A stretch of 64,000 nt of DNA, taken from NCBI GenBank assembly GCA_963681965.1, contig OY820579.1:1248001-1312000 (forward strand). Direction: 5' to 3'. The translations under genes were made by a program, and so were the position numbers. This document shows, piece by piece, positions 1 through 64,000 of this stretch; position 1 is the first letter of the stretch, and every line of letters begins with the position of its first letter. A model generated the notes under the pieces. That model was given only the letters and a program-made list of their open reading frames with translations, was not told the origin of the DNA and ran no database searches. The stretch is from a bacterium. Lineage in GTDB: Bacteria > Electryoneota > JAOADG01.

Positions 1-1
1 C

Positions 2-856
2 ACACGGAATGGTTACCGACTGCCGACTGAAGCCGAATGGGAGTATGCGGGGCGTGGGGATCAAAACAGTCCCTATTATATCTTCCCGTGGGGAGACGAT
101 TCGACTTCGCAAAATCATGCGAATTGGCCCAGTTCAGGCGACCCTTATGAGACAACTGCGAATCCGCAATCGACTCCAGTTGGATTTTACGATGGCACTA
201 GGCACTACAAGTATGAGTTTAACTGGCCGGGTGCCGCAACCAACTATCAGACCTTAAACGGTTCCAATCCATTCGGGTTGTTTGATATGGCGGGAAATTG
301 CTGGGAACTAATTAACGACTGGTACGGACAGAATTACTACAGTGTCAGCACTTCGAACAATCCCACTGGACCGACTAGTGGTTTTATCATGCCCGATGGT
401 AAACCGTATCGCGGGATGCGCGGCGGCAACTGGTACAACGGACAGTGGGGGCACTCGCGAGTTGCCAATCGCAATCCCTCTTACTACCGCGGTCCACAGG
501 ATCCCAATCATCCGTGGTACCATGTCAGTTTCCGAATTGCAAGAAAAGGTGCACCGGTATCTGATGTGAAGCAAACCGGAACGCAGATTCCGTGTTCCTT
601 TGCGTTGCTACAGAATCATCCGAACCCGTTCAATGCCACAACAACAATCTCGTTCAATTTACCTCACAGTGGTAGAGCCCGATTGCTCGTCTATGATATC
701 ACCGGTAGAGAGATTATGACTCTATTAAACGGTGAACAAACATCAGGTAGTCACCGGATTGTATTGAATGGATCTTCCCTCAGCAGTGGTGTCTATTTCT
801 GCAAGCTGACTCAGGGTTCAAACGAGCAGATGATTAAAACTGTTTTACTGAAGTAA
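2..856 (+). CDS. FGE-sulfatase (SUMF1/EgtB/PvdO)-fold protein with T9SS-A-like C-terminal domain, 5'-partial
   Basis: Frame open from base 2: YRLPTEAEWEYAGRG, N.FGLFDMAGNCWE, RGGNW, FRIAR; C-terminal QNHPNPFN...LSSGVYF...KTVLLK. No FGE catalytic Cys pair after RGG. Confidence 0.85.
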   Translation, partial: TRNGYRLPTEAEWEYAGRGDQNSPYYIFPWGDDSTSQNHANWPSSGDPYETTANPQSTPVGFYDGTRHYKYEFNWPGAATNYQTLNGSNPFGLFDMAGNCWELINDWYGQNYYSVSTSNNPTGPTSGFIMPDGKPYRGMRGGNWYNGQWGHSRVANRNPSYYRGPQDPNHPWYHVSFRIARKGAPVSDVKQTGTQIPCSFALLQNHPNPFNATTTISFNLPHSGRARLLVYDITGREIMTLLNGEQTSGSHRIVLNGSSLSSGVYFCKLTQGSNEQMIKTVLLK

Positions 857-896
857 CAAAGCCTTGCAGAGCGACATCACGGAAGGAGCCGATATT

Positions 897-2597
897 ATGA
901 GAAATTTGCATCGAATAATTTTTGCCATTCTGGCAACAGCCACATTTTCATTGGCACAACCACGAACAGTAGGTGTGATTGTCAATGATACATCGCTGGC
1001 ATGGCAGGGATATACTCTGCTCGCGCCGAAACTCAATTCTGCGACCTATCTCATTAACAATGAAGGTAGAATTGTTAACCGATGGACACGATCCTCCTAT
1101 CCTCCCGGACAGTCAGTGTATCTGCTTCCCAATGGGCATCTTTTGCGTACTTGTTTTGTTCAGGGCTCATTGAGTTCCGGTGGTGGTGAAGGTGGAAGAT
1201 TGGAGGAATACACTTGGGGCGACACACTGGTCTGGTCGTTCGACTATACCTCACAAAACTACGTCTCACACCACGATATTCGGGTCTTACCGAATGGGAA
1301 TATTTTATTACTTGCGATTGAGAAGAAAACCTATGCTGAGTGTGTTGCGGCTGGTTTCAATCCCGCTCGGATTCCCGATGTACAATCACGCGGATACATG
1401 CTTCCGGATTATGTAATTGAGGTTCATCCCACTCTCCCTACCGGAGGAACGATTGTATGGCAGTGGCATACATGGGATCATCTGATCCAGGACTTTGATG
1501 CGACAAAATCGAATTATGGAACACCTTCTCAACACCCGGAGTTGATCGATTGCGATGGCGATGGCAGAAATCTCCCGGTGTTCTGGAATCACATGAATTC
1601 AATTACCTATAGCCCTGCGCTTGATCAAGTATTGCTCAGTGTTCGGGGTAATAGTGAAATTTGGGTAGTCGATCACAGCACAACAACCACTCAGGCTTCA
1701 TCTCACACTGGTGGTACACACAATCGCGGTGGTGACTTGCTTTATCGCTGGGGTAATCCAACTTGTTACGGTTCAGGAACTGCCACCAATCGTCAACTTT
1801 TCGAGCAACATGATGCTGAGTGGATTCCTGCCGGTTCACCGGGAGCAGGTCATATTACGATCTTCAACAATGGATTGAATCGTAACTACTCTTCCGTTGA
1901 CGAGTTCATTCCGCCCGTGGACAGTGCTGGAAACTACACCTTCACTGCTCCGCGATTTGGTCCGACATCGGCAACGTGGACGTATACTGCCTCACCGCCA
2001 TCAGCGATGTATGCCGCGGATATCTGTGGTGCACAGCGTCTACCGAACGGTAACACACTCGTTTGTTATGGAACGAAGGGCAACCTCATTGAAGTAACTT
2101 CCACGGGTCAAACCGTTTGGTTCTATACAAATCCGGTAATCAATTCCGGACCGGTGATGCAGGGTGATTCCATCACTGATGATCCGACTCATCCCGGGGA
2201 ACGATTGAATATGGTTTTCCGTGCAAACCGCTATGCACCGACTTATACAGGATTTCAAGGTCGCGATTTAACACCGGGGAATTTCATTGAAAGGTACCCC
2301 AATGCAGTCGGCGAAAGTAGTACTAGAATACCTACTACACTGTCGCTGAACAGTTGTTATCCGAATCCATTCAATGCCGTAACGCAAATCTCGTTCACAG
2401 TTCCTAAGACCATGTACCTCAATTTGCAGATTTTCGATATGCAAGGACGAAGTATTGCCACATTGATCGATGCCAATACATCCTCGGGATCTCACCGCAT
2501 TGCATTTGATGGAAAGCTGCTGTCAACCGGTATCTATTTTGTTAGACTGAGTGGATCCGGCATTGTGGATACCAGGAAACTTGTGCTACTCAAGTGA
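897..2597 (+). CDS. Secreted arylsulfotransferase (ASST)-like beta-propeller with T9SS-A-like CTD
   Basis: AAGGAG RBS before ATG 897; signal peptide; SHHDIRVLPNGN, FWNHMNSI, LLYRWGNP, QHDAEWI, AQRLPNGNTL; CTD CYPNPFN...KLVLLK. Confidence 0.8.
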   Translation: MRNLHRIIFAILATATFSLAQPRTVGVIVNDTSLAWQGYTLLAPKLNSATYLINNEGRIVNRWTRSSYPPGQSVYLLPNGHLLRTCFVQGSLSSGGGEGGRLEEYTWGDTLVWSFDYTSQNYVSHHDIRVLPNGNILLLAIEKKTYAECVAAGFNPARIPDVQSRGYMLPDYVIEVHPTLPTGGTIVWQWHTWDHLIQDFDATKSNYGTPSQHPELIDCDGDGRNLPVFWNHMNSITYSPALDQVLLSVRGNSEIWVVDHSTTTTQASSHTGGTHNRGGDLLYRWGNPTCYGSGTATNRQLFEQHDAEWIPAGSPGAGHITIFNNGLNRNYSSVDEFIPPVDSAGNYTFTAPRFGPTSATWTYTASPPSAMYAADICGAQRLPNGNTLVCYGTKGNLIEVTSTGQTVWFYTNPVINSGPVMQGDSITDDPTHPGERLNMVFRANRYAPTYTGFQGRDLTPGNFIERYPNAVGESSTRIPTTLSLNSCYPNPFNAVTQISFTVPKTMYLNLQIFDMQGRSIATLIDANTSSGSHRIAFDGKLLSTGIYFVRLSGSGIVDTRKLVLLK

Positions 2598-2613
2598 TGT
2601 AACGTGAGAGGAG

Positions 2614-4344
2614 ATGATCATGAGTAACGATATATGTAAAATTGCATTGATGATCGGGATACTGCTATTCCTATCGTTCGCAATGCAATCAGTCGCGCAC
2701 TCACAGCCTCGTACGATGGGACTAATGCTGAATGATACTGCATTAGCTTATCGTGGATACACTTTGTTAGTACCCAACAAGTATTCGGATACTTACCTGA
2801 TCGACAACGATGGTCGATTAGTACATTCTTGGACGGCAAGTACCTATCCACCTTCTCAGTCGGCTTATATCCTGCCAAATGGTCACTTGCTTCGAAGTTG
2901 TAAAATACCGAGTGCGATCAACACCGGTGGTGTAAGTGGTGGGAGGATTGAAGAATACACTTGGGGTGACACATTGGTGTGGTTTTATACCTATTCTACC
3001 GACACTACTCTTCAACACCATGATATCCGACCGCTTCCCAACGGAAATGTTCTGATGCTGGCGGTTGAGAAAAAAACGTACGCGCAGTGTATCGCAGCTG
3101 GTTTCGATTCGGCACGAATTCCCCAGATTAGAACAACGGGATATATGCTGATCGATATGGTAGTGGAAGTACAACCGACTTATCCATCAGGTGGAACGAT
3201 TGTGTGGCAGTGGCATACTTGGGACCATCTAATTCAAGGTCGTGATTCGTCTAAAGCCAATTATGGCAATGTGGCTGCGCATCCGGAATTGATCAGTACC
3301 GCAGGAAATGGTGGTAATCTCAATGTATTCTGGAACCACATGAATTGCGTGACCTACAATCCACAGTTGGATCAGGTGATGGTGAGTGTTCGCCAAAATA
3401 GCGAATTGTGGATCATCGATCACAGCACTACTACGGTTCAGGCAACATCTCATACCGGCGGTCGTTACGGACATGGCGGAGATTTACTTTACCGCTGGGG
3501 TAATCCGGTCTGTTATTCAAATGGAACAAATGCCAATCAAATGTTGTTTCAGCAGCACGATACTGAATGGATTACACCAGACTGCCCCGGAGCAGGTCAT
3601 ATTACCATCTTCAATAACGGTCAGGGAAGAAATTATTCTTCTGCCGATGAAATAACTCCTCCGATCGATAGCCTCGGTTTTTATTCGCGTGGAACTGGAG
3701 CTTTCGGACCGACGCAAACAACATGGTCTTATACTGCAACTCCGAATACTGCTTTTTATGGTGCGAATATTTCAAGTGCACAACGTCTCCCGAATGGAAA
3801 TACGCTCATCCTGAACGGTCCGAAAGGAACGATGTTTGAGGTGACTACAACCGGGCAGATGGTTTGGCAGTATATCAGTCCGGTAACAAATCTGGGTCCC
3901 CTATATCAATACGATACGATCCCGGACGATACCTCCAATGTTGGAACGAAACAAAATCTCGTGTTCCGAGCAAACCGCTATGCACCGACTTATGCAGGAT
4001 TTCAAGGTCGCGACTTAACACCAGGGAATTTTATCGAAAGGTACACCACTGCAGTTTCGCAGCCGGAGCATGAATTACCTCAATCGATCAAGTTATTCGA
4101 TTGCTATCCCAATCCATTCAATGCTACTACTGAAATTAGATTCGATGTACCCAAATCAACACAGGTTTCACTCCGAGTATACGACATGCTTGGGCGAAAA
4201 GTTGCTGAACTTGTGAATGATCGAGTGGCAACTGGAACACATCGAGTCTCATTCGATGGAGGTAAAATTGCGACCGGTGTGTATATCGTCAAATTGGAAG
4301 CCGATGGAAAGTTGGCGGTAAAGAAATTGGTACTGTTAAAGTAG
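2614..4344 (+). CDS. Secreted arylsulfotransferase-like paralog with T9SS-A-like CTD
   Basis: Same motifs as the upstream paralog (QHHDIRPLPNGN, FWNHMNCV, QQHDTEWI, AQRLPNGNTL); CTD CYPNPFN...KLVLLK. Confidence 0.8.
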   Translation: MIMSNDICKIALMIGILLFLSFAMQSVAHSQPRTMGLMLNDTALAYRGYTLLVPNKYSDTYLIDNDGRLVHSWTASTYPPSQSAYILPNGHLLRSCKIPSAINTGGVSGGRIEEYTWGDTLVWFYTYSTDTTLQHHDIRPLPNGNVLMLAVEKKTYAQCIAAGFDSARIPQIRTTGYMLIDMVVEVQPTYPSGGTIVWQWHTWDHLIQGRDSSKANYGNVAAHPELISTAGNGGNLNVFWNHMNCVTYNPQLDQVMVSVRQNSELWIIDHSTTTVQATSHTGGRYGHGGDLLYRWGNPVCYSNGTNANQMLFQQHDTEWITPDCPGAGHITIFNNGQGRNYSSADEITPPIDSLGFYSRGTGAFGPTQTTWSYTATPNTAFYGANISSAQRLPNGNTLILNGPKGTMFEVTTTGQMVWQYISPVTNLGPLYQYDTIPDDTSNVGTKQNLVFRANRYAPTYAGFQGRDLTPGNFIERYTTAVSQPEHELPQSIKLFDCYPNPFNATTEIRFDVPKSTQVSLRVYDMLGRKVAELVNDRVATGTHRVSFDGGKIATGVYIVKLEADGKLAVKKLVLLK

Positions 4345-4365
4345 GATTTCCTTGGGGAAGATTCC

Positions 4366-4765
4366 GTGAGAACATTGTTCTTGGCGTTTGTTGCGATTTT
4401 TCTAATTGCAACGACTACTTCGATTGCTCAAACTCGCACAGTCGGTGTGATCATCCACGATTCGTCACTCGCATGGCAGTGTTACACTTTGATTGCTCCC
4501 AAGCTCAATACGATGACCTACTTGATTGATAACAATGGTCGAATCGTCAATGAGTGGACTAATTCATCTTACCCTCCGGGTCAATCTGTTTATCTGCTTC
4601 CGAATGGACATTTACTTCGCAGTTGTATGACACATGGTTCTCTTAGCTCCGGTGGTGGGGAGGGCGGGCGGATTGAAGAGTATACGTGGGGGGATACGCT
4701 TGTACGGTAAATGATACAGTCATGTCGCACCATGATATTAGACCGCTTCCTAGCGGCAACATTCT
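4366..4765 (+). pseudogene. Third arylsulfotransferase-like paralog, frameshifted and truncated
   Basis: N-terminus closely matches paralog 1 up to EEYTWGDTLV, stop at 4708-4710, resumes in another frame as SHHDIRPLPSGNIL, then homology ends. Confidence 0.85.
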
Positions 4766-5185
4766 CGCGTTGCAAACAGAAATCCCTCATACTACCGTGG
4801 TCCCGACGATCCGAACCACGCATAGTACTATGTCGGATTCCGAATTGCACGAAGAGCCACGATTGCTGTTGTTTCGGCACCAACAACACCAGATAGCTTA
4901 ACAATCGTTGTTTCGAAGGGAAGCGTGACCCTGTCATGGTTACCTGCTTCCGGAACGATCACTGGATATCGAGTTTATCGAAGTATAACCGGATACTTTA
5001 ATCCACCCGAGGCTGGAACGTTGATCGGAACAACTGATGCTGGCGTCACCACATTCACCGACATTACTACAGGTACTGAAGCATGTTACCGAGTAACTGC
5101 TTTTTACGGGTACAGTTTAGTCAACACCGCTATTGGTGAAAAGGAAATTGGAAGAACAGTTTTTCCTGTGAACCGGAAGAAATAA
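4760..5185 (+). pseudogene. C-terminal fragment of an FGE-fold paralog carrying an alternative FN3-like C-terminal domain
   Basis: Frame from 4760 reads HSRVANRNPSYYRGPDDPNHA*YYVGFRIARR (cf. HSRVANRNPSYYRGPQDPNHPWYHVSFRIARK in gene 2..856; TAG at 4823), then APTTPDSLTI...LSW...GYRVYRSITGYFNPPEAGTLIG...YRVT. Confidence 0.85.
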
Positions 5186-5916
5186 TGAAAATCGCTAATT
5201 GATACAAATCTTCGACAATTAGAAAATTGGTAAATTCTTGATCGATTAATGAATTTTTCGGCTGTAACTCCGTAACTTAAAAAGCAGTTTATCAACCGAA
5301 AACCACTGATAATCTCGCTAGAAAGTTTAGTCAGTGCAACGAGTCGCGGTGGCTCCCTTTACTGTCTTTGAACAGCTTTTCATTGTTTTGGAAATGCCAA
5401 TTATCAAAATCATGAAAACTGAAGGCGACACTGACCTTATGTACAAATTTCGATTCTTTCTACCCTGATTGATATAAATGAATGATTTTTCTACCTGCCA
5501 ATCAAAATAGAATTTTGATGAATTATCCTGCCATTTGTGTTAGATTTGTCTTTTTCGTTCGTCACGCCGAATAATCGATCTTACTTCGATGAATTCAATA
5601 AATTCAAGGATTTTGCTTGAATGTACCAGATGCGTTATCTTTAAGTTATATAAATAGGGTTTCAATGTTTCCTCCCAACAAATTTCACGACTGGTATGAT
5701 CCACGGTTCGATCAACCGTGCGAAGCGATAGAAATAATCCTGTTGTAAGATTACCCAATGCAAGATTGCGTTGGGTTTTTTAATATGTTTCTGCTAACTC
5801 GTGTTATCATAAGTTGAAAAGCATGAGTAGAAAGAATAATAGATATTGTCTGCCCTCTGAAACCTTGACTCTTAACATTTGAACTAGGGTACGTTCTGAT
5901 ATGAATTGGGGGAACT

Positions 5917-8900
5917 ATGCGTTTGTCCATATCAATCTACCTAGCTATGCTCCTTATTTCACAACCACTCGCTTCCACGCTGAAACCGGGCATCGATTAT
6001 ATGCCGAATCTCATCGAATTCAAGCTGACAGCCGAATTCAATCGCACAGTCAATAAAGCATCCGACGGGCATATTAACTATCCCACCGGCAATAAATCAA
6101 TCGATGTAATGATGCAGAAATACAACATTAAACAACTAAAACCGATCTTTACATTCGATCCGATTTCACTCAAAAGCGAGCACTTTTGGGCACTAGGAAT
6201 GGATCGGTACTACCTCTTCCGCAGCGGTCTCAGCAAACCATCGGCATTCGGTTCCGAGACGGTACTGGATGTGTCGACTGCGCTCAAATCATTGACATCG
6301 TTGATAGAAGAAGCCGATCCGGCTGCGATCTATCAACCCTGCTACACGCCAAACGATTGGACGATTCAAAGCAACCCGTACAGTCCTGGCGATCCCATGT
6401 GGGGACTCGATTCGATGCATTGTCCTCAGGCTTGGGATTACTGGCGGGGCGACCCGAACAGTAACCCAGTCTTGGTGGTAACGATCGATACCGGTGTTGA
6501 CCTTTACCATGAGGACTTGGTAGCAAACTTCAAAGTCAATACCGCAGAAGACCTGAATCACAATGGTCGCTACGATGAAAATGATCTCAACGGGATCGAT
6601 GACGACGGCAATGGTTTTGTGGATGATGTTGTCGGTTACGATTTTGTCGATAACGACACATATTGGCTTTCCGGTGTCCAAAATGTACCGGGAGAAGATT
6701 ATTCGCCGCGCGATGGCACTCCGATGGATTTCAATGGTCATGGTACACACGTGTGCGGTACGGTTGCCGCTCATACCGACAATACTGTTGGTGTCCCATC
6801 TGCATCTTACAGTGTCAATACGATCGCGGTTCGAGCTGCACTTGCATGTCGACTTAACGGTACGAATAATCTGACCGCACGCTTCGTTAGCTCGGATGTA
6901 GCACCAGCAATTCAGTATGCCGTCAATCGCGGAGCTCGTGTCCTGAGTTTGAGCTTTGGTGGCAGCTCAACATCGCATGCCCAGGAAGTCGCCTTAGGGT
7001 ATGCTCATCATCAAGGAAATTGTCTCCCGTTTGCTGCTGCTGGTAACGATAACACATCAAATTCAACTTATCCGGCGGATTATCCCGAAGTTTTGAAGGT
7101 CGCGGCATTATCGTTTGGTAATGTCAAAGCCGACTATTCGAATTATAGCTCGAACGTTGCTGTTTGTGCCCCCGGCGATGTAATCCTGTCAACCACAGTG
7201 CGTAATTCTTACAATGTAAACAACGGGTATGGGCTATCGTCCGGTACTTCGATGGCGTGTCCGAATGCGGCGGCGGTGGCAGGTTTCATTCTTTCGATGG
7301 TTCCCACTTTAGACCACGATACACTTGGGGTCGTGATGATGCGAACCGGACACGACCCATCGCAATGGAACAACTCCAGTTACAACGGAATGCTGGGAAA
7401 GTTAGTTGATGCAGCGGCTGCGATTCGAAGTTTACGTCCTCTCGGACTAACTTCACCGGTTTATGATTCGCTGACGCTTACGGTCGGGAACGCACTTGTG
7501 CTCCAGTGGACTTCGGTACCAAGCATCACTACAACCCGCGTCGAAATCAATCGCAACTACCCGACCGGCGCATGGCAAGTCATCTGCGGGAATGCACCCA
7601 ATACCGGGTCTGCGGTCTGGATCGTCGATGGGATCGCCGGCGACCACATGCGATTTCGAGTGCTTGATGCCGATAACCCGAGCCAGAATGGCGATACGAC
7701 CCGAGTCGACTCGCGCGTCATGGCGCAGCGGCAGTTGCCGTTGATTGAAAACTTTTCTCTTCACTCATTTCCACCACCGGGATGGACTATCGTACCGACA
7801 CCCGAGATTTTATTATCGGGTTGGAGCCGGTACGATGGCAACAATGGAAATAACGGCGTCGCCAGTTGTCCGACCAACTACTCGGTGCGACGAAGATACG
7901 AACTGTGGTCACAGAGTTTCTCAACGATAGGTGTTAGTGCCGTTACCGTAAGGTTCAAACTATCCTGTTCGCTCTCCGGAAATGATCAGTTGGATGACTC
8001 GTTGATGATCGCGTATGAAGCTAATCCGCAATTGCCTTATCAGGTCGCCGCGGTTAAGCGTACACGTGGCACCGGCGACGAATGGATTTTCTATGGTACC
8101 GGAGGCGATGTCAATACTCCCGCGAGTTCGGATTGGGGAACGTGGGAAGTTCAACTGCCGAATTTCGCAACGCAATCAAGTTCGGTTCGCATCGGACTAC
8201 TCGGGACCAATTACCGAACCGACCGACCGAATTTCTTTATCGACGATTTTGAAGTTCAACCGTTCGCGCTGGTCGTCGGACCTTCAATGTGTTGGTATAC
8301 TGCGCTTACCGGTAACTCGGTTTCGCTAGCATGGGACAATCTATCGAACAACGAAACCGGCTTTCTAGTGCAGCGTTCGACGGATGGTGTGAATTTTGTT
8401 ACGCGTGGAACAACGAATCCGAATGTAACATCGTTCACGGACAACACGCTCATACCGGGTACCATGTATTACTATCGTGTTTTTGCGCTGAGTGGTACGA
8501 TGCAATCGACGCGTTCGGCGGCGTTAACACTCACAAGCCCCCCGGCAATACCACTGGCACCAATTCTGGGAAATGTCGGTACGACGATGCTCGAGTTGAC
8601 ACCCCGTAATGCAGCGAACAATGCTAACAATCCCGGTATCGGATACATGATTTATGTGCTGGATGATCAAAATAACTGGTGGGTACAAGGTGATAATACG
8701 CTCGGCTATACTCCCGTTGCACTACAACTTTCGGAATGGGGAACGCGGAGGATTACGGGCTTGACGCCCGGACATACAGTGCAAATTGGTGTCCATGCTA
8801 CAACTACCGATCATGTCTCATCAGCAATGTCGCCGACCGTTACCGCACAGCTTGTCACCGCGTGGAACCCGCCCTTAGTGCAGAACTTTGGGACAACCGA

Positions 8901-10773
8901 TTTTCCGCCTTGGGACTGGGAACTGCGAGGTTCCAATGCCGAACGGATGGACTGGGAACCATACCGCGACTCGGTTGAGCAGTATAGCGCGGCAGTTTTC
9001 CGCTGTTACGAGGACAATATTGGAAATCGCGCGGGTGAACTGGTTTCGCCACCCATGGAGCTAGGGGAAGCGGCGGCAATCCGACTCACATTTCAGATCA
9101 GTTATACGCCGCGTGCAATATCCGGCAACGATTCCTTGATTGTGTATGCGTTCGACAACGTCCTCTATACCCGGACACCATTGATCACTCTGGCGACGAA
9201 TGGTTCCGGATTAGATGGACTGACTGGTGGTAGCGGTGGTACACCGGGAATGCCCGCTCCGCGATCGACTTGGCGGACGATCGAAAAGACTTTCCTAGCG
9301 AATCAACTTCCAATCAGTTCATTCCAATTTGAGATTTATGCCAAGAGTGCGCAGGGGTCAAACATCTACTTTTCAGAACTTGGTGTCTATCGGGACTATC
9401 CTCCCGGTTCACCCAGTAACGCTTATGTGGACAATCGGTTCGATACGCGCCTGCGAGTGAGTTGGGTCGATCAATCGTATAACGAGACCTCATTTATTTT
9501 AAATTACTCAACCGACAATTCTACTTGGTCACCGGACTTCTCCGTTGCAGCCAATGAAACTACGCATACTTTCAATTCACTGCAGGCGGCGCAGCAATAT
9601 TATTTCCGCATTCGCGCCGATCTCAATGGTCTCTCGTCGGAAACCTTCGCCGCGGCTTCCGGTTGGACGCTGCCCTCAATTCCGAATAATCCCATGAGTC
9701 GCTTTGCCGGTTGCATGACCGTCACAATCCAGCCGGTGAACAGCCTCGCAGTACCTAATTCATCACTAGCCGAGTATAACATCCAGGAACTGACTACCAA
9801 CAGATTTGTTCAAAGCGATGGAACGCTGGGAATGACAGCAGTATGGCAAACACTGGAACAGTGGACTGATTCAGTTGTGGTGCGTGATCTATTCGCATAC
9901 AATAGTTATCAATTTGCTACTTCGGCGCGTAATCCCAATGGCGATGTTGCGGCAATGCCATCCGTACCGCTGACGATGATGACGCGACCATTGTTCCAGT
10001 TACCGCTTAGCCGTGATTTCAGTACCGATGAATTTCCACCACCGCTATGGGAAATTGAAAACCCGAATGATCTCATCGGCTGGGAACGACTCACCGGTTT
10101 CAATTGCAACAACGGTGTTGCAATAATTGAGCAATATCATAATTCGGAACTCGGAGATCGTGATATCCTCTGGACACCGTTTATTAATATGACCACTGCC
10201 GACAGTGCGCAATTTTCGTTTCGGTGGTCCTACACACGCTGGCTAAACTTTAACGATTCACTCCAAGTGATTGTTCAGGATCAATACGGTGTGTCTTGGA
10301 TATTGTTAACGATGTCGGCTTTGGGTAGTGGAGCAGACTCGCTTCCGTCTGGATTTGGTGGTAGCGCGCAATTACCGGCGAATGCAGGCACGTGGCGGCA
10401 AGCGGTAATCAATATCCCGCCTGGAATTTTCGCACAGCGTTATTTACGGTTCGGAATTGTTGCAATCAGTCAGTACGGAGCAAACATTTACATCGACGAC
10501 ATCGCTGTTGATCCGATGCTGCAGCAATCACCCGGCGAGCCAACGAATGTTACGATTTCATACACCAATCCGAATGCTGTTATTTACTGGCAGGCACCTT
10601 CGTTTGGGACAGTAACCGGTTATCGCATCTACCGCAGTAACACTGGTTATTTCACTCCACCAAGTGTTGGCACTTTAATCGGTGCAACGACAGCTACAGT
10701 TCATGAATTTACCATTACAAATGTGAGAGGGCAGTATTACTATCGTGTGACTTCAATCAACGGAACACCTTGA
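5917..10773 (+). CDS. Secreted S8 (subtilisin-like) serine peptidase with FN3 and beta-sandwich repeats
   Basis: Catalytic triad motifs IDTGVD, HGTHVCG, GTSMACP; AAAGND; DDDGNGFVDD Ca-binding loop; FN3 motifs WDNLSNNETGF, WVDQSYNETSF. Confidence 0.92.
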   Translation: MRLSISIYLAMLLISQPLASTLKPGIDYMPNLIEFKLTAEFNRTVNKASDGHINYPTGNKSIDVMMQKYNIKQLKPIFTFDPISLKSEHFWALGMDRYYLFRSGLSKPSAFGSETVLDVSTALKSLTSLIEEADPAAIYQPCYTPNDWTIQSNPYSPGDPMWGLDSMHCPQAWDYWRGDPNSNPVLVVTIDTGVDLYHEDLVANFKVNTAEDLNHNGRYDENDLNGIDDDGNGFVDDVVGYDFVDNDTYWLSGVQNVPGEDYSPRDGTPMDFNGHGTHVCGTVAAHTDNTVGVPSASYSVNTIAVRAALACRLNGTNNLTARFVSSDVAPAIQYAVNRGARVLSLSFGGSSTSHAQEVALGYAHHQGNCLPFAAAGNDNTSNSTYPADYPEVLKVAALSFGNVKADYSNYSSNVAVCAPGDVILSTTVRNSYNVNNGYGLSSGTSMACPNAAAVAGFILSMVPTLDHDTLGVVMMRTGHDPSQWNNSSYNGMLGKLVDAAAAIRSLRPLGLTSPVYDSLTLTVGNALVLQWTSVPSITTTRVEINRNYPTGAWQVICGNAPNTGSAVWIVDGIAGDHMRFRVLDADNPSQNGDTTRVDSRVMAQRQLPLIENFSLHSFPPPGWTIVPTPEILLSGWSRYDGNNGNNGVASCPTNYSVRRRYELWSQSFSTIGVSAVTVRFKLSCSLSGNDQLDDSLMIAYEANPQLPYQVAAVKRTRGTGDEWIFYGTGGDVNTPASSDWGTWEVQLPNFATQSSSVRIGLLGTNYRTDRPNFFIDDFEVQPFALVVGPSMCWYTALTGNSVSLAWDNLSNNETGFLVQRSTDGVNFVTRGTTNPNVTSFTDNTLIPGTMYYYRVFALSGTMQSTRSAALTLTSPPAIPLAPILGNVGTTMLELTPRNAANNANNPGIGYMIYVLDDQNNWWVQGDNTLGYTPVALQLSEWGTRRITGLTPGHTVQIGVHATTTDHVSSAMSPTVTAQLVTAWNPPLVQNFGTTDFPPWDWELRGSNAERMDWEPYRDSVEQYSAAVFRCYEDNIGNRAGELVSPPMELGEAAAIRLTFQISYTPRAISGNDSLIVYAFDNVLYTRTPLITLATNGSGLDGLTGGSGGTPGMPAPRSTWRTIEKTFLANQLPISSFQFEIYAKSAQGSNIYFSELGVYRDYPPGSPSNAYVDNRFDTRLRVSWVDQSYNETSFILNYSTDNSTWSPDFSVAANETTHTFNSLQAAQQYYFRIRADLNGLSSETFAAASGWTLPSIPNNPMSRFAGCMTVTIQPVNSLAVPNSSLAEYNIQELTTNRFVQSDGTLGMTAVWQTLEQWTDSVVVRDLFAYNSYQFATSARNPNGDVAAMPSVPLTMMTRPLFQLPLSRDFSTDEFPPPLWEIENPNDLIGWERLTGFNCNNGVAIIEQYHNSELGDRDILWTPFINMTTADSAQFSFRWSYTRWLNFNDSLQVIVQDQYGVSWILLTMSALGSGADSLPSGFGGSAQLPANAGTWRQAVINIPPGIFAQRYLRFGIVAISQYGANIYIDDIAVDPMLQQSPGEPTNVTISYTNPNAVIYWQAPSFGTVTGYRIYRSNTGYFTPPSVGTLIGATTATVHEFTITNVRGQYYYRVTSINGTP

Positions 10774-10954
10774 GGATTGCGCTATATTCGAATAGCAGAA
10801 AATTAATTTTACCTTTTGTCATTTGAATCAATGACGAATTGATAATCTCAAGCGAGAGTAATAGCTTCGTTAGAAGCTCGATGGTTATATCGGATGATAA
10901 CCGTCTTGAATACGATAGCGATGAAGTAATAAAATACCGCTATTCGTGAATTTT

Positions 10955-10990
10955 CGCCCGTTTCGCTATTGCGAAGCGGGCGTCTTATTT
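10955..10990 (+). terminator. Probable intrinsic terminator
   Basis: Hairpin CGCCCGTTTCGC-tatt-GCGAAGCGGGCG followed by TCTTATTT. Confidence 0.5.
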
Positions 10991-11310
10991 CAACCACAAA
11001 AAGAAATCATCAGATATTGAATTAATATTGTCACTCTTACCATCTATGTCAGGCAGTGGACGTTTCTGACATCCACTTCCATTTTGCACCGCTAACACCA
11101 ATGAGGGTAACAGAATGGTTTACCGAACGATCACGATACCCATAGTTACCACTCGGTAGATTACTTACATTCTAAATGCGATCCGAAAATCTGACTGTTC
11201 GATCTGAAGCAGATAAGCTCTACACAGTTGTTAACAGTAGGAAGGTAAAGAAGGTTCGACTCATGAGTAGCTCCCTTCGGGTTTGTTAGAATTTCTATCA
11301 GCGATTATTC

Positions 11311-11491
11311 TCATTTAAGAAGAATCATTTTTTTTGTTACAGTATCGTGAGCCGTTTTTAATTGGTAAAAATATGTGCCCGATGAAAGCGATTTACCATC
11401 AACTAAACATACATATCTGCCCGGTTTAAAAAATTTATTGAAGACATTTTTCACTTCTCGACCCTGTAAATTGTAAATATTCAAACTGACG
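11311..11491 (-). pseudogene. Orphan 3' remnant of a T9SS-A-like CTD gene cut at the IS end
   Basis: VSLNIYNLQGREV...LSSGTYFYQL...KKMILLK begins exactly at the IS terminus (11492); the ORF-track start lies inside the IS. Confidence 0.8.
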
Positions 11492-11525
11492 TGATCTGCC
11501 CCCATTATTTGTACCAGTGTCTATG

Positions 11526-12401
11526 TCACACTGGTCTCATTCCTGCGTAGCGTAGCGGAGCAGGAATGAGTGGTAACTCTGTTTCCGGTGCCGGCGGCAG
11601 ATAGCCCAAAGAGCTGTGCGGTCGAATCGTATTGTAATGGTGCCGCCATTGTTCGATAATCACCTTTGCTTCCAATATGGTATCAAAGATTTCACCCTTC
11701 AGCAACAGTTTCAACCGACAGTTAAAACTTTCGATGTATCCGTTTTCCCACGGGCTGCCAGGCGTAATAAACAAGGGTTGCACATCAACCCGGGGCAGCC
11801 ACGCTAGTACCTCATTCGCCGTAAACTCAGGGCCATTGTCACTACGAACATGAATCGGTGTACCTCGTACTACAAACAGTTCTTCCAGTACGCAAAGAAC
11901 ATCATCCGCCTTGATCTTCCGGGCTACCAGGATCGCAAGGCATTCCCGGGTGTATTCGTCCATGATCGCAAAGATCTTGAACGAACGACCATTCGACGTA
12001 TGCCACGTGACAAAGTCGAAGCTCCAGACATGATCCGGATGTTCCGGACGTAGACGGATGCAGGAACCATCATTCAGCCACAGTCTTCGACGCTTCTTCT
12101 GCTTCTTCGGGACCTTCAGTCCGGACTGTCGCCAGATCCGTTCCACCCGTTTGTGGTTTACCCGCCAGCCGATGTTACGGATCATCGCCGTTACGATCCG
12201 GTAGCCATACCCGCCATACTGGCAAGCCAGAAATACCACCAGCGAGACCAACGGGCCTTCGTCGGCACGACGAAGCGGTGCATACCGGTGACTCGTTCGT
12301 GGTTCGCAAAGAACCGTACAGACCCGTCGTTCCGAGACCCGATCAATGCCCAGCGAATGGCGAACAGTAAGCGCAGTCTCGCGACGCTTCGCCGGGCACA
12401 C
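11526..12401 (-). CDS. IS3 transposase OrfB (DDE/rve)
   Basis: YGYR, WSFDF, SDNGPEF, PWENGYIESFN, YNTIRPHSSLGY. Confidence 0.95.
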   Translation of the reverse strand: MCPAKRRETALTVRHSLGIDRVSERRVCTVLCEPRTSHRYAPLRRADEGPLVSLVVFLACQYGGYGYRIVTAMIRNIGWRVNHKRVERIWRQSGLKVPKKQKKRRRLWLNDGSCIRLRPEHPDHVWSFDFVTWHTSNGRSFKIFAIMDEYTRECLAILVARKIKADDVLCVLEELFVVRGTPIHVRSDNGPEFTANEVLAWLPRVDVQPLFITPGSPWENGYIESFNCRLKLLLKGEIFDTILEAKVIIEQWRHHYNTIRPHSSLGYLPPAPETELPLIPAPLRYAGMRPV

Positions 12402-12676
12402 TATTTTCCCTTGAGAGCCTCCTGCAGGATCTCTTTGTCCAAGGTCAGATCAGATACGACCTTCCGAAGACGGCCATTCTCGCGTTCCAGTTCCTTCAAA
12501 CGCTTCGCCTGATCCAGCTTCAAACCACCGTATTCCTTGCGCCAGTGGTAGTAAGTATGTTCCTGGATGCCCAACTTCCGGCAAACTTCACGGACGCTCA
12601 TCCCCTTCCCAATCTCAACTTCCGCTTCACGAAGCATCGGGATAATCTGCTCCGCAGTTCGCTTCACTCCACGCAT
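12401..12676 (-). CDS. IS3 transposase OrfA (HTH)
   Basis: EQIIPMLREAE...VCRKLGI...YYHWRKEYGG...RLKELERENGRL; G-GGA-AAA slippery site before the stop gives a -1 fusion to OrfB. Confidence 0.93.
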   Translation of the reverse strand: MRGVKRTAEQIIPMLREAEVEIGKGMSVREVCRKLGIQEHTYYHWRKEYGGLKLDQAKRLKELERENGRLRKVVSDLTLDKEILQEALKGK

Positions 12677-12766
12677 GAAAACCTCCCATAAAAGGTACTA
12701 CTCTGACATAGAGAGTGGTACTACTTTCGGGGGCTAGATCAATGAAAGAAAAAAGAGCAATACAAA

Positions 12767-13426
12767 ATGATGAAATCCAGTAAAGACATGGGCTCCAATA
12801 AAAAAAACTGCGCAAACAAGCCCGCGCTACCGGTTTCAGTTTCGAATACGCAAGGAAGCGTAAATGAGAAGCAGACGTTGAATGGTGCTGTGATCTGTGG
12901 TGTGGTTTCGAAGAAAGGAAGCCCATGCAGCCGACCAGCAATGGCGAACGGACGTTGCCGTTTTCATGGTGGAAAGTTGATCGGTGCAATCATGGTTCGA
13001 CCTGGAAATCGCAATGCTGTCAAGCATGGTGCATTTCTGCCTGATATCCAAGACGAGCGCGAACAGAATGCGTTCGATCTGTTCCTGTCTGATCTGTACG
13101 AAGTCTTCCCGGATTTGAACAAAGCAAGCGATCTCCGGCATGCGCAGCTCGCTGCCATTACCTATATCCGTTTGCTACGTGCGCTTTGGGGCGAAGCGTC
13201 AAGCTCTACGATAGACGATCTATCCCGAGCGTTCACGCGGCACCTGGCGGCAATACGGGTAAACCGTGACCAACGAGTGAGCGAGACCGATGCCCACGCA
13301 GGTCCGAGATCGCCTGCCGAATATGCGGTCGAGATCATTCAGCAGGTTCGGATGTATTCGAAGGGGGGCGCTGCTCCAGTTTCAATCGATCCAGTTTTAC
13401 TCGGGTTGGACGTAGAAAATGACTGA
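12767..13426 (+). CDS. HGGxSTG-type / terminase small subunit-like phage protein
   Basis: CG...KKGSPC...GRCRFHGGK and GNRNAVKHG motifs. Confidence 0.6.
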   Translation: MMKSSKDMGSNKKNCANKPALPVSVSNTQGSVNEKQTLNGAVICGVVSKKGSPCSRPAMANGRCRFHGGKLIGAIMVRPGNRNAVKHGAFLPDIQDEREQNAFDLFLSDLYEVFPDLNKASDLRHAQLAAITYIRLLRALWGEASSSTIDDLSRAFTRHLAAIRVNRDQRVSETDAHAGPRSPAEYAVEIIQQVRMYSKGGAAPVSIDPVLLGLDVEND

Positions 13427-14105
13427 GATGCTTCAGGGGCTAAAGTGTCATAATCCTATCGCTTACGTTTTCAAAGCGATAGGATTGAATGATTCTAATC
13501 AGGATTATAATAATCTGGATTATAATCTTTCAGCACACAAGCGTGCCAGGTGGGCTGGTCAGAATAGCCAAATCAAGTGTCGCCAGAAAAACGGAAAATA
13601 CCCATCGCAGAACATCGCAAATTCGCTTCGAGAAATCGAGACTTACGATCTAACTCGTGAATTTGTCAGCACTGAATCGGTATTCTACGATTGTGATCCG
13701 CTCGGGTTGGCAGCTGCGTCGTCGTGGAGTTCTGTTCAAATTCCAACGTGTGTCTGCTGTGTCCAGAACGTGTCAGAAGGTCGCTCTGATCGAAAATACA
13801 AAGACTTAGCAGATTTGCTGGTATGTCACTACGGCGAATGTGTTCAAACGGCAAATGTGGAATATGGAAATAATTATGGATCGAACAGCACAACTCGCGA
13901 TAAATCAAAGAGTTGGCGATCTGTTCGAATATGTTCTGTCACCGCAGTGAAGCTTCGTCGGCCCAAGGTCTGGATCGTTCAATCGCAACCACAAAACGCA
14001 ACCGGCAAAGCTCGAAGCGAAAAACGCAGGGTAGCCCCAAAGGGGGTGTCTGGCACGGTATTAGGGTCGAAAATCCGAGTCACCAGTGAAACTCAGGTTC
14101 GAAAC

Positions 14106-14330
14106 TCAGTGGGCGAGCTTCTTCAGCGTTTCCTCATGCTCTTTCCTCAGCTGTTTCGTTGCGCTGGCAACCCTTTTATCGTGGCTCCGATGCACTGGTC
14201 TGATTATCAGCTCGGTTCCATTGGTGGTTACATCCAACACAGAATCTTCGTCGATTTTCAGTATTTCGAGGATGGGACGCTCAATCACAAGTACCAAGTT
14301 ATCTTCGATGGAAACCAATCGCTTACGCAT
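14106..14330 (-). CDS. AbrB/MazE/SpoVT-family antitoxin-like protein
   Basis: MRKRLVSIEDNLVLVIERPILEILKID...LIIRPV...HEETLKKLA, typical of Doc-associated AbrB antitoxins. Confidence 0.7.
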   Translation of the reverse strand: MRKRLVSIEDNLVLVIERPILEILKIDEDSVLDVTTNGTELIIRPVHRSHDKRVASATKQLRKEHEETLKKLAH

Positions 14331-14402
14331 GTGAAGCACCTTCTTAGACTTGCGGATTGCTCTTTTCACCTTTGGTATAGTCCTTATCAATTGTTACTGG
14401 AG

Positions 14403-15614
14403 TTACAGCGCCCCAAAAGGCACAGCCAGATTTCCATTCCCCAATGGTATGATCTCATTACCGAGATGAATCACATATCCGGGCTGCGCTTGATCACCGT
14501 AAATACTGCGAAAGGTCTCGATACCCTTTGCCATTTCTGGTCGCGGGGTAGAAGTCTGTTTAATCTCTATCGGAATCAGTTTCATTCCGGATTCGATCAC
14601 GAGGTCCACTTCGTTCCCTTCCGATGTGCGCCAGAAATAAAGACGCGGCTCGAAACCTCGATGAGCATACCGGCGGTAGATTTCGCAAACGACTGCCGTT
14701 TCGACAATCGCTCCACTCATCACATTGCTCTTGGCTTGTTCTTCAGTCTGGAGTCCAGCAAGATGGCAGAGCAGTCCGGTATCGAGGACAAAAAGCTTAG
14801 GACTTTTAACCAAGCGTTTTCCAGCATTCCTGAAGTAAGGTGGCAGGATCAGAACTTGGTAGGTGGCTACCAAAATCGAAAGCCATGCCTTGATCGTGTT
14901 CAGCGATACACCGAGTTCTTTGGAGATTTCGGACAAGTTCGTGAGCTGAGAACTCCGAAGCATGATGGTTTGCAGGAAAACTTGAAACAGGTGCAGGTCA
15001 CCCAGTTGCCTGAGTATTCGGACATCCCGCTCGAGGTACGTCTGGACATAACTGTCGAACCAGAGTGCAGCATTGGCGCGTGGTCGCAAAGCAATGTCGG
15101 GATAACCACCACGCAGGATCGACCGCCAGTTGTCATTCGGAATGACTTGACCGGGCTTGAGTGCCTTCTTTCGCTCCCAAGGAAAAGTGTCATCTTCATC
15201 TTTGAGCAGTTCTTTTCTGGTGAAAGGAAACAGCCGAAGGATGGCGATACGACCCGCGAGACTTTCGGTGACGTGTTGCGACAACAGCAGATTTTGCGAT
15301 CCGGAGAGAAAGTACTGTCCCTTCAGAGCGCGGTTTTCATCAATCCGATTCTTGATGTCCGGGAGCAGTTCCGGAACATTTTGGATCTCATCGAAGATGA
15401 CTGGTGGCGAGTAACTGTCAAGAAAGCCAACGGGATCGTTCTTCGCGGCGACTTTATGCAATGGGGTGTCGAGGGACACGTACTTAGCGCTCGTCCCGAA
15501 CACATGCTTGAGCATGGTAGTTTTGCCAACCTGGCGCGGACCAGTCACGCTGACTGCGGGAAATTCTTCGGCAGCGCGAAGCAGTGTCGATTCCAATGTT
15601 CGGTGATAGTACAT
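14403..15614 (-). CDS. AAA+ ATPase (AAA_14) with DUF4143 / PD-(D/E)XK-like C-terminus
   Basis: GPRQVGKT, IFDEIQ, SGS, ESLAGR, GGYP, YLERD, KSPKLF.DTGL, EVDLV...PIEIK. Confidence 0.9.
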   Translation of the reverse strand: MYYHRTLESTLLRAAEEFPAVSVTGPRQVGKTTMLKHVFGTSAKYVSLDTPLHKVAAKNDPVGFLDSYSPPVIFDEIQNVPELLPDIKNRIDENRALKGQYFLSGSQNLLLSQHVTESLAGRIAILRLFPFTRKELLKDEDDTFPWERKKALKPGQVIPNDNWRSILRGGYPDIALRPRANAALWFDSYVQTYLERDVRILRQLGDLHLFQVFLQTIMLRSSQLTNLSEISKELGVSLNTIKAWLSILVATYQVLILPPYFRNAGKRLVKSPKLFVLDTGLLCHLAGLQTEEQAKSNVMSGAIVETAVVCEIYRRYAHRGFEPRLYFWRTSEGNEVDLVIESGMKLIPIEIKQTSTPRPEMAKGIETFRSIYGDQAQPGYVIHLGNEIIPLGNGNLAVPFGAL

Positions 15615-15713
15615 GGTCGTTCCTTACTCGAAAACACCTGCAATATTGCATTTGAAATGCAATTCTGCAAGTGTTTTCAGCTTGAACTCAAAATACAAAG
15701 CAGTGACAATCAC

Positions 15714-16240
15714 TTAGTTAGCGTTCGTCGTGCGGCTTTCCATCGCATCTTCCAACGACTCGTCGGTGACGTGGGCATAAATCTGCGTATGGACGATACT
15801 GCGATGCCCGAGCGCTTTCTGGACTACGAGGATATCGTGGTTCTTAGCATACAACGAAGTTGCGAAAGTGTGCCGGAGTTTGTGGGGAGTGACTTGCTTC
15901 TGGATACCTGCTCGTTTTACCCACTTCGATACAACGACTTGAAATCCCCGGGTAACCATTCGACCGTATTGCTGGTTGACGAAAAGAGCATGCATGTTGC
16001 TGTCAGGTGCGAAGTGCTTTCGTTCACCTTGGATGTATTGATCAATGGCCTCGCGTGTAATCGATGGCAGAAATTTGCGAATGGGGTTACCCCCCTTTGC
16101 TCGCTTTATGAAGAGATGTTTGTCGACAATATCTGTCAGTTCGATTTGTGCCAGTTCACCTACCCGAATTCCGGTATCGAGCAGCACTCGGATAATTGCG
16201 TAGTCCCGTTGCTGGTGAACATTGCGTGTATGATCTCGCA
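15714..16240 (-). pseudogene. Tyrosine recombinase, catalytic half only (5'-truncated)
   Basis: RDYAIIRVLLDTGIRVGEL, KGG, HKLRHTFAT, LGHRSIVHTQIY; the N-terminal core-binding domain is missing. Confidence 0.85.
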
Positions 16241-17812
16241 GACATCGAGAACAACGATACGACTCTTTCCGATAGTGATATCGATGGATTGCTTGCAGAG
16301 AACAGTAAAGCGGGAAGCTTTGTTCAAGACAACTTCAAGGGTTTGTTTTTCGCCAAGGGTGTGCATGCCGCCATTGATAATATCCGCACCAACATTGACG
16401 ATCTTCGAGGCTACAAAAAAGACATTGCACTCTTTGCACTGGCGAAAGCGTGTATCAGTGGCAAGGGGGGGTTCGGACATTTCCAGTCGTCGGTTCGGTA
16501 CGGCAAGTTCGAAGATACTCTTGCTGAGTTTACGAAGCGATTCCGTGATAACTGTGTAACGATCAATCAACTCGTGTTCGACAACAAGAAAGAAAATCGT
16601 GCAGAAAACTCTACTATCGATGAGTTGCTACCGGGTGTTAAAGTTGATCTAGCCTATTTCGATCCACCGTATGCTACTGAGTTTTCAACAACGAATTATG
16701 AGAGTTCTTATCACTTTATCGAAGGATTGATGACCTACTGGAAAGGTCTTACGATCAACGACGATAGTGCTACCCACAAATTTTTTGAAATTGAAGAACA
16801 AACTGTTACCCAGAATAGCGCTGATACATTTTTTGAAATATTCCTGAGAGGCGCACAAGGGATCAGTTGTTGGATTATCTCATACCGTGATCACGCATTT
16901 CCAAACGAAGCGAAGATCAAATCGCTCATCTCGGATTCTGGAAAAGTATCTAGGATGTTCTCGAAGGATCATTCTTACCAATTGGCTGGAAACGATCGTC
17001 ATGGTGAAGCATCGCAAGCGAAGGAACATATCTTCGTATGTGGTCCTACCGAAACCGCGATCCGTTCGCAAGCAGATTGGGAAGAGGAAGCAAAGTCGAT
17101 TTCTCAATGGCAGCCAGTGACTGCCTCGTCGATCGCTTCAACAAGCAGATTGCATTGCTCGACTATAAATGCTGACATCAAACTGGTGTCTGAAGCAGAA
17201 GATAGTATTGAGAGTCCCACCGATCCGGAGTTTGTGTTCGTTTTGACTCATGTCGGGACGAATCTAAACGGCGACAATTTTACCCGTGACGAACTGATTA
17301 AAGCTGCACCGACAGCGATTACCCGAAAAGTTGATCTCAAGCATTCGCAGGATCTCACTGACATCGTAGGTGGTATTACCGATTCCCAGTGGAAAGACGA
17401 GGATGGCGGTCTCGTTGAATGTACCGGTCGTCTCTTCGTTGCTGACAATCCGCACGCACAACTCGCCTACCGGCTCATGAAGGAAGGTATTGTTAAGCAG
17501 GTCTCGATGGAATGCCAGTATGATGCTGGTGAATGTTCGATCTGCGGCAAGAAGTTTTCATCGAAGTCCGATTACTGTATCCATCTTCGCAAATACAAAG
17601 GTGCCATCTATCAGGGTAAACCAGTATTTGAAATCCTTCGCGGTGTCGTGTTTACCGGTGTGGGATTGCTATCCGATAAAGGTGCCGACGAGCGTGCGGT
17701 TATCCGTTCCATTGCGGAAACAGGAGTCAAAATGAAAACGCAGGCATTGTCTTTTTCTGAATATTTCCTCCAGCAACAGCGTAGCATGACGCTGTGGGAC
17801 ATCGTGGGATGA
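16196..17812 (+). CDS. DNA adenine methyltransferase (D12/Dam-like, 5'-truncated) fused to phage prohead protease
   Basis: DLAYFDPPY...YHFIEGL...IISY (MTase), then NGDNF..ELIKA..VDLKH..IVG..VSMEC..CSICG..CIHL..FTGVGL...ADERA (capsid maturation protease with Zn ribbon). Confidence 0.75.
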   Translation: MRSPVAGEHCVYDLADIENNDTTLSDSDIDGLLAENSKAGSFVQDNFKGLFFAKGVHAAIDNIRTNIDDLRGYKKDIALFALAKACISGKGGFGHFQSSVRYGKFEDTLAEFTKRFRDNCVTINQLVFDNKKENRAENSTIDELLPGVKVDLAYFDPPYATEFSTTNYESSYHFIEGLMTYWKGLTINDDSATHKFFEIEEQTVTQNSADTFFEIFLRGAQGISCWIISYRDHAFPNEAKIKSLISDSGKVSRMFSKDHSYQLAGNDRHGEASQAKEHIFVCGPTETAIRSQADWEEEAKSISQWQPVTASSIASTSRLHCSTINADIKLVSEAEDSIESPTDPEFVFVLTHVGTNLNGDNFTRDELIKAAPTAITRKVDLKHSQDLTDIVGGITDSQWKDEDGGLVECTGRLFVADNPHAQLAYRLMKEGIVKQVSMECQYDAGECSICGKKFSSKSDYCIHLRKYKGAIYQGKPVFEILRGVVFTGVGLLSDKGADERAVIRSIAETGVKMKTQALSFSEYFLQQQRSMTLWDIVG

Positions 17813-18454
17813 TTGCAAAGCTATCTCAACGATCTACTAGGCAAAGTGAAGAATGAAGACCTCACCAACGACCAAGCCTTCGAACTGATGCAGAGTGGCG
17901 TTGAGCAATTTCGTTCCTCGCTGGAGGAGCTGTTTCAAAATCCAGCCGATTTACCAACTGTGGAGGCAAAGAAAATGACTGATCCAAAACCACCGGAAAT
18001 CCCTCCGGCGAGTGCGGCAGCTCCGGGAAGCGAACAGATTAAGACGCTTGAACTGGAGAATGCTGATTTGAAAAAGCGCGTCGATGAGCTATCGAAGCAA
18101 CTCGATGCACTGAAGAAAGCTGCTGCTCAAGAAAAAGCGAAGTCGAAAGCAACGGAACTAGTGAAGCGATTCGAACTCAAAGGTCGGACGTTTGCCAATG
18201 ATACCGAGCGTGAAGTGGAGATTGAACGATTGGCAGCCCTATCTGATGAAGCGCTAGCGGCAGTGGAAATCACTGTTTCGGCAATGCCTGATCTTTCCGC
18301 CCAGGCAAATCGCCAGCCAATACTCAAGACCGATGCTGGTGTAAAGCCGGTCAATGTTGCCGACACGGCGCCCGGCGACGAACTCAAAACTGGTCTCAAA
18401 GACGGCTTAATGGCGGCTTACAAACAGAATCGCGGCGAAGCGGTCACGAACTGA
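17813..18454 (+). CDS. Probable capsid scaffolding protein (coiled coil)
   Basis: In frame with the protease after one TGA; Pro-rich linker, heptad-like LELENADLKKRVDELSKQLDALKK; internal GGAGG-ATG at about 17962-17977; lies before decoration gene and MCP. Confidence 0.6.
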   Translation: MQSYLNDLLGKVKNEDLTNDQAFELMQSGVEQFRSSLEELFQNPADLPTVEAKKMTDPKPPEIPPASAAAPGSEQIKTLELENADLKKRVDELSKQLDALKKAAAQEKAKSKATELVKRFELKGRTFANDTEREVEIERLAALSDEALAAVEITVSAMPDLSAQANRQPILKTDAGVKPVNVADTAPGDELKTGLKDGLMAAYKQNRGEAVTN

Positions 18455-18467
18455 GAAGGAGATCTCG

Positions 18468-18887
18468 ATGGCAAATTACCTGAATGCCGCCTTGCCTGGC
18501 ATCGCATACGGCAATGGCGAACTGCAGGGTCCGGGAAATCCCGGACAAATTGTAAAACTGGTCGGTAATGATCTGTTCGAAGTGGTCAGTAATGCGAATG
18601 ACGAACCGTTCGGTTTGCTGGGTCGCACAAATCGGCTCAAGAGCGGACCAATCCCGACATCCACCGACAAAGTACTAGCGGTTGTATTCGTTGGCGATGG
18701 AATCTACGAAACGGATAACTTTTCCGGGTCGATCACTGCCGGCAATACACTGACATTCGATGCATCGCTCGGCAATCTGAAAGGTGCCGGAGCCGGTGCA
18801 AAGATAATTGGTCGTGCGCTGTCAGTTTCAGACGGCATGCTCAAATTTCAATGGACGAATCACGGGACTAGCGTCCCCTCGACGTAA
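18468..18887 (+). CDS. Probable head decoration/capsid cement protein
   Basis: AAGGAG RBS; 139 aa, Gly-rich (G.YETD, IIGRALSV); lies between scaffold and MCP. Confidence 0.55.
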   Translation: MANYLNAALPGIAYGNGELQGPGNPGQIVKLVGNDLFEVVSNANDEPFGLLGRTNRLKSGPIPTSTDKVLAVVFVGDGIYETDNFSGSITAGNTLTFDASLGNLKGAGAGAKIIGRALSVSDGMLKFQWTNHGTSVPST

Positions 18888-18897
18888 GGAGGTTTCA

Positions 18898-19764
18898 ATG
18901 ATTAGCACCGAAGTGAACTCTCGCGAATTCATGGAGAAAATGGGTCAATTGATGACCCGTTCTCTGGAAACCCCGGAAGGAATGCATGCAATGGCGGAAG
19001 CGATTGCTCCTCCGATTGAAATGGAAATCAATCGCCGGATCATCACACCGTTATTGCTTACTGAACACCCATTACCGCCTGGACAACCGGCAAAGTACCA
19101 GAAAGTACCCGGTATCAAAGCACATTGGATCGCCACTGGTGGAATCGTTACATCTACCGATGTCGCTGATTTCGATGAAGTGGAATTTCCAATTGACCGC
19201 ATTCCGGCAAATCCGATGGTTGATGTTTCGGCATTGCAGAGTGGTAACGTCGGTACACTCACCGATCACCAGAATAAAGCGGCAAACGCAATCCGGAAGG
19301 AAGTCGACAAGCGAACAATGTCGCTATTTTCGGCTTCAGTTTCGCAATCGAATACCATCACCATTACCAGTGGTGGCAAGCTGACCGAAACCGCCTTCTA
19401 TCAGGCAATTGCCAAAGTTGAAGACCTCGAGCTGAATCCGAAATTTATTCTAATGCGTGGTGCGAGAATGTCAGATTTGAAAAGCTGGTCGAATCTTGAT
19501 CCGCAGACCAACCGCGAATTGTTCGAAAAGGGCGTTGTCAAGACAATGGGTGGAGCAGGTTTAATCAATACTGCTGCTGCATCGTTATCGGAAGTTATCA
19601 TCGTTCCGGACACTGAGATCGGTAAATACGCCATTCGAAGTGCAATCACTGCTGAACCCTACAAGGATGTTCCACGATTCAAAGTCGGTTGGGTGGTTTG
19701 GATGGAATGTGCGCTCGGTATTACCCGTCCCGATCTGTTGTTCAAAATCGTAATCAACGGGTGA
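18898..19764 (+). CDS. Major capsid protein (HK97 fold)
   Basis: AAGGAGG RBS before ATG 18898; AIAPPI...LLTEHPLPPG.P.KY, AANAIRKEVD, C-terminal GWVVWMECALGITRP; reminiscent of Bxz1-type MCPs (from memory, not searched). Confidence 0.75.
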   Translation: MISTEVNSREFMEKMGQLMTRSLETPEGMHAMAEAIAPPIEMEINRRIITPLLLTEHPLPPGQPAKYQKVPGIKAHWIATGGIVTSTDVADFDEVEFPIDRIPANPMVDVSALQSGNVGTLTDHQNKAANAIRKEVDKRTMSLFSASVSQSNTITITSGGKLTETAFYQAIAKVEDLELNPKFILMRGARMSDLKSWSNLDPQTNRELFEKGVVKTMGGAGLINTAAASLSEVIIVPDTEIGKYAIRSAITAEPYKDVPRFKVGWVVWMECALGITRPDLLFKIVING

Positions 19765-19768
19765 TGAT

Positions 19769-19963
19769 ATGGCAACACTGAAGAATATTTCGGGAATGAC
19801 ACTAGCATTTCCGTCAGGAGTTATCCTCGCACCCGATGCAACACTCTCAGTAAGTAAACCAAATGTGGAACAGAAGGAAGCGATGAGTCTCGGCTTACTA
19901 GTGGAAGCGAAGGGGTTGGAACCTGCAGGCGATTGCGAGAATGGAAAGCAGCCGAATCCATGA
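19769..19963 (+). CDS. Small phage hypothetical protein
   Basis: Tightly packed after the MCP; ATGA overlap with the next gene. Confidence 0.55.
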   Translation: MATLKNISGMTLAFPSGVILAPDATLSVSKPNVEQKEAMSLGLLVEAKGLEPAGDCENGKQPNP

Positions 19964-20388
19964 CGTTAGGTTCTGAACTCACCGCCAAGTTGCGGCTCGA
20001 CTATCACGATACGCTGAGCGATCCGGAACACGATCTATCGGATGAACAGCTTTGTCGGTGTATCGAGCGCGGATTGTTGTTTCTGAATCGAGATTTCGCT
20101 GCGGTCTACACAGTATGTGGCGATGGCATTGATCCGGCGCTCTCACAGGAACATCGGGAAATGTTACTTCTGCGGTCACTTGCACTAGTGTGCGAACTGA
20201 TGGCAGCGAAATCATCACGTCATGTTTCATTCTCTTCCGGTGATAAATCGGTGACCCATGGCGATGAAGCAAGGATCTGGCTCGCACTGGGTGAACGCAG
20301 TATGGCACGATACGATGCCGCAGTGGAAGTTTGGACGGGTGGAGTCGGTAGCCTGCAGCCCTTGCTGTATGGTGATTCGGAGTCATGA
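19960..20388 (+). CDS. Probable head-tail adaptor/connector protein
   Basis: LRLDYHD...LSDEQL..IE, SFSSGDKSVT motif typical of gp15/gp6-like adaptors; gene position. Confidence 0.55.
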   Translation: MTLGSELTAKLRLDYHDTLSDPEHDLSDEQLCRCIERGLLFLNRDFAAVYTVCGDGIDPALSQEHREMLLLRSLALVCELMAAKSSRHVSFSSGDKSVTHGDEARIWLALGERSMARYDAAVEVWTGGVGSLQPLLYGDSES

Positions 20389-20759
20389 CAACCTTTCTGA
20401 CCATCGCACAAGCGAATCAGATTCGTGCCGATATGAAAGCGCTTATTGAAAGTAGTGGCGAATCGGCTACACGTTCGCGGCAAGTCTTAACACCGGTATT
20501 GTACGGTGGGCAACCTATCGGTGAATCGGTCAATCAGATCACTTTTCCAGTGTTGCGTAAGCCGCTCCCGGAAAACGATCTGATAAAAAATGGCAATGGA
20601 ATGGTGTTGTCGGTATTGCCGGATGTGGATGTTCAGGAGATTGATCTCGTGACAGTGGATGGTGTGCACTATGGTATCGCAGAGATCACCGAATTCAATT
20701 TGTTCGGTGTAGTGACACACCGGGAGATCAAGCTCGAACCGTACCGGAGTCATACGTGA
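20385..20759 (+). CDS. Probable head closure (stopper) protein
   Basis: DVQEIDLVTVDGVHY.I pattern; ATGA coupling; gene position. Confidence 0.5.
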   Translation: MTTFLTIAQANQIRADMKALIESSGESATRSRQVLTPVLYGGQPIGESVNQITFPVLRKPLPENDLIKNGNGMVLSVLPDVDVQEIDLVTVDGVHYGIAEITEFNLFGVVTHREIKLEPYRSHT

Positions 20760-21229
20760 AAATTGTCATCGACACACGTGCGTTTGCAAAGAGCAAAGCT
20801 GTGCTTCGGAAGCATCCGTTGTTGCTACAAGCGGCATTACAAAGCGCGATGGTAACGCTTGCCGAGGATGTTCGCAAGGTTGCAGTAACGAAACTGCGCG
20901 ATAGTGGTGCAGTCGATTCCGGTTTACTGATGAACAGTATTTCAGTAGTGCCGGAAAGTAAACGCAAACTGATCGTTGGAACCAATGTCGCTTATGCAGC
21001 TGCGGTGGAATTTGGTGCACGTGGTCACTGGCTCCATATCGATTCAGTTCCCGGTATGCGGCTCTGGCTTAAGCGTCATGGAATTTCGGGGTGGAATTCG
21101 CGGAAGTTTTTCTATGTCGCACCCAAACCGCGTCCGTACTTCGAACCGGCATTTGTACATGGAAAAATGATTGCACCGAAAGTAATCGAAGTGGCACTTG
21201 GTAATGTGTTACTGGGACTCCATTCGTGA
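20756..21229 (+). CDS. HK97 gp10-like tail-completion protein
   Basis: VDSGLLMNSI, VGTNVAYAAAVEFG, PRPYFEPA. Confidence 0.75.
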   Translation: MKIVIDTRAFAKSKAVLRKHPLLLQAALQSAMVTLAEDVRKVAVTKLRDSGAVDSGLLMNSISVVPESKRKLIVGTNVAYAAAVEFGARGHWLHIDSVPGMRLWLKRHGISGWNSRKFFYVAPKPRPYFEPAFVHGKMIAPKVIEVALGNVLLGLHS

Positions 21230-21744
21230 AGCTGGAACTCGCATTAGCGCAGTGGATTACGAGTAATCATCCAGAGCTGCATGTGTTCAAGGATGATCTC
21301 GCGCATACCGCCGCCGGGTATCCTTATCCGGTGATGCTGATAACCGAGATCGATGCCAGGCGAAGACAGATCGGGACCGGACCGTACGATGCAGTCGATG
21401 TTGTTGTTGAACGGAAATGGTGGAACGTCGAGCGAACGCTGCGACTTACGGTACGCTCACCGGCGGACAAGCAGTGCGATGGTAACACGATTGTTCATGC
21501 ATTGATCGAACAGATCGATAACACATTGCAGTCACTGTTTCGTATCGGGTCGGTGGATTTGCCACTGGGAGAGGATACGGTACATGTCGCAATGGCGAAT
21601 CATGCTGGTTTTCATGAGCTACCTGCCATCACTGACAAGTTGCCATTCGTGTATCAACGAGCATTATCGTGGCGGTTTCAGGAAGTTACGAGTCAGGAAT
21701 TTGAAATGGTGCCGCTGCTGATTCCCAGTGGAGTATTGCATTAG
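21226..21744 (+). CDS. Probable tail terminator-like protein
   Basis: YPYPVMLI...LRLTVRS pattern; follows gp10-like gene. Confidence 0.45.
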   Translation: MKLELALAQWITSNHPELHVFKDDLAHTAAGYPYPVMLITEIDARRRQIGTGPYDAVDVVVERKWWNVERTLRLTVRSPADKQCDGNTIVHALIEQIDNTLQSLFRIGSVDLPLGEDTVHVAMANHAGFHELPAITDKLPFVYQRALSWRFQEVTSQEFEMVPLLIPSGVLH

Positions 21745-21746
21745 CT

Positions 21747-21968
21747 GTGGATGTCAATTCGCTGGTAACGGGTAGTGGCAAAACTTTATCACAATTGGCG
21801 GAGAGTGAACGACAAACGCTGAGTATCACCAAACAGATCGAGCGAGAACAGGTAACGCGGGATTTATCCGAACAAATCTATACTCTACAACGTGCCATCG
21901 CTGAAGCGCCGACACAGGAGCAGCTCGATGCAATCGCCAGCACGATTAGTACGGGAGCTGCACTCTGA
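21747..21968 (+). CDS. Phage hypothetical protein
   Basis: Coupled (TGATG) to the next gene; helical. Confidence 0.45.
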   Translation: MDVNSLVTGSGKTLSQLAESERQTLSITKQIEREQVTRDLSEQIYTLQRAIAEAPTQEQLDAIASTISTGAAL

Positions 21969-22591
21969 TGTCCGATACCATTCTGAATTTATCGGGACTG
22001 CCACCTCAGCGCGCAGCGACGCTATACGATCTGCTGGCACGTACTCGTCGCGATAGTAATTGGCAATCGATTCCGGTGCGGGCAGTATTAGTACCAGACG
22101 ATGGAACGCTCACCATCAATGGTCTTCGGGATAGTCGGTATGCGTTGCTGTTTTCAGATCCGACTGCAATGTCGTTTTCCCGGTTCAAGCTTGAAGTTGG
22201 CGATAAATCAAAGTACCGGACGATCTATCTGAGTGATCCAATTCCGACACCAGTATTGCAATCCGTAGTTGTTTCCGTTCGGCTGAATGAAATCATCGCC
22301 CGTTTGAATTGGTCGATCCAAAGTGATGCCGCAGTTGTCACATTCGATGTTTACCGAAAGTGTGTGAACGAATCAGTGTTTACTCTCGCGCATACAGTTG
22401 CCGATCGGACTTCGAGGCATTGTGAATTGACCGGACTACAAGCCGAGAGTCGGTTTCACTGGTACATCGTGGCACGTGGAGCGGGACAATTTGTTCGAAA
22501 GTCGAACACTGTAGAAATGATAACTCCGGTTTCGCCGGTCGCCGAACCGAATCTGATCGTGAATGGAAATTTTGAGACTGCCGTCTGGTAG
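21968..22591 (+). CDS. Phage structural protein with FN3-like domain
   Basis: LNWS...FDVYRK...LTGLQAESRFHWYIVA...SN; ends in NLIVNGNFETAVW. Confidence 0.6.
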   Translation: MSDTILNLSGLPPQRAATLYDLLARTRRDSNWQSIPVRAVLVPDDGTLTINGLRDSRYALLFSDPTAMSFSRFKLEVGDKSKYRTIYLSDPIPTPVLQSVVVSVRLNEIIARLNWSIQSDAAVVTFDVYRKCVNESVFTLAHTVADRTSRHCELTGLQAESRFHWYIVARGAGQFVRKSNTVEMITPVSPVAEPNLIVNGNFETAVW

Positions 22592-22609
22592 TCAGGAGAA
22601 TGTTGTATT

Positions 22610-25225
22610 ATGGCACAACCGATTAAAATCTCGACCGTCGAAAAACTGTTCGGCAACCAGTCAATGGAAATCAATCCCGATGGTACGTCTGCAACGGTGC
22701 TAACTGACTTAACCAAGACAAATTATGTGAATCTGCAAGGTCTGACTGCGGTTACGGTTTCTTGCTACATCAACGCTAAGGCTTACTCCAGTGGTTACAT
22801 CGTAGCCCGGGCAGTATTCTTCGATATCAATGATGCGCAACTTGGTACACATGACTGGGTAACACTTTCTGCGGTCACAACTGGATTTTCACGGTTTTAC
22901 CAGACCTATTATCTGTCACAATCGCCGGTTCCTGCCAATACGGTTAAAATGAAATTGCAGTTTGGTGGCATCCAGAAAACCGGGGTTAATCCGAACTTCG
23001 ATACATTCATCGATGGCGTAAAAGTTGAGCAGGGAGACAAGCTCACTGCTTATACCGACTATACGCTGAAAGAGAATGATTCGCTTGATCTGGTTGGCGA
23101 TGGTGTCATTTTCAAAAAAATAACCGGTGTCAGCAACAGTAATCAGGTGACGGCAGATTCGATCGAAACTGCAGCGGTTACTAGCTTAAAGATCGCCGAT
23201 GGTGCGATAAGTACGTCAAAAATTGCCACTGGTGCTGTTACAACTAACGAATTGGGTGCAAATGCAGTTATAACGTCTAAACTCGCAAGCGGAGCGGTAA
23301 CTAGCAACGAGTTGTCAGCTAACGCTGTCATTGATACGAAAATCGCTAGCGGTGCAGTAACGACTGCAAAAATTGCTTCAGGAGCTGTGAATTATTCAAA
23401 GTTGGCTGCGAATTCCGTCATTACGTCTAAAATTAGTGCTGCAGCAGTTGATAGCTCCAAAATAGCTATTGGTGCTGTCGGAATTAACCAAATTGCAGCG
23501 AATGCCGTAGATAATACGAAGCTCGCCGATAATGCCGTGACTAGTTCGAAACTGCAGGATGCGGTAGTCACAAATTCGAAGATTCAATTCGGTACGGTGG
23601 CCGAGGATCGACTCAACAATTCTCTCACCACGAAGCTCTGCAAACTTCAATCTGATGGTACCTTCAAGGGCGATGTCTATTCCAATGATGGTGTAGTCAA
23701 GCTGATCGATTCTGCAACAGGTATGGTAACTTCTGCTTTACAGACGAGCAGTGGCGCTTCCCTAAATGATCGAGTCGAAGCGATCTATACAGATGTTTAC
23801 AACAAAGATGTAGCATTGCCGATTCTTGACAGGAATGTCAATAAATCCTTAGTACATGGAACTTTTAAAACTTATCGCCCTGGTACGACAACTGCAGATC
23901 TGAATATCGGTGTAATCGGTGACTCATGGGATGATTTATTTGAGCTGACCCGCGCGGATAACGGTGAGGATTTACTCGATGAAACCGGAGCGCCAATCAA
24001 AGTAGTAGCGCTCTGGGGAAAGCAAAGTAAGGTGAGTTCAATTATTGCTGGTAATGATCCCAATGGAGTCGGAGCCGGATGGTCTCGCACCGATGGCGAT
24101 GGCACGACCAACTCGACTTGGGTAGAACTCTCGGCTCTTCCAACTGCAAATTTCAACATCGTTTATTCTATCAGAAAAAAACTGTCAACTCTGCAAACGC
24201 GAGACCTAGTCACCGTCGGTGTGATCAAGGGGGGACAATCCGATGCGAACATTACCGGCGCACTGCATGATCTGAAAGGTACGACCAACTGGAATGATGC
24301 GGTCCCAAGTGGTAGAAAACTTACCGATCTGACCACAACGAAAGATGCCGGGGCGACTTATATCATCGCCGATGGTAAGGTAAAGGGAAGCTCGATTGTC
24401 GCCGGTGAAGTAGGCACTACCCAGCTTGCCGACAATGCGGTAACCACCAGCAAGATTCCCGATAACGCTATAAGCACCCAGAAAATTAATTCTGGATCGG
24501 TTACAGGTGATAAAATCGCACCTACAACCATCACAGCTTCGAACATAGCTAATTCAACCATAACCGGAACGCAAATTGCCTCCAGTACAATTACCGGTAG
24601 TAACATTGCTTCTGCGACAGTTACACAATCGAATCTCGCAAATAACTCTGTTGGTTCGGCTCAAATTGCCGATGCCAATATTACCAACGAAAAAATCGCG
24701 AATCTCGCTGTCGATTCAACAAAACTTACTAATGGGGCCGTGACGAATGAAAAGATTGGTGCCAATGCTGTTGATTCCTCTAAGCTCGCCAATGGCGCCG
24801 TTGGAACCACTCAACTTACCAATCTAGCGGTTGATAATTCGAAGTTGGCTGACGCGAGTGTTATCACCAGCAAGATCGCGAATCTCGCAGTCGATTCGAC
24901 CAAGATCGCTGATAGTAGTGTTACCACTGTGAAGATTGCGGCAAATGCTGTCGACGCTACTAAAATCGGTTCTGGTGCGGTTGGAACCACACAGCTAGCC
25001 AATAGCGCAGTCGATTCCACTAAGCTTGCAAACAATGCAGTTGTTGCTGGAAAAATTGCGACCAACGCTGTTGTCAATGGTAATATCGCCGATGGTGCAA
25101 TTACCGATACAAAAATTTCCGACGGATCGGTAACGACTGCCAAGCTCAATGCCACTGCCCTTTCAGTATTCGATGGTCGCAATATGGTGCAGAATCCATC
25201 ATTTGAATCGGGGGCATGGATCTGA
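22610..25225 (+). CDS. Phage fibre-like protein with CBM-like N-domain and 10-aa repeats
   Basis: AGGAG RBS; many AV(T/D)xxK(I/L)Axx decapeptide repeats; ends in NMVQNPSFESGAWI. Confidence 0.7.
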   Translation: MAQPIKISTVEKLFGNQSMEINPDGTSATVLTDLTKTNYVNLQGLTAVTVSCYINAKAYSSGYIVARAVFFDINDAQLGTHDWVTLSAVTTGFSRFYQTYYLSQSPVPANTVKMKLQFGGIQKTGVNPNFDTFIDGVKVEQGDKLTAYTDYTLKENDSLDLVGDGVIFKKITGVSNSNQVTADSIETAAVTSLKIADGAISTSKIATGAVTTNELGANAVITSKLASGAVTSNELSANAVIDTKIASGAVTTAKIASGAVNYSKLAANSVITSKISAAAVDSSKIAIGAVGINQIAANAVDNTKLADNAVTSSKLQDAVVTNSKIQFGTVAEDRLNNSLTTKLCKLQSDGTFKGDVYSNDGVVKLIDSATGMVTSALQTSSGASLNDRVEAIYTDVYNKDVALPILDRNVNKSLVHGTFKTYRPGTTTADLNIGVIGDSWDDLFELTRADNGEDLLDETGAPIKVVALWGKQSKVSSIIAGNDPNGVGAGWSRTDGDGTTNSTWVELSALPTANFNIVYSIRKKLSTLQTRDLVTVGVIKGGQSDANITGALHDLKGTTNWNDAVPSGRKLTDLTTTKDAGATYIIADGKVKGSSIVAGEVGTTQLADNAVTTSKIPDNAISTQKINSGSVTGDKIAPTTITASNIANSTITGTQIASSTITGSNIASATVTQSNLANNSVGSAQIADANITNEKIANLAVDSTKLTNGAVTNEKIGANAVDSSKLANGAVGTTQLTNLAVDNSKLADASVITSKIANLAVDSTKIADSSVTTVKIAANAVDATKIGSGAVGTTQLANSAVDSTKLANNAVVAGKIATNAVVNGNIADGAITDTKISDGSVTTAKLNATALSVFDGRNMVQNPSFESGAWI
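23150..23620 (+). repeat. Degenerate 30-bp (10-aa) tandem repeat block 1
   Basis: AVTSLKIADG AISTSKIATG AVTTNELGAN AVITSKLASG... Confidence 0.85.
24390..25150 (+). repeat. Degenerate 30-bp (10-aa) tandem repeat block 2
   Basis: AVTTSKIPDN AISTQKINSG ... AVDSTKLANN AVVAGKIATN. Confidence 0.85.
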
Positions 25226-25971
25226 TGAGCTATTTCGATACTGATAATTCTCATTCTGTATTCGGTGGTTCTTCACTGCGGCTGGTCGGCGACTCGACCA
25301 TGCCGAATGTCATCACTGGACACAGCAATTCCATAACAGTTATTAGCCGGGATTCGATAGTGATATCCGCATATGTTTTCGCACCGGCAATTAGTGCTGG
25401 CACAACCTTTACCGGTCGAATCGAATACATCGACCAGAACGGAAGTTCACTGGGAAGTGGGGATTGGCTTAAACTGACAGTTTCAAACAGCCAGTTTACT
25501 CGGTACTATGCGATCAAAGATATTACCACATTTCCCAATGAAACCGATGCAATTCAGCTATCATTTTCTCTGACCGAAGCTGCAGGGAAGCCGACAGGTA
25601 CGGTATATGTCGATTGTGTGAAATGCGAGTACGGAAACAAGCTGACCGGGTATTCCGAATCGGTGTTTTATGAAGAAATCTGCCAGCACATCGGTGGCTT
25701 CGGGATTCCGAAGATCGGAACATCGCAAATCGAAAACGATTCTATCACCAGTGAAAAGCTGGCAATCGACTTTACCAGTCTTGAGAAAATAACCGATACT
25801 GCAATACAGTTCGATGGTTCAACACTGACTACTAATAAGCAGTTAAGCATTTGCAATGGATTGGCAGCTAATGGTAAACCCGGCATTACACAGACAATCG
25901 AAGTTCCGGATGCTGGTGGCGGGATATACACCATCGCTATTACCGATGGCATCATTACGAGCATCACATGA
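25216..25971 (+). CDS. Phage fibre/tip protein with CBM-like domain
   Basis: VFGGSSLRL...ISAYV...YVDCVKCEYGNKLTGY is paralogous to the N-domain of 22610..25225; start may be 25225 (TGATG). Confidence 0.6.
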   Translation: MDLMSYFDTDNSHSVFGGSSLRLVGDSTMPNVITGHSNSITVISRDSIVISAYVFAPAISAGTTFTGRIEYIDQNGSSLGSGDWLKLTVSNSQFTRYYAIKDITTFPNETDAIQLSFSLTEAAGKPTGTVYVDCVKCEYGNKLTGYSESVFYEEICQHIGGFGIPKIGTSQIENDSITSEKLAIDFTSLEKITDTAIQFDGSTLTTNKQLSICNGLAANGKPGITQTIEVPDAGGGIYTIAITDGIITSIT

Positions 25972-26255
25972 GCGAACCGGAACACATCGAGCATTCGCTG
26001 TTAGAGCCACCATATTCCTGCCAGTACCACTTGGCAAAGATGGAACAGGTATCGCAGCAACTAGCCGATCTTCGCGATGCGGTGAAAGAACTTAACTCGT
26101 CGATCAAAGGAAATGGGAAAGAAGGTATCATCGTAAAAGTGGATCGTAATACCAATTTCCGGTTGTTGATGACGAAGCTGCTCTGGTTTTTGTTTACACC
26201 ATTGTATGGTGGATTGATCGCATTTGTTTTTCAACATTTTGTGGTACATCACTGA
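25968..26255 (+). CDS. Phage membrane protein (coiled coil plus C-terminal TM), lysis-cassette associated
   Basis: IKGNGKEGI..KV motif then a TM helix; precedes the holin. Confidence 0.55.
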   Translation: MSEPEHIEHSLLEPPYSCQYHLAKMEQVSQQLADLRDAVKELNSSIKGNGKEGIIVKVDRNTNFRLLMTKLLWFLFTPLYGGLIAFVFQHFVVHH

Positions 26256-26262
26256 GGTAAGT

Positions 26263-26679
26263 ATGAGCCTTTTAACTGCTGTTCCGATTGTAGGACAGAT
26301 CATCGAGAAAGCCGCCGGAATCATCGACAAGTGGGTCCAGGATAAAGATCTTGCTGCAAAATTGAATTACGATTTGCAGGCGCAGATGTTGTCGCTCGAC
26401 TATAGTGCACTCGAAAAGGAAATCGATGCCAAGGCGAAAGTGTTGGTAGCTGAGGTACAGGGTCAGAGTTGGTTACAACGCAACTGGCGACCATTGCTCA
26501 TGCTTGTATTTACCTACATTGTTGCGCACAACTATGTGATTGCACCGATCTTCAGTATTACCTCAGTGCCGGTGCCGGAACAGATGTGGACGCTCTTGAA
26601 CATCGGTATTGGCGGTTACATCGTCGGTCGCAGCGCCGAGAAAATTGCATCGGTCGTGAAAAAGGAAGATTCGAAATGA
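26263..26679 (+). CDS. 3TM holin (gene-transfer-release type)
   Basis: GAGG RBS; IIDKWVQDKD, SWLQRNWRP, GIGGYIVGRSAEK. Confidence 0.8.
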   Translation: MSLLTAVPIVGQIIEKAAGIIDKWVQDKDLAAKLNYDLQAQMLSLDYSALEKEIDAKAKVLVAEVQGQSWLQRNWRPLLMLVFTYIVAHNYVIAPIFSITSVPVPEQMWTLLNIGIGGYIVGRSAEKIASVVKKEDSK

Positions 26680-27242
26680 CACTTAATGATATTGAATTTG
26701 TACCCGCAGCTGTTGGAAATTATTCTTCGCGTCCTCGTGGTATAGTGATCGATACTATCGTCATTCATTACACGGCGAACGGCAGTATCGAGGATACCAT
26801 CGCATGGTTCCAGAATCCGGTGAATAAAGTATCGGCGCATTATGTGATTGGTCTCGATGGTCGCATTGTTCGGATGGTGCAAGACGCGAAAAAAGCTTAC
26901 CATGCCGGTGTATCACAGTGGAACGGTCGTACCGGCGTCAATGAATTTTCCATCGGTATCGAACTTGTCAACTGGGGTCCAGTCAAATTGCGCAATGGTG
27001 CGTTTTTCGCATGGCCAAGTGATTATTCACATCCTTATAAAGGGGATATGCCTGTGCTTATTGAGTCTGAATACTGGCAACCCTACCCGGAACCGCAGCT
27101 AATTGCGCTCGAGCAACTGGTACAACTCCTCTGCGAAGAGTACCCAATTCAGTGGGTGGTAGGGCACAATGAGATAGCACCCGAACGCAAGATTGATCCA
27201 GGTCCAGCATTCCCGTGGGAGCGTTTTCGCTTTAAAGTTTGA
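26676..27242 (+). CDS. N-acetylmuramoyl-L-alanine amidase (Amidase_2) endolysin
   Basis: IVIHYT, VSAHYVI, AYHAG, SIGIE, GHNEIAPERKIDPG; ATGA overlap with the holin. Confidence 0.9.
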   Translation: MTLNDIEFVPAAVGNYSSRPRGIVIDTIVIHYTANGSIEDTIAWFQNPVNKVSAHYVIGLDGRIVRMVQDAKKAYHAGVSQWNGRTGVNEFSIGIELVNWGPVKLRNGAFFAWPSDYSHPYKGDMPVLIESEYWQPYPEPQLIALEQLVQLLCEEYPIQWVVGHNEIAPERKIDPGPAFPWERFRFKV

Positions 27243-27811
27243 CACAATCGAAACATTTAACATTCTTCAATTTGAACTCCAACACTCTCATTTTTCCCTC
27301 TAGATTTGGTGAAGATTTACTTCGAATGTCCTAAGTAGGTATACATTGGTATTATTCCCTTTTCTCCAGCATCGATGCCAAGTCGATTGGCAGAACTGCT
27401 CATTTTGTGGTCTCCAATTTTCGAAAACATCGACTTGCTGGATCGCTTTGCTGCCCAAAGTCGATCAATATTTTGCTGACACCTAATTTTTATGTGGCAT
27501 ACAATTACTCGTGTAATGAAAGAAATTTACTAAATATCAACGCCTAAATTTCACTAATACTATTTTCAAAACAATGTGAGAAATTGATAGCTCTAGGAAG
27601 ATTCTGCAGAATATTTTATTTAGTATTGATAGCGGATGTCAATGATCTTACTTTATGACTAATTACAACGGATACATACTTGGGCGGCTTGCAGTGATTA
27701 AGATCGATGTAACCGAAAATCTTACTGGTTTACTGAGTATTCTGCGCCCATGCTTGAAGTGCTGGGCGTTTTCTTGTATGCTGAATTAGGTTAGAGGGAA
27801 GTGGAGGAAAG

Positions 27812-30382
27812 ATGCGAACGAATAGATTGATCCAGACGATCCTCGCAGTCGTTATCCTGATCGGTTCAGTATATGGTGTCAGTGTGCAATCGACGCGATT
27901 GCCACACCCATTCCAGTTTACCGAGAACAAGGGGCAATGGGATTCCGCCGTCCTCTATAAGTGTGAAGTGCGGCGCGATGGCTTCACCTGGTTCCTCGAA
28001 CGCGATGGTGTCACACTGGTTACGTCTGTGATCGATTCAACAAAACCCATTGACAATACCCGATTCAATCCGTTGGATCGCGATCTCCCACCGCGCTATG
28101 CGTTAAAATCGCATGCCCTCAAATTCAAATTCATCAGCGAATGCACGACACAAAAGGATGTCGGAATAAATTCCGACCTACGAAAATACACTTGCGCAAA
28201 ATCCATCGATGCACAAGGTGAACTATCGTGGCACAATAATTATTTCCTCGGAAATGATTCGTCGAAGTGGGCACCGGATTGTAGGAACTTTACATGTATC
28301 GTGTATCATGATGTCTGGGACGGCATCGATGTCGAGTGGTATGAGAGCAAAGGTCATCTTGAATTCGATTTCGTGGTACATCCCGGTGCTGATCCGAAAC
28401 AAATCAGGATGGTGTGTGAGGGATTGGAAGCGCCAATAGTAGGCGGTGGACGGACACTCTTGTCCGTCGACTCAATTAATTCTATCACAAAAAGGAGTCG
28501 GACAGGAGTGTCCGACCTCCTCTTATCAAATGAACTTTCGCTTCCCACCTCCCTCGGTGAATTACGGATGTCAATTCCGGGTGCATACCAAACCATTACT
28601 GATGGCACTCATGGAAACAATGTCACGGCACAATTCAAACTCGTGACGGGAAACGTCTTCGCTATCGATTTGCTGAATGGGTTCGATCCCTCTCAAACAC
28701 TCAGAATCGACCCGCTGGTGTATTCAACATATTTGGGCGATACGGGACAAGATAATGCATATTGTGCAACTGGAAATCGATCTACTAATTTATTCATTTC
28801 AGGCCTCACTTATAGTACAGACTTCCCGATATCTTCTGGAGCTCTACAAAATTCAATAAATGGAACTGAAGATGCATTTATTACACATATAAGTAATAGC
28901 GAGGCAATCGAATATAGTACTTATATCGGTGGATCAGATTTTGAGGAAAGTATCGCAATGGTTTCCGATGATAGTGGAAATATCGCTATCACTGGACAAA
29001 CACGAAGTACTAACTTTCCGATCACCAATTGGAGCCATTTTTATGGTGGAAATTATGATTGCTTCGTAACTAAAATTAACCATCTCGGATCTCAAATATT
29101 ATTCAGTACATATATCGGCGGTCCTCATGACGAGGATGGAAGAGGAATCATCACCGATGGAAATGGTGGAGTAATTATCACAGGTAAAACTGAAGGATTA
29201 TCCGAAGGATTCATCTCACCGAACGCATATCAACAGACTCAAGATGGATCCAATGATTGCTATCTAATTCACTTAAGCAATACTGGTAATCAAATTATTT
29301 ATGGTACGTATCTGGATGGCTCGACATTATCTGAAGGAAAGAGTTTAGTAGTTGATAATATCGGATCGATATCGGTCACCGGTACAACTTATAGTACTGA
29401 TTTCCCGGTAACTACGGGAGCGTTTGACACAACCTATAATGGAAGTAACAATGGTGATTGTTATATAACAAAATTAGGCCCAGACAGCTCATCATTAATT
29501 TTTAGTACCTTCCTTGGAGGGTCTGGATTCGATTGGGGGAATAAAATTGTTAATAACTCCGATAGTACTTTTACCATTCAAGGATTTACATCTAGCGTTA
29601 ATTTTCCAACAACTCCTGGTAGTTTCGATACTACTTTTAATGGTGATATCTGGGGTGACAATTTTATTGCAAAATTGAACGCTGCTGGTTCACATCTAAT
29701 TGTTAGTACATTTTTGGGTGGTTCCGGTTCAGAAGGTGGTTCGATGATTGCGAACGATCAAAATAGCTTTATTATCGCCGGGGGCACATCCAGTGTCGAT
29801 TATCCAACTACGGCTGGATGTTTTGATTCAACTTATCATGGTGGTGAATTCGATTGTTATGTGACTTGGATGAATAATTCTTGTTCGAATATTGTTTATA
29901 GCTCGCTATTCGGTGGTTCTTCCTATGATGCTGTACGGGGATTGATAGATCTAGGAAACTCAGAGTGCTGTTTAGTGGGAACGACCAACAGTTCTGATTT
30001 TCCTACAACAAATAACGCAATTGATACAACTTCTCGCGGTTCTTACGATGTATTTATTACTCGTTTTCTATTATCGCCAAACTCTTTATCGCCGGATCAA
30101 TTAAGAGAATTTAAACCGAGCAGATTCACACTTTATCCAAGCTATCCGAACCCGTTCAATAATTCGATAAATATTCGTTATGACATACACCAGAGTTGTA
30201 AAACGTCATTCGATTTGTTTGATTTAAATGGTAGAGAATTAATGAAATTAGAAAATCAATGGCAAGGACCTGGAAAATATAAATATCAATTATCTGCTAA
30301 AAATCTTACTTCTGGAGTTTACTTTCTTCGTATGAAAGTTGACAAGCAAATCACAACACAAAAGGTTGTTATTGTAAAATGA
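27812..30382 (+). CDS. Secreted SBBP-repeat (beta-propeller) surface protein with T9SS-A-like CTD
   Basis: FTENKGQW, NYFLGND, VWDGID, IDPLVYSTYLG, repeated G.T.S.DFP.T, SYPNPFN...KVVIVK. Confidence 0.88.
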   Translation: MRTNRLIQTILAVVILIGSVYGVSVQSTRLPHPFQFTENKGQWDSAVLYKCEVRRDGFTWFLERDGVTLVTSVIDSTKPIDNTRFNPLDRDLPPRYALKSHALKFKFISECTTQKDVGINSDLRKYTCAKSIDAQGELSWHNNYFLGNDSSKWAPDCRNFTCIVYHDVWDGIDVEWYESKGHLEFDFVVHPGADPKQIRMVCEGLEAPIVGGGRTLLSVDSINSITKRSRTGVSDLLLSNELSLPTSLGELRMSIPGAYQTITDGTHGNNVTAQFKLVTGNVFAIDLLNGFDPSQTLRIDPLVYSTYLGDTGQDNAYCATGNRSTNLFISGLTYSTDFPISSGALQNSINGTEDAFITHISNSEAIEYSTYIGGSDFEESIAMVSDDSGNIAITGQTRSTNFPITNWSHFYGGNYDCFVTKINHLGSQILFSTYIGGPHDEDGRGIITDGNGGVIITGKTEGLSEGFISPNAYQQTQDGSNDCYLIHLSNTGNQIIYGTYLDGSTLSEGKSLVVDNIGSISVTGTTYSTDFPVTTGAFDTTYNGSNNGDCYITKLGPDSSSLIFSTFLGGSGFDWGNKIVNNSDSTFTIQGFTSSVNFPTTPGSFDTTFNGDIWGDNFIAKLNAAGSHLIVSTFLGGSGSEGGSMIANDQNSFIIAGGTSSVDYPTTAGCFDSTYHGGEFDCYVTWMNNSCSNIVYSSLFGGSSYDAVRGLIDLGNSECCLVGTTNSSDFPTTNNAIDTTSRGSYDVFITRFLLSPNSLSPDQLREFKPSRFTLYPSYPNPFNNSINIRYDIHQSCKTSFDLFDLNGRELMKLENQWQGPGKYKYQLSAKNLTSGVYFLRMKVDKQITTQKVVIVK
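28439..28520. repeat. REP-like inverted palindrome pair inside the CDS
   Basis: GTAGGCGGTGGACGGACACTCTTGTCCGTC ... GTCGGACAGGAGTGTCCGACCTCC; related GTCGGAATAAATTCCGACCTAC at 28160-28181. Confidence 0.6.
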
Positions 30383-30456
30383 GGTGGTACCCTCAGTTTG
30401 GACAGTTTTGTGCGAATCTTAGTTAGATTGCACCGCCCACTGTCTGCTGTTTCTTG

Positions 30457-31266
30457 TCAGGCAGCTGCCTGACAAGAAAGATTTCTTAGACTATCGGTGT
30501 AGACTTCATCTGGGGTTTGATAGCCCAAGCCTTGGTGCGAACGTTCGCTGTTGTAGAACGAAAAATACTCACCGATGCTACGCTCTGCAATGCGAACTGA
30601 ATCGTACCCTTTCAAGTATACTTCCTCGTACTTCAACGACTTCCACAACCGTTCGACAAAACGGTTATCCATCCACCGACCTTTACCATCCATACTGATC
30701 CGAACGCCTGCCTCTTTCAAAACATCCGTAAATGCGATGCTGGTAAACTGACACCCTTGATCGCTGTTGAAGATCTCAGGCTTCCCATACTTCGACAATG
30801 CTTCCGTCAGCGCTTCCACACAGAAATCGGTGTCCAGCGTATTCGAAAGTCGCCACGACAGTACTTTCCGGCTGTACCAATCGATCACCGCCACCAGATA
30901 CACAAAACCCCGAGCCAATGGGATGTACGTGATATCGGTTGCCCACACTTGATTCGCCCGATCTACCACAATATCGCGAAGCAGGTACGGATAAATCTTG
31001 TGTTCCTTGTCAGGAACCGTCGTACGCGGCTTGCGGTACAATGCTTCCAGACCGAGGATGCGTAGCAAGGAACGAACCTTTTTCCGACCAACATCGATAC
31101 CCTGCTTCGATAACTCCACCACCAGTTTACGGGCACCGTAGAACGGAACCTTCAGGTGAAGCTCATCCAGCGTTCGCAACAGCATCAATTTGTTCGAATC
31201 AAGCGGAACAGGGCGATAGTAGTAACTGCTGCGTGGAACCTTGATCAAAGAACACTGCTGAACCAA
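30457..31266 (-). CDS. IS3 transposase OrfB
   Basis: [42 protein letters not shown]. Confidence 0.95.
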
Positions 31267-31289
31267 CGGTAAACGGGCACCCGGATCGA

Positions 31290-31592
31290 TCAGCGCTTCA
31301 CGCTCAGAACGCCCAAGCGACTGAGCCCCCGTGACAAAAAATCGTTCTCCATCGTTAACTGGCCAATCTTGGCGCGAAGCTCCTTAAGGTCTACTTCTTC
31401 ACTTCCTGACGACTCGGTCTTGCCAAACACCGATGCAGCATGATCCAAAAGCTGCCTCTTCCACTGGCTGATCTGATTCGGATGAACCTGATACATACTC
31501 GCCAGTTCCGATACCGTCTTGTCACCCTTGAGGGCTGCTAATGCTACCTTCGCCTTGAAATCAGGCGATAAGGTCCGTCGTAATCCCGACAT
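31290..31592 (-). CDS. IS3 transposase OrfA
   Basis: RRTLSPDFKAKVAL...VHPNQISQWK...KIGQLTMENDFL; GGAG RBS. Confidence 0.92.
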   Translation of the reverse strand: MSGLRRTLSPDFKAKVALAALKGDKTVSELASMYQVHPNQISQWKRQLLDHAASVFGKTESSGSEEVDLKELRAKIGQLTMENDFLSRGLSRLGVLSVKR

Positions 31593-32236
31593 TGTAAACT
31601 CCCTGCTTGCTGTCAAAATATCGGGCAAAGCAATCTAACTAACAAACTGTCCAGGAAAACGGGACCACTTCAAAATGAGGCCACTCTTACTATGCTCATC
31701 TTTAAAGAGTTGTCGATCAATTCAAGGAGGAAAGATGCCCCGAATAGTTGGAATTATCGCTCTATATTTATGCATTTTTTCAATTTGTTACTCACAGACG
31801 ATTCGATTTCACGGTCGTCAGTGGCAACATTATTTTAATCATCGCAATTCAGAGGCAATTCCTTATCAAAAAGTCACTTTTAATGATGGTTTTATATCAA
31901 ATCAAGTTAGGTTAAATGGTCTGAAGCGCGATAATTGGAATCCTGATCAACCGTATTGGTATGCAAACGATGCAGCATTGGTTTTTTCTTCAGGAAATCA
32001 TGATAGCATTATGGTTAATGGAATTAGTGTTTATTGTGACACTTTGCATGTTAAATATGTTAAGCGTATCAATAGCTATTATTACAATCCAAATCATCAG
32101 GGACCACTGCCTTTTGATTCAACACGATGGTCTTGGAATCATCGGTATTTTGACACTTTAGGAATTGATTATGAAAGATTTGTGTCGAATTTTCACATTC
32201 TTGAAAGAAAACGTATTTCTACTAATGATATGAATG

Positions 32237-33454
32237 GAAACCTCTGAAAAAATCACTTTTGTATCACTCTCTTTTGCCTCATCAGTCTGATTTCGACGAT
32301 TTTCGAAATGAATTGCAAATTTTAGTGTAATTGGGGTCGATTTTGGTTGGATTTTTTGATGATTTTCGGTGATTTCTGCTGCTTGGGCAGAGTTCACTCT
32401 CCGATTTATCGTTTTTCAGGTTACCAGCACCAGTTTGCAGGCCCGTTTCAAGTTCACTGCCATGGCGGTAAAGTAGACTTGTGTCAGATTCCGTTCGATA
32501 CCGTAATAGCGCAAACGCGCGAGGTGTCCCCACCGCTTCAAGTCGTTCATCTTGGCTTCGATCCGGCTTCGGATCCGTGAGTTGGATCGATTGCGGCATC
32601 GCTCATGTTCCGTCAAGCGACGATTGCGTCTTGCCTTGTGAAGAATGCCGTCGTACCAGTGGCGGGCGTGAATCAAGTTGCGGTGTGCCGTCGAATCGTA
32701 CGCCTTGTCGGCAAACACGCCACCGGTGTCGTCGGGAAGCAATGCCTCGAACACCTGCGAGTCGTGAACAATATTCGATGTCAAGTCGACTGCTTCGATC
32801 AGCTCGCTTTCATGATCCATCGAAACATGCACTTTCATCCCGTCGACCGGTTTATCTTTGCGGACCGTGATGGTTACATCGGGGTCGACCGGAGTACCGT
32901 CGGCACGGGTGGAGCCCGCAGTCGTGGCACCCTTGACCAATGTCGCGTCGACCAGTGTACAACTGCGAACGAATAGACCGAACGAAGCCAACTGACGGTT
33001 CAATTCATTGAACAATTCCTTCTCGTAACGAAAGTCGCGCAACCGTTGACGGAACCGAACCAGGGTCGAATCGTCCAACAGATAATCGCGAACGGTAAAA
33101 CCGATAAACCGTTCGAAGCTGCGTCGGTCGTGGATCTCCTGCACCACTTGTACATCCGACAGACCGTACCATTGTTCCAACAGCAACGCTTTGAACAACA
33201 TCAACGGCGGGATCGGGGGGCGACCGCGGGTGCCGCGGTACATCCGCATTAGCAGCGACTCGATCGGACGAAAATCGATCAACCGATCGATCTCATCAAG
33301 CATGCTCTTCTTGTGACGGCGACACTGATCGTCTAGTTCACCGAAGGTAATCCATTCGCGGGTAGAGGGAACGAGGGACATTGTAAACTCCGTTATAGGC
33401 TCTAACGGCAATACGAGATAATCATCAAAAACGTGGGATTAAATCAGAGGTTTC
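32237..33454 (-). mobile_element. IS5-family insertion sequence
   Basis: IRs GAAACCTCTGA / TCAGAGGTTTC; 5-bp DR GAATG (32232-32236, 33455-33459). Confidence 0.9.
32416..33381 (-). CDS. IS5-family transposase
   Basis: GRPP...LLEQWYGLSD, D.STL.RFR, VDAT, ADKAYD, RSRIE, RYYG. Confidence 0.92.
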   Translation of the reverse strand: MSLVPSTREWITFGELDDQCRRHKKSMLDEIDRLIDFRPIESLLMRMYRGTRGRPPIPPLMLFKALLLEQWYGLSDVQVVQEIHDRRSFERFIGFTVRDYLLDDSTLVRFRQRLRDFRYEKELFNELNRQLASFGLFVRSCTLVDATLVKGATTAGSTRADGTPVDPDVTITVRKDKPVDGMKVHVSMDHESELIEAVDLTSNIVHDSQVFEALLPDDTGGVFADKAYDSTAHRNLIHARHWYDGILHKARRNRRLTEHERCRNRSNSRIRSRIEAKMNDLKRWGHLARLRYYGIERNLTQVYFTAMAVNLKRACKLVLVT

Positions 33455-33590
33455 GAATGCTGTTCTTGATCCTGATGACTACAAAAACGATTCAATTAAT
33501 GCAGTTATTTGCGATTTTATGCGTCGCGCAATTTTGCAAGAATATGTTTGGTACTCTCCAATTGGAGTTGCTACAAAAGACTCATTAAGG

Positions 33591-34840
33591 TGATCTAGCC
33601 CCCGAAAGTAGTACCACTCTCTATGTCAGAGTAGTACCTTTTATGGGAGGTTTTCATGCGTGGAGTGAAGCGAACTGCGGAGCAGATTATCCCGATGCTT
33701 CGTGAAGCGGAAGTTGAGATTGGGAAGGGGATGAGCGTCCGTGAAGTTTGCCGGAAGTTGGGCATCCAGGAACATACTTACTACCACTGGCGCAAGGAAT
33801 ACGGTGGTTTGAAGCTGGATCAGGCGAAGCGTTTGAAGGAACTGGAACGCGAGAATGGCCGTCTTCGGAAGGTCGTATCTGATCTGACCTTGGACAAAGA
33901 GATCCTGCAGGAGGCTCTCAAGGGAAAATAGTGTGCCCGGCGAAGCGTCGCGAGACTGCGCTTACTGTTCGCCATTCGCTGGGCATTGATCGGGTCTCGG
34001 AACGACGGGTCTGTACGGTTCTTTGCGAACCACGAACGAGTCACCGGTATGCACCGCTTCGTCGTGCCGACGAAGGCCCGTTGGTCTCGCTGGTGGTATT
34101 TCTGGCTTGCCAGTATGGCGGGTATGGCTACCGGATCGTAACGGCGATGATCCGTAACATCGGCTGGCGGGTAAACCACAAACGGGTGGAACGGATCTGG
34201 CGACAGTCCGGACTGAAGGTCCCGAAGAAGCAGAAGAAGCGTCGAAGACTGTGGCTGAATGATGGTTCCTGCATCCGTCTACGTCCGGAACATCCGGATC
34301 ATGTCTGGAGCTTCGACTTTGTCACGTGGCATACGTCGAATGGTCGTTCGTTCAAGATCTTTGCGATCATGGACGAATACACCCGGGAATGCCTTGCGAT
34401 CCTGGTAGCCCGGAAGATCAAGGCGGATGATGTTCTTTGCGTACTGGAAGAACTGTTTGTAGTACGAGGTACACCGATTCATGTTCGTAGTGACAATGGC
34501 CCTGAGTTTACGGCGAATGAGGTACTAGCGTGGCTGCCCCGGGTTGATGTGCAACCCTTGTTTATTACGCCTGGCAGCCCGTGGGAAAACGGATACATCG
34601 AAAGTTTTAACTGTCGGTTGAAACTGTTGCTGAAGGGTGAAATCTTTGATACCATATTGGAAGCAAAGGTGATTATCGAACAATGGCGGCACCATTACAA
34701 TACGATTCGACCGCACAGCTCTTTGGGCTATCTGCCGCCGGCACCGGAAACAGAGTTACCACTCATTCCTGCTCCGCTACGCTACGCAGGAATGAGACCA
34801 GTGTGACATAGACACTGGTACAAATAATGGGGGCAGATCA
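33591..34840 (+). mobile_element. IS3-family insertion sequence, copy 2 (inverted relative to copy 1)
   Basis: 1250 bp; OrfA 33656..33931 and OrfB 33931..34806 translate identically to copy 1. Confidence 0.95.
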
Positions 34841-34853
34841 TGACGATACAGCA

Positions 34854-35330
34854 TCAACGCTTCGTTAATACTTCAACAACGGCTTTATGTCCATTATATT
34901 TTGCAACATTTAGCGGCGTATCTTCATCGCTAGTTCGAATGTTCGGGTTAGCACCTTTCGACAAAAGAAATTCAACTACTTCCGCATGACCATTCATTGC
35001 CGCCAAGAATAATGGAGTTTGTTCCATGAATCCACTTTTTGCATTCACGTTTGCCCCCTTGGAAACAAGAAATTCAACGACATCTTTACGAGCATTAAAT
35101 GCTGCTGTGTGAAGCGGCGTTTCCTTTGCGGGTGTGTTGATGGAATCAATCTCAGCTCCAGATTCTATGAGAAATTGTACGTAATTTAGTTTTCCATGCT
35201 CAGCCGCCACGTAGAGCGGCGTCCAATTGTCCATATCCTTAGATTTTGCATTCACTAAAGCTGGATTGTTTGTCAGAATTATACGCAGAAGTCCAAAATC
35301 CTGACCTTTTACCGCATCCCATATTTCCAT
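34854..35330 (-). CDS. Ankyrin-repeat protein
   Basis: TPLYVAA, TPLHTAA, TPLFLAA, TPLNVA with GA.VN spacers. Confidence 0.92.
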   Translation of the reverse strand: MEIWDAVKGQDFGLLRIILTNNPALVNAKSKDMDNWTPLYVAAEHGKLNYVQFLIESGAEIDSINTPAKETPLHTAAFNARKDVVEFLVSKGANVNAKSGFMEQTPLFLAAMNGHAEVVEFLLSKGANPNIRTSDEDTPLNVAKYNGHKAVVEVLTKR

Positions 35331-35472
35331 TTTGATGGCCTCGTTTCTGAATGCTCTTGAGATTTGATCGTTTTACTATTAATTGTACAGCCATTCTTCC
35401 GCTTTCCGCATCGATTTGCTTGCGGAATCGGAATAACCTACATAAGAAAAACCGGAATACTCGACTTAGACC

Positions 35473-35703
35473 TCACGCGAGTGATGATTCGATTCTACGC
35501 CGAACCCACTCACAATGACAAGTGCCTTCACAACGACAAATGACACAATCGCCGTCACAATCACCCTTGACACATAGAATGTTCGGTAAGTCCGATTCAA
35601 TCTGCTGAATACTGATTATCTTACAATCGCTTGTATTCGCAAGTGTGGTGGCATAAATCGACGATAAAGAGTAGTCGATCTCATTTTGGTTCGATGATTC
35701 CAT
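35473..35703 (-). CDS. Cys-rich small peptide, candidate RiPP precursor
   Basis: Strong GGAGGT RBS; 18 bp downstream of the rSAM gene; core CVKGDCDGDCVICRCEGTCHCEW. Confidence 0.7.
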   Translation of the reverse strand: MESSNQNEIDYSLSSIYATTLANTSDCKIISIQQIESDLPNILCVKGDCDGDCVICRCEGTCHCEWVRRRIESSLA

Positions 35704-35721
35704 TTTACCTCCGATACGTAA

Positions 35722-37080
35722 TTAGCCTAAAATAGAATTTGCGTGAAAATAATTAAATTCTGTATTACCATTTGAAATCTCTTTTAAGTAATATTCCATT
35801 AATCCGCGTGCGATCTTGCAATGATCCAATTTTGTGCCATCGTATGCATCTCCGAGTCGCATTGCTTTAACTGGACAACCTCCAGAGCAATGCCATTTTG
35901 CCAAGCAAAGACTGCATTTAGGCATATTGTAAATAGATCGAGCCGTTAAAGGAATTCTAACATCATTCCAAATGTCAAATTTGTTCGTTTCGGAATTATA
36001 TTGTCCGATAAAGAATACTTTTGACATAGGATCTTCAGACATTGAAACCTCTGTACAAGAGGTAACAAAACCTTCAGGCGTAACGTAAAAATTCTCTCCG
36101 ACTGCTCCACAAAATACAGACGACAAGGTTTCTATCCTTATAGCAGAACATAATAATTCAATATTCAGATTAGATGCTATCGAAAGACATTCAATAAACC
36201 TGTCGGTGAATGTTTTAGTATCAGGCATTAGTTCAGGCGATGTACTACATCGTCCACATGCAAACAACGGCTCAAAGTGGACCCTTTTTATCCCTAATGA
36301 ACCAAAGTATTCCAAAATTGATGGCATCAAATCTACTGAGTATGAAGATATTGTAGATCTAATTGTTAATTGAAGCTCACTTTTAACAAAATCTTTGATA
36401 CTATTTTCAATTACTCCGAAAGACATTTTGGAATTACGTGTCGGACGATGATAATTTTGTATATCCTTAGTACCATCAAAAGAAATACTCAAGTGCTGAA
36501 AGTTTGCAATTGTCCAATTTATTTGTCTTTTTGTTAGCAGACCATTTGTGACACCGCTAATAATAACTTGAATACCAGTGAGTTTCTCTTTCTCTCTGCT
36601 ATATTTAATAACTTTCTTCATTAATTCCCATGCTAAAAATGGCTCACCTCCACCCAAAAAACTAATTCTTACTTTTGAGCCGCTCTTTTCCAATGCATTA
36701 GAAAAAATATTATCAATTGCACATTTTGCAATTTGCCATTTCAAATACTTTGATGTAATGCCTGCATTCGCATAGCAATAAATGCACTTTAAATTGCAAT
36801 CAGATGTCGGAAGTAGCGTTAAACTTGTTGGTTTATATTCTGCAGATGAAGATTTTATGTCATCAGGAATTTGATCTAAAGAATTAATAATACCCAAATT
36901 TTCTAACCTTAATAAAATTCTTTTGGTATAATCATCGTTAGGTAATGTTTTATTTGAATTTACAAGTTGCAACAAAGCTACAACTTCCTCATTTACTTTG
37001 AGTACGAGACGTAGAAGAGGAGCGTAAATTATGAAACAATCCTCGTACGGAAGTACATACATTTCATTTATCACATTCAT
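35722..37080 (-). CDS. Radical SAM/SPASM peptide-modifying enzyme with RRE-like N-terminus
   Basis: CNLKCIYC, GGGEP, TNG, SISFDG; SPASM CGAVG..G.VTSC..CSLC...HCSGGCP...C; likely start MNVINE at 37080. Confidence 0.88.
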   Translation of the reverse strand: MNVINEMYVLPYEDCFIIYAPLLRLVLKVNEEVVALLQLVNSNKTLPNDDYTKRILLRLENLGIINSLDQIPDDIKSSSAEYKPTSLTLLPTSDCNLKCIYCYANAGITSKYLKWQIAKCAIDNIFSNALEKSGSKVRISFLGGGEPFLAWELMKKVIKYSREKEKLTGIQVIISGVTNGLLTKRQINWTIANFQHLSISFDGTKDIQNYHRPTRNSKMSFGVIENSIKDFVKSELQLTIRSTISSYSVDLMPSILEYFGSLGIKRVHFEPLFACGRCSTSPELMPDTKTFTDRFIECLSIASNLNIELLCSAIRIETLSSVFCGAVGENFYVTPEGFVTSCTEVSMSEDPMSKVFFIGQYNSETNKFDIWNDVRIPLTARSIYNMPKCSLCLAKWHCSGGCPVKAMRLGDAYDGTKLDHCKIARGLMEYYLKEISNGNTEFNYFHANSILG

Positions 37081-37225
37081 GAGTTTCCAACTCGTTAATT
37101 GTACAACCACGTTTCTGCTTTCCGCAATGCTTTGTTTGTGGAATCGAAATGACCCACTAGAAATCTGACAGCAAACGCAACGAAAACTTCGTTGGTATTT
37201 TGCCAAAAATCCGCTTGGACAAAGC

Positions 37226-37423
37226 TCAATCCTTTAAGTATACTTTTTCGTGGTGAGATTTATCATGGCTACCACATTCGGGACATTTTTCTCCACCATT
37301 ACTGCCATGACATTCATGGCAATATTTTTCACCACACTTTTCACATTTATAGATCCAAAAATGCGAAGTAGATAATCCGGCTTTACCTGAATGTCCACAA
37401 CGTGGGCAAGAATCTTGCGACAT
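37226..37423 (-). CDS. Cys/His-rich small (zinc-finger-like) protein
   Basis: GAGGAG RBS; CPRC, CEKC, CHEC, CPEC. Confidence 0.7.
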   Translation of the reverse strand: MSQDSCPRCGHSGKAGLSTSHFWIYKCEKCGEKYCHECHGSNGGEKCPECGSHDKSHHEKVYLKD

Positions 37424-37521
37424 ATTTTCTCCTCTTTTCGATATTTGGGGCACTGGCCGTTCTTGTTAACCAGTTGCCTACTTTAACTTGTACCTCTTAC
37501 CAATGAGTGTCGAGGTCCCCA

Positions 37522-37837
37522 ATGGAGTGTATCCATTGTCAACAATTGGATCAAGTCCGATTGAAAGGTTCCTGTACTTTGAAGAGCGGCGATGTTACGA
37601 ACATGTATATCTGCAAACGCTGCCACAAAACCTTCTGTGACCGCACTGGAACTGCGTTGTATCATTGTCAGCTTTCGAAACAGGATGCCGCTTCGAAACT
37701 TGCTGGTAAGCAAAAAAAAGGTCGCGCAACACACAACGAAGATCTTAGTGAAATATAATTGTTCCCATGGGATGGTGCTGCGAAATTGGGAAATAAAAAA
37801 GCCCAACGCAATCAAGCACCGGGCATTCACCAGTTGA
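37522..37837 (+). pseudogene. Transposase zinc-ribbon remnant (IS1/IS1595-like)
   Basis: CIHC...YICKRCHKTFCDRTGTALYH, then frameshift; no DDE domain. Confidence 0.5.
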
Positions 37838-38039
37838 GACGAAGCACTTCCACACCGTCAGGATCATCGAACGGGATCTTTAACCAATCGTGGTAGTTTT
37901 CTGGAATCTTCATCGTCTTTCTTCTTTTCCAACTTTCCAAGATAACTCTTTTGAGTTTTGCAAACAACTCTCCTCTCTTGGTCAAACTAAGAGGAGCGGG
38001 TAGTTCATTCCGACTCTGTTTCCAGTATTCGTTCAACAC
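37827..38039 (-). CDS. Hypothetical small protein
   Basis: ORF only; no motif recognised. Confidence 0.25.
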   Translation of the reverse strand: MLNEYWKQSRNELPAPLSLTKRGELFAKLKRVILESWKRRKTMKIPENYHDWLKIPFDDPDGVEVLRLNW

Positions 38040-38117
38040 GCCCTACCCGCAAACCCGCACTGAACGCAGTCATCTTTTTCGGCGTAGCGGGGTTATGATT
38101 TACATCACAAATAACGC

Positions 38118-38152
38118 AAAAAAGACCTACTGTTTTAGTAGGTCTTCTTTTT
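38118..38152. terminator. Intrinsic terminator downstream of tRNA-fMet
   Basis: AAAAAAGACCTACT-gtttt-AGTAGGTCTTCTTTTT hairpin with T/A tracts on both sides. Confidence 0.75.
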
Positions 38153-38157
38153 GAGTG

Positions 38158-38231
<74 letters not shown>

Positions 38232-38316
38232 TCAGTGATATTGCTATCAGCCTTGCAATATATGCAAGTTCCTCAATCAAATGCAAATAATCGCCGTAAA
38301 CCTAGATTGTACAACG

Positions 38317-39858
<1,542 letters not shown>

Positions 39859-42375
39859 TTACCAGCCTGCTGCTCGGAATGAAGACCAAATCAATCCAAT
39901 CGCTTTAACCTTAATCAACCAATACCACAAACTAAATCCAATACCGCCAAGCATCAGAATGAGCAAAATTGTCGCCGCTCGAGCGGTATTTCGGAATGCG
40001 ATTAAAATAGCTGCTGCACTTCGGTAAAGACTCCAGACGATGAATACACCACTCACAAATAACCAGCCACCGCTGATGGATCGTTCCGACAGAGGACCAA
40101 CCAGCAGCAACGTCAAAGGCAGCAACAGCATGTGATTGGCGAAGCCCCAAGTCAAATAAGATAGCGCTTTGGCGACACCCATCCGTTGTCTGGTAAACAT
40201 GGATACGAGCGAGAGTAGAATCGCAAATAGTGAACCGATCACGGTGAAGAAGATAAAAAAGAAGGCAATCGATCCCGGTGGATTCCAAATAATTCGATTT
40301 GCCCACACTTTCACCACCGGTGAACCAAGTAGTGTAGTAATAAATAAGTCGAAGGTGTAATTGTGCCGTAGACCATAGGTCGTGGCAGCTCCCAATACCG
40401 CTGCGATCAGCGAAATCAGAATCCCGACGACTACTGTTTCACCGAATTGGAAGTATCGCCCTTCGCGAACATCGGTAAAAAATCCACCCGGATGAAGCAT
40501 ACTGCGAATGACGTGCGATCGTAATACTTTATTTTGTCCGATCGAGACGGCAAATAACATCAACACGATCAAACCACCGATAATGAAACTGGTAGCATTC
40601 GATGTCTGAGCGATACCGACGGGTGCCGGTTTAACGGTGATTCCGTTAAGATAATCCCTAAGTGTTACAAAGGTCGTTCGCTCATTGCGCTGAAAGGTTA
40701 CCACACCGACAGGAAGCGTAAAGGGGGCGTTATCGGGAGTCCGATTGAGTAACGGGTAATGCGTTTGATAATCGACCAATCCGCCTAAAACGAAACCGGC
40801 ACATGCGCGAACCGATTCCTGATTGAGCGATTTAACCAATGAAAGCGATTGACGTAATTCTGCCGCCGGATCGCTTCCCTTCTGCGGTAACGGATCCAAA
40901 ATGATGCCAACAATACCAGCTAACAGGGGACCGTTGCATTGTGGAAAAGCGACAGTCTCAGCGTTTAAACTGGGAAGTCGTTCCCAAATTTGAAAATCGG
41001 CGATGCGTTCGTTCACTGGAGCTGGAGTCGATAAATAAACCCAGTGTCCGCAATCGCGACGGATCTTCGTGAATAAATTTCCGAATTCCTCTTCTAATCC
41101 TTTGACCGGAAATCCGTAACCTGTTCCAACTGCGAGCAGTGACGGGTGATTGCCTTCCCGCTGTGTGAATTGGAGCAAAACCGACGCGATATATTGCCGG
41201 AATTCGTCACGTTCAAGAATATGTCGCGGGGGTACAGTGACGGGAGCATCGACCAACAACCACAGACCATAACGATCGGCAAGTCTCAATAAGTAGGGGT
41301 GCGGCGCATTACCCGTAATACGCAATGCATTCAAGCCCAAAGCTTTTGCCGACAAAATATCGCGTTCGAGTTGATATGCAGTAGCCGACCAACCGGTCGC
41401 GGAGAATTCTTCGACATAGGTTGCTGCTGCAATTCGAATCGGGATACCGGAATGAGTCGCAAATCCTGTTGCGGTAATACGAATATCTTGGAAACCGACA
41501 AATTCAGTTACTTCGTGTAATAGTTGATCTTGATCGTACAGTCGAACCGAGATCCGGTATAAATTCGGCTGGATCGGACTCCAAGTTTGAACGTTGGGAA
41601 TATTGTAAGCAATCGTTCCTTGTTTGATGGAACGAGTCGGTACTTCAATATCGACTTGATTTGTTGCGATGATTTCATCGGAAGAATATGGTGTTAAACT
41701 CCAGCGCAGTTGCAGGTTGGCTGGGAAGCCTGCAGGGAGGGTATAAGAGGGCAACGGTTTGGCATCGCGAACTAAATAACCGATTTGCAGTCGTCCACCA
41801 CCGGGAGTAGCTTCGGCTTTGAGATTCAACGACTCGATTCGGCGTAGTGGTAGCGCCAATAAATACACATCCCGGTAGATTCCGGAATATCGTTTTGGCG
41901 AGAAAAAGCCCGCAGCGAGCGGAAAATCTTCGGGACGAGTAATTTCCGGCGATAGCTCAACCTCAATTGTATTGTCGGTATCGTAACGGAGTTGATTGGG
42001 CGGTACATCGATCACCAGAGCATCGGATCCCCGACCCAAAGCCAGAAATTCACCATTTAATGCAACCGATGCATCCTGTCCAATCCCCAGAAAAACTACT
42101 CGAAATTGGCTATTTGCCAAGCGGGATGGAACATGAAAGACGCGGGAGAGTTTAATCCGGTCGGTGCTTTCGGTACAAAATGGAACACGTACTGAGGAGG
42201 CGTTACTACCACTGATAATTTGCCAGTCACCATTCAGTGAAACCAATTTTGTGCTGTCGTTTGTCCCATCGATACCTAATTTCGCATCGAATGGACGAGG
42301 ATCGCCCAATTTGAATTCTTGAGCGAACCCGATCGATGTAATTAAGAACAGCAGAATGATAAGTATTTTTTTCAT
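39859..42375 (-). CDS. GH2-like (beta-galactosidase/glucuronidase fold) extracellular domain plus C-terminal multi-TM domain
   Basis: SLNGDW, YSGIYRDVYL, WSPIQPNLY, ALGLNALR..PH, ADRYGL, NHPS; about 6-7 TM helices at the C-terminus. Confidence 0.7.
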   Translation of the reverse strand: MKKILIILLFLITSIGFAQEFKLGDPRPFDAKLGIDGTNDSTKLVSLNGDWQIISGSNASSVRVPFCTESTDRIKLSRVFHVPSRLANSQFRVVFLGIGQDASVALNGEFLALGRGSDALVIDVPPNQLRYDTDNTIEVELSPEITRPEDFPLAAGFFSPKRYSGIYRDVYLLALPLRRIESLNLKAEATPGGGRLQIGYLVRDAKPLPSYTLPAGFPANLQLRWSLTPYSSDEIIATNQVDIEVPTRSIKQGTIAYNIPNVQTWSPIQPNLYRISVRLYDQDQLLHEVTEFVGFQDIRITATGFATHSGIPIRIAAATYVEEFSATGWSATAYQLERDILSAKALGLNALRITGNAPHPYLLRLADRYGLWLLVDAPVTVPPRHILERDEFRQYIASVLLQFTQREGNHPSLLAVGTGYGFPVKGLEEEFGNLFTKIRRDCGHWVYLSTPAPVNERIADFQIWERLPSLNAETVAFPQCNGPLLAGIVGIILDPLPQKGSDPAAELRQSLSLVKSLNQESVRACAGFVLGGLVDYQTHYPLLNRTPDNAPFTLPVGVVTFQRNERTTFVTLRDYLNGITVKPAPVGIAQTSNATSFIIGGLIVLMLFAVSIGQNKVLRSHVIRSMLHPGGFFTDVREGRYFQFGETVVVGILISLIAAVLGAATTYGLRHNYTFDLFITTLLGSPVVKVWANRIIWNPPGSIAFFFIFFTVIGSLFAILLSLVSMFTRQRMGVAKALSYLTWGFANHMLLLPLTLLLVGPLSERSISGGWLFVSGVFIVWSLYRSAAAILIAFRNTARAATILLILMLGGIGFSLWYWLIKVKAIGLIWSSFRAAGW

Positions 42376-42500
42376 GCAAGTATGTATCGTGAAGAGTCCA
42401 AATATGAAATAAGTCGATCCTGACCTATAAAACCAGCGTTAACATGGAGCGACTATTAACCGTAATTGATGTTCCGATTTTCATCAGCGAATGAATTAAG

Positions 42501-43433
42501 CTAGGATATTAGCCACAGTACTACAACTCCGACAATTATTCGGTACCATCCGAATGGCGACAATCCACCGCGTTGTAAATATCGGACAAATCCTTTTACT
42601 GCAAGGGCTGCAACGATCGCACTTACAATCATTCCGACGGTAAAGACCCCGGGGCTGGCATGGTGAAACACCTCTTTATAGCTCTTAGCCAACTCGTAGA
42701 GTGTTGCCGCAATGATCGTAGGTAATGCCAAGAGAAACGAATATTCGGCTGCTGCAGACAATGATAAGCCCGCAAGTAAAGCACCCAAGATCGTTGTCAT
42801 CGAGCGCGAAGTACCCGGCCAAAGCGAGGCAATCTGGGCAATTCCGATAATCAGAGCAATTCGCCAACTCATTTGCGAGATTTCAAGTCCACTGATTCCG
42901 TGTTTTCGACGGTGATGCCACTCCAGCACAATCATCAAAACGCCGCCAACAATCAATGCTCCAGCAATTGCAGTCGGATTGAAGAGCTTTTCCTTGATTG
43001 CGTGATGAAAGAGCAATCCGACAAATGCGGCAGGACAAAAACTGATAATCAAATTAATCAATAATTTACGACCAGAAGATGCAGCATGAAAGACACCGTT
43101 CCACATCTCGCCGACACGTTTGCGATAGAGACCAATAATTGCTAATATCGCTGCACCTTGGATCACAATATTGAATGAATCGACAGCATCCTTGGCATCT
43201 TTCGAATCCATCTGCAACCAATACGAAGTCAATTCCAAATGCCCAGTACTGGATACTGGCAAAAACTCCGTTAAGCCTTCGACAATTCCCAAGATGATGG
43301 ATTCGGAATAAGTAAATTGATAGGGTGCTTTTGTCGAATCGCTCGGAACAGCTTGCGCTGCCCATTGAAATGAAAGCAATACAATGAATATGAAGAGGAG
43401 CTTTTTCATTGAAACCCTTATAGCAGTGATCAT
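42501..43433 (-). CDS. uppP: Undecaprenyl-diphosphate phosphatase
   Basis: GIVEGLTEFLPVSSTGH, PGTSRS, AAEYSFLLA, FGWYRI. Confidence 0.95.
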   Translation of the reverse strand: MITAIRVSMKKLLFIFIVLLSFQWAAQAVPSDSTKAPYQFTYSESIILGIVEGLTEFLPVSSTGHLELTSYWLQMDSKDAKDAVDSFNIVIQGAAILAIIGLYRKRVGEMWNGVFHAASSGRKLLINLIISFCPAAFVGLLFHHAIKEKLFNPTAIAGALIVGGVLMIVLEWHHRRKHGISGLEISQMSWRIALIIGIAQIASLWPGTSRSMTTILGALLAGLSLSAAAEYSFLLALPTIIAATLYELAKSYKEVFHHASPGVFTVGMIVSAIVAALAVKGFVRYLQRGGLSPFGWYRIIVGVVVLWLIS

Positions 43434-43437
43434 TTAA

Positions 43438-45027
43438 TTATTCCCATTCTACGGTAGCTGGGGGTTTTGATGTGATATCGTACACTACCCGATTCACTTG
43501 CCGAACTTCGTTGGTGATCCGGTTTGCGACACGCGCCAGAAATTCCCAAGTGAACCGCGAGAAATCCGCCGTCATAAAGTCGGAAGTATTGACACTGCGT
43601 ATCGCAATCGTTCGCTCATAAGTTCGGTAGTCGCCCTGGACCCCGACCGAGCGGATTGGCAATAAAACCACGAATGCTTGCGATACCTCTTGGTACAACT
43701 CGTCGCGGCGAAGCTCTTCGATGAAAATTGCATCGCATTCGCGTAGTATTTCGAGTCCATCCGGTTCGATTGCGCCAAGATATCGCACCGCCAAACCCGG
43801 TCCCGGAAAGGGGTGGCGATCGACAAGATGCGATGGCAGACCAAGTGCACGACCCACGTTGCGGACTTCATCCTTGAACAACTCCCGCAACGGTTCAAGC
43901 AGTGGAAATGGCAGTAATTCCGGTAAACCACCGACGTTATGATGTGATTTAATCGTTGCCGATGGACCGCGTACCGGTGAACTCTCGATTACATCCGGGT
44001 AGAGCGTACCCTGTGCCAGATAACCAATATTATCGTATTGTTTCGCAGCTTCGGTAAATACTTCGATGAATACGCGACCGATAATTTTTCGCTTGGTTTC
44101 CGGATCCGTCACGCCTGCTAATTGACTCAAAAATTCATCTTGGGCATTGATCCGTTGAATCGAAAGACCTAGTTCGCGAAATGCCGTTTCTACCTGATCT
44201 CCTTCGTTCTTACGCAATAAACCGTTGTCGACGAAGATGGGGAGGACGCGATCACCGATCGCTTTACCCAGTAATGCGGCGGTAACGGAAGAATCGACAC
44301 CGCCGGAAAGCCCTAAAAGTACTTTTTTATTGCCGATACGATCTTTCAAGGTCTTCGTCGCACTATGGATGAATGCCTCGGCATTCCATCCCCCTTTGGC
44401 ACCACAAATCCGATAGAGAAAATTCTGCAGAATTTTCGAACCTAATGGAGTATGTGTGACTTCGGGATGAAATTGTACGCCAAATCGCTTTTGGTCGCGG
44501 TTTTCCACCACGCAATGGGTAGTATTGCCGCTGCTTGCCACGCTTTGATACCCGGATGGGAGTGCTAAAATCCGGTCACCGTGCGACATCCATACTTCGA
44601 ATTTATCAGGTAACTCCTGTAGCAATTCGGATGAGGCTGTGCTTTCGACAAATGCGCGTCCGAACTCCCGCTGAGGACAGGATTCAACCTGCCCGCCGCT
44701 CTGCTGTGCCAGCGTTTGCAAGCCGTAACAGATACCCAGCATCGGAATATCCCATGACAATACCGAGGCGTCGAGCGCTGGTGCGCCGGGATCGTAGACC
44801 GACGAGGGTCCGCCAGATAGAATCAATCCGGCAGGTTTGTGCGCTTCTAGTTCCGCGCGCGTATGATTGTGACGTACAATCTCGGAAAAGACACCAAGTT
44901 CGCGAATACGCCGCGCAATCAGTTGGGTATACTGAGATCCAAAATCGAGCACCAGAATCCGCTCATTTGGTTTGGCAATCGCTTGGATATGGTCGGTTGA
45001 GTTCGAGTTCAAGGGGGTCGCTTTCAT
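43438..45027 (-). CDS. guaA: GMP synthase (glutamine-hydrolysing)
   Basis: LDFGSQYTQLIARR, GICYG, QFHPEV, SGGVDS, IKSHHNVGG, DITSKPPATVEWE. Confidence 0.98.
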   Translation of the reverse strand: MKATPLNSNSTDHIQAIAKPNERILVLDFGSQYTQLIARRIRELGVFSEIVRHNHTRAELEAHKPAGLILSGGPSSVYDPGAPALDASVLSWDIPMLGICYGLQTLAQQSGGQVESCPQREFGRAFVESTASSELLQELPDKFEVWMSHGDRILALPSGYQSVASSGNTTHCVVENRDQKRFGVQFHPEVTHTPLGSKILQNFLYRICGAKGGWNAEAFIHSATKTLKDRIGNKKVLLGLSGGVDSSVTAALLGKAIGDRVLPIFVDNGLLRKNEGDQVETAFRELGLSIQRINAQDEFLSQLAGVTDPETKRKIIGRVFIEVFTEAAKQYDNIGYLAQGTLYPDVIESSPVRGPSATIKSHHNVGGLPELLPFPLLEPLRELFKDEVRNVGRALGLPSHLVDRHPFPGPGLAVRYLGAIEPDGLEILRECDAIFIEELRRDELYQEVSQAFVVLLPIRSVGVQGDYRTYERTIAIRSVNTSDFMTADFSRFTWEFLARVANRITNEVRQVNRVVYDITSKPPATVEWE

Positions 45028-45179
45028 TAGCTATTCGATGAGACACAATCTAAAGAGAGGAAAGCGGGAATGAAAGCGGCAACAAGAAATCTACCCGGTG
45101 AATCTAGCGGGTAAGATTTACTCAATACTTATGCGAAATTACTCCAAATTTGTTGCGTAGATATTTGAATATTAATAAT

Positions 45180-47258
45180 TTATTTGATTAATACCAGTTT
45201 CCGCGATTGAAATGCCTTCCCGGTTTGCATCCGAATAAAATAAACTCCAGATGGTAATTCCTTACAATTCAAAGTAATACGATGGAATCCCGCTTGTTCG
45301 ATGCGATTTACCAAAGTACGAATTTCTCGTCCTTCCAAATTGAATAGCTTCAGTCGAACCAGCGATCCAGTAAACAAATTGTAGGAAATCTGTGTAATTC
45401 CATTGAATGGATTTGGATAGTTAGGGAATAATTCAAATTGATCGGGGCAGGAAGCCCTCGTTTCCGAGATTTGATTGGTACCGTCGTTGTAATACCGGAG
45501 AATGCTTGCTTGTTCGCCAGCAATCCACCCATGTTGTGGATCGGGAAATGTCATTCCCGATAATCTTCGATCCATCGCGATCGTTTCTCTCGTCCAATTT
45601 TCGCCGCCATTGATCGTATGCAGAAGGATGCCGGAATCGCCGCAAATCCACGTTTCATTCGCACCAAATGCGATGACTCGACGCAGCGAATTTTCGGTAT
45701 TGCTGGTCAGGGCAACCCAATTCTGCCCTCCATTCGTCGTCCTCAGTAGTCGACCCAACTCACCTACGGTCCAACCATGGATCGAATCGCCGAAAGATAC
45801 ACTATATAGATCGTATGGTGTACCGCTCCGTTGTGACGTCCAGTTCAAACCACCATCAGTCGTATGAAGAATTGTTCCATAGGAACCCGTGACCCATCCA
45901 TGACTCGAATCAGTCATCGCAATTGCGAACCGGTGGTGTAACGAACCACTATTCTGCGACTGCCAACTGTTACCGCTATCGGCTGTGTGTAGAATTGTCC
46001 CGTTCCAACCGACAATCCAACCATTTCGAGGATCACTAAAGGTGATTTGTTCCAGTCTGTTCACTGTTCTGGAGTATACCACCGCCCAAAGATCGCCACC
46101 ATCGGTAGTGCGCGCGATAAAACCGGAATCGCAAACGATCCAGCCGTGTGTCGTATCGGTGAAGAGTACATTATTCAACCCGGTAGCGATGCCATCAGCT
46201 TGAGTAACCCAACTTTTACCGCCATTTCTTGTCCGGAGAACAGTTCCCAGCGAATCGATCGTCCAGCCATTCAGCGTATCGCAGAACGAGATACCTGAAA
46301 AATTGGGTATAGTATAGAAAGACCAAGGATACCAATTCAGACCATCGATTGATCGCAGTTGGATGCCATTTTGACCCAATATTCGATCGTTACAATTTCG
46401 ATAAAGATTTCGATCAGTTCCCGAAGCAAGTGGTTCCCATACATCGACATTCGAGTGCAAAATGGTTCCGGAATCGCCCACCGCAATATTTCCCCAATCC
46501 CCCCAATTCAAATTCTGAGAAGTAGAAGAATACATCGGTTGCCAACGACTTCCCGGGTCGAAGATGGTCAAGATGGTTCCAAAGTCGCCAAAAGCGACAG
46601 CACCGTAACCATTGATTCCAGCCGAGACACAGTTCAATCGATTGGTGGTACCGCTATTTTGTCGCGTCCAGTTAACACCGCTATTCGAAGAAAAGAGAAT
46701 GATGCCGGAATCTCCTACAATCCATCCTTGTGCTAGCGAAACGCTCTGTAACAAACTAATTGATTTCAAATTCGCTATCGTGCCACTGGTTTGTCGCGAC
46801 CAGATGATGCCGTCGGTAGCAGACGTCAGGATCGTGCCTGAGTCGCCGACGATCCAAGCCGATCGACCATGAAAAATAATGTCGGTGAGATCAACTGTCG
46901 TGTTACATTCAATCTGAATCCAGTTACGGTCGTTAACACAATTTAAAATTGTGCCATGATCGCCAATCACCCACTCGCAATTTTCGGAGATTCGGTTTAA
47001 ATCGAATTGCGTCGGAACTGTTTGTCCAAACCAGGTAGCACCGGAATCGTTTGTTCGCAGTATTCTACCGTTGTGACCAACTGCCAATCCGTGTCGATTG
47101 CTAAGGATACGTAAGTCGTTAAATTCGGTTCCAGCTTCACTGTTTAAAAAAGAATTTTGCCATAACCAATTTTGAGCAAATGCGAATGGAACAAAAATGA
47201 GGCACACAAAAAGCGAGGGTATCAGGAGTTTACGTACTCGAAACATCATTGCCTCCAC
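45180..47258 (-). CDS. Secreted YCF48/BNR-like beta-propeller protein with T9SS-A-like CTD
   Basis: Repeated GW.VG..G.IL.T.DGG..W; NYPNPFN...KLVLIK. Confidence 0.85.
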   Translation of the reverse strand: MEAMMFRVRKLLIPSLFVCLIFVPFAFAQNWLWQNSFLNSEAGTEFNDLRILSNRHGLAVGHNGRILRTNDSGATWFGQTVPTQFDLNRISENCEWVIGDHGTILNCVNDRNWIQIECNTTVDLTDIIFHGRSAWIVGDSGTILTSATDGIIWSRQTSGTIANLKSISLLQSVSLAQGWIVGDSGIILFSSNSGVNWTRQNSGTTNRLNCVSAGINGYGAVAFGDFGTILTIFDPGSRWQPMYSSTSQNLNWGDWGNIAVGDSGTILHSNVDVWEPLASGTDRNLYRNCNDRILGQNGIQLRSIDGLNWYPWSFYTIPNFSGISFCDTLNGWTIDSLGTVLRTRNGGKSWVTQADGIATGLNNVLFTDTTHGWIVCDSGFIARTTDGGDLWAVVYSRTVNRLEQITFSDPRNGWIVGWNGTILHTADSGNSWQSQNSGSLHHRFAIAMTDSSHGWVTGSYGTILHTTDGGLNWTSQRSGTPYDLYSVSFGDSIHGWTVGELGRLLRTTNGGQNWVALTSNTENSLRRVIAFGANETWICGDSGILLHTINGGENWTRETIAMDRRLSGMTFPDPQHGWIAGEQASILRYYNDGTNQISETRASCPDQFELFPNYPNPFNGITQISYNLFTGSLVRLKLFNLEGREIRTLVNRIEQAGFHRITLNCKELPSGVYFIRMQTGKAFQSRKLVLIK

Positions 47259-47362
47259 ATCTCATCGGTACTCGTAATGTAATTTCGAATCGAGGTAATT
47301 AAAAGGTGTTAGTTATTCATTTGTAAATATCTATTAAATAAGCGCAAGATGTCAAGATTTAA

Positions 47363-48718
47363 TTAGATACACTCTTTGATTCTTTCCCCTCGCCAGAAAT
47401 CGACTGATACCTGGTTTTCAGATTTGTTCTTGAGATCTTCATCGGCGCGGTATATAAAAGTCATTGTCATCTGCTTCATCGAACTGAAGCCTCGATCTTT
47501 TGCTTTCATAATGACCGGAAGATAGGTTCCAGTGTTTAAATAGCATTGTATCGAACCATCGGTTTGAGTACTGAACACGGTTGATTTGGCGGCGTGAGTA
47601 TGCCCGTAAATCACATATTGAAGGTCGGGATTGGCAATAAATTCACTACGTGCACCTTGCTCAAATTTGTCGCCTTCTCTGGCAATTCTATCATACTTTT
47701 CTTTAATATCGTCGATGATTTTTGTGATCTGCAAAATCTGATTGAATGATGAATTCTTGATCGCATCGAGCAATAGTTCGATTGTATCGATAAAATCCCG
47801 GTTGAAAATGAGCAGACTGGTATTCATTTGATCCCATTTTTTCGCCAATTCCGTGTTAAGAAAATTCTCGACTGCGCGTTTTGCAGCATTGATGATGTCT
47901 GTTTTCACTGTCGACGATAGATTTCCACGATTGATCCAAGTCAGCCATTCGAGAATTAACGTCATGGGGCGAACATTATTGACTTGTGTTAGGAGTTTCA
48001 TCGTCGCTTGATCAATACTGGGATATTTACTGCATTCGAAAATCAGTCCGCTCATGATCTCCGATGTGACTACCTCACCAATCGTTTGAACACAGTTTAT
48101 CCGCGCATCGAAGCGATTGGTATAGTTTTCCTTCAGTACTTTTTTTCCAAATTCAAATCCGTAGCAGACATCATCCCATTCATGACCGTGACGACATAAA
48201 ACCTTGTAGTTGGGTTCAAGATATTCGGATCGAAATTCAAGCGTCACACCGGTGGGTAATGCGTCAATCAGGATCTGTTTCAGCGATTCGAAATTGTAAA
48301 ATGCACGATCATGATTTCCGATTACATAGATCACTTGAAGCGGAAGTTCTAAGCTTGATAACATACCAATTTCATTGAAAAATCTTTTACACTCTTCGGT
48401 CTGAAGGATGTTTTTCAAGATCGTCTGGTAGTGCCCTTCAATGATGCTATTCTTTGAATTCATGGCAGTAGTTGGATCCAGCTCGCCATTCCATGGGCGA
48501 TCTAAGCGAGGAACATTTCTTTGCCAGTGAATCGTCCGAGCTAAATCGAAGATATCACCGAGTAAAACAATCTTGATTTCTTTTACTGATTTACTGATGG
48601 CTTTTTGTTGAATCGATTTGAAAAGATATTCCGAATATGCTGACGAGGATACATTTGTAGAGGTAGAACCATCGGAAAAATGTAAATCGCTTACCACAGC
48701 AATCATAACAATCTCCAA
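47363..48718 (-). CDS. Calcineurin-like metallophosphoesterase
   Basis: SDLH, LLGDIFD, IGNHD, HGHEWD, YGHTH, YLNTG. Confidence 0.8.
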   Translation of the reverse strand: MEIVMIAVVSDLHFSDGSTSTNVSSSAYSEYLFKSIQQKAISKSVKEIKIVLLGDIFDLARTIHWQRNVPRLDRPWNGELDPTTAMNSKNSIIEGHYQTILKNILQTEECKRFFNEIGMLSSLELPLQVIYVIGNHDRAFYNFESLKQILIDALPTGVTLEFRSEYLEPNYKVLCRHGHEWDDVCYGFEFGKKVLKENYTNRFDARINCVQTIGEVVTSEIMSGLIFECSKYPSIDQATMKLLTQVNNVRPMTLILEWLTWINRGNLSSTVKTDIINAAKRAVENFLNTELAKKWDQMNTSLLIFNRDFIDTIELLLDAIKNSSFNQILQITKIIDDIKEKYDRIAREGDKFEQGARSEFIANPDLQYVIYGHTHAAKSTVFSTQTDGSIQCYLNTGTYLPVIMKAKDRGFSSMKQMTMTFIYRADEDLKNKSENQVSVDFWRGERIKECI

Positions 48719-48745
48719 TATTCACTTCAGATGAACTTTTATGAG

Positions 48746-49243
48746 CTACAAACGCAACATGCGGTCGATTTCCAGTCGTTTATTTAATTCCCACAACGCT
48801 GTTCGATTGGAATCCCAGTGGAATTTTCGATAGATCAGATCGTAACTACCCCAAACCAATGCATCGTGTTCCGATGAAATTATTAATTCGATGCCGGAAC
48901 AATCGATGGCGAATGAATACTCGGGAATCACGATTATATCGGCAGACCATAATTCACTTTCAGGAAAAATCGATGCCGGAATCGAGGCGCGATTGTCTAG
49001 CTGGTAGAATCTCAATAGTTCTGAAACACCAATCTCTTCTCTGCTCTCGCGAATAGCGGCTTCGGCAGGTGTCTCGTCGTCCTCACCACCTCCGGCGACG
49101 CCTTGCCAGACTTGACGCTCGGAACGTCTCAACGCACAAAACTCATAATTTCGAATTCCAATCATCCGGAATGGCAATACTAGAACTTGAAATGGTGCAC
49201 GCGCCATTTTCCCTCTTAATTTTATGTGATCGAAACCAATCAT
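48746..49243 (-). CDS. NUDIX hydrolase
   Basis: GGGEDDETPAEAAIRESREEIG Nudix box; likely start MARAPFQV. Confidence 0.88.
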   Translation of the reverse strand: MIGFDHIKLRGKMARAPFQVLVLPFRMIGIRNYEFCALRRSERQVWQGVAGGGEDDETPAEAAIRESREEIGVSELLRFYQLDNRASIPASIFPESELWSADIIVIPEYSFAIDCSGIELIISSEHDALVWGSYDLIYRKFHWDSNRTALWELNKRLEIDRMLRL

Positions 49244-49332
49244 TGATCAAATCTAACAAGGATCGTTGGTTTTATAAGCTGATTTATATTAGTAAAATTA
49301 ATACTCTATTGCAATATATTGTTATTGCAAAC

Positions 49333-49361
49333 AAAAAAAGACGAACCTTCCGGTTCGCCTT
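49333..49361 (-). terminator. Intrinsic terminator after the prfA-prmC-rnr-TauE run
   Basis: Minus strand AAGGCGAACC-ggaa-GGTTCGTCTTTTTTT. Confidence 0.7.
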
Positions 49362-49383
49362 AATTTCACTCTGTCTGTAGATG

Positions 49384-49746
49384 TCAATGCTTGAAAAAGA
49401 TCTTGATCCCTACCACTACTAACACGATACCGAAGATCTTCTCGATTACATTTGCCGGAAGATTGTTGGCTAGCTTCCCGCCGAAATAGCCCCCGAATGC
49501 AAATCCCAATGCAAGAAATGCGGCGACTTTCAAGTCAACATTTCCGTGTTTGTAATATTGCATGACAGCGAAAATTCCTACCGGAGGAATCATCATCGCC
49601 AGCGAAGTGCCTTGTGCCTGCTGCTGACTGAAATGAAATAGAATCACTAGAATTGGCACCAGTAAGATTCCACCGCCGATTCCAATCAACCCACTGACGA
49701 CACCCACCAGTATTCCGGTGACAATCAAAAGTGACCATTGTGGCAT
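49384..49746 (-). CDS. TauE/SafE (TSUP) family membrane protein, half-size
   Basis: GLIGIGGGILLVP, AQGTSL. Confidence 0.85.
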   Translation of the reverse strand: MPQWSLLIVTGILVGVVSGLIGIGGGILLVPILVILFHFSQQQAQGTSLAMMIPPVGIFAVMQYYKHGNVDLKVAAFLALGFAFGGYFGGKLANNLPANVIEKIFGIVLVVVGIKIFFKH

Positions 49747-49787
49747 TATTCCTCCCGACTCTCAAATCAAATGTACGAAAAAAAACA

Positions 49788-52256
49788 CTATCGTCGACTG
49801 GATCGCTTCACGACTCTTGGTGTCGCCTTCTTCTCTTTCTTGGTCTTCTTCGATTTACTATTCTCGTTTGTTTTCGGTGTGAATTTTGAATGCGAACTCG
49901 GCACGATCGTCGATTTCAAATGTTGTACTGGACTGCTTTGCGATTCGAGAAAAGCTTCAAAGCGATGTCGGCGTTGATCGACACGATCGATCGTGATCCG
50001 AATTCGATCGCCTAGTTTGATCGAGACTACACCGTTGCGACTGCGCAATTCGTGATGCCGGGGATTGAAAATCAAATATCCTTCGCCAAGTCGATCCACC
50101 GGAATAAACGTTTGAGCTAAAGTATCGATTAATTCTACATGGATTCCACGCGGTTTCACTGCAACGACAATTGCATCAAGCGACTTTCCAATGAATGTCT
50201 CAATGTACTCAACTTGTTTCCATTTGATCCCTTCGCGCTCGGCACCGGTAGCCGCGCGCTCACGATCGGAACAGTGTTTACAGAGATCTTCCAGGATCTC
50301 CTGATAATTCTCAGGAATTTTTCGACGCTTTCGCTCAATCAAATGGTCGATCAACAACCGATGTACCATAATGTCGGGATAACGCCGGATTGGACTAGTG
50401 AAATGCGTGTAATCCGCAAATCCTAAACCGAAATGTCCGACATTGTTGGTGGAATATTCCGCCCGCATCATACTGCGAATCGCCAAGTCCATCAATACTG
50501 GTGTCTCGGGATGACCGAGCAACGAATGTACGAACCGCTGGAAGTCTTTCGAATTGTCCGCTAAACCACCGGTCCACTCATAGCCCAAGTCTTCTGCTAG
50601 AAAAATAAATTCGTCGAGACGAGCATCATCCGGTTTTTCATGAATTCGATATACAAACGGTAATTTGTGTTTGGTCTGAATATGGAATTGTTCAGTAACA
50701 GTGCGATTCGCCAGCAGCATCCACTCTTCAATAATCCGATAACTCTCGATTGACGGTCGAGGAGTAATCGAGGAAGGTTTGCCGTCGGGTGCTAATTCTA
50801 TCTCAACTTCAGCGGTTTCAAATTCGATGCCGCCGCGATCTAACCTCTCAGATCGTAATTTTCTGGCAAACCATCGTAACCCTGTCAATCGTGCTTCCCA
50901 TGGATTCGAAATTCCGGCTTTTATGCGTGGAATCCATCGGTCAGGTGCACCGCGCTTACGATCGTACTCGTCGAGTATCTGTTGCACTTCTTCGTAATTG
51001 AATCGATGACGCGATTTTATCCATGATCGAACGATTTTAGTTTCGCGAATATCCCCGTCGGATGTCAACCAGAATAGCGCCGAAACCGCGCGACGTTTTT
51101 CATTAGGACGGAGAGAACAAATATCCCCAGTCAAGCGTTCCGGAAGCATCGACGATGCCCCTTGCGGCAAATAAACCGAGGTGGCACGAAATTTTGCTGC
51201 TTGATCGATTACATCGTCCGATTTTAAATAGTAGGACACATCGGCAATGTGGACCGCAGCAAACCAGCCGTCTTCATCAGGTTCCAGCGTCACAGCATCG
51301 TCGAAATCTTTCGCATTCACCGGATCGATCGTACAACTAACCAAATGAGTAAGATCTTCACGTTCATTGTCTCGAACCGGATCGGGATCGATCGATAGTG
51401 ACTCGGCTGCACTGATGGTTTCGGAATTGAAATTCAACGGAAAACCGTACATTCGCAATAATGTCGCTCGCTCAGTTGCCAATTCACCCGGATACCCAAG
51501 GATATCGACAATACGTCCGCGCATCGTTTCCTGCAACGGGGTATTATCGGGAATCTCTACTTCTACTTGTTGATTGTCTTTCGCTCCGGCAGTTTGTCCA
51601 CCGGCAATCACGATTCTGCGAACTCCAGCGAGCGATTCCGGAATTACATATCCACCACCACCGCCACCGACAAACAACCCGATGATAGCGCGTTGAGATT
51701 TTTCCAAAACTCGTTCGACATAAGCTTCAGTGCGACCACCTCGGAATCGTCGAACCTCCGCTAATACTTTATCGCCATTACGAGCAAATCCCATCGATTC
51801 GCGCGGTACATAGAAGTCTTCTTCCGACTCTGTTTCAGTAACAAGGAACCCATACCCTTCGTCTTTGACAATCAATCGTCCGGAAACTAATTCGCGACTT
51901 TGCGATTGGATATAAGCATCCAATTTTTTTCCAGATAGATTATTCCGGTCGTCGATATTGGGATCGGTAAAAACTTTTTTTGGTGGTTTGCTTGTTTTGA
52001 CTGGTTGCGGGGGTTCAACCGTCCGCGATTTCTGTTTGCTGGGAGGTTGATTCTGATGTTTGCGAAGTGCACTATTCAATACGACTTCACTTCCAACCCA
52101 ACTAATTTTTCCCGCATCGTGCAAATCAGCCAGAGCATTGAACAAATTGTGAACGCGTTTTCGGGGAATTCGCAAGGCTTGGACAATAAAGCTTGGTGCA
52201 ATCGGATCGCCGTGCCGTGTTGCCAGAAATTCCAGCACCATCTTGGTTAATTTCAT
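49788..52256 (-). CDS. rnr: Ribonuclease R
   Basis: CSD domains, TIDPVNAKDFDDA, RATSVY, IEEWMLLAN, HFTSPIRRYPD, S1 domain, Lys-rich tail. Confidence 0.93.
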   Translation of the reverse strand: MKLTKMVLEFLATRHGDPIAPSFIVQALRIPRKRVHNLFNALADLHDAGKISWVGSEVVLNSALRKHQNQPPSKQKSRTVEPPQPVKTSKPPKKVFTDPNIDDRNNLSGKKLDAYIQSQSRELVSGRLIVKDEGYGFLVTETESEEDFYVPRESMGFARNGDKVLAEVRRFRGGRTEAYVERVLEKSQRAIIGLFVGGGGGGYVIPESLAGVRRIVIAGGQTAGAKDNQQVEVEIPDNTPLQETMRGRIVDILGYPGELATERATLLRMYGFPLNFNSETISAAESLSIDPDPVRDNEREDLTHLVSCTIDPVNAKDFDDAVTLEPDEDGWFAAVHIADVSYYLKSDDVIDQAAKFRATSVYLPQGASSMLPERLTGDICSLRPNEKRRAVSALFWLTSDGDIRETKIVRSWIKSRHRFNYEEVQQILDEYDRKRGAPDRWIPRIKAGISNPWEARLTGLRWFARKLRSERLDRGGIEFETAEVEIELAPDGKPSSITPRPSIESYRIIEEWMLLANRTVTEQFHIQTKHKLPFVYRIHEKPDDARLDEFIFLAEDLGYEWTGGLADNSKDFQRFVHSLLGHPETPVLMDLAIRSMMRAEYSTNNVGHFGLGFADYTHFTSPIRRYPDIMVHRLLIDHLIERKRRKIPENYQEILEDLCKHCSDRERAATGAEREGIKWKQVEYIETFIGKSLDAIVVAVKPRGIHVELIDTLAQTFIPVDRLGEGYLIFNPRHHELRSRNGVVSIKLGDRIRITIDRVDQRRHRFEAFLESQSSPVQHLKSTIVPSSHSKFTPKTNENSKSKKTKKEKKATPRVVKRSSRR

Positions 52257-53128
52257 TTGAGAATTCCTCCGACAACGCGGGGAAGCCCGGCTAGATCGTT
52301 GCGTACAAATATCGATCGACTAATTGGTGATAGAATATTCTGAATATCGTTCGATTGATCTTTGCCTATTTCAAAAGTAAAAGCTGTTCCCGAACGACCC
52401 CATTCCGGTAATCTCTTCGCAAAACTACGATAAGGATCGAGACCATCTTCGCCGCCGAACAGTGCTTCCGCCGGGTCAAACAACACTTCGGGGGTGAGGG
52501 TATCGCGATCGCGCAATGGGATATAGGGTGGATTGGATACGATGAAATCGAACTTGGGTGATTCCGCCGATAGTTGAAATTTTCCTGCTCGGAGTTGTTG
52601 CAAAGAAAGTTGATCGGTAATTCCGAGTTGATCGGCAATTGATTTTGTCGTGGATATCGCAGTATCGCTGCAATCGATTCCTACTGCCGACGATTCTTGC
52701 CACTGTTTCAATAACGAACAACAAATTACACCACTCCCGACACCAATCTCTAGAAATCGTCTGGGAGCAATTTGTTCCGGGAATAATTCTAATGGAAGTT
52801 TTGCGACCCAATCGACCCACTCTTCGGTTTCCGGTCGTGGGATAAATACCCCTTCGCTAACGGGAAAACGACTGCCGAGAAAATCTACTCCACCAAGTAA
52901 CCATTGAAGTGGATGATGAAGAGTGCGTCGTTTTAACCAATCACGCATCGTTAGCAGATTGGAGTCCGATATCGGTTGATCGAAACGGAGATAGACTTCC
53001 AATCGTTTACAGTCAAGGATCGTAGCGAGCATATCTTCCAGCTCGCGACGAGCATCGGCAGAAGGAATTTGATTCGCTTTCGCTAAATATTCCTGTCCCG
53101 ATAACAGCACATCGCGAACGGTTTTCAC
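52253..53128 (-). CDS. prmC: Release factor glutamine methyltransferase
   Basis: [21 protein letters not shown]; follows prfA. Confidence 0.95.
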
Positions 53129-54222
53129 GAGGACTGCTTTGCTAATCGCGCCATTCGCTCCGAACGGTCGGCTAATACCAACGCATTCAACATTTCATCG
53201 ATGTCGCCTGCAAGAAATTCGGGAATATTAAAAATTGTCAAATTGATCCGGTGATCGGTCACGCGGCTTTGAGGAAAATTATAGGTTCGGATCTTTGCCG
53301 ATCGATCGCCGGTAGAAACCATGGCACGGCGAACTGCGGCTTCTTTCTGTTCTTTTTCTTGCAGTGCCCGGTCGAATAGGCGGGTGCGGAGAATCTGCAT
53401 AGCACGTGCGCGATTCTTGATTTGCGATCGCTCGTCGCTGCAGGTCACTACTAAACCAGTAGGAAGGTGGGTAACGCGAACTGCCGAATCGGTCATATTT
53501 ACGTGTTGTCCACCGGCGCCACTAGCTCGGTACGTATCGATTCGCAGTTCTTTTTCGTCAATCGTGACATCGACTTCTTCGGCTGCCGGAAGCACTGCCA
53601 CACTGGCAGCGCTGGTGTGAATTCGACCCGAAGCCTCGGTTGCCGGAACGCGCTGGACACGGTGAACGCCGGATTCATATTTCATTTGCCCATAGGCGCC
53701 ATCGCCGGAGATTGCAATAACTGCTTCTTTCACACCGCCTAGTTCACCTTCGGACATTGAGAGTGGTTCCCACTTGTAGCGTTTTCGCTCGACCCAGCGT
53801 TGATACATCCGGAGCAAATCCGCGGCAAAAAGCGCAGCTTCGTCGCCACCGGTGCCGGCGCGGATTTCCAAAACGGCGTCGCGATCGTCGTCGGGATCGC
53901 GCGGTACCAACAGCGGTTTCAAAGTATCCCAAACTTGTGGTAGTGCGGTCTCAGCTTCGCTCAATTCTGTTTGTGCGAGTTCCTTCAATTCATCGTCGCC
54001 ACTATCGAGTAACTCTTTCGCTTCGTCAATCTGTTGTTCGATCTTTTCCAGTTGAGAATAGAGTTCTACTAGTGGTTGTAATCGACGTCGCTCGCGCGAT
54101 AATTCGCGAAGTTGTCGTTGATCGGTCAATACTTCAGAGGTTGCAAGCAATTGCTCTAATTCCGCAAATCGGTTGCGCAACGTTTCTAAATGCGATCTTA
54201 CATCGGGGGTGATTTCGTCCAT
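53125..54222 (-). CDS. prfA: Peptide chain release factor 1
   Basis: [13 protein letters not shown] (PxT), [15 protein letters not shown]. Confidence 0.97.
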
Positions 54223-54596
54223 CTGATTAAATTCTTCTTTATTTTATTGGAATCCACAATATATATCAAGAAACTGACAATTTCTGTATCAGCCAGTTCG
54301 AAAGGTAAGTACAGAGATCACAACATACCGAACAAGGGAAATATGAACAGAGACTATTATTCGATATGAATTTTCCCAATATCGCTAAATTGACTGAAAT
54401 ACTGTAAAGATATAACGTATTTGTCATAGTGATGTTATATATACTATTAATAATAAATGTTGTATAAGTAATGATCGTTGTGTTATGAAAAAAAAGACCT
54501 CGAAGTGACCGTATAAATTAAAAATTCTGGTAAAATCTGCCCGATAACAAATCTGATGCGTTATATTATACCTGACACAAATATCGATAGGATGAA

Positions 54597-56162
54597 ATGA
54601 CGGCAATCTTCCGACTCTGGTTTCCTCGCTACATGCTTGCCAATGTGTATGCAGTCATCTTGACTTCGCCGTTACTGTTCGGTGGTCTCGATATGCCGTT
54701 CGGGATGCCCGGTTTCACTCGCGCGATTGCTATCGGCTTTGCTTTTTCTGCACTAATCATGATGTTGGTCGATATCGGTGGTACGACATTTTATCTGCGT
54801 CACCGAAAACTTTCGCAATTCAATTCCGCGTTACTTGAAGAATTTCCGCTCTTCACCATCTATCGCTCAATGACAGTCCATTGGCTCGGTTTCTGTATTC
54901 CACTTTCGATTTTCTGGCAACAAGCTTATCATCGACTGGGATTGCCGATTATCGGAGTCGATCAAATTTACTTCATCGTCGTATCGCTGCTAACATCGTA
55001 TATCCATGCTATCCTCGAATACTATTTTGTGGTCACGCAACTCGAACCGAAATGCCTCGGGTTCCGACCTCCGGATTTCGAACGGAAAGTGAAGCGAATA
55101 TCGCTCGCCGATAAAATCTCGCGAATCACTCTCTTTGTCGGTGTTATTCCGCTGACGTTGCTCTCGTTCACGCTATATTTGAAACTAGCCCACGCACGTC
55201 AACTCAACATTCCGATCGACTTGTTGATCCGGCAAATTTCGATTTGGTCCTTCGCATACGTGATGTTGGCGGTTGCAATCTCGCTATTGCTCGTTCGGAT
55301 GCTTGCTCGCGATATTGCCATCGGTTCCTGGCGTCTTACCGAAGGTTTCGAACGACTGGCTGCCGGCGATACGACTCACCGATTGGAAGTTGCCACTGCC
55401 GACGAATTCGAAAGTCTTGCCGATAGCTTCAATAAACTGGTAACCGAACTGGAATCGAAAGACACGATCTATCGCGAATTCGGTAGACATGTCGATCCAT
55501 CTATCCGCGACGAACTACTATCCGGTAGATTGCGACCGGAAGGTGAACTCCGGCAAGCGGTGATCTTATTTTGCGATATTGCCGATTTTACAATTTTATC
55601 CGAACAGATCAAACCGACCGAATTGATCTCGTACATGAATGACTTGCTCAATCGATTGGTCATTAATATTACCAATCATAAAGGAACGATCAATAAGTTT
55701 CTCGGAGATGCGATTTTAGCCTTTTGGAATGTCTCGCTAGACGGTGAAAGTGTCGAGCGTAATGCTATCCACTGTGCCATTGAAATGCAGGAAGAAGTCG
55801 CCCGGTTTAACGCCGATCATCAGCAATGGCGCGAGGCATACACACCACCGATACCACCGTTACGTCTCGGAATCGGAGTACATTCCGGTTCAATGATTGC
55901 TGGAACGATCGGTAGTGAACAGCGGCGGGAATATTCAATTTTTGGATCGAATGTTAATTTAGCTGCGCGATTACAGCAGCAAACCCGGCAGGTTAGATGT
56001 AATATCCTGATTAGTGAAACGATTTTCGACGATGTGCAACAGCAAATGGTATCGGCTCAGGAAGTAATATTCATTCCAATGGGACATGTCGCAATGAAAG
56101 GCTTCGCCGATCCCCAGAAAATATTCGGGGTCGTGAAACGACCCCCGGAATTACATGATTAA
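54597..56162 (+). CDS. Membrane-bound class III adenylate/guanylate cyclase with HAMP domain
   Basis: TM region, DEFESLADSFN, LFCDIADFT, KFLGD, GIGVHSG, VNLAARL. Confidence 0.9.
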   Translation: MTAIFRLWFPRYMLANVYAVILTSPLLFGGLDMPFGMPGFTRAIAIGFAFSALIMMLVDIGGTTFYLRHRKLSQFNSALLEEFPLFTIYRSMTVHWLGFCIPLSIFWQQAYHRLGLPIIGVDQIYFIVVSLLTSYIHAILEYYFVVTQLEPKCLGFRPPDFERKVKRISLADKISRITLFVGVIPLTLLSFTLYLKLAHARQLNIPIDLLIRQISIWSFAYVMLAVAISLLLVRMLARDIAIGSWRLTEGFERLAAGDTTHRLEVATADEFESLADSFNKLVTELESKDTIYREFGRHVDPSIRDELLSGRLRPEGELRQAVILFCDIADFTILSEQIKPTELISYMNDLLNRLVINITNHKGTINKFLGDAILAFWNVSLDGESVERNAIHCAIEMQEEVARFNADHQQWREAYTPPIPPLRLGIGVHSGSMIAGTIGSEQRREYSIFGSNVNLAARLQQQTRQVRCNILISETIFDDVQQQMVSAQEVIFIPMGHVAMKGFADPQKIFGVVKRPPELHD

Positions 56163-56256
56163 TGTTCGAGAATACTACTGAGTTACTTTTCAGTGAAGAA
56201 TTGAACCCTTCGAATACTCATATCCTCAGAAATCCACCCCTCACTCCCGTTTGAAA

Positions 56257-57861
56257 TTAATTGCTCGGATGTTTGACTGAGTAGACGTTAACCAACGGTT
56301 TCTTGCTGGAATAAACCAGACGATCGATCGGTATATTCGATGGTACATAGTTGTAGTAATCGAAGTAGTATTGCGCTGAATCGGCAATCCATTGAATATC
56401 CTTGACGCCGTTTCGTCGGTAATCTTCGAAGTATCGATCAGAAAGCGGAATTTTCCGCGCAACACCGGAGTCGGGTTCGATAAACAATCCGTAGCTTCGG
56501 GAATGAAGAAGAAATGCCAACTGTCCGGTGTTGATCCGATTGTTGCCGACGAAATTACCTTGAACATTTTTTTCTTTCAGCGCCGATACAACCGCAGAAT
56601 AATCGGTTATATTTCTGCGTCCTTTGATAAAAAATATCCCTAGCCCTGCGGCTGCATTTATGAAGGCAAAACACAATAACAGATTCAAAATGGTCTTCCG
56701 GTCGGAAAGTTCTTGCGCCAGTAAAGCGAGCAAAATGACCATCAAGTAGACATCGATTTGAATATATCGGAATGAGAGCTGGAAAATTAAATGAGCACCC
56801 ATGTGAATCACAATAAATGACAGCAACAGAAAGAGCGCGTAATGTTGTCGATATCGCGAATGCCGACAATAACGAAATAGAAATAAAATCAAGACAATCG
56901 GTAGTAAGACACCAGTGAACAAAAACTCTTTGGTAAAAATCTGTGCATTGATTTTAATTTTCGAAATAATCGTTCGCAAGCTACTTGGTTTGGCTTTCGG
57001 AACACTGACCTGTGAACCTGTTGCGAAATTGTAATGCATGTAATTTGTCGGATCTTCCCAATAGTCCCACGCGACAGCACTCGGTGGTGCTGTCATCATC
57101 ATAAAGCGATGGGTATGATTGCACCCTTTATTTGTGGCAAGTAAGACATTGATCGGTCCGGCACTACTGAGATTGAAAATGCCGTATTTCGCATAAATGA
57201 TTCCCATCCACCCGATCGATAAAAATAGGAAAATACTAAGAGTGATCGCGATCTCTTTTAGCGAACGCTTCGTAACGATCGAATGGATGAACAGTACGAT
57301 TAAATGGAATAAAACGATGTAAAACGCAATTGCTTTAGCGAAATAGGCTAGGAACGCAACAGCGCCCAACAAGACAAATTGGATTACCGACTTTGAAGAT
57401 TGAAATTCGATTAAAATTAAAATATAGAGCAGGAGACATACAGCATTTAACAGGTCGGGTGTGACGCCATTGTAAACAAAAATAGTTATCAACGGAATCA
57501 GAACGATGGAAATGAAATTGACGATTTTTTCGGTCAAAGCCAATTTGATCAAAATCCGCCGAATCACCCAAAGAGTTACAAGTCCTAGCAGACCCTGAAC
57601 GATATAGCCAACAAACAAACTGTTTTCATTGAGGAATAAAAACGGTGCAACAATAATAGGATATAGAGGTGACCAATAAGCGCTAAAGCCGTTGGAGAAA
57701 TCTAAGTGAGACAATTTTCGGGCAAGTGAAAGATATCCGCCGGAATCATATCCCCATTGCCATCTCATCGTAAAAAACAGTCCGATGATTGTAATTGCCA
57801 AACCGAAAAAAATCGATAGCTGCAAGATTTTTGAGCGGTTGGTCTGCGATTTGTCGTTCAT
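56257..57861 (-). CDS. Multi-pass membrane protein, GT-C (ArnT/PMT-like) glycosyltransferase candidate
   Basis: Early D..Y loop (YDSGGY), YWSPLYP, TPD, many TM helices; last gene of the sugar operon. Confidence 0.55.
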   Translation of the reverse strand: MNDKSQTNRSKILQLSIFFGLAITIIGLFFTMRWQWGYDSGGYLSLARKLSHLDFSNGFSAYWSPLYPIIVAPFLFLNENSLFVGYIVQGLLGLVTLWVIRRILIKLALTEKIVNFISIVLIPLITIFVYNGVTPDLLNAVCLLLYILILIEFQSSKSVIQFVLLGAVAFLAYFAKAIAFYIVLFHLIVLFIHSIVTKRSLKEIAITLSIFLFLSIGWMGIIYAKYGIFNLSSAGPINVLLATNKGCNHTHRFMMMTAPPSAVAWDYWEDPTNYMHYNFATGSQVSVPKAKPSSLRTIISKIKINAQIFTKEFLFTGVLLPIVLILFLFRYCRHSRYRQHYALFLLLSFIVIHMGAHLIFQLSFRYIQIDVYLMVILLALLAQELSDRKTILNLLLCFAFINAAAGLGIFFIKGRRNITDYSAVVSALKEKNVQGNFVGNNRINTGQLAFLLHSRSYGLFIEPDSGVARKIPLSDRYFEDYRRNGVKDIQWIADSAQYYFDYYNYVPSNIPIDRLVYSSKKPLVNVYSVKHPSN

Positions 57862-57888
57862 TGGATAGACTCCTAGGGAGGATCGTAA

Positions 57889-58935
57889 TCAAGATTTTGG
57901 ATTTTTCTCCATGCGCTTGAGATATAAAACGCCGCCCCACATCGCCCAGAGATAGACCGTCATTCGCATGTACAATGCGATCGCAGCGCCCATACCGCCC
58001 AGATTTAACCGGATAAAGATTTCCGATGTGACCGATTCGCCAATTCCCAATCCACCAAGTGTCAACGGGATCAGATTCGAAACGGTAGAAAGTGGAACAA
58101 CAATGAAGGGTACCCAAATCGGGATATCGACGGAGAGCGCCAAAGCCGCAAAATAAAATAATAGTGCGTTGACAATGGCATTAATCAATGAAACAGAGTA
58201 AATCGGAATCATGTGACTTCGGTTTTCGCGATATGCCTCGACCACCGAAGAATAGGATGTACGAAAACGGGTCGGTACGAGTGGATACATCAACTTGCTG
58301 ATCCGTCTCGAGAAGAAAACCGCAACCATCAAGAACATACCGACTAACAGCACGCCAAAGAATAGCCAATTCATCCACGTGATTGTTTCAGTCGGGTCTA
58401 CTAGAAAAGTATGGCGGTAAATTAATACGACCACACCAATAACCAGCATGCTGTGAAATCCGATGACCCGATCAAGCAATACCGATGATACCGCAGACAT
58501 GCGACCGGCTTGTTTTCCCGAAATTAAATTGTAACCACGCGAAACGTCGCCACCGATTCCACCCGGAGTGAATATCGCGAAGAACATTCCAATCCAAGTC
58601 CACCGTAAGGTTTGGCTCACCGGAATTTTTGTGCCAACATTTCGGAGCAACAAGTTCCACCGCCACGATGCAAAGAAAATGCAACCGAATCCAGCGATGA
58701 AACTCAAGACGATCCAAATCAATCGATCGGTAGAGAAAGCGGTAGATAGGATTTCGAAATCGATTCGTTTCGTGGCAATTAACCACCAGAAAACGCCCAC
58801 TGTGGTTGCCAACTTGACGATTTGAAACAATCGCTTTTTAAGTTGCGACTTCGATTCGGGTTTGGTGGTTTCGCTCAAGATCGGTTCGGTCCTGTTGTCG
58901 TTGAAAAGTAACTTACTTAAACGATCGGATTGCAT
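57889..58935 (-). CDS. Lysylphosphatidylglycerol synthase TM / flippase-like protein (UPF0104)
   Basis: WRW..LL, PGGIGGD..R, SVLLDR, PLTLGGLG..E. Confidence 0.85.
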   Translation of the reverse strand: MQSDRLSKLLFNDNRTEPILSETTKPESKSQLKKRLFQIVKLATTVGVFWWLIATKRIDFEILSTAFSTDRLIWIVLSFIAGFGCIFFASWRWNLLLRNVGTKIPVSQTLRWTWIGMFFAIFTPGGIGGDVSRGYNLISGKQAGRMSAVSSVLLDRVIGFHSMLVIGVVVLIYRHTFLVDPTETITWMNWLFFGVLLVGMFLMVAVFFSRRISKLMYPLVPTRFRTSYSSVVEAYRENRSHMIPIYSVSLINAIVNALLFYFAALALSVDIPIWVPFIVVPLSTVSNLIPLTLGGLGIGESVTSEIFIRLNLGGMGAAIALYMRMTVYLWAMWGGVLYLKRMEKNPKS

Positions 58936-60010
58936 CGATCGTAAAGTCGATCGCTTCAGTTGTGAGATATTGTTGAACGGGAAGACTCAAAATGCGATCG
59001 GACTGTCGTTCGCATTCCGGGAAATCGCCCTTTTTGTACCCAGTACTGGATGCCGCAGGTTGCAAGTGAATCGGTATCGGATAATGGACCTTTGTGTCGA
59101 TTCCCTTATCAGCTAGATATTTCTGCAATTCGTTACGACGATCGTGCAGAATCACGAAGAGATGGTACACCGCATGAATATTCTGCTCGGGAACCGGTAA
59201 GACCAACCCCGAAATACCCACCAATCCTTTACGGTAGCGCTCGGCATTACTGCGACGCGTATTGTTCCAATCCGTCAAGTGGGGAAGTTTTACGCGAATT
59301 AAAGCTGCCTGTAAGGAATCCAACCGGACATTGTAGGACCAGAATTCGCATGTGTCGCGATCGCGTAAGCCGTGGTTGCGCGCCTTGCGGAACCATTCTG
59401 CCATCGTGGCATCGTTGGTGATAATCGCACCGCCGTCGCCGCAGGCATTCAGATTCTTCAACGGGTGAAGACTGATACAGCCGACATCGCCCCAGAGCCC
59501 AACATGACGATTTTCGTACGAGGCGCCGATCGCTTGCGCACAATCTTCAATCACACGAAGATTATGACGTTTTGCCACAGCAAGTATTTCCGCCATCTTT
59601 GCCGGTCGACCGGTCAAATGCACAACGATAATCGCTTTGGTCTTCGGAGTGATTCTTCGCTCAACATCGACCGGATCCAAGTTGTAATCATCACCGACAT
59701 CGGCGAACCGAATGGTCGCACCAGCCAACCAGATACTCGATGCCGAGGCTAAAAATGAATTCGGCGCTGTGATCACTTCATCGCCGGTTCCGATTCCGAA
59801 ATATTTCAACGCCAAGACCAATGCATCGGTACACGAGTGCAGCGATATCGCATGTTTGGCACCGGTAAATGCGGCTAGTTCGGTTTCCAGTTTCTCGACT
59901 TCTTCACCGAGAATAAACTGACCCGACCGCAATACTTTTTCGGTAGCAGCCAATAGATCTGGCATCAATTCATTGTGTTGATGCGGTAAATCGATAAATG
60001 GAACGCGCAT
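58913..60010 (-). CDS. DegT/DnrJ/EryC1/StrS aminotransferase
   Basis: VPFIDL, CTDAL, IEDCAQAIG, SLHPLKNL..GDGG, RLDSLQAA. Confidence 0.95.
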   Translation of the reverse strand: MRVPFIDLPHQHNELMPDLLAATEKVLRSGQFILGEEVEKLETELAAFTGAKHAISLHSCTDALVLALKYFGIGTGDEVITAPNSFLASASSIWLAGATIRFADVGDDYNLDPVDVERRITPKTKAIIVVHLTGRPAKMAEILAVAKRHNLRVIEDCAQAIGASYENRHVGLWGDVGCISLHPLKNLNACGDGGAIITNDATMAEWFRKARNHGLRDRDTCEFWSYNVRLDSLQAALIRVKLPHLTDWNNTRRSNAERYRKGLVGISGLVLPVPEQNIHAVYHLFVILHDRRNELQKYLADKGIDTKVHYPIPIHLQPAASSTGYKKGDFPECERQSDRILSLPVQQYLTTEAIDFTIDAIRSFK

Positions 60011-60029
60011 TGAATTTCTCCCTGACCAG

Positions 60030-61022
60030 CTATTGTACGTTCAATGCTTGCATATGCTTCACATTGTAATAACGCGTATCGTCTAAGTTGGGGAACTTGC
60101 CTGTTTCCAATGCGTCTTTCAACGATTGCACTGCTGCATCAAGTGAGAAATGTGGTTCCCAGTTCAATTCGCGTTTAATTTTTTCGCCGGATGTATGGTA
60201 GCTGCGATTGTCCCTCGTTTGAGTAATTTCCATTTCGACATTATCGAACATCCCGGCAACCAATCGCGCCATCGTACCCACCGAATAGTTTTCGTTCCGG
60301 ACGTTCCAGACTTTACCACTAAGGAATTCGGGATCCTTATCGAGCAACAACGCATACAATTCAATCATATCGTCGATTGTCAGACTCGGACGGAGTTGAT
60401 CGCCACCGTCGATACGCAAATGTCGATGACGCCATGCCTGCAGCGTAAAAATATTCACCGTTAAGTCGAGTCGCTGACGTGGACTATAACCGCATAACGT
60501 ACCGGGATGTAAAACCACCGGCGCGATCCCCTTATCTTTCAGCGCAAGAACATACGGCATCGTTTCCGATTTGTATTTTCCGTAAAGTGTCAACGGTTCA
60601 TGCTTGTCTTCTTCAGTGACGTTCGGATTTTCTTTCAACCCGTATACCGAGGAACTACCGGCGTAAATGAATCGAGCCAGTGGTTTCTTAGCCGCTTCTT
60701 CAACGTACATTAACACCGCATCGAGACTAACTGCTTTGGTCAATGTCGGATTTAAATCTGCCGATGGATCGTTGGAAATGCATGCCAGGTGAATGACGTC
60801 GGTGGCGCCTTCCAAACTTTTTTGCACCAGTTTGCGGTCGCGAAGGTCGCCTTTCACAATTTCCAAATTGGGATTACTGCGAACTGAATCGAGTACGTCA
60901 TCGCCGAACCAAAAAGTATCGACCACTCGAACACGATGACCTTTTTCCAATAGCATCGGAACAAGCCGAGCGCCTACATATCCGGCACCGCCGGGAATTA
61001 CTACTAAATCGTTCTTATTCAT
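60030..61022 (-). CDS. NAD-dependent epimerase/dehydratase (extended SDR)
   Basis: Start MNKND at 61022; GGAGYVG, HLACISND, SSSVYG, YGKYK. Confidence 0.9.
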   Translation of the reverse strand: MNKNDLVVIPGGAGYVGARLVPMLLEKGHRVRVVDTFWFGDDVLDSVRSNPNLEIVKGDLRDRKLVQKSLEGATDVIHLACISNDPSADLNPTLTKAVSLDAVLMYVEEAAKKPLARFIYAGSSSVYGLKENPNVTEEDKHEPLTLYGKYKSETMPYVLALKDKGIAPVVLHPGTLCGYSPRQRLDLTVNIFTLQAWRHRHLRIDGGDQLRPSLTIDDMIELYALLLDKDPEFLSGKVWNVRNENYSVGTMARLVAGMFDNVEMEITQTRDNRSYHTSGEKIKRELNWEPHFSLDAAVQSLKDALETGKFPNLDDTRYYNVKHMQALNVQ

Positions 61023-61057
61023 TTGAATGCCTTGATAATTCCTACTAGTAGCAGTTA

Positions 61058-61966
61058 CTATAGCAACTGACTCTTCATGTTTTCGATAGCCTCGTGACGT
61101 TCCAGCAATTTCTTTGCTGCTTTTAACGTCGGAGGAGAAATAAACCTGCCGTCGACAATAACAATTCCAGTACCCTTTTGAGTTGCGATTTCCGCTTCCC
61201 TCACGAACGTTTTTGCTTCTGCCACATCTTCCGGAGAAGGAGTATAAATTTCGTGAACGATATCGACCTGCTTGGGTGACATGATACACATACCGCTCAT
61301 CCCGATGTCGCGACCGTAGTTAGCAAATGCGCGCAGGGCGTCCATATCGTGGACTCTGACGAATGGCGTGTCGATCGCCTCCAAACCTGCTGCTCGAGCG
61401 GCTAAGGCGATCTGTACCCGAGGGGTATGTAAACTCATTTCGTTAACATTGTGGCGACCTTGTTGTTCGGCGAGGAAATCTTCGCAACCGAACAATAAGG
61501 CACAAGCACGATTCGATGCTTTTGAAAGTGCTTGAGCGTTCAAGATCCCTTCCGGTGTCTCGATCAATACGATCAGCGAGAAATGACCGATCGGTAATCC
61601 CAGCATCATCTCTTTCAATCGAAGTTGGGCATCGAAATTGGTAATATCAGTAACCGTCGCTGTCATCGGATAGACAAACCCGTTAAGCTCTTCACAACTG
61701 ACGGCATCGAGATCGAGTAGCGTGTATCCGGTATCGAGTGGATTGATACGAACGAAAACCGGCTTTTTTCGATACATACCCGAGGTTAGAATTTTACGGA
61801 TTTTAGTGCGCGCTTCCGCTTTATTCGGCTCCGGAACGGCGTCCTCTAAATCGAGTACAACGGCATCGGTGGCTGAATGAACGGCTTTTTCGGCTAACGC
61901 TTCGTTATGTCCGGGTGCAAACAGAAGTGATCGGAAAACCCACGGACCTTTATACGGCTTAGACAT
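61058..61966 (-). CDS. CitE/HpcH-like acyl-CoA lyase (citrate lyase beta / malyl-CoA lyase family)
   Basis: RSLLFAPG, LDLEDAV, VRIN, IETP.G, FGCEDF, P.Q. Confidence 0.88.
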   Translation of the reverse strand: MSKPYKGPWVFRSLLFAPGHNEALAEKAVHSATDAVVLDLEDAVPEPNKAEARTKIRKILTSGMYRKKPVFVRINPLDTGYTLLDLDAVSCEELNGFVYPMTATVTDITNFDAQLRLKEMMLGLPIGHFSLIVLIETPEGILNAQALSKASNRACALLFGCEDFLAEQQGRHNVNEMSLHTPRVQIALAARAAGLEAIDTPFVRVHDMDALRAFANYGRDIGMSGMCIMSPKQVDIVHEIYTPSPEDVAEAKTFVREAEIATQKGTGIVIVDGRFISPPTLKAAKKLLERHEAIENMKSQLL

Positions 61967-62444
61967 TGAGATTCCTCCGGGATGGAATTAAAACCTTGCG
62001 GCGAAATGTTAAAACTAATTCGTCATTTTGGTTATACGCTTTCGTTTCAACATATAATACACCGCGATCTGGTTTTTTCGTCGAAGGAGTGATGGTCAGT
62101 ACTTCGGTTTCGGCGCGGAGCGTGTCGTGAATGAATACTGGACCATTGTGAACGATGCGTTCGTATTCCAGATTGGCAATTGCGGTACCGGAGATCTCCG
62201 GTACTGTCATCCCGACGATCAAGCTCAATACGTATGGACCAGCGACTAGTATCTGCTTGTGCTGATGTGCTTTGACGTATTCAATGTCGTTGTGCACTGG
62301 ATGGTGATTCATCGTCAACAAGCAAAACAGATTGTTGTCGCTTTCGGTAATCGTTTTATGAGGCCAGTGATGAAACACCTGACCCACGAAAAAATCTTCC
62401 AGATGCCGATGGTAAGCGAGATTTTCTTCAGATTCTTTGCTCAT
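61959..62444 (-). CDS. MaoC-family (R)-specific enoyl-CoA hydratase/dehydratase
   Basis: EDF.VG..F.H...KTITESDN..F..LTMN.HP.H, PVFIHDTL. Confidence 0.88.
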   Translation of the reverse strand: MSKESEENLAYHRHLEDFFVGQVFHHWPHKTITESDNNLFCLLTMNHHPVHNDIEYVKAHQHKQILVAGPYVLSLIVGMTVPEISGTAIANLEYERIVHNGPVFIHDTLRAETEVLTITPSTKKPDRGVLYVETKAYNQNDELVLTFRRKVLIPSRRNLNV

Positions 62445-62474
62445 ATTCGACTCACAAAAAGAGTTAGATGCGTA

Positions 62475-63149
62475 TTATTGACGGTATTTTTCGCTATCGC
62501 CAATAATTTTCGCGGGATTGCCCACGGCAATTTTTCCGTCGGGAACATCGTTCAGTACGACAGCACCCGATCCGACCAAAGCGCGATATCCAATCCGCAC
62601 TTTTTCGCGCAAGGTTGCATTCGTTCCAATATGTGCGCTTTCGCAAACTAAAACATTAGCGCCTAATACGGCATTAGCAGCCACAACTGAAAAATCTTCC
62701 ATGTGGGCATCGTGACCGACGAAGCCGCCGCCGTATACATGACAGAAATTGCCGATCTGAGCACCAAATGAGCAGTTTGCCAGTGGGGCGATGAGAACAC
62801 CGTGACCGATTGATTCAGCCATACCCGTATATGCCAGGGGATGGATTAAATTCGGGAAAATATCCAATGGCAAACCCATCTTCTTCACCCGTTCAGCGCG
62901 TGCCGGACCCATTTTCTGGTTATGGAGAGCAAACACCAATTGATATCCCTTTTGCGCGAAATCCGGAGCTTCATCGGTGCGACCTACGACCGGATATTTT
63001 CCAATCAATCCACCGATATCGGTACCGTCATTCAAAAAACCGGCAATTTCCCAAGTCGGTTTGATCTTATTCAATTCTTCGGCAATCGATATGGCGATTT
63101 GTCCGCCACCATTGCCACCCATCACGACCAATTTTGGTAAACTACTCAT
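62475..63149 (-). CDS. NeuD/PglD-like sugar N-acyltransferase (hexapeptide repeats)
   Basis: MGGNGGG, GFLND, LIHP, VGHD, GSGAVV..DV, VGNPAK. Confidence 0.85.
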   Translation of the reverse strand: MSSLPKLVVMGGNGGGQIAISIAEELNKIKPTWEIAGFLNDGTDIGGLIGKYPVVGRTDEAPDFAQKGYQLVFALHNQKMGPARAERVKKMGLPLDIFPNLIHPLAYTGMAESIGHGVLIAPLANCSFGAQIGNFCHVYGGGFVGHDAHMEDFSVVAANAVLGANVLVCESAHIGTNATLREKVRIGYRALVGSGAVVLNDVPDGKIAVGNPAKIIGDSEKYRQ

Positions 63150-63181
63150 CTTTCGACATTCTCCGAATCGATAGGTTGAGG

Positions 63182-63985
63182 TTAATGCGATTTCGACTTT
63201 TCGTCCAATTTAGCTTTAAACGCTTTGTATTCTTCTTTTAGTTTTGGATATTCTGAACCCGGTCCGAAGATACCCGGTCCTTTGATTTTCCACCAGATCC
63301 CCAGCATCTTGATCACATCCAGAATATTCCGAAGAGGTTTCACTGCTTTGCTCTTGCCACCAATGCGGTCACGCATTCCGAACGGCAATTGCATGTAAGT
63401 GATTCCGCTTAACACCATTCGCACGTAGGTTTCGTACGAACCCAGATAGCCGCTCCGCTTCGATGCTAGACGCCGCATCAATTCGACTGGAGCGACTTTC
63501 ATACCTGCAAGATAAACTACCGTAACATTGAACAGAATCACTAAGTATATCCGCCACAGATACGACAATACCACCCGTTTCTTGCCGCGAACACCTTCGT
63601 TGTTGGGAAATCCGAAAATGACGTCGTACTTCCCGATAAACGGGATGAATGCCAAATACGATGACATCAAAAACTGATTGTCGCCCGGAACAGTGGTGTA
63701 ATAGGTTGTGCGCGCGAGTTCCAACCCTTTCCGCAGGTTGTAAAACTGACCAACGTTTTTCGGATGATGGAATGCTTCGACCCATGCAAACTCTTTTACT
63801 AACTTATCGGCAACGGCTTTGGTGCCATCGGTGCTGCCATCGTTCAGAATCAGAATATTCGCTGTGCAATTGACCGATTCCAGCATCTTGTTGATTTCAA
63901 GAATCGTGTCGCGTAATCCACCCTCTTCATTGAAACAGATTACTAGAAAGGTTAAATCTAGTTTTTCCGGTGGTTGATTGCTCAT
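63182..63985 (-). CDS. GT2 glycosyltransferase (polyprenol-phosphate sugar transferase-like)
   Basis: CFNEE, NDGSTDGT, HHPKNVG, GDNQ, R..GKSK. Confidence 0.88.
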   Translation of the reverse strand: MSNQPPEKLDLTFLVICFNEEGGLRDTILEINKMLESVNCTANILILNDGSTDGTKAVADKLVKEFAWVEAFHHPKNVGQFYNLRKGLELARTTYYTTVPGDNQFLMSSYLAFIPFIGKYDVIFGFPNNEGVRGKKRVVLSYLWRIYLVILFNVTVVYLAGMKVAPVELMRRLASKRSGYLGSYETYVRMVLSGITYMQLPFGMRDRIGGKSKAVKPLRNILDVIKMLGIWWKIKGPGIFGPGSEYPKLKEEYKAFKAKLDEKSKSH

Positions 63986-64000
63986 GCGAGGAGTCCTCTG

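Follow-up and report, generated by a model that had tools for sequence, protein, structure and literature searches.

Chaperone-usher pili (Fim, Pap) and type V pili are built from beta-sandwich subunits that lack one element, which a neighbour's terminal extension supplies. In the solved baseplate tripod of phage Tuc2009, a host-recognition device, a C-terminal 25-residue hairpin of BppU completes a beta-sheet of BppA, the product of the next gene, so that a C-terminal extension and a beta-sandwich form a composite domain holding the two proteins together (mBio 2016, PMC4742702). The composite domain is the small titin-like domain 2 of BppA, which is not a CBM; BppA also bears a CBM-like domain 1. 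Terminal strands donated to a neighbour's sheet also lock together the contractile sheath subunits of phage tails and of contractile injection systems (PMC13266070); these subunits form a homo-oligomeric mesh with no joint between different gene products and no split CBM.

Here we describe three successive prophage genes, g1, g2 and g3, within the window, the whole 64,000-nt stretch of DNA that was analysed. We consider it probable (roughly 65%) that a conserved plug-and-socket joint chains their products in a prophage tail fibre, with docking in trans as a prediction. The features are as follows.

21747..21968, + strand: g0, a 73-residue ORF equal to the last 73 residues of a second prophage's 706-residue baseplate-proximal fibre protein
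21968..22591, + strand: g1, a 207-residue adaptor that has a plug but no socket (N-terminal region, then a weak fn3-like region and the C-terminal tail)
22550..22588, + strand: C-terminal tail of g1, the predicted plug for g2
22589..22609, + strand: junction 1, a TAG stop and 18 nt of spacer that include an AGGAG ribosome-binding site, followed by the ATG at 22610
22610..25225, + strand: g2, the 871-residue shaft of the tail fibre, which has a socket and a plug (phrog_892 tail fiber protein, E = 1e-69)
22610..23080, + strand: socket of g2, an N-terminal CBM4/16/22-like beta-sandwich (by modelling) without its first segment
23102..23644, + strand: decapeptide-repeat block 1 of g2 (about residues 165-345; self-identity peaks of 0.33-0.36 at lags 10, 20 and 30)
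24332..25159, + strand: decapeptide-repeat block 2 of g2 (about residues 575-850; self-identity peaks of 0.35-0.38 at lags 10, 20 and 30)
25181..25222, + strand: C-terminal tail of g2, NMVQNPSFESGAWI, the predicted plug for g3
25223..25227, + strand: junction 2, a TGATG stop-start overlap (compared in four loci; the ORFs listed for L012 are arranged likewise)
25225..25971, + strand: g3, a 248-residue terminal subunit with a socket only, then a C-terminal region
25225..25680, + strand: socket of g3, an N-terminal CBM-like domain without its first segment, homologous to the g2 N-domain

The g1 protein ends in NLIVNGNFETAVW followed by TAG, and the g2 protein ends in NMVQNPSFESGAWI followed by TGA. 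These tails, the TAG with its AGGAG-bearing spacer and the TGATG overlap were all present where an earlier note on this DNA had placed them. A TGATG overlap also joins g0 and g1. The fn3 match in g1 fell below the cut-off (E = 0.0075), and g3 had no Pfam or PHROG family match. The more likely start of g3 is the ATG at 25225 (MSYFDT...) rather than that at 25216, from which the protein would have 251 residues, because the 25216 ATG is GTG in the second copy while the ATG of the TGATG is kept in all loci.

Judged by its profile matches, g2 is a phage tail fibre protein. Besides phrog_892 it matched 16 further PHROGs, 8 of which are tail families. In the second prophage the fibre module lies downstream of baseplate wedge genes (phrog_6, E = 2e-69). 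The genes neighbouring the module are baseplate, fibre and lysis genes, and no chaperone, usher or protease was found at the locus. Tail-tube and baseplate genes are absent from the window's own element; its own virion may therefore carry no fibre made from this copy.

g2 and g3 share homologous N-terminal domains (27% identity over 157 columns, BLASTP E = 1e-16), in agreement with the earlier observation that both proteins open with the remainder of one domain. AlphaFold2 modelled the g2 N-domain with pLDDT >90 across its length. Foldseek searches of solved structures with this model retrieved Douge gp20 (E = 3.7e-7), CBM16 (E = 3e-6) and CBM4-2 (E to 7e-6). Upon alignment with VIA-align, we observed Z = 15.7 for the phage Douge central fibre gp20, Z = 13.9 for CBM16 3oea_A (rmsd 2.9, 142 aligned) and Z = 11.4 for the CBM-like domain 1 of Tuc2009 BppA (5e7t_B). 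The same fold (Z 12-16) is found in CBM16 (2zew, 3oea), CBM4-2 (2y64) and phage fibre proteins, and it lies inside the phage proteins Douge gp20 (8zdp), phi812 baseplate (9euf chain 8) and Kp7 gp52 (7xyc). A family profile searched against the PDB also matched Douge gp20 (E = 1.9e-6) and CBM16 2zew_A (E = 3e-4). None of g1, g2, g3 and the read-through domain matched Pfam CBM_4_9 (PF02018), even with E allowed up to 1; of 19 family members, 4 matched it with E no higher than 0.1 (best E = 2e-5). According to the models, the socket domain is a CBM4/16/22-like beta-sandwich jelly roll. The shared CBM fold shows no function, and sugar binding is putative here.

The g2 and g3 domains begin immediately after the W position of the segment N-x-x-x-N-x-x-F-E-x-x-x-W. 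CBM4/9/16/22 modules have the same N-terminal N..N..FE motif, and the alignment of the family profile to the solved CBM16 module 2zew_A begins at profile position 3 and, in the module, at the N-terminal VNMVSNPGFEDG (from residue 5). The 25 of 32 profile-search proteins that were fetched include 16 distant relatives with an internal domain; in all 16 the motif immediately precedes that domain and belongs to the same chain. The spacing from W to FG is 12-13 residues in these unsplit relatives, compared to 13 from Met to FG in g2. The 2zew_A alignment and the 16 relatives together identify the N-x-x-x-N-x-x-F-E segment as part of a CBM_4_9-type module. The CBM modules and phage fibre matches are single-chain, whereas for g2 and g3 it is the gene before that encodes the first segment. 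In the model of one unsplit relative the segment had a pLDDT of 85-95. DSSP assigned it no regular strand in either AlphaFold model (read-through or unsplit relative). The motif had been described as the first strand of CBM4/9-like sandwiches; its N-terminal place in the module held, but "strand" was a loose word for a segment that is extended.

Both cuts are conserved. Junction 1 was kept in 5 of 5 loci (window, L005, L006, L007, L016), as was junction 2 (window, L005, L008, L007, L012), and at 10 of 10 junctions examined the plug was on the preceding protein, encoded by adjacent, translationally coupled genes; the independent lineages behind these counts are few (a window-like clade, a high-G+C clade and P0007). 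L007, at 35% identity, has a G+C content of 68.5% (window, 46%). In the five best whole-domain matches from a length-blind HMMER search (P0001-P0005, E = 2.5e-80 to 8e-21), the match starts at residue 1-11. All 11 database homologs of g1 are exactly 207 residues long and, with L007 included, the chain ends at W in 12 of 12. A search for a longer g1 form found none, which we rate as weak evidence. The tail is the best-conserved stretch of g1, with N195, L196, G200, F202, E203 and W207 invariant (12 sequences), and the g2 tail also occurs in L005, L008, L012, L007, P0003 and P0004. The earlier note had named single continuous ORFs among homologs as the outcome that would count against its proposal. 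Such unsplit forms are confined to far relatives (E = 8e-11 or weaker); close and moderately distant relatives are all cut, and the comparison did not refute the proposal.

The entire 4.24-Mb genome contains 27,351 stop-to-stop frames of at least 60 residues, and in these the strict motif N[LMIV][IVLQ]x[NG]xxFE occurred 6 times. Four of these occurrences were the g1 and g2 tails of this and the second prophage, 4-5 residues before the stop. The split pattern at both junctions is not due to chance.

We compared the window genes with the second copy in the same genome. dN/dS was 0.26 for g1, 0.064 for g2 and 0.10 for g3. The last 20 codons of g1 differed by 6 synonymous changes and 1 non-synonymous change, and those of g2 by 5 synonymous and 2 non-synonymous changes. 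By this pattern of substitution, purifying selection acts on g1, g2 and g3 and on the tails.

We used structure prediction to assess docking. When the g3 N-domain was modelled in complex with the 40 C-terminal residues of g2, the score was 0.48 (best of 3 controls, 0.00), which weakly supports the pairing; unless a pairing is likely beforehand, a pass of this kind is wrong more often than it is right. Of 80 solved complexes, 58 reached the mark for this score, as did 2 of 110 mismatched pairs; those that did so at a score of 0.60 or below were 7 of the 80 solved complexes and both of the passing mismatches. The complex runs shared at least 59% of contacts, with a partner pLDDT of at least 50. 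In the single-chain read-through model the tail had a pLDDT of 60-66 and no strand by DSSP. VIA-align matched residues 2..167 of this model to residues -1..144 of the CBM16 chain; this span, judged from the first and last aligned residues, fits a tail positioned where the CBM's own N-terminus lies. Because the socket was modelled at high confidence whatever the placement of the tail, the models cannot show that the socket needs it.

It is possible, although unlikely, that the split is conserved and yet the N-domains are self-sufficient, in which case the tails would bind a chaperone or another virion protein or persist through overlapping signals. The difference in pLDDT between socket (>90) and tail would agree with this, as would the complex score and its best control and the lack of a DSSP strand in the segment, the unsplit relative included. 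However, all 16 unsplit relatives carry in cis, at that position, exactly the piece that the tail represents, and it was modelled with confidence in the one examined. It is also the most conserved part of g1 and has changed mostly synonymously, and the pairing of plug and socket in adjacent coupled genes held at every junction. Anatomy, conservation and, weakly, the modelling suggest that each tail completes the fold of the next protein, as the earlier note had proposed.

A further possibility is that the boundaries lie in the domain mainly since the conserved flanking DNA is a crossover site for swapping downstream fibre cassettes between phages, with complementation as a by-product. The fibre-plus-lysis module is mosaic: two elements of the genome share it at 80% DNA identity (window 21723..27243) and differ in their upstream genes, and a truncated third copy is present in a related genome (L016). 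However, the window is homologous to the second prophage from 21723 onward, so that the observed breakpoint is at neither split junction, and in the tails it is the protein sequence that has been conserved, most changes being synonymous. Split proteins must still assemble. We regard crossover as the main cause as quite improbable; it would complement docking of the tails rather than replace it.

The earlier note had offered recoding as its own alternative. Read-through of the TAG at junction 1, together with a -1 shift at junction 2, would yield one long polypeptide with two intact CBM-like domains. Junction 1 is indeed in frame in the window and junction 2 in the -1 frame, as it had stated. 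In the five loci, however, the junction-1 spacer measured 18, 17, 17, 14 and 8 nt, the stop was TAG or TGA (TGA in L006), and the junction was in frame in the window alone. The spacer has evolved faster than its flanks and contains an indel, and a Shine-Dalgarno-like site (AGGAG/GGAGG) before the ATG was kept. Because spacer, stop and frame vary while the Shine-Dalgarno site is kept, this comparison of loci shows that g1 and g2 are translated separately and excludes read-through at junction 1. The window encodes no suppressor tRNA, its sole tRNA being a tRNA-Met. All loci share the -1 relation at junction 2, and after a -1 shift in the final g2 codons the W-to-FG spacing would be about 14 residues, near the 12-13 of unsplit relatives. 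However, no X XXY YYZ slippery heptamer was seen by eye before the stop in four sequences, and TGATG is an ordinary stop-start coupling overlap, used at g0/g1 too. We therefore hold recoding to be highly improbable.

Broken genes or an assembly error are refuted by the conservation of the cuts: the window element, which has no tail genes, may be defective, but the same two cuts recur in five loci of four genomes, the distant high-G+C one included, with dN/dS of 0.06-0.26 and intact start signals.

The plug-and-socket joint that we favour would have arisen from an ancestral CBM4/16/22-like fibre domain severed at two successive gene boundaries, each cut falling right behind the N-terminal segment. 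The three proteins are made separately, as the comparison of loci shows for junction 1, and are translationally coupled, by a stop, Shine-Dalgarno site and ATG at junction 1 and by TGATG at junction 2. g1 has only a C-terminal plug, g2 a socket at its start and a second plug at its end, and g3 the second socket. Each plug would enter the socket of the next protein, such that a complete sandwich is rebuilt from two chains. The predicted joints would be non-covalent and would run from the baseplate-proximal protein through g1 and g2 to g3, with a stoichiometry that is likewise predicted.

This arrangement resembles donor-strand pili, where the base subunit has a plug only, the middle subunit both and the tip subunit a socket only, and where pilins, like g2 and g3, have a domain without an element that relatives have in cis. 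It differs in its CBM-type jelly roll instead of an Ig-like fold, in a missing element that is N-terminal and predicted to come from the C-terminus of the previous subunit, and in belonging to a phage virion fibre rather than a secreted pilus, with no chaperone, usher or protease. By analogy, g1-g3 may work like donor-strand systems; they are no member of those families. The Tuc2009 tripod offers a likeness in the BppU-BppA composite domain and in the CBM-like domain 1 that the g2 N-domain model resembles. We found no sequence relation of g1-g3 to BppU or BppA. Compared with Tuc2009, the composite here would be the CBM-like jelly roll itself, the donated piece its N-terminal segment (predicted) instead of a hairpin, and the joint would occur twice in series along a long fibre. 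The principle is thus known from the solved Tuc2009 composite-domain joint, and what would be new here, on this comparison, is that the CBM-like domain itself is split.

The part of the window described here is a prophage tail-fibre module. Re-inspection of the sequence found the coordinates and residues quoted in the earlier note to be correct, and its observation that a CBM-like domain is split at two successive gene boundaries is confirmed. We refer to the C-terminal N..N..FE..W tail of the g1 and g2 proteins as the plug, and to the N-terminal CBM-like domain of g2 and g3, which lacks that segment, as the socket.

Split-domain genes and their boundaries
21968..22591, + strand: g1, 207 aa, C-terminus NLIVNGNFETAVW, then TAG
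After the g1 TAG, + strand: junction 1 (g1/g2), 18-nt spacer with AGGAG
From 22610, + strand: g2, 871 aa, C-terminus NMVQNPSFESGAWI
25223..25227, + strand: junction 2 (g2/g3), g2 TGA overlapping ATG (TGATG)
To 25971, + strand: g3, last of the three split-domain genes

Comparison of g2 with tail-fibre families gave a match to phrog_892 (E 1e-69). Repeats of 10 residues, roughly AVxxxKIAxx, were seen in g2 at 23102..23644 and 24332..25159 (self-identity 0.33-0.38 at lags 10, 20 and 30). Judging from the sequence, g3 more likely starts at 25225 than at 25216, because the alternative ATG at 25216 is GTG in the second copy and the ATG of TGATG is kept everywhere. The boundary between g0, a 73-aa ORF, and g1 is also a TGATG overlap, and that between g3 and the next gene is an ATGA overlap; these overlaps point to translational coupling of the whole fibre module.

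We checked whether homologous loci keep the split, as the earlier note had proposed, and observed that junction 1 is kept in 5/5 loci and junction 2 in 5/5. A second prophage of the same genome (L005) carries the same three genes. In a same-genus genome the module occurs on two contigs, and there is a third copy that is truncated (L006, L008, L016); a genome from a different genus in the same family (L012) keeps junction 2. The gene order is the same in an unrelated assembly (L007; 68.5% G+C, 35% identity): a 721-aa upstream protein, a g1-like protein ending STNLQRGGSFEVEAW, an 875-aa g2-like protein ending NLVINGSFETSAWI and a 328-aa g3-like gene. In the truncated copy (L016, 453..704), the g2-like gene ends after ~65 conserved residues and adjoins a gene resembling, by eye, a restriction-modification methylase; this copy is probably a decayed prophage end.

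Recoding, which would join neighbouring products through an in-frame TAG at junction 1 and a -1 shift at junction 2, was the alternative named in the earlier note, and the loci speak against it. The TGATG overlap of junction 2 is kept in 5/5 loci, and no slippery heptamer was seen by eye before the stop in four sequences; TGATG is an ordinary coupling overlap, used at g0/g1 too. At junction 1 the spacers measure 18, 17, 17, 14 and 8 nt, and the window alone of the five loci is in frame. Four loci have TAG as the stop codon and L006 has TGA, every locus has a Shine-Dalgarno-like site, and the spacer has an indel and is more diverged than the coding flanks. A search of the window gave no suppressor tRNA. 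TAG read-through is rejected, because frame, spacer length and stop codon vary among the five loci.

All 11 database homologs found for g1 have a length of exactly 207 aa; together with the L007 protein, 12/12 end at W, and the tail is the best-conserved stretch of the protein. Longer, fused forms of g1 were sought in the database and none was found, an absence that counts as weak evidence. Between the two copies in this genome, dN/dS was 0.26 for g1, 0.064 for g2 and 0.10 for g3. The last 20 codons differ by 6 synonymous changes and 1 non-synonymous change in g1, and by 5 synonymous and 2 non-synonymous changes in g2. The strict motif occurs six times genome-wide in 27,351 frames of at least 60 aa; the g1 and g2 tails of the two prophages account for four of these, in each case 4-5 residues before a stop. 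A pseudogene or assembly error is rejected, because the cuts are conserved and dN/dS is 0.064-0.26. We have very little doubt that the split is genuine and conserved.

With a two-domain profile, 1.84 billion representatives were searched by HMMER without regard to protein length, which gave 32 proteins at E ≤1e-3. We fetched 25 of the 32; the seven left out (P0006, P0016, P0020, P0021, P0026, P0031 and P0032) align with just a short segment of the profile, in 3 to 17 stretches. Eight of the 25 have the split form, in which the domain begins at residue 1-15 (P0001-P0005, P0007, P0015 and P0029), one is a fragment that starts inside the motif (P0012), and 16 are unsplit, with the domain internal. 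In 16/16 unsplit forms, N-x-x-x-(N/D)-x-x-(F/Y)-E...W stands immediately before the domain in the same chain. W and the conserved FG lie 12-13 residues apart in the unsplit forms, and Met and FG lie 13 residues apart in g2, so the cut falls cleanly after W. The unsplit forms are all distant (E 8e-11 or weaker), and every one of the top five whole-domain matches (E 2.5e-80 to 8e-21) has the split form. The g2-like proteins P0003 (...NLVQNPSFESGAWV) and P0004 (...NLVQGGSFENGVW) terminate at the motif too.

g2 and g3 share homology over their first ~155 residues (27% identity, E 1e-16). Pfam gave no recognition of either N-domain, and Pfam and PHROGs gave no match for g1 (except a sub-threshold fn3), g3 or the 706-aa upstream protein. 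We modelled the junction-1 region with AlphaFold2 as an artificial read-through, using an alignment of 19 family members, and the domain reached pLDDT >90. Foldseek matched this model to the central fibre gp20 of mycobacteriophage Douge (E 3.7e-7) and to CBM16 and CBM4-2 modules (E 3e-6 to 7e-6). VIA-align gave Z 15.7 against Douge gp20 (rmsd 2.7-2.8, 152-153 aligned) and Z 13.9 against CBM16 3oea_A (rmsd 2.9, 142 aligned). At the sequence level, the family profile matched Douge gp20 (E 1.9e-6) and CBM16 (E 3e-4), the latter alignment starting at VNMVSNPGFEDG, the N-terminus of the CBM16 module itself. Pfam CBM_4_9 was matched by 4/19 family members (best E 2e-5); a phmmer search of PDB sequences with g2 gave no match. 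The structure matches, the profile-CBM16 alignment and the four CBM_4_9 matches show that the label 'CBM-like' is correct and that modules of this type have the motif as their N-terminal segment. The earlier note had called the motif the first strand of a CBM4/9-like sandwich; its place at the N-terminus of the module stands, and DSSP assigned it no regular strand in the read-through and unsplit models.

An AlphaFold2 model of an unsplit relative placed the N..N..FE..W segment at pLDDT 85-95. In the read-through model, pLDDT is 60-66 over the tail and <50 over the unnatural 8-residue linker. The VIA-align alignment of that model with CBM16 starts at model residue 2 and chain residue -1, a range, given as first and last aligned residues only, that fits a tail at the position of the CBM's own N-terminus. 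We also predicted a complex between the g3 N-domain (160 aa) and the last 40 residues of g2, each with an 8-row alignment. It scored 0.48, against 0.00 for the best of three controls, and was graded as weak support: the mark for this score was reached by 58/80 solved complexes and 2/110 mismatched pairs, and scores ≤0.60 within the passes belong to just 7/80 solved complexes plus both mismatches that passed. Runs agreed in at least 59% of contacts, with partner pLDDT of at least 50. We infer docking of the tail in the next protein's domain. The proposal that each C-terminal peptide completes the fold of the next subunit has partial support: whatever can be tested in silico agrees with it, and the binding itself is predicted. 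We put the probability that completion in trans is what holds the chain together at about 65%.

The split-domain fibre family is rare. Within the host phylum it was found in 3/79 genomes, the window's own included. IMG/VR scans with g3 and g1 as single sequences and with the 10-row family alignment gave no relatives. Two motif-plus-stop DNA patterns gave 24 and 8 IMG/VR stretches, with N-domain-profile matches in the downstream ORF in 0/24 for the first and 0/8 matching that profile for the second; with these patterns, which are narrow, the split was not found in that collection. The g2 N-domain had no tblastn match at E 1e-3 in 50,697 deposited phage genomes, and in a word-indexed database the g2 N-region matched g2 itself and P0003 only. 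A metagenome scan with the family alignment returned one locus (L009), an unsplit form on an unrelated small virus-like contig. There, the unsplit P0018 (469 aa; 2368..3777) lies beside a large ORF resembling a DNA polymerase by eye. P0009-P0011, P0019, P0023 and P0027 are similar to P0018; the proteins of this group share a repeated region at the N-terminus and, at the C-terminus, a conserved ...KGFYQGGTT.

The window element has head genes, with a major head protein at 18895..19761 (phrog_2522, E 3.5e-57), and a Neck1/tail-completion gene at 20756..21226. No tail-tube, tape-measure or baseplate genes were found before the fibre module in the window (12767..21744); the second prophage has baseplate hub and wedge genes at the corresponding place (L005, 1..7322). 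The copy in the window may have arisen by deletion, or it may be a satellite that encodes a capsid and its own fibres. Homology to the second prophage starts at 21723, within the final part of an unrelated 172-aa ORF. The g0 product (21747..21968, GTG start) is equal to the C-terminal 73 residues of the 706-aa protein before g1, and a protein of this type precedes g1 in L005, L006 and L007; g0 may be either a remnant or a minimal anchor. Just upstream of the phage-like region, 5917..10773 encodes a 1618-aa protein that combines a subtilase domain (Peptidase_S8, E 3.9e-34) with fn3 repeats. A 1046-aa ORF at 13419..16559, matched by neither Pfam nor PHROGs, shares ~360 nt with the longest ORF of a DNA methyltransferase (16196..17812; phrog_27806, E 6e-162). 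The methyltransferase may be split or frameshifted, because the ORF at 17813..18451 matches the C-terminal part of phrog_27806.

Donor-strand complementation in pili follows the same logic as the proposed g1-g2-g3 joint, with another fold, direction and machinery. The joint would be of a known kind in a new form, with a CBM fold, an N-terminal donated segment and a serial arrangement, and searches of open-access main texts gave no fibre joints of the split-CBM kind. The closest solved case found is the phage Tuc2009 baseplate tripod, by which the principle is established for phage host-recognition devices. The report on it describes a 25-residue C-terminal BppU hairpin that 'completes one of [the] beta-sheets' of BppA domain 2, and a BppU-BppA composite resembling a titin domain (PMC4742702). 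As described there, the composite fold is BppA domain 2 and the donated element a C-terminal BppU hairpin, whereas here they would be the CBM itself and its N-terminal segment; unlike in that account, the joint here would recur twice in series. Strand exchange between contractile sheath subunits is also known, according to a further report (PMC13266070).

In the proposed fibre, g1 would be an adaptor carrying a plug only; g2 a shaft with a socket, two decapeptide-repeat blocks around a non-repetitive centre, and a plug; and g3 a tip carrying a socket only. The N-terminal segment of jelly-roll CBMs adjoins the last strand of the sandwich. With that geometry, docking of the plug would place the end of one subunit at the exit of the next shaft from its domain, and a continuous fibre would result.

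A wider reading, in which the joint is a general programmable assembly code with self-adding g2, an assembly-gated lectin at the joints and tail types that set plug-socket fit, seems to us improbable. Under it, g2 could self-add head to tail, because it has both socket and plug, to give fibres of variable length with g1 as base and g3 as tip. The sandwich may be complete, and perhaps glycan-binding, only after two subunits join, which would place an assembly-gated lectin at every fibre joint. Tail types differ consistently (g1-type NLI[VI]NGNFE and g2-type N[LM]VQNPSFE), and under the assembly-code reading these differences would determine the pairing of plugs with sockets.

In few phages is it known what joins the individual proteins of a long tail fibre encoded by several genes. 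A domain made from two gene products would, if true, explain the ordered pairing of segments, the translational coupling of these genes and the exchange of whole distal cassettes between phages. It would also offer phage engineers a portable plug of 13-14 residues, with its socket, for attaching new receptor-binding tips.
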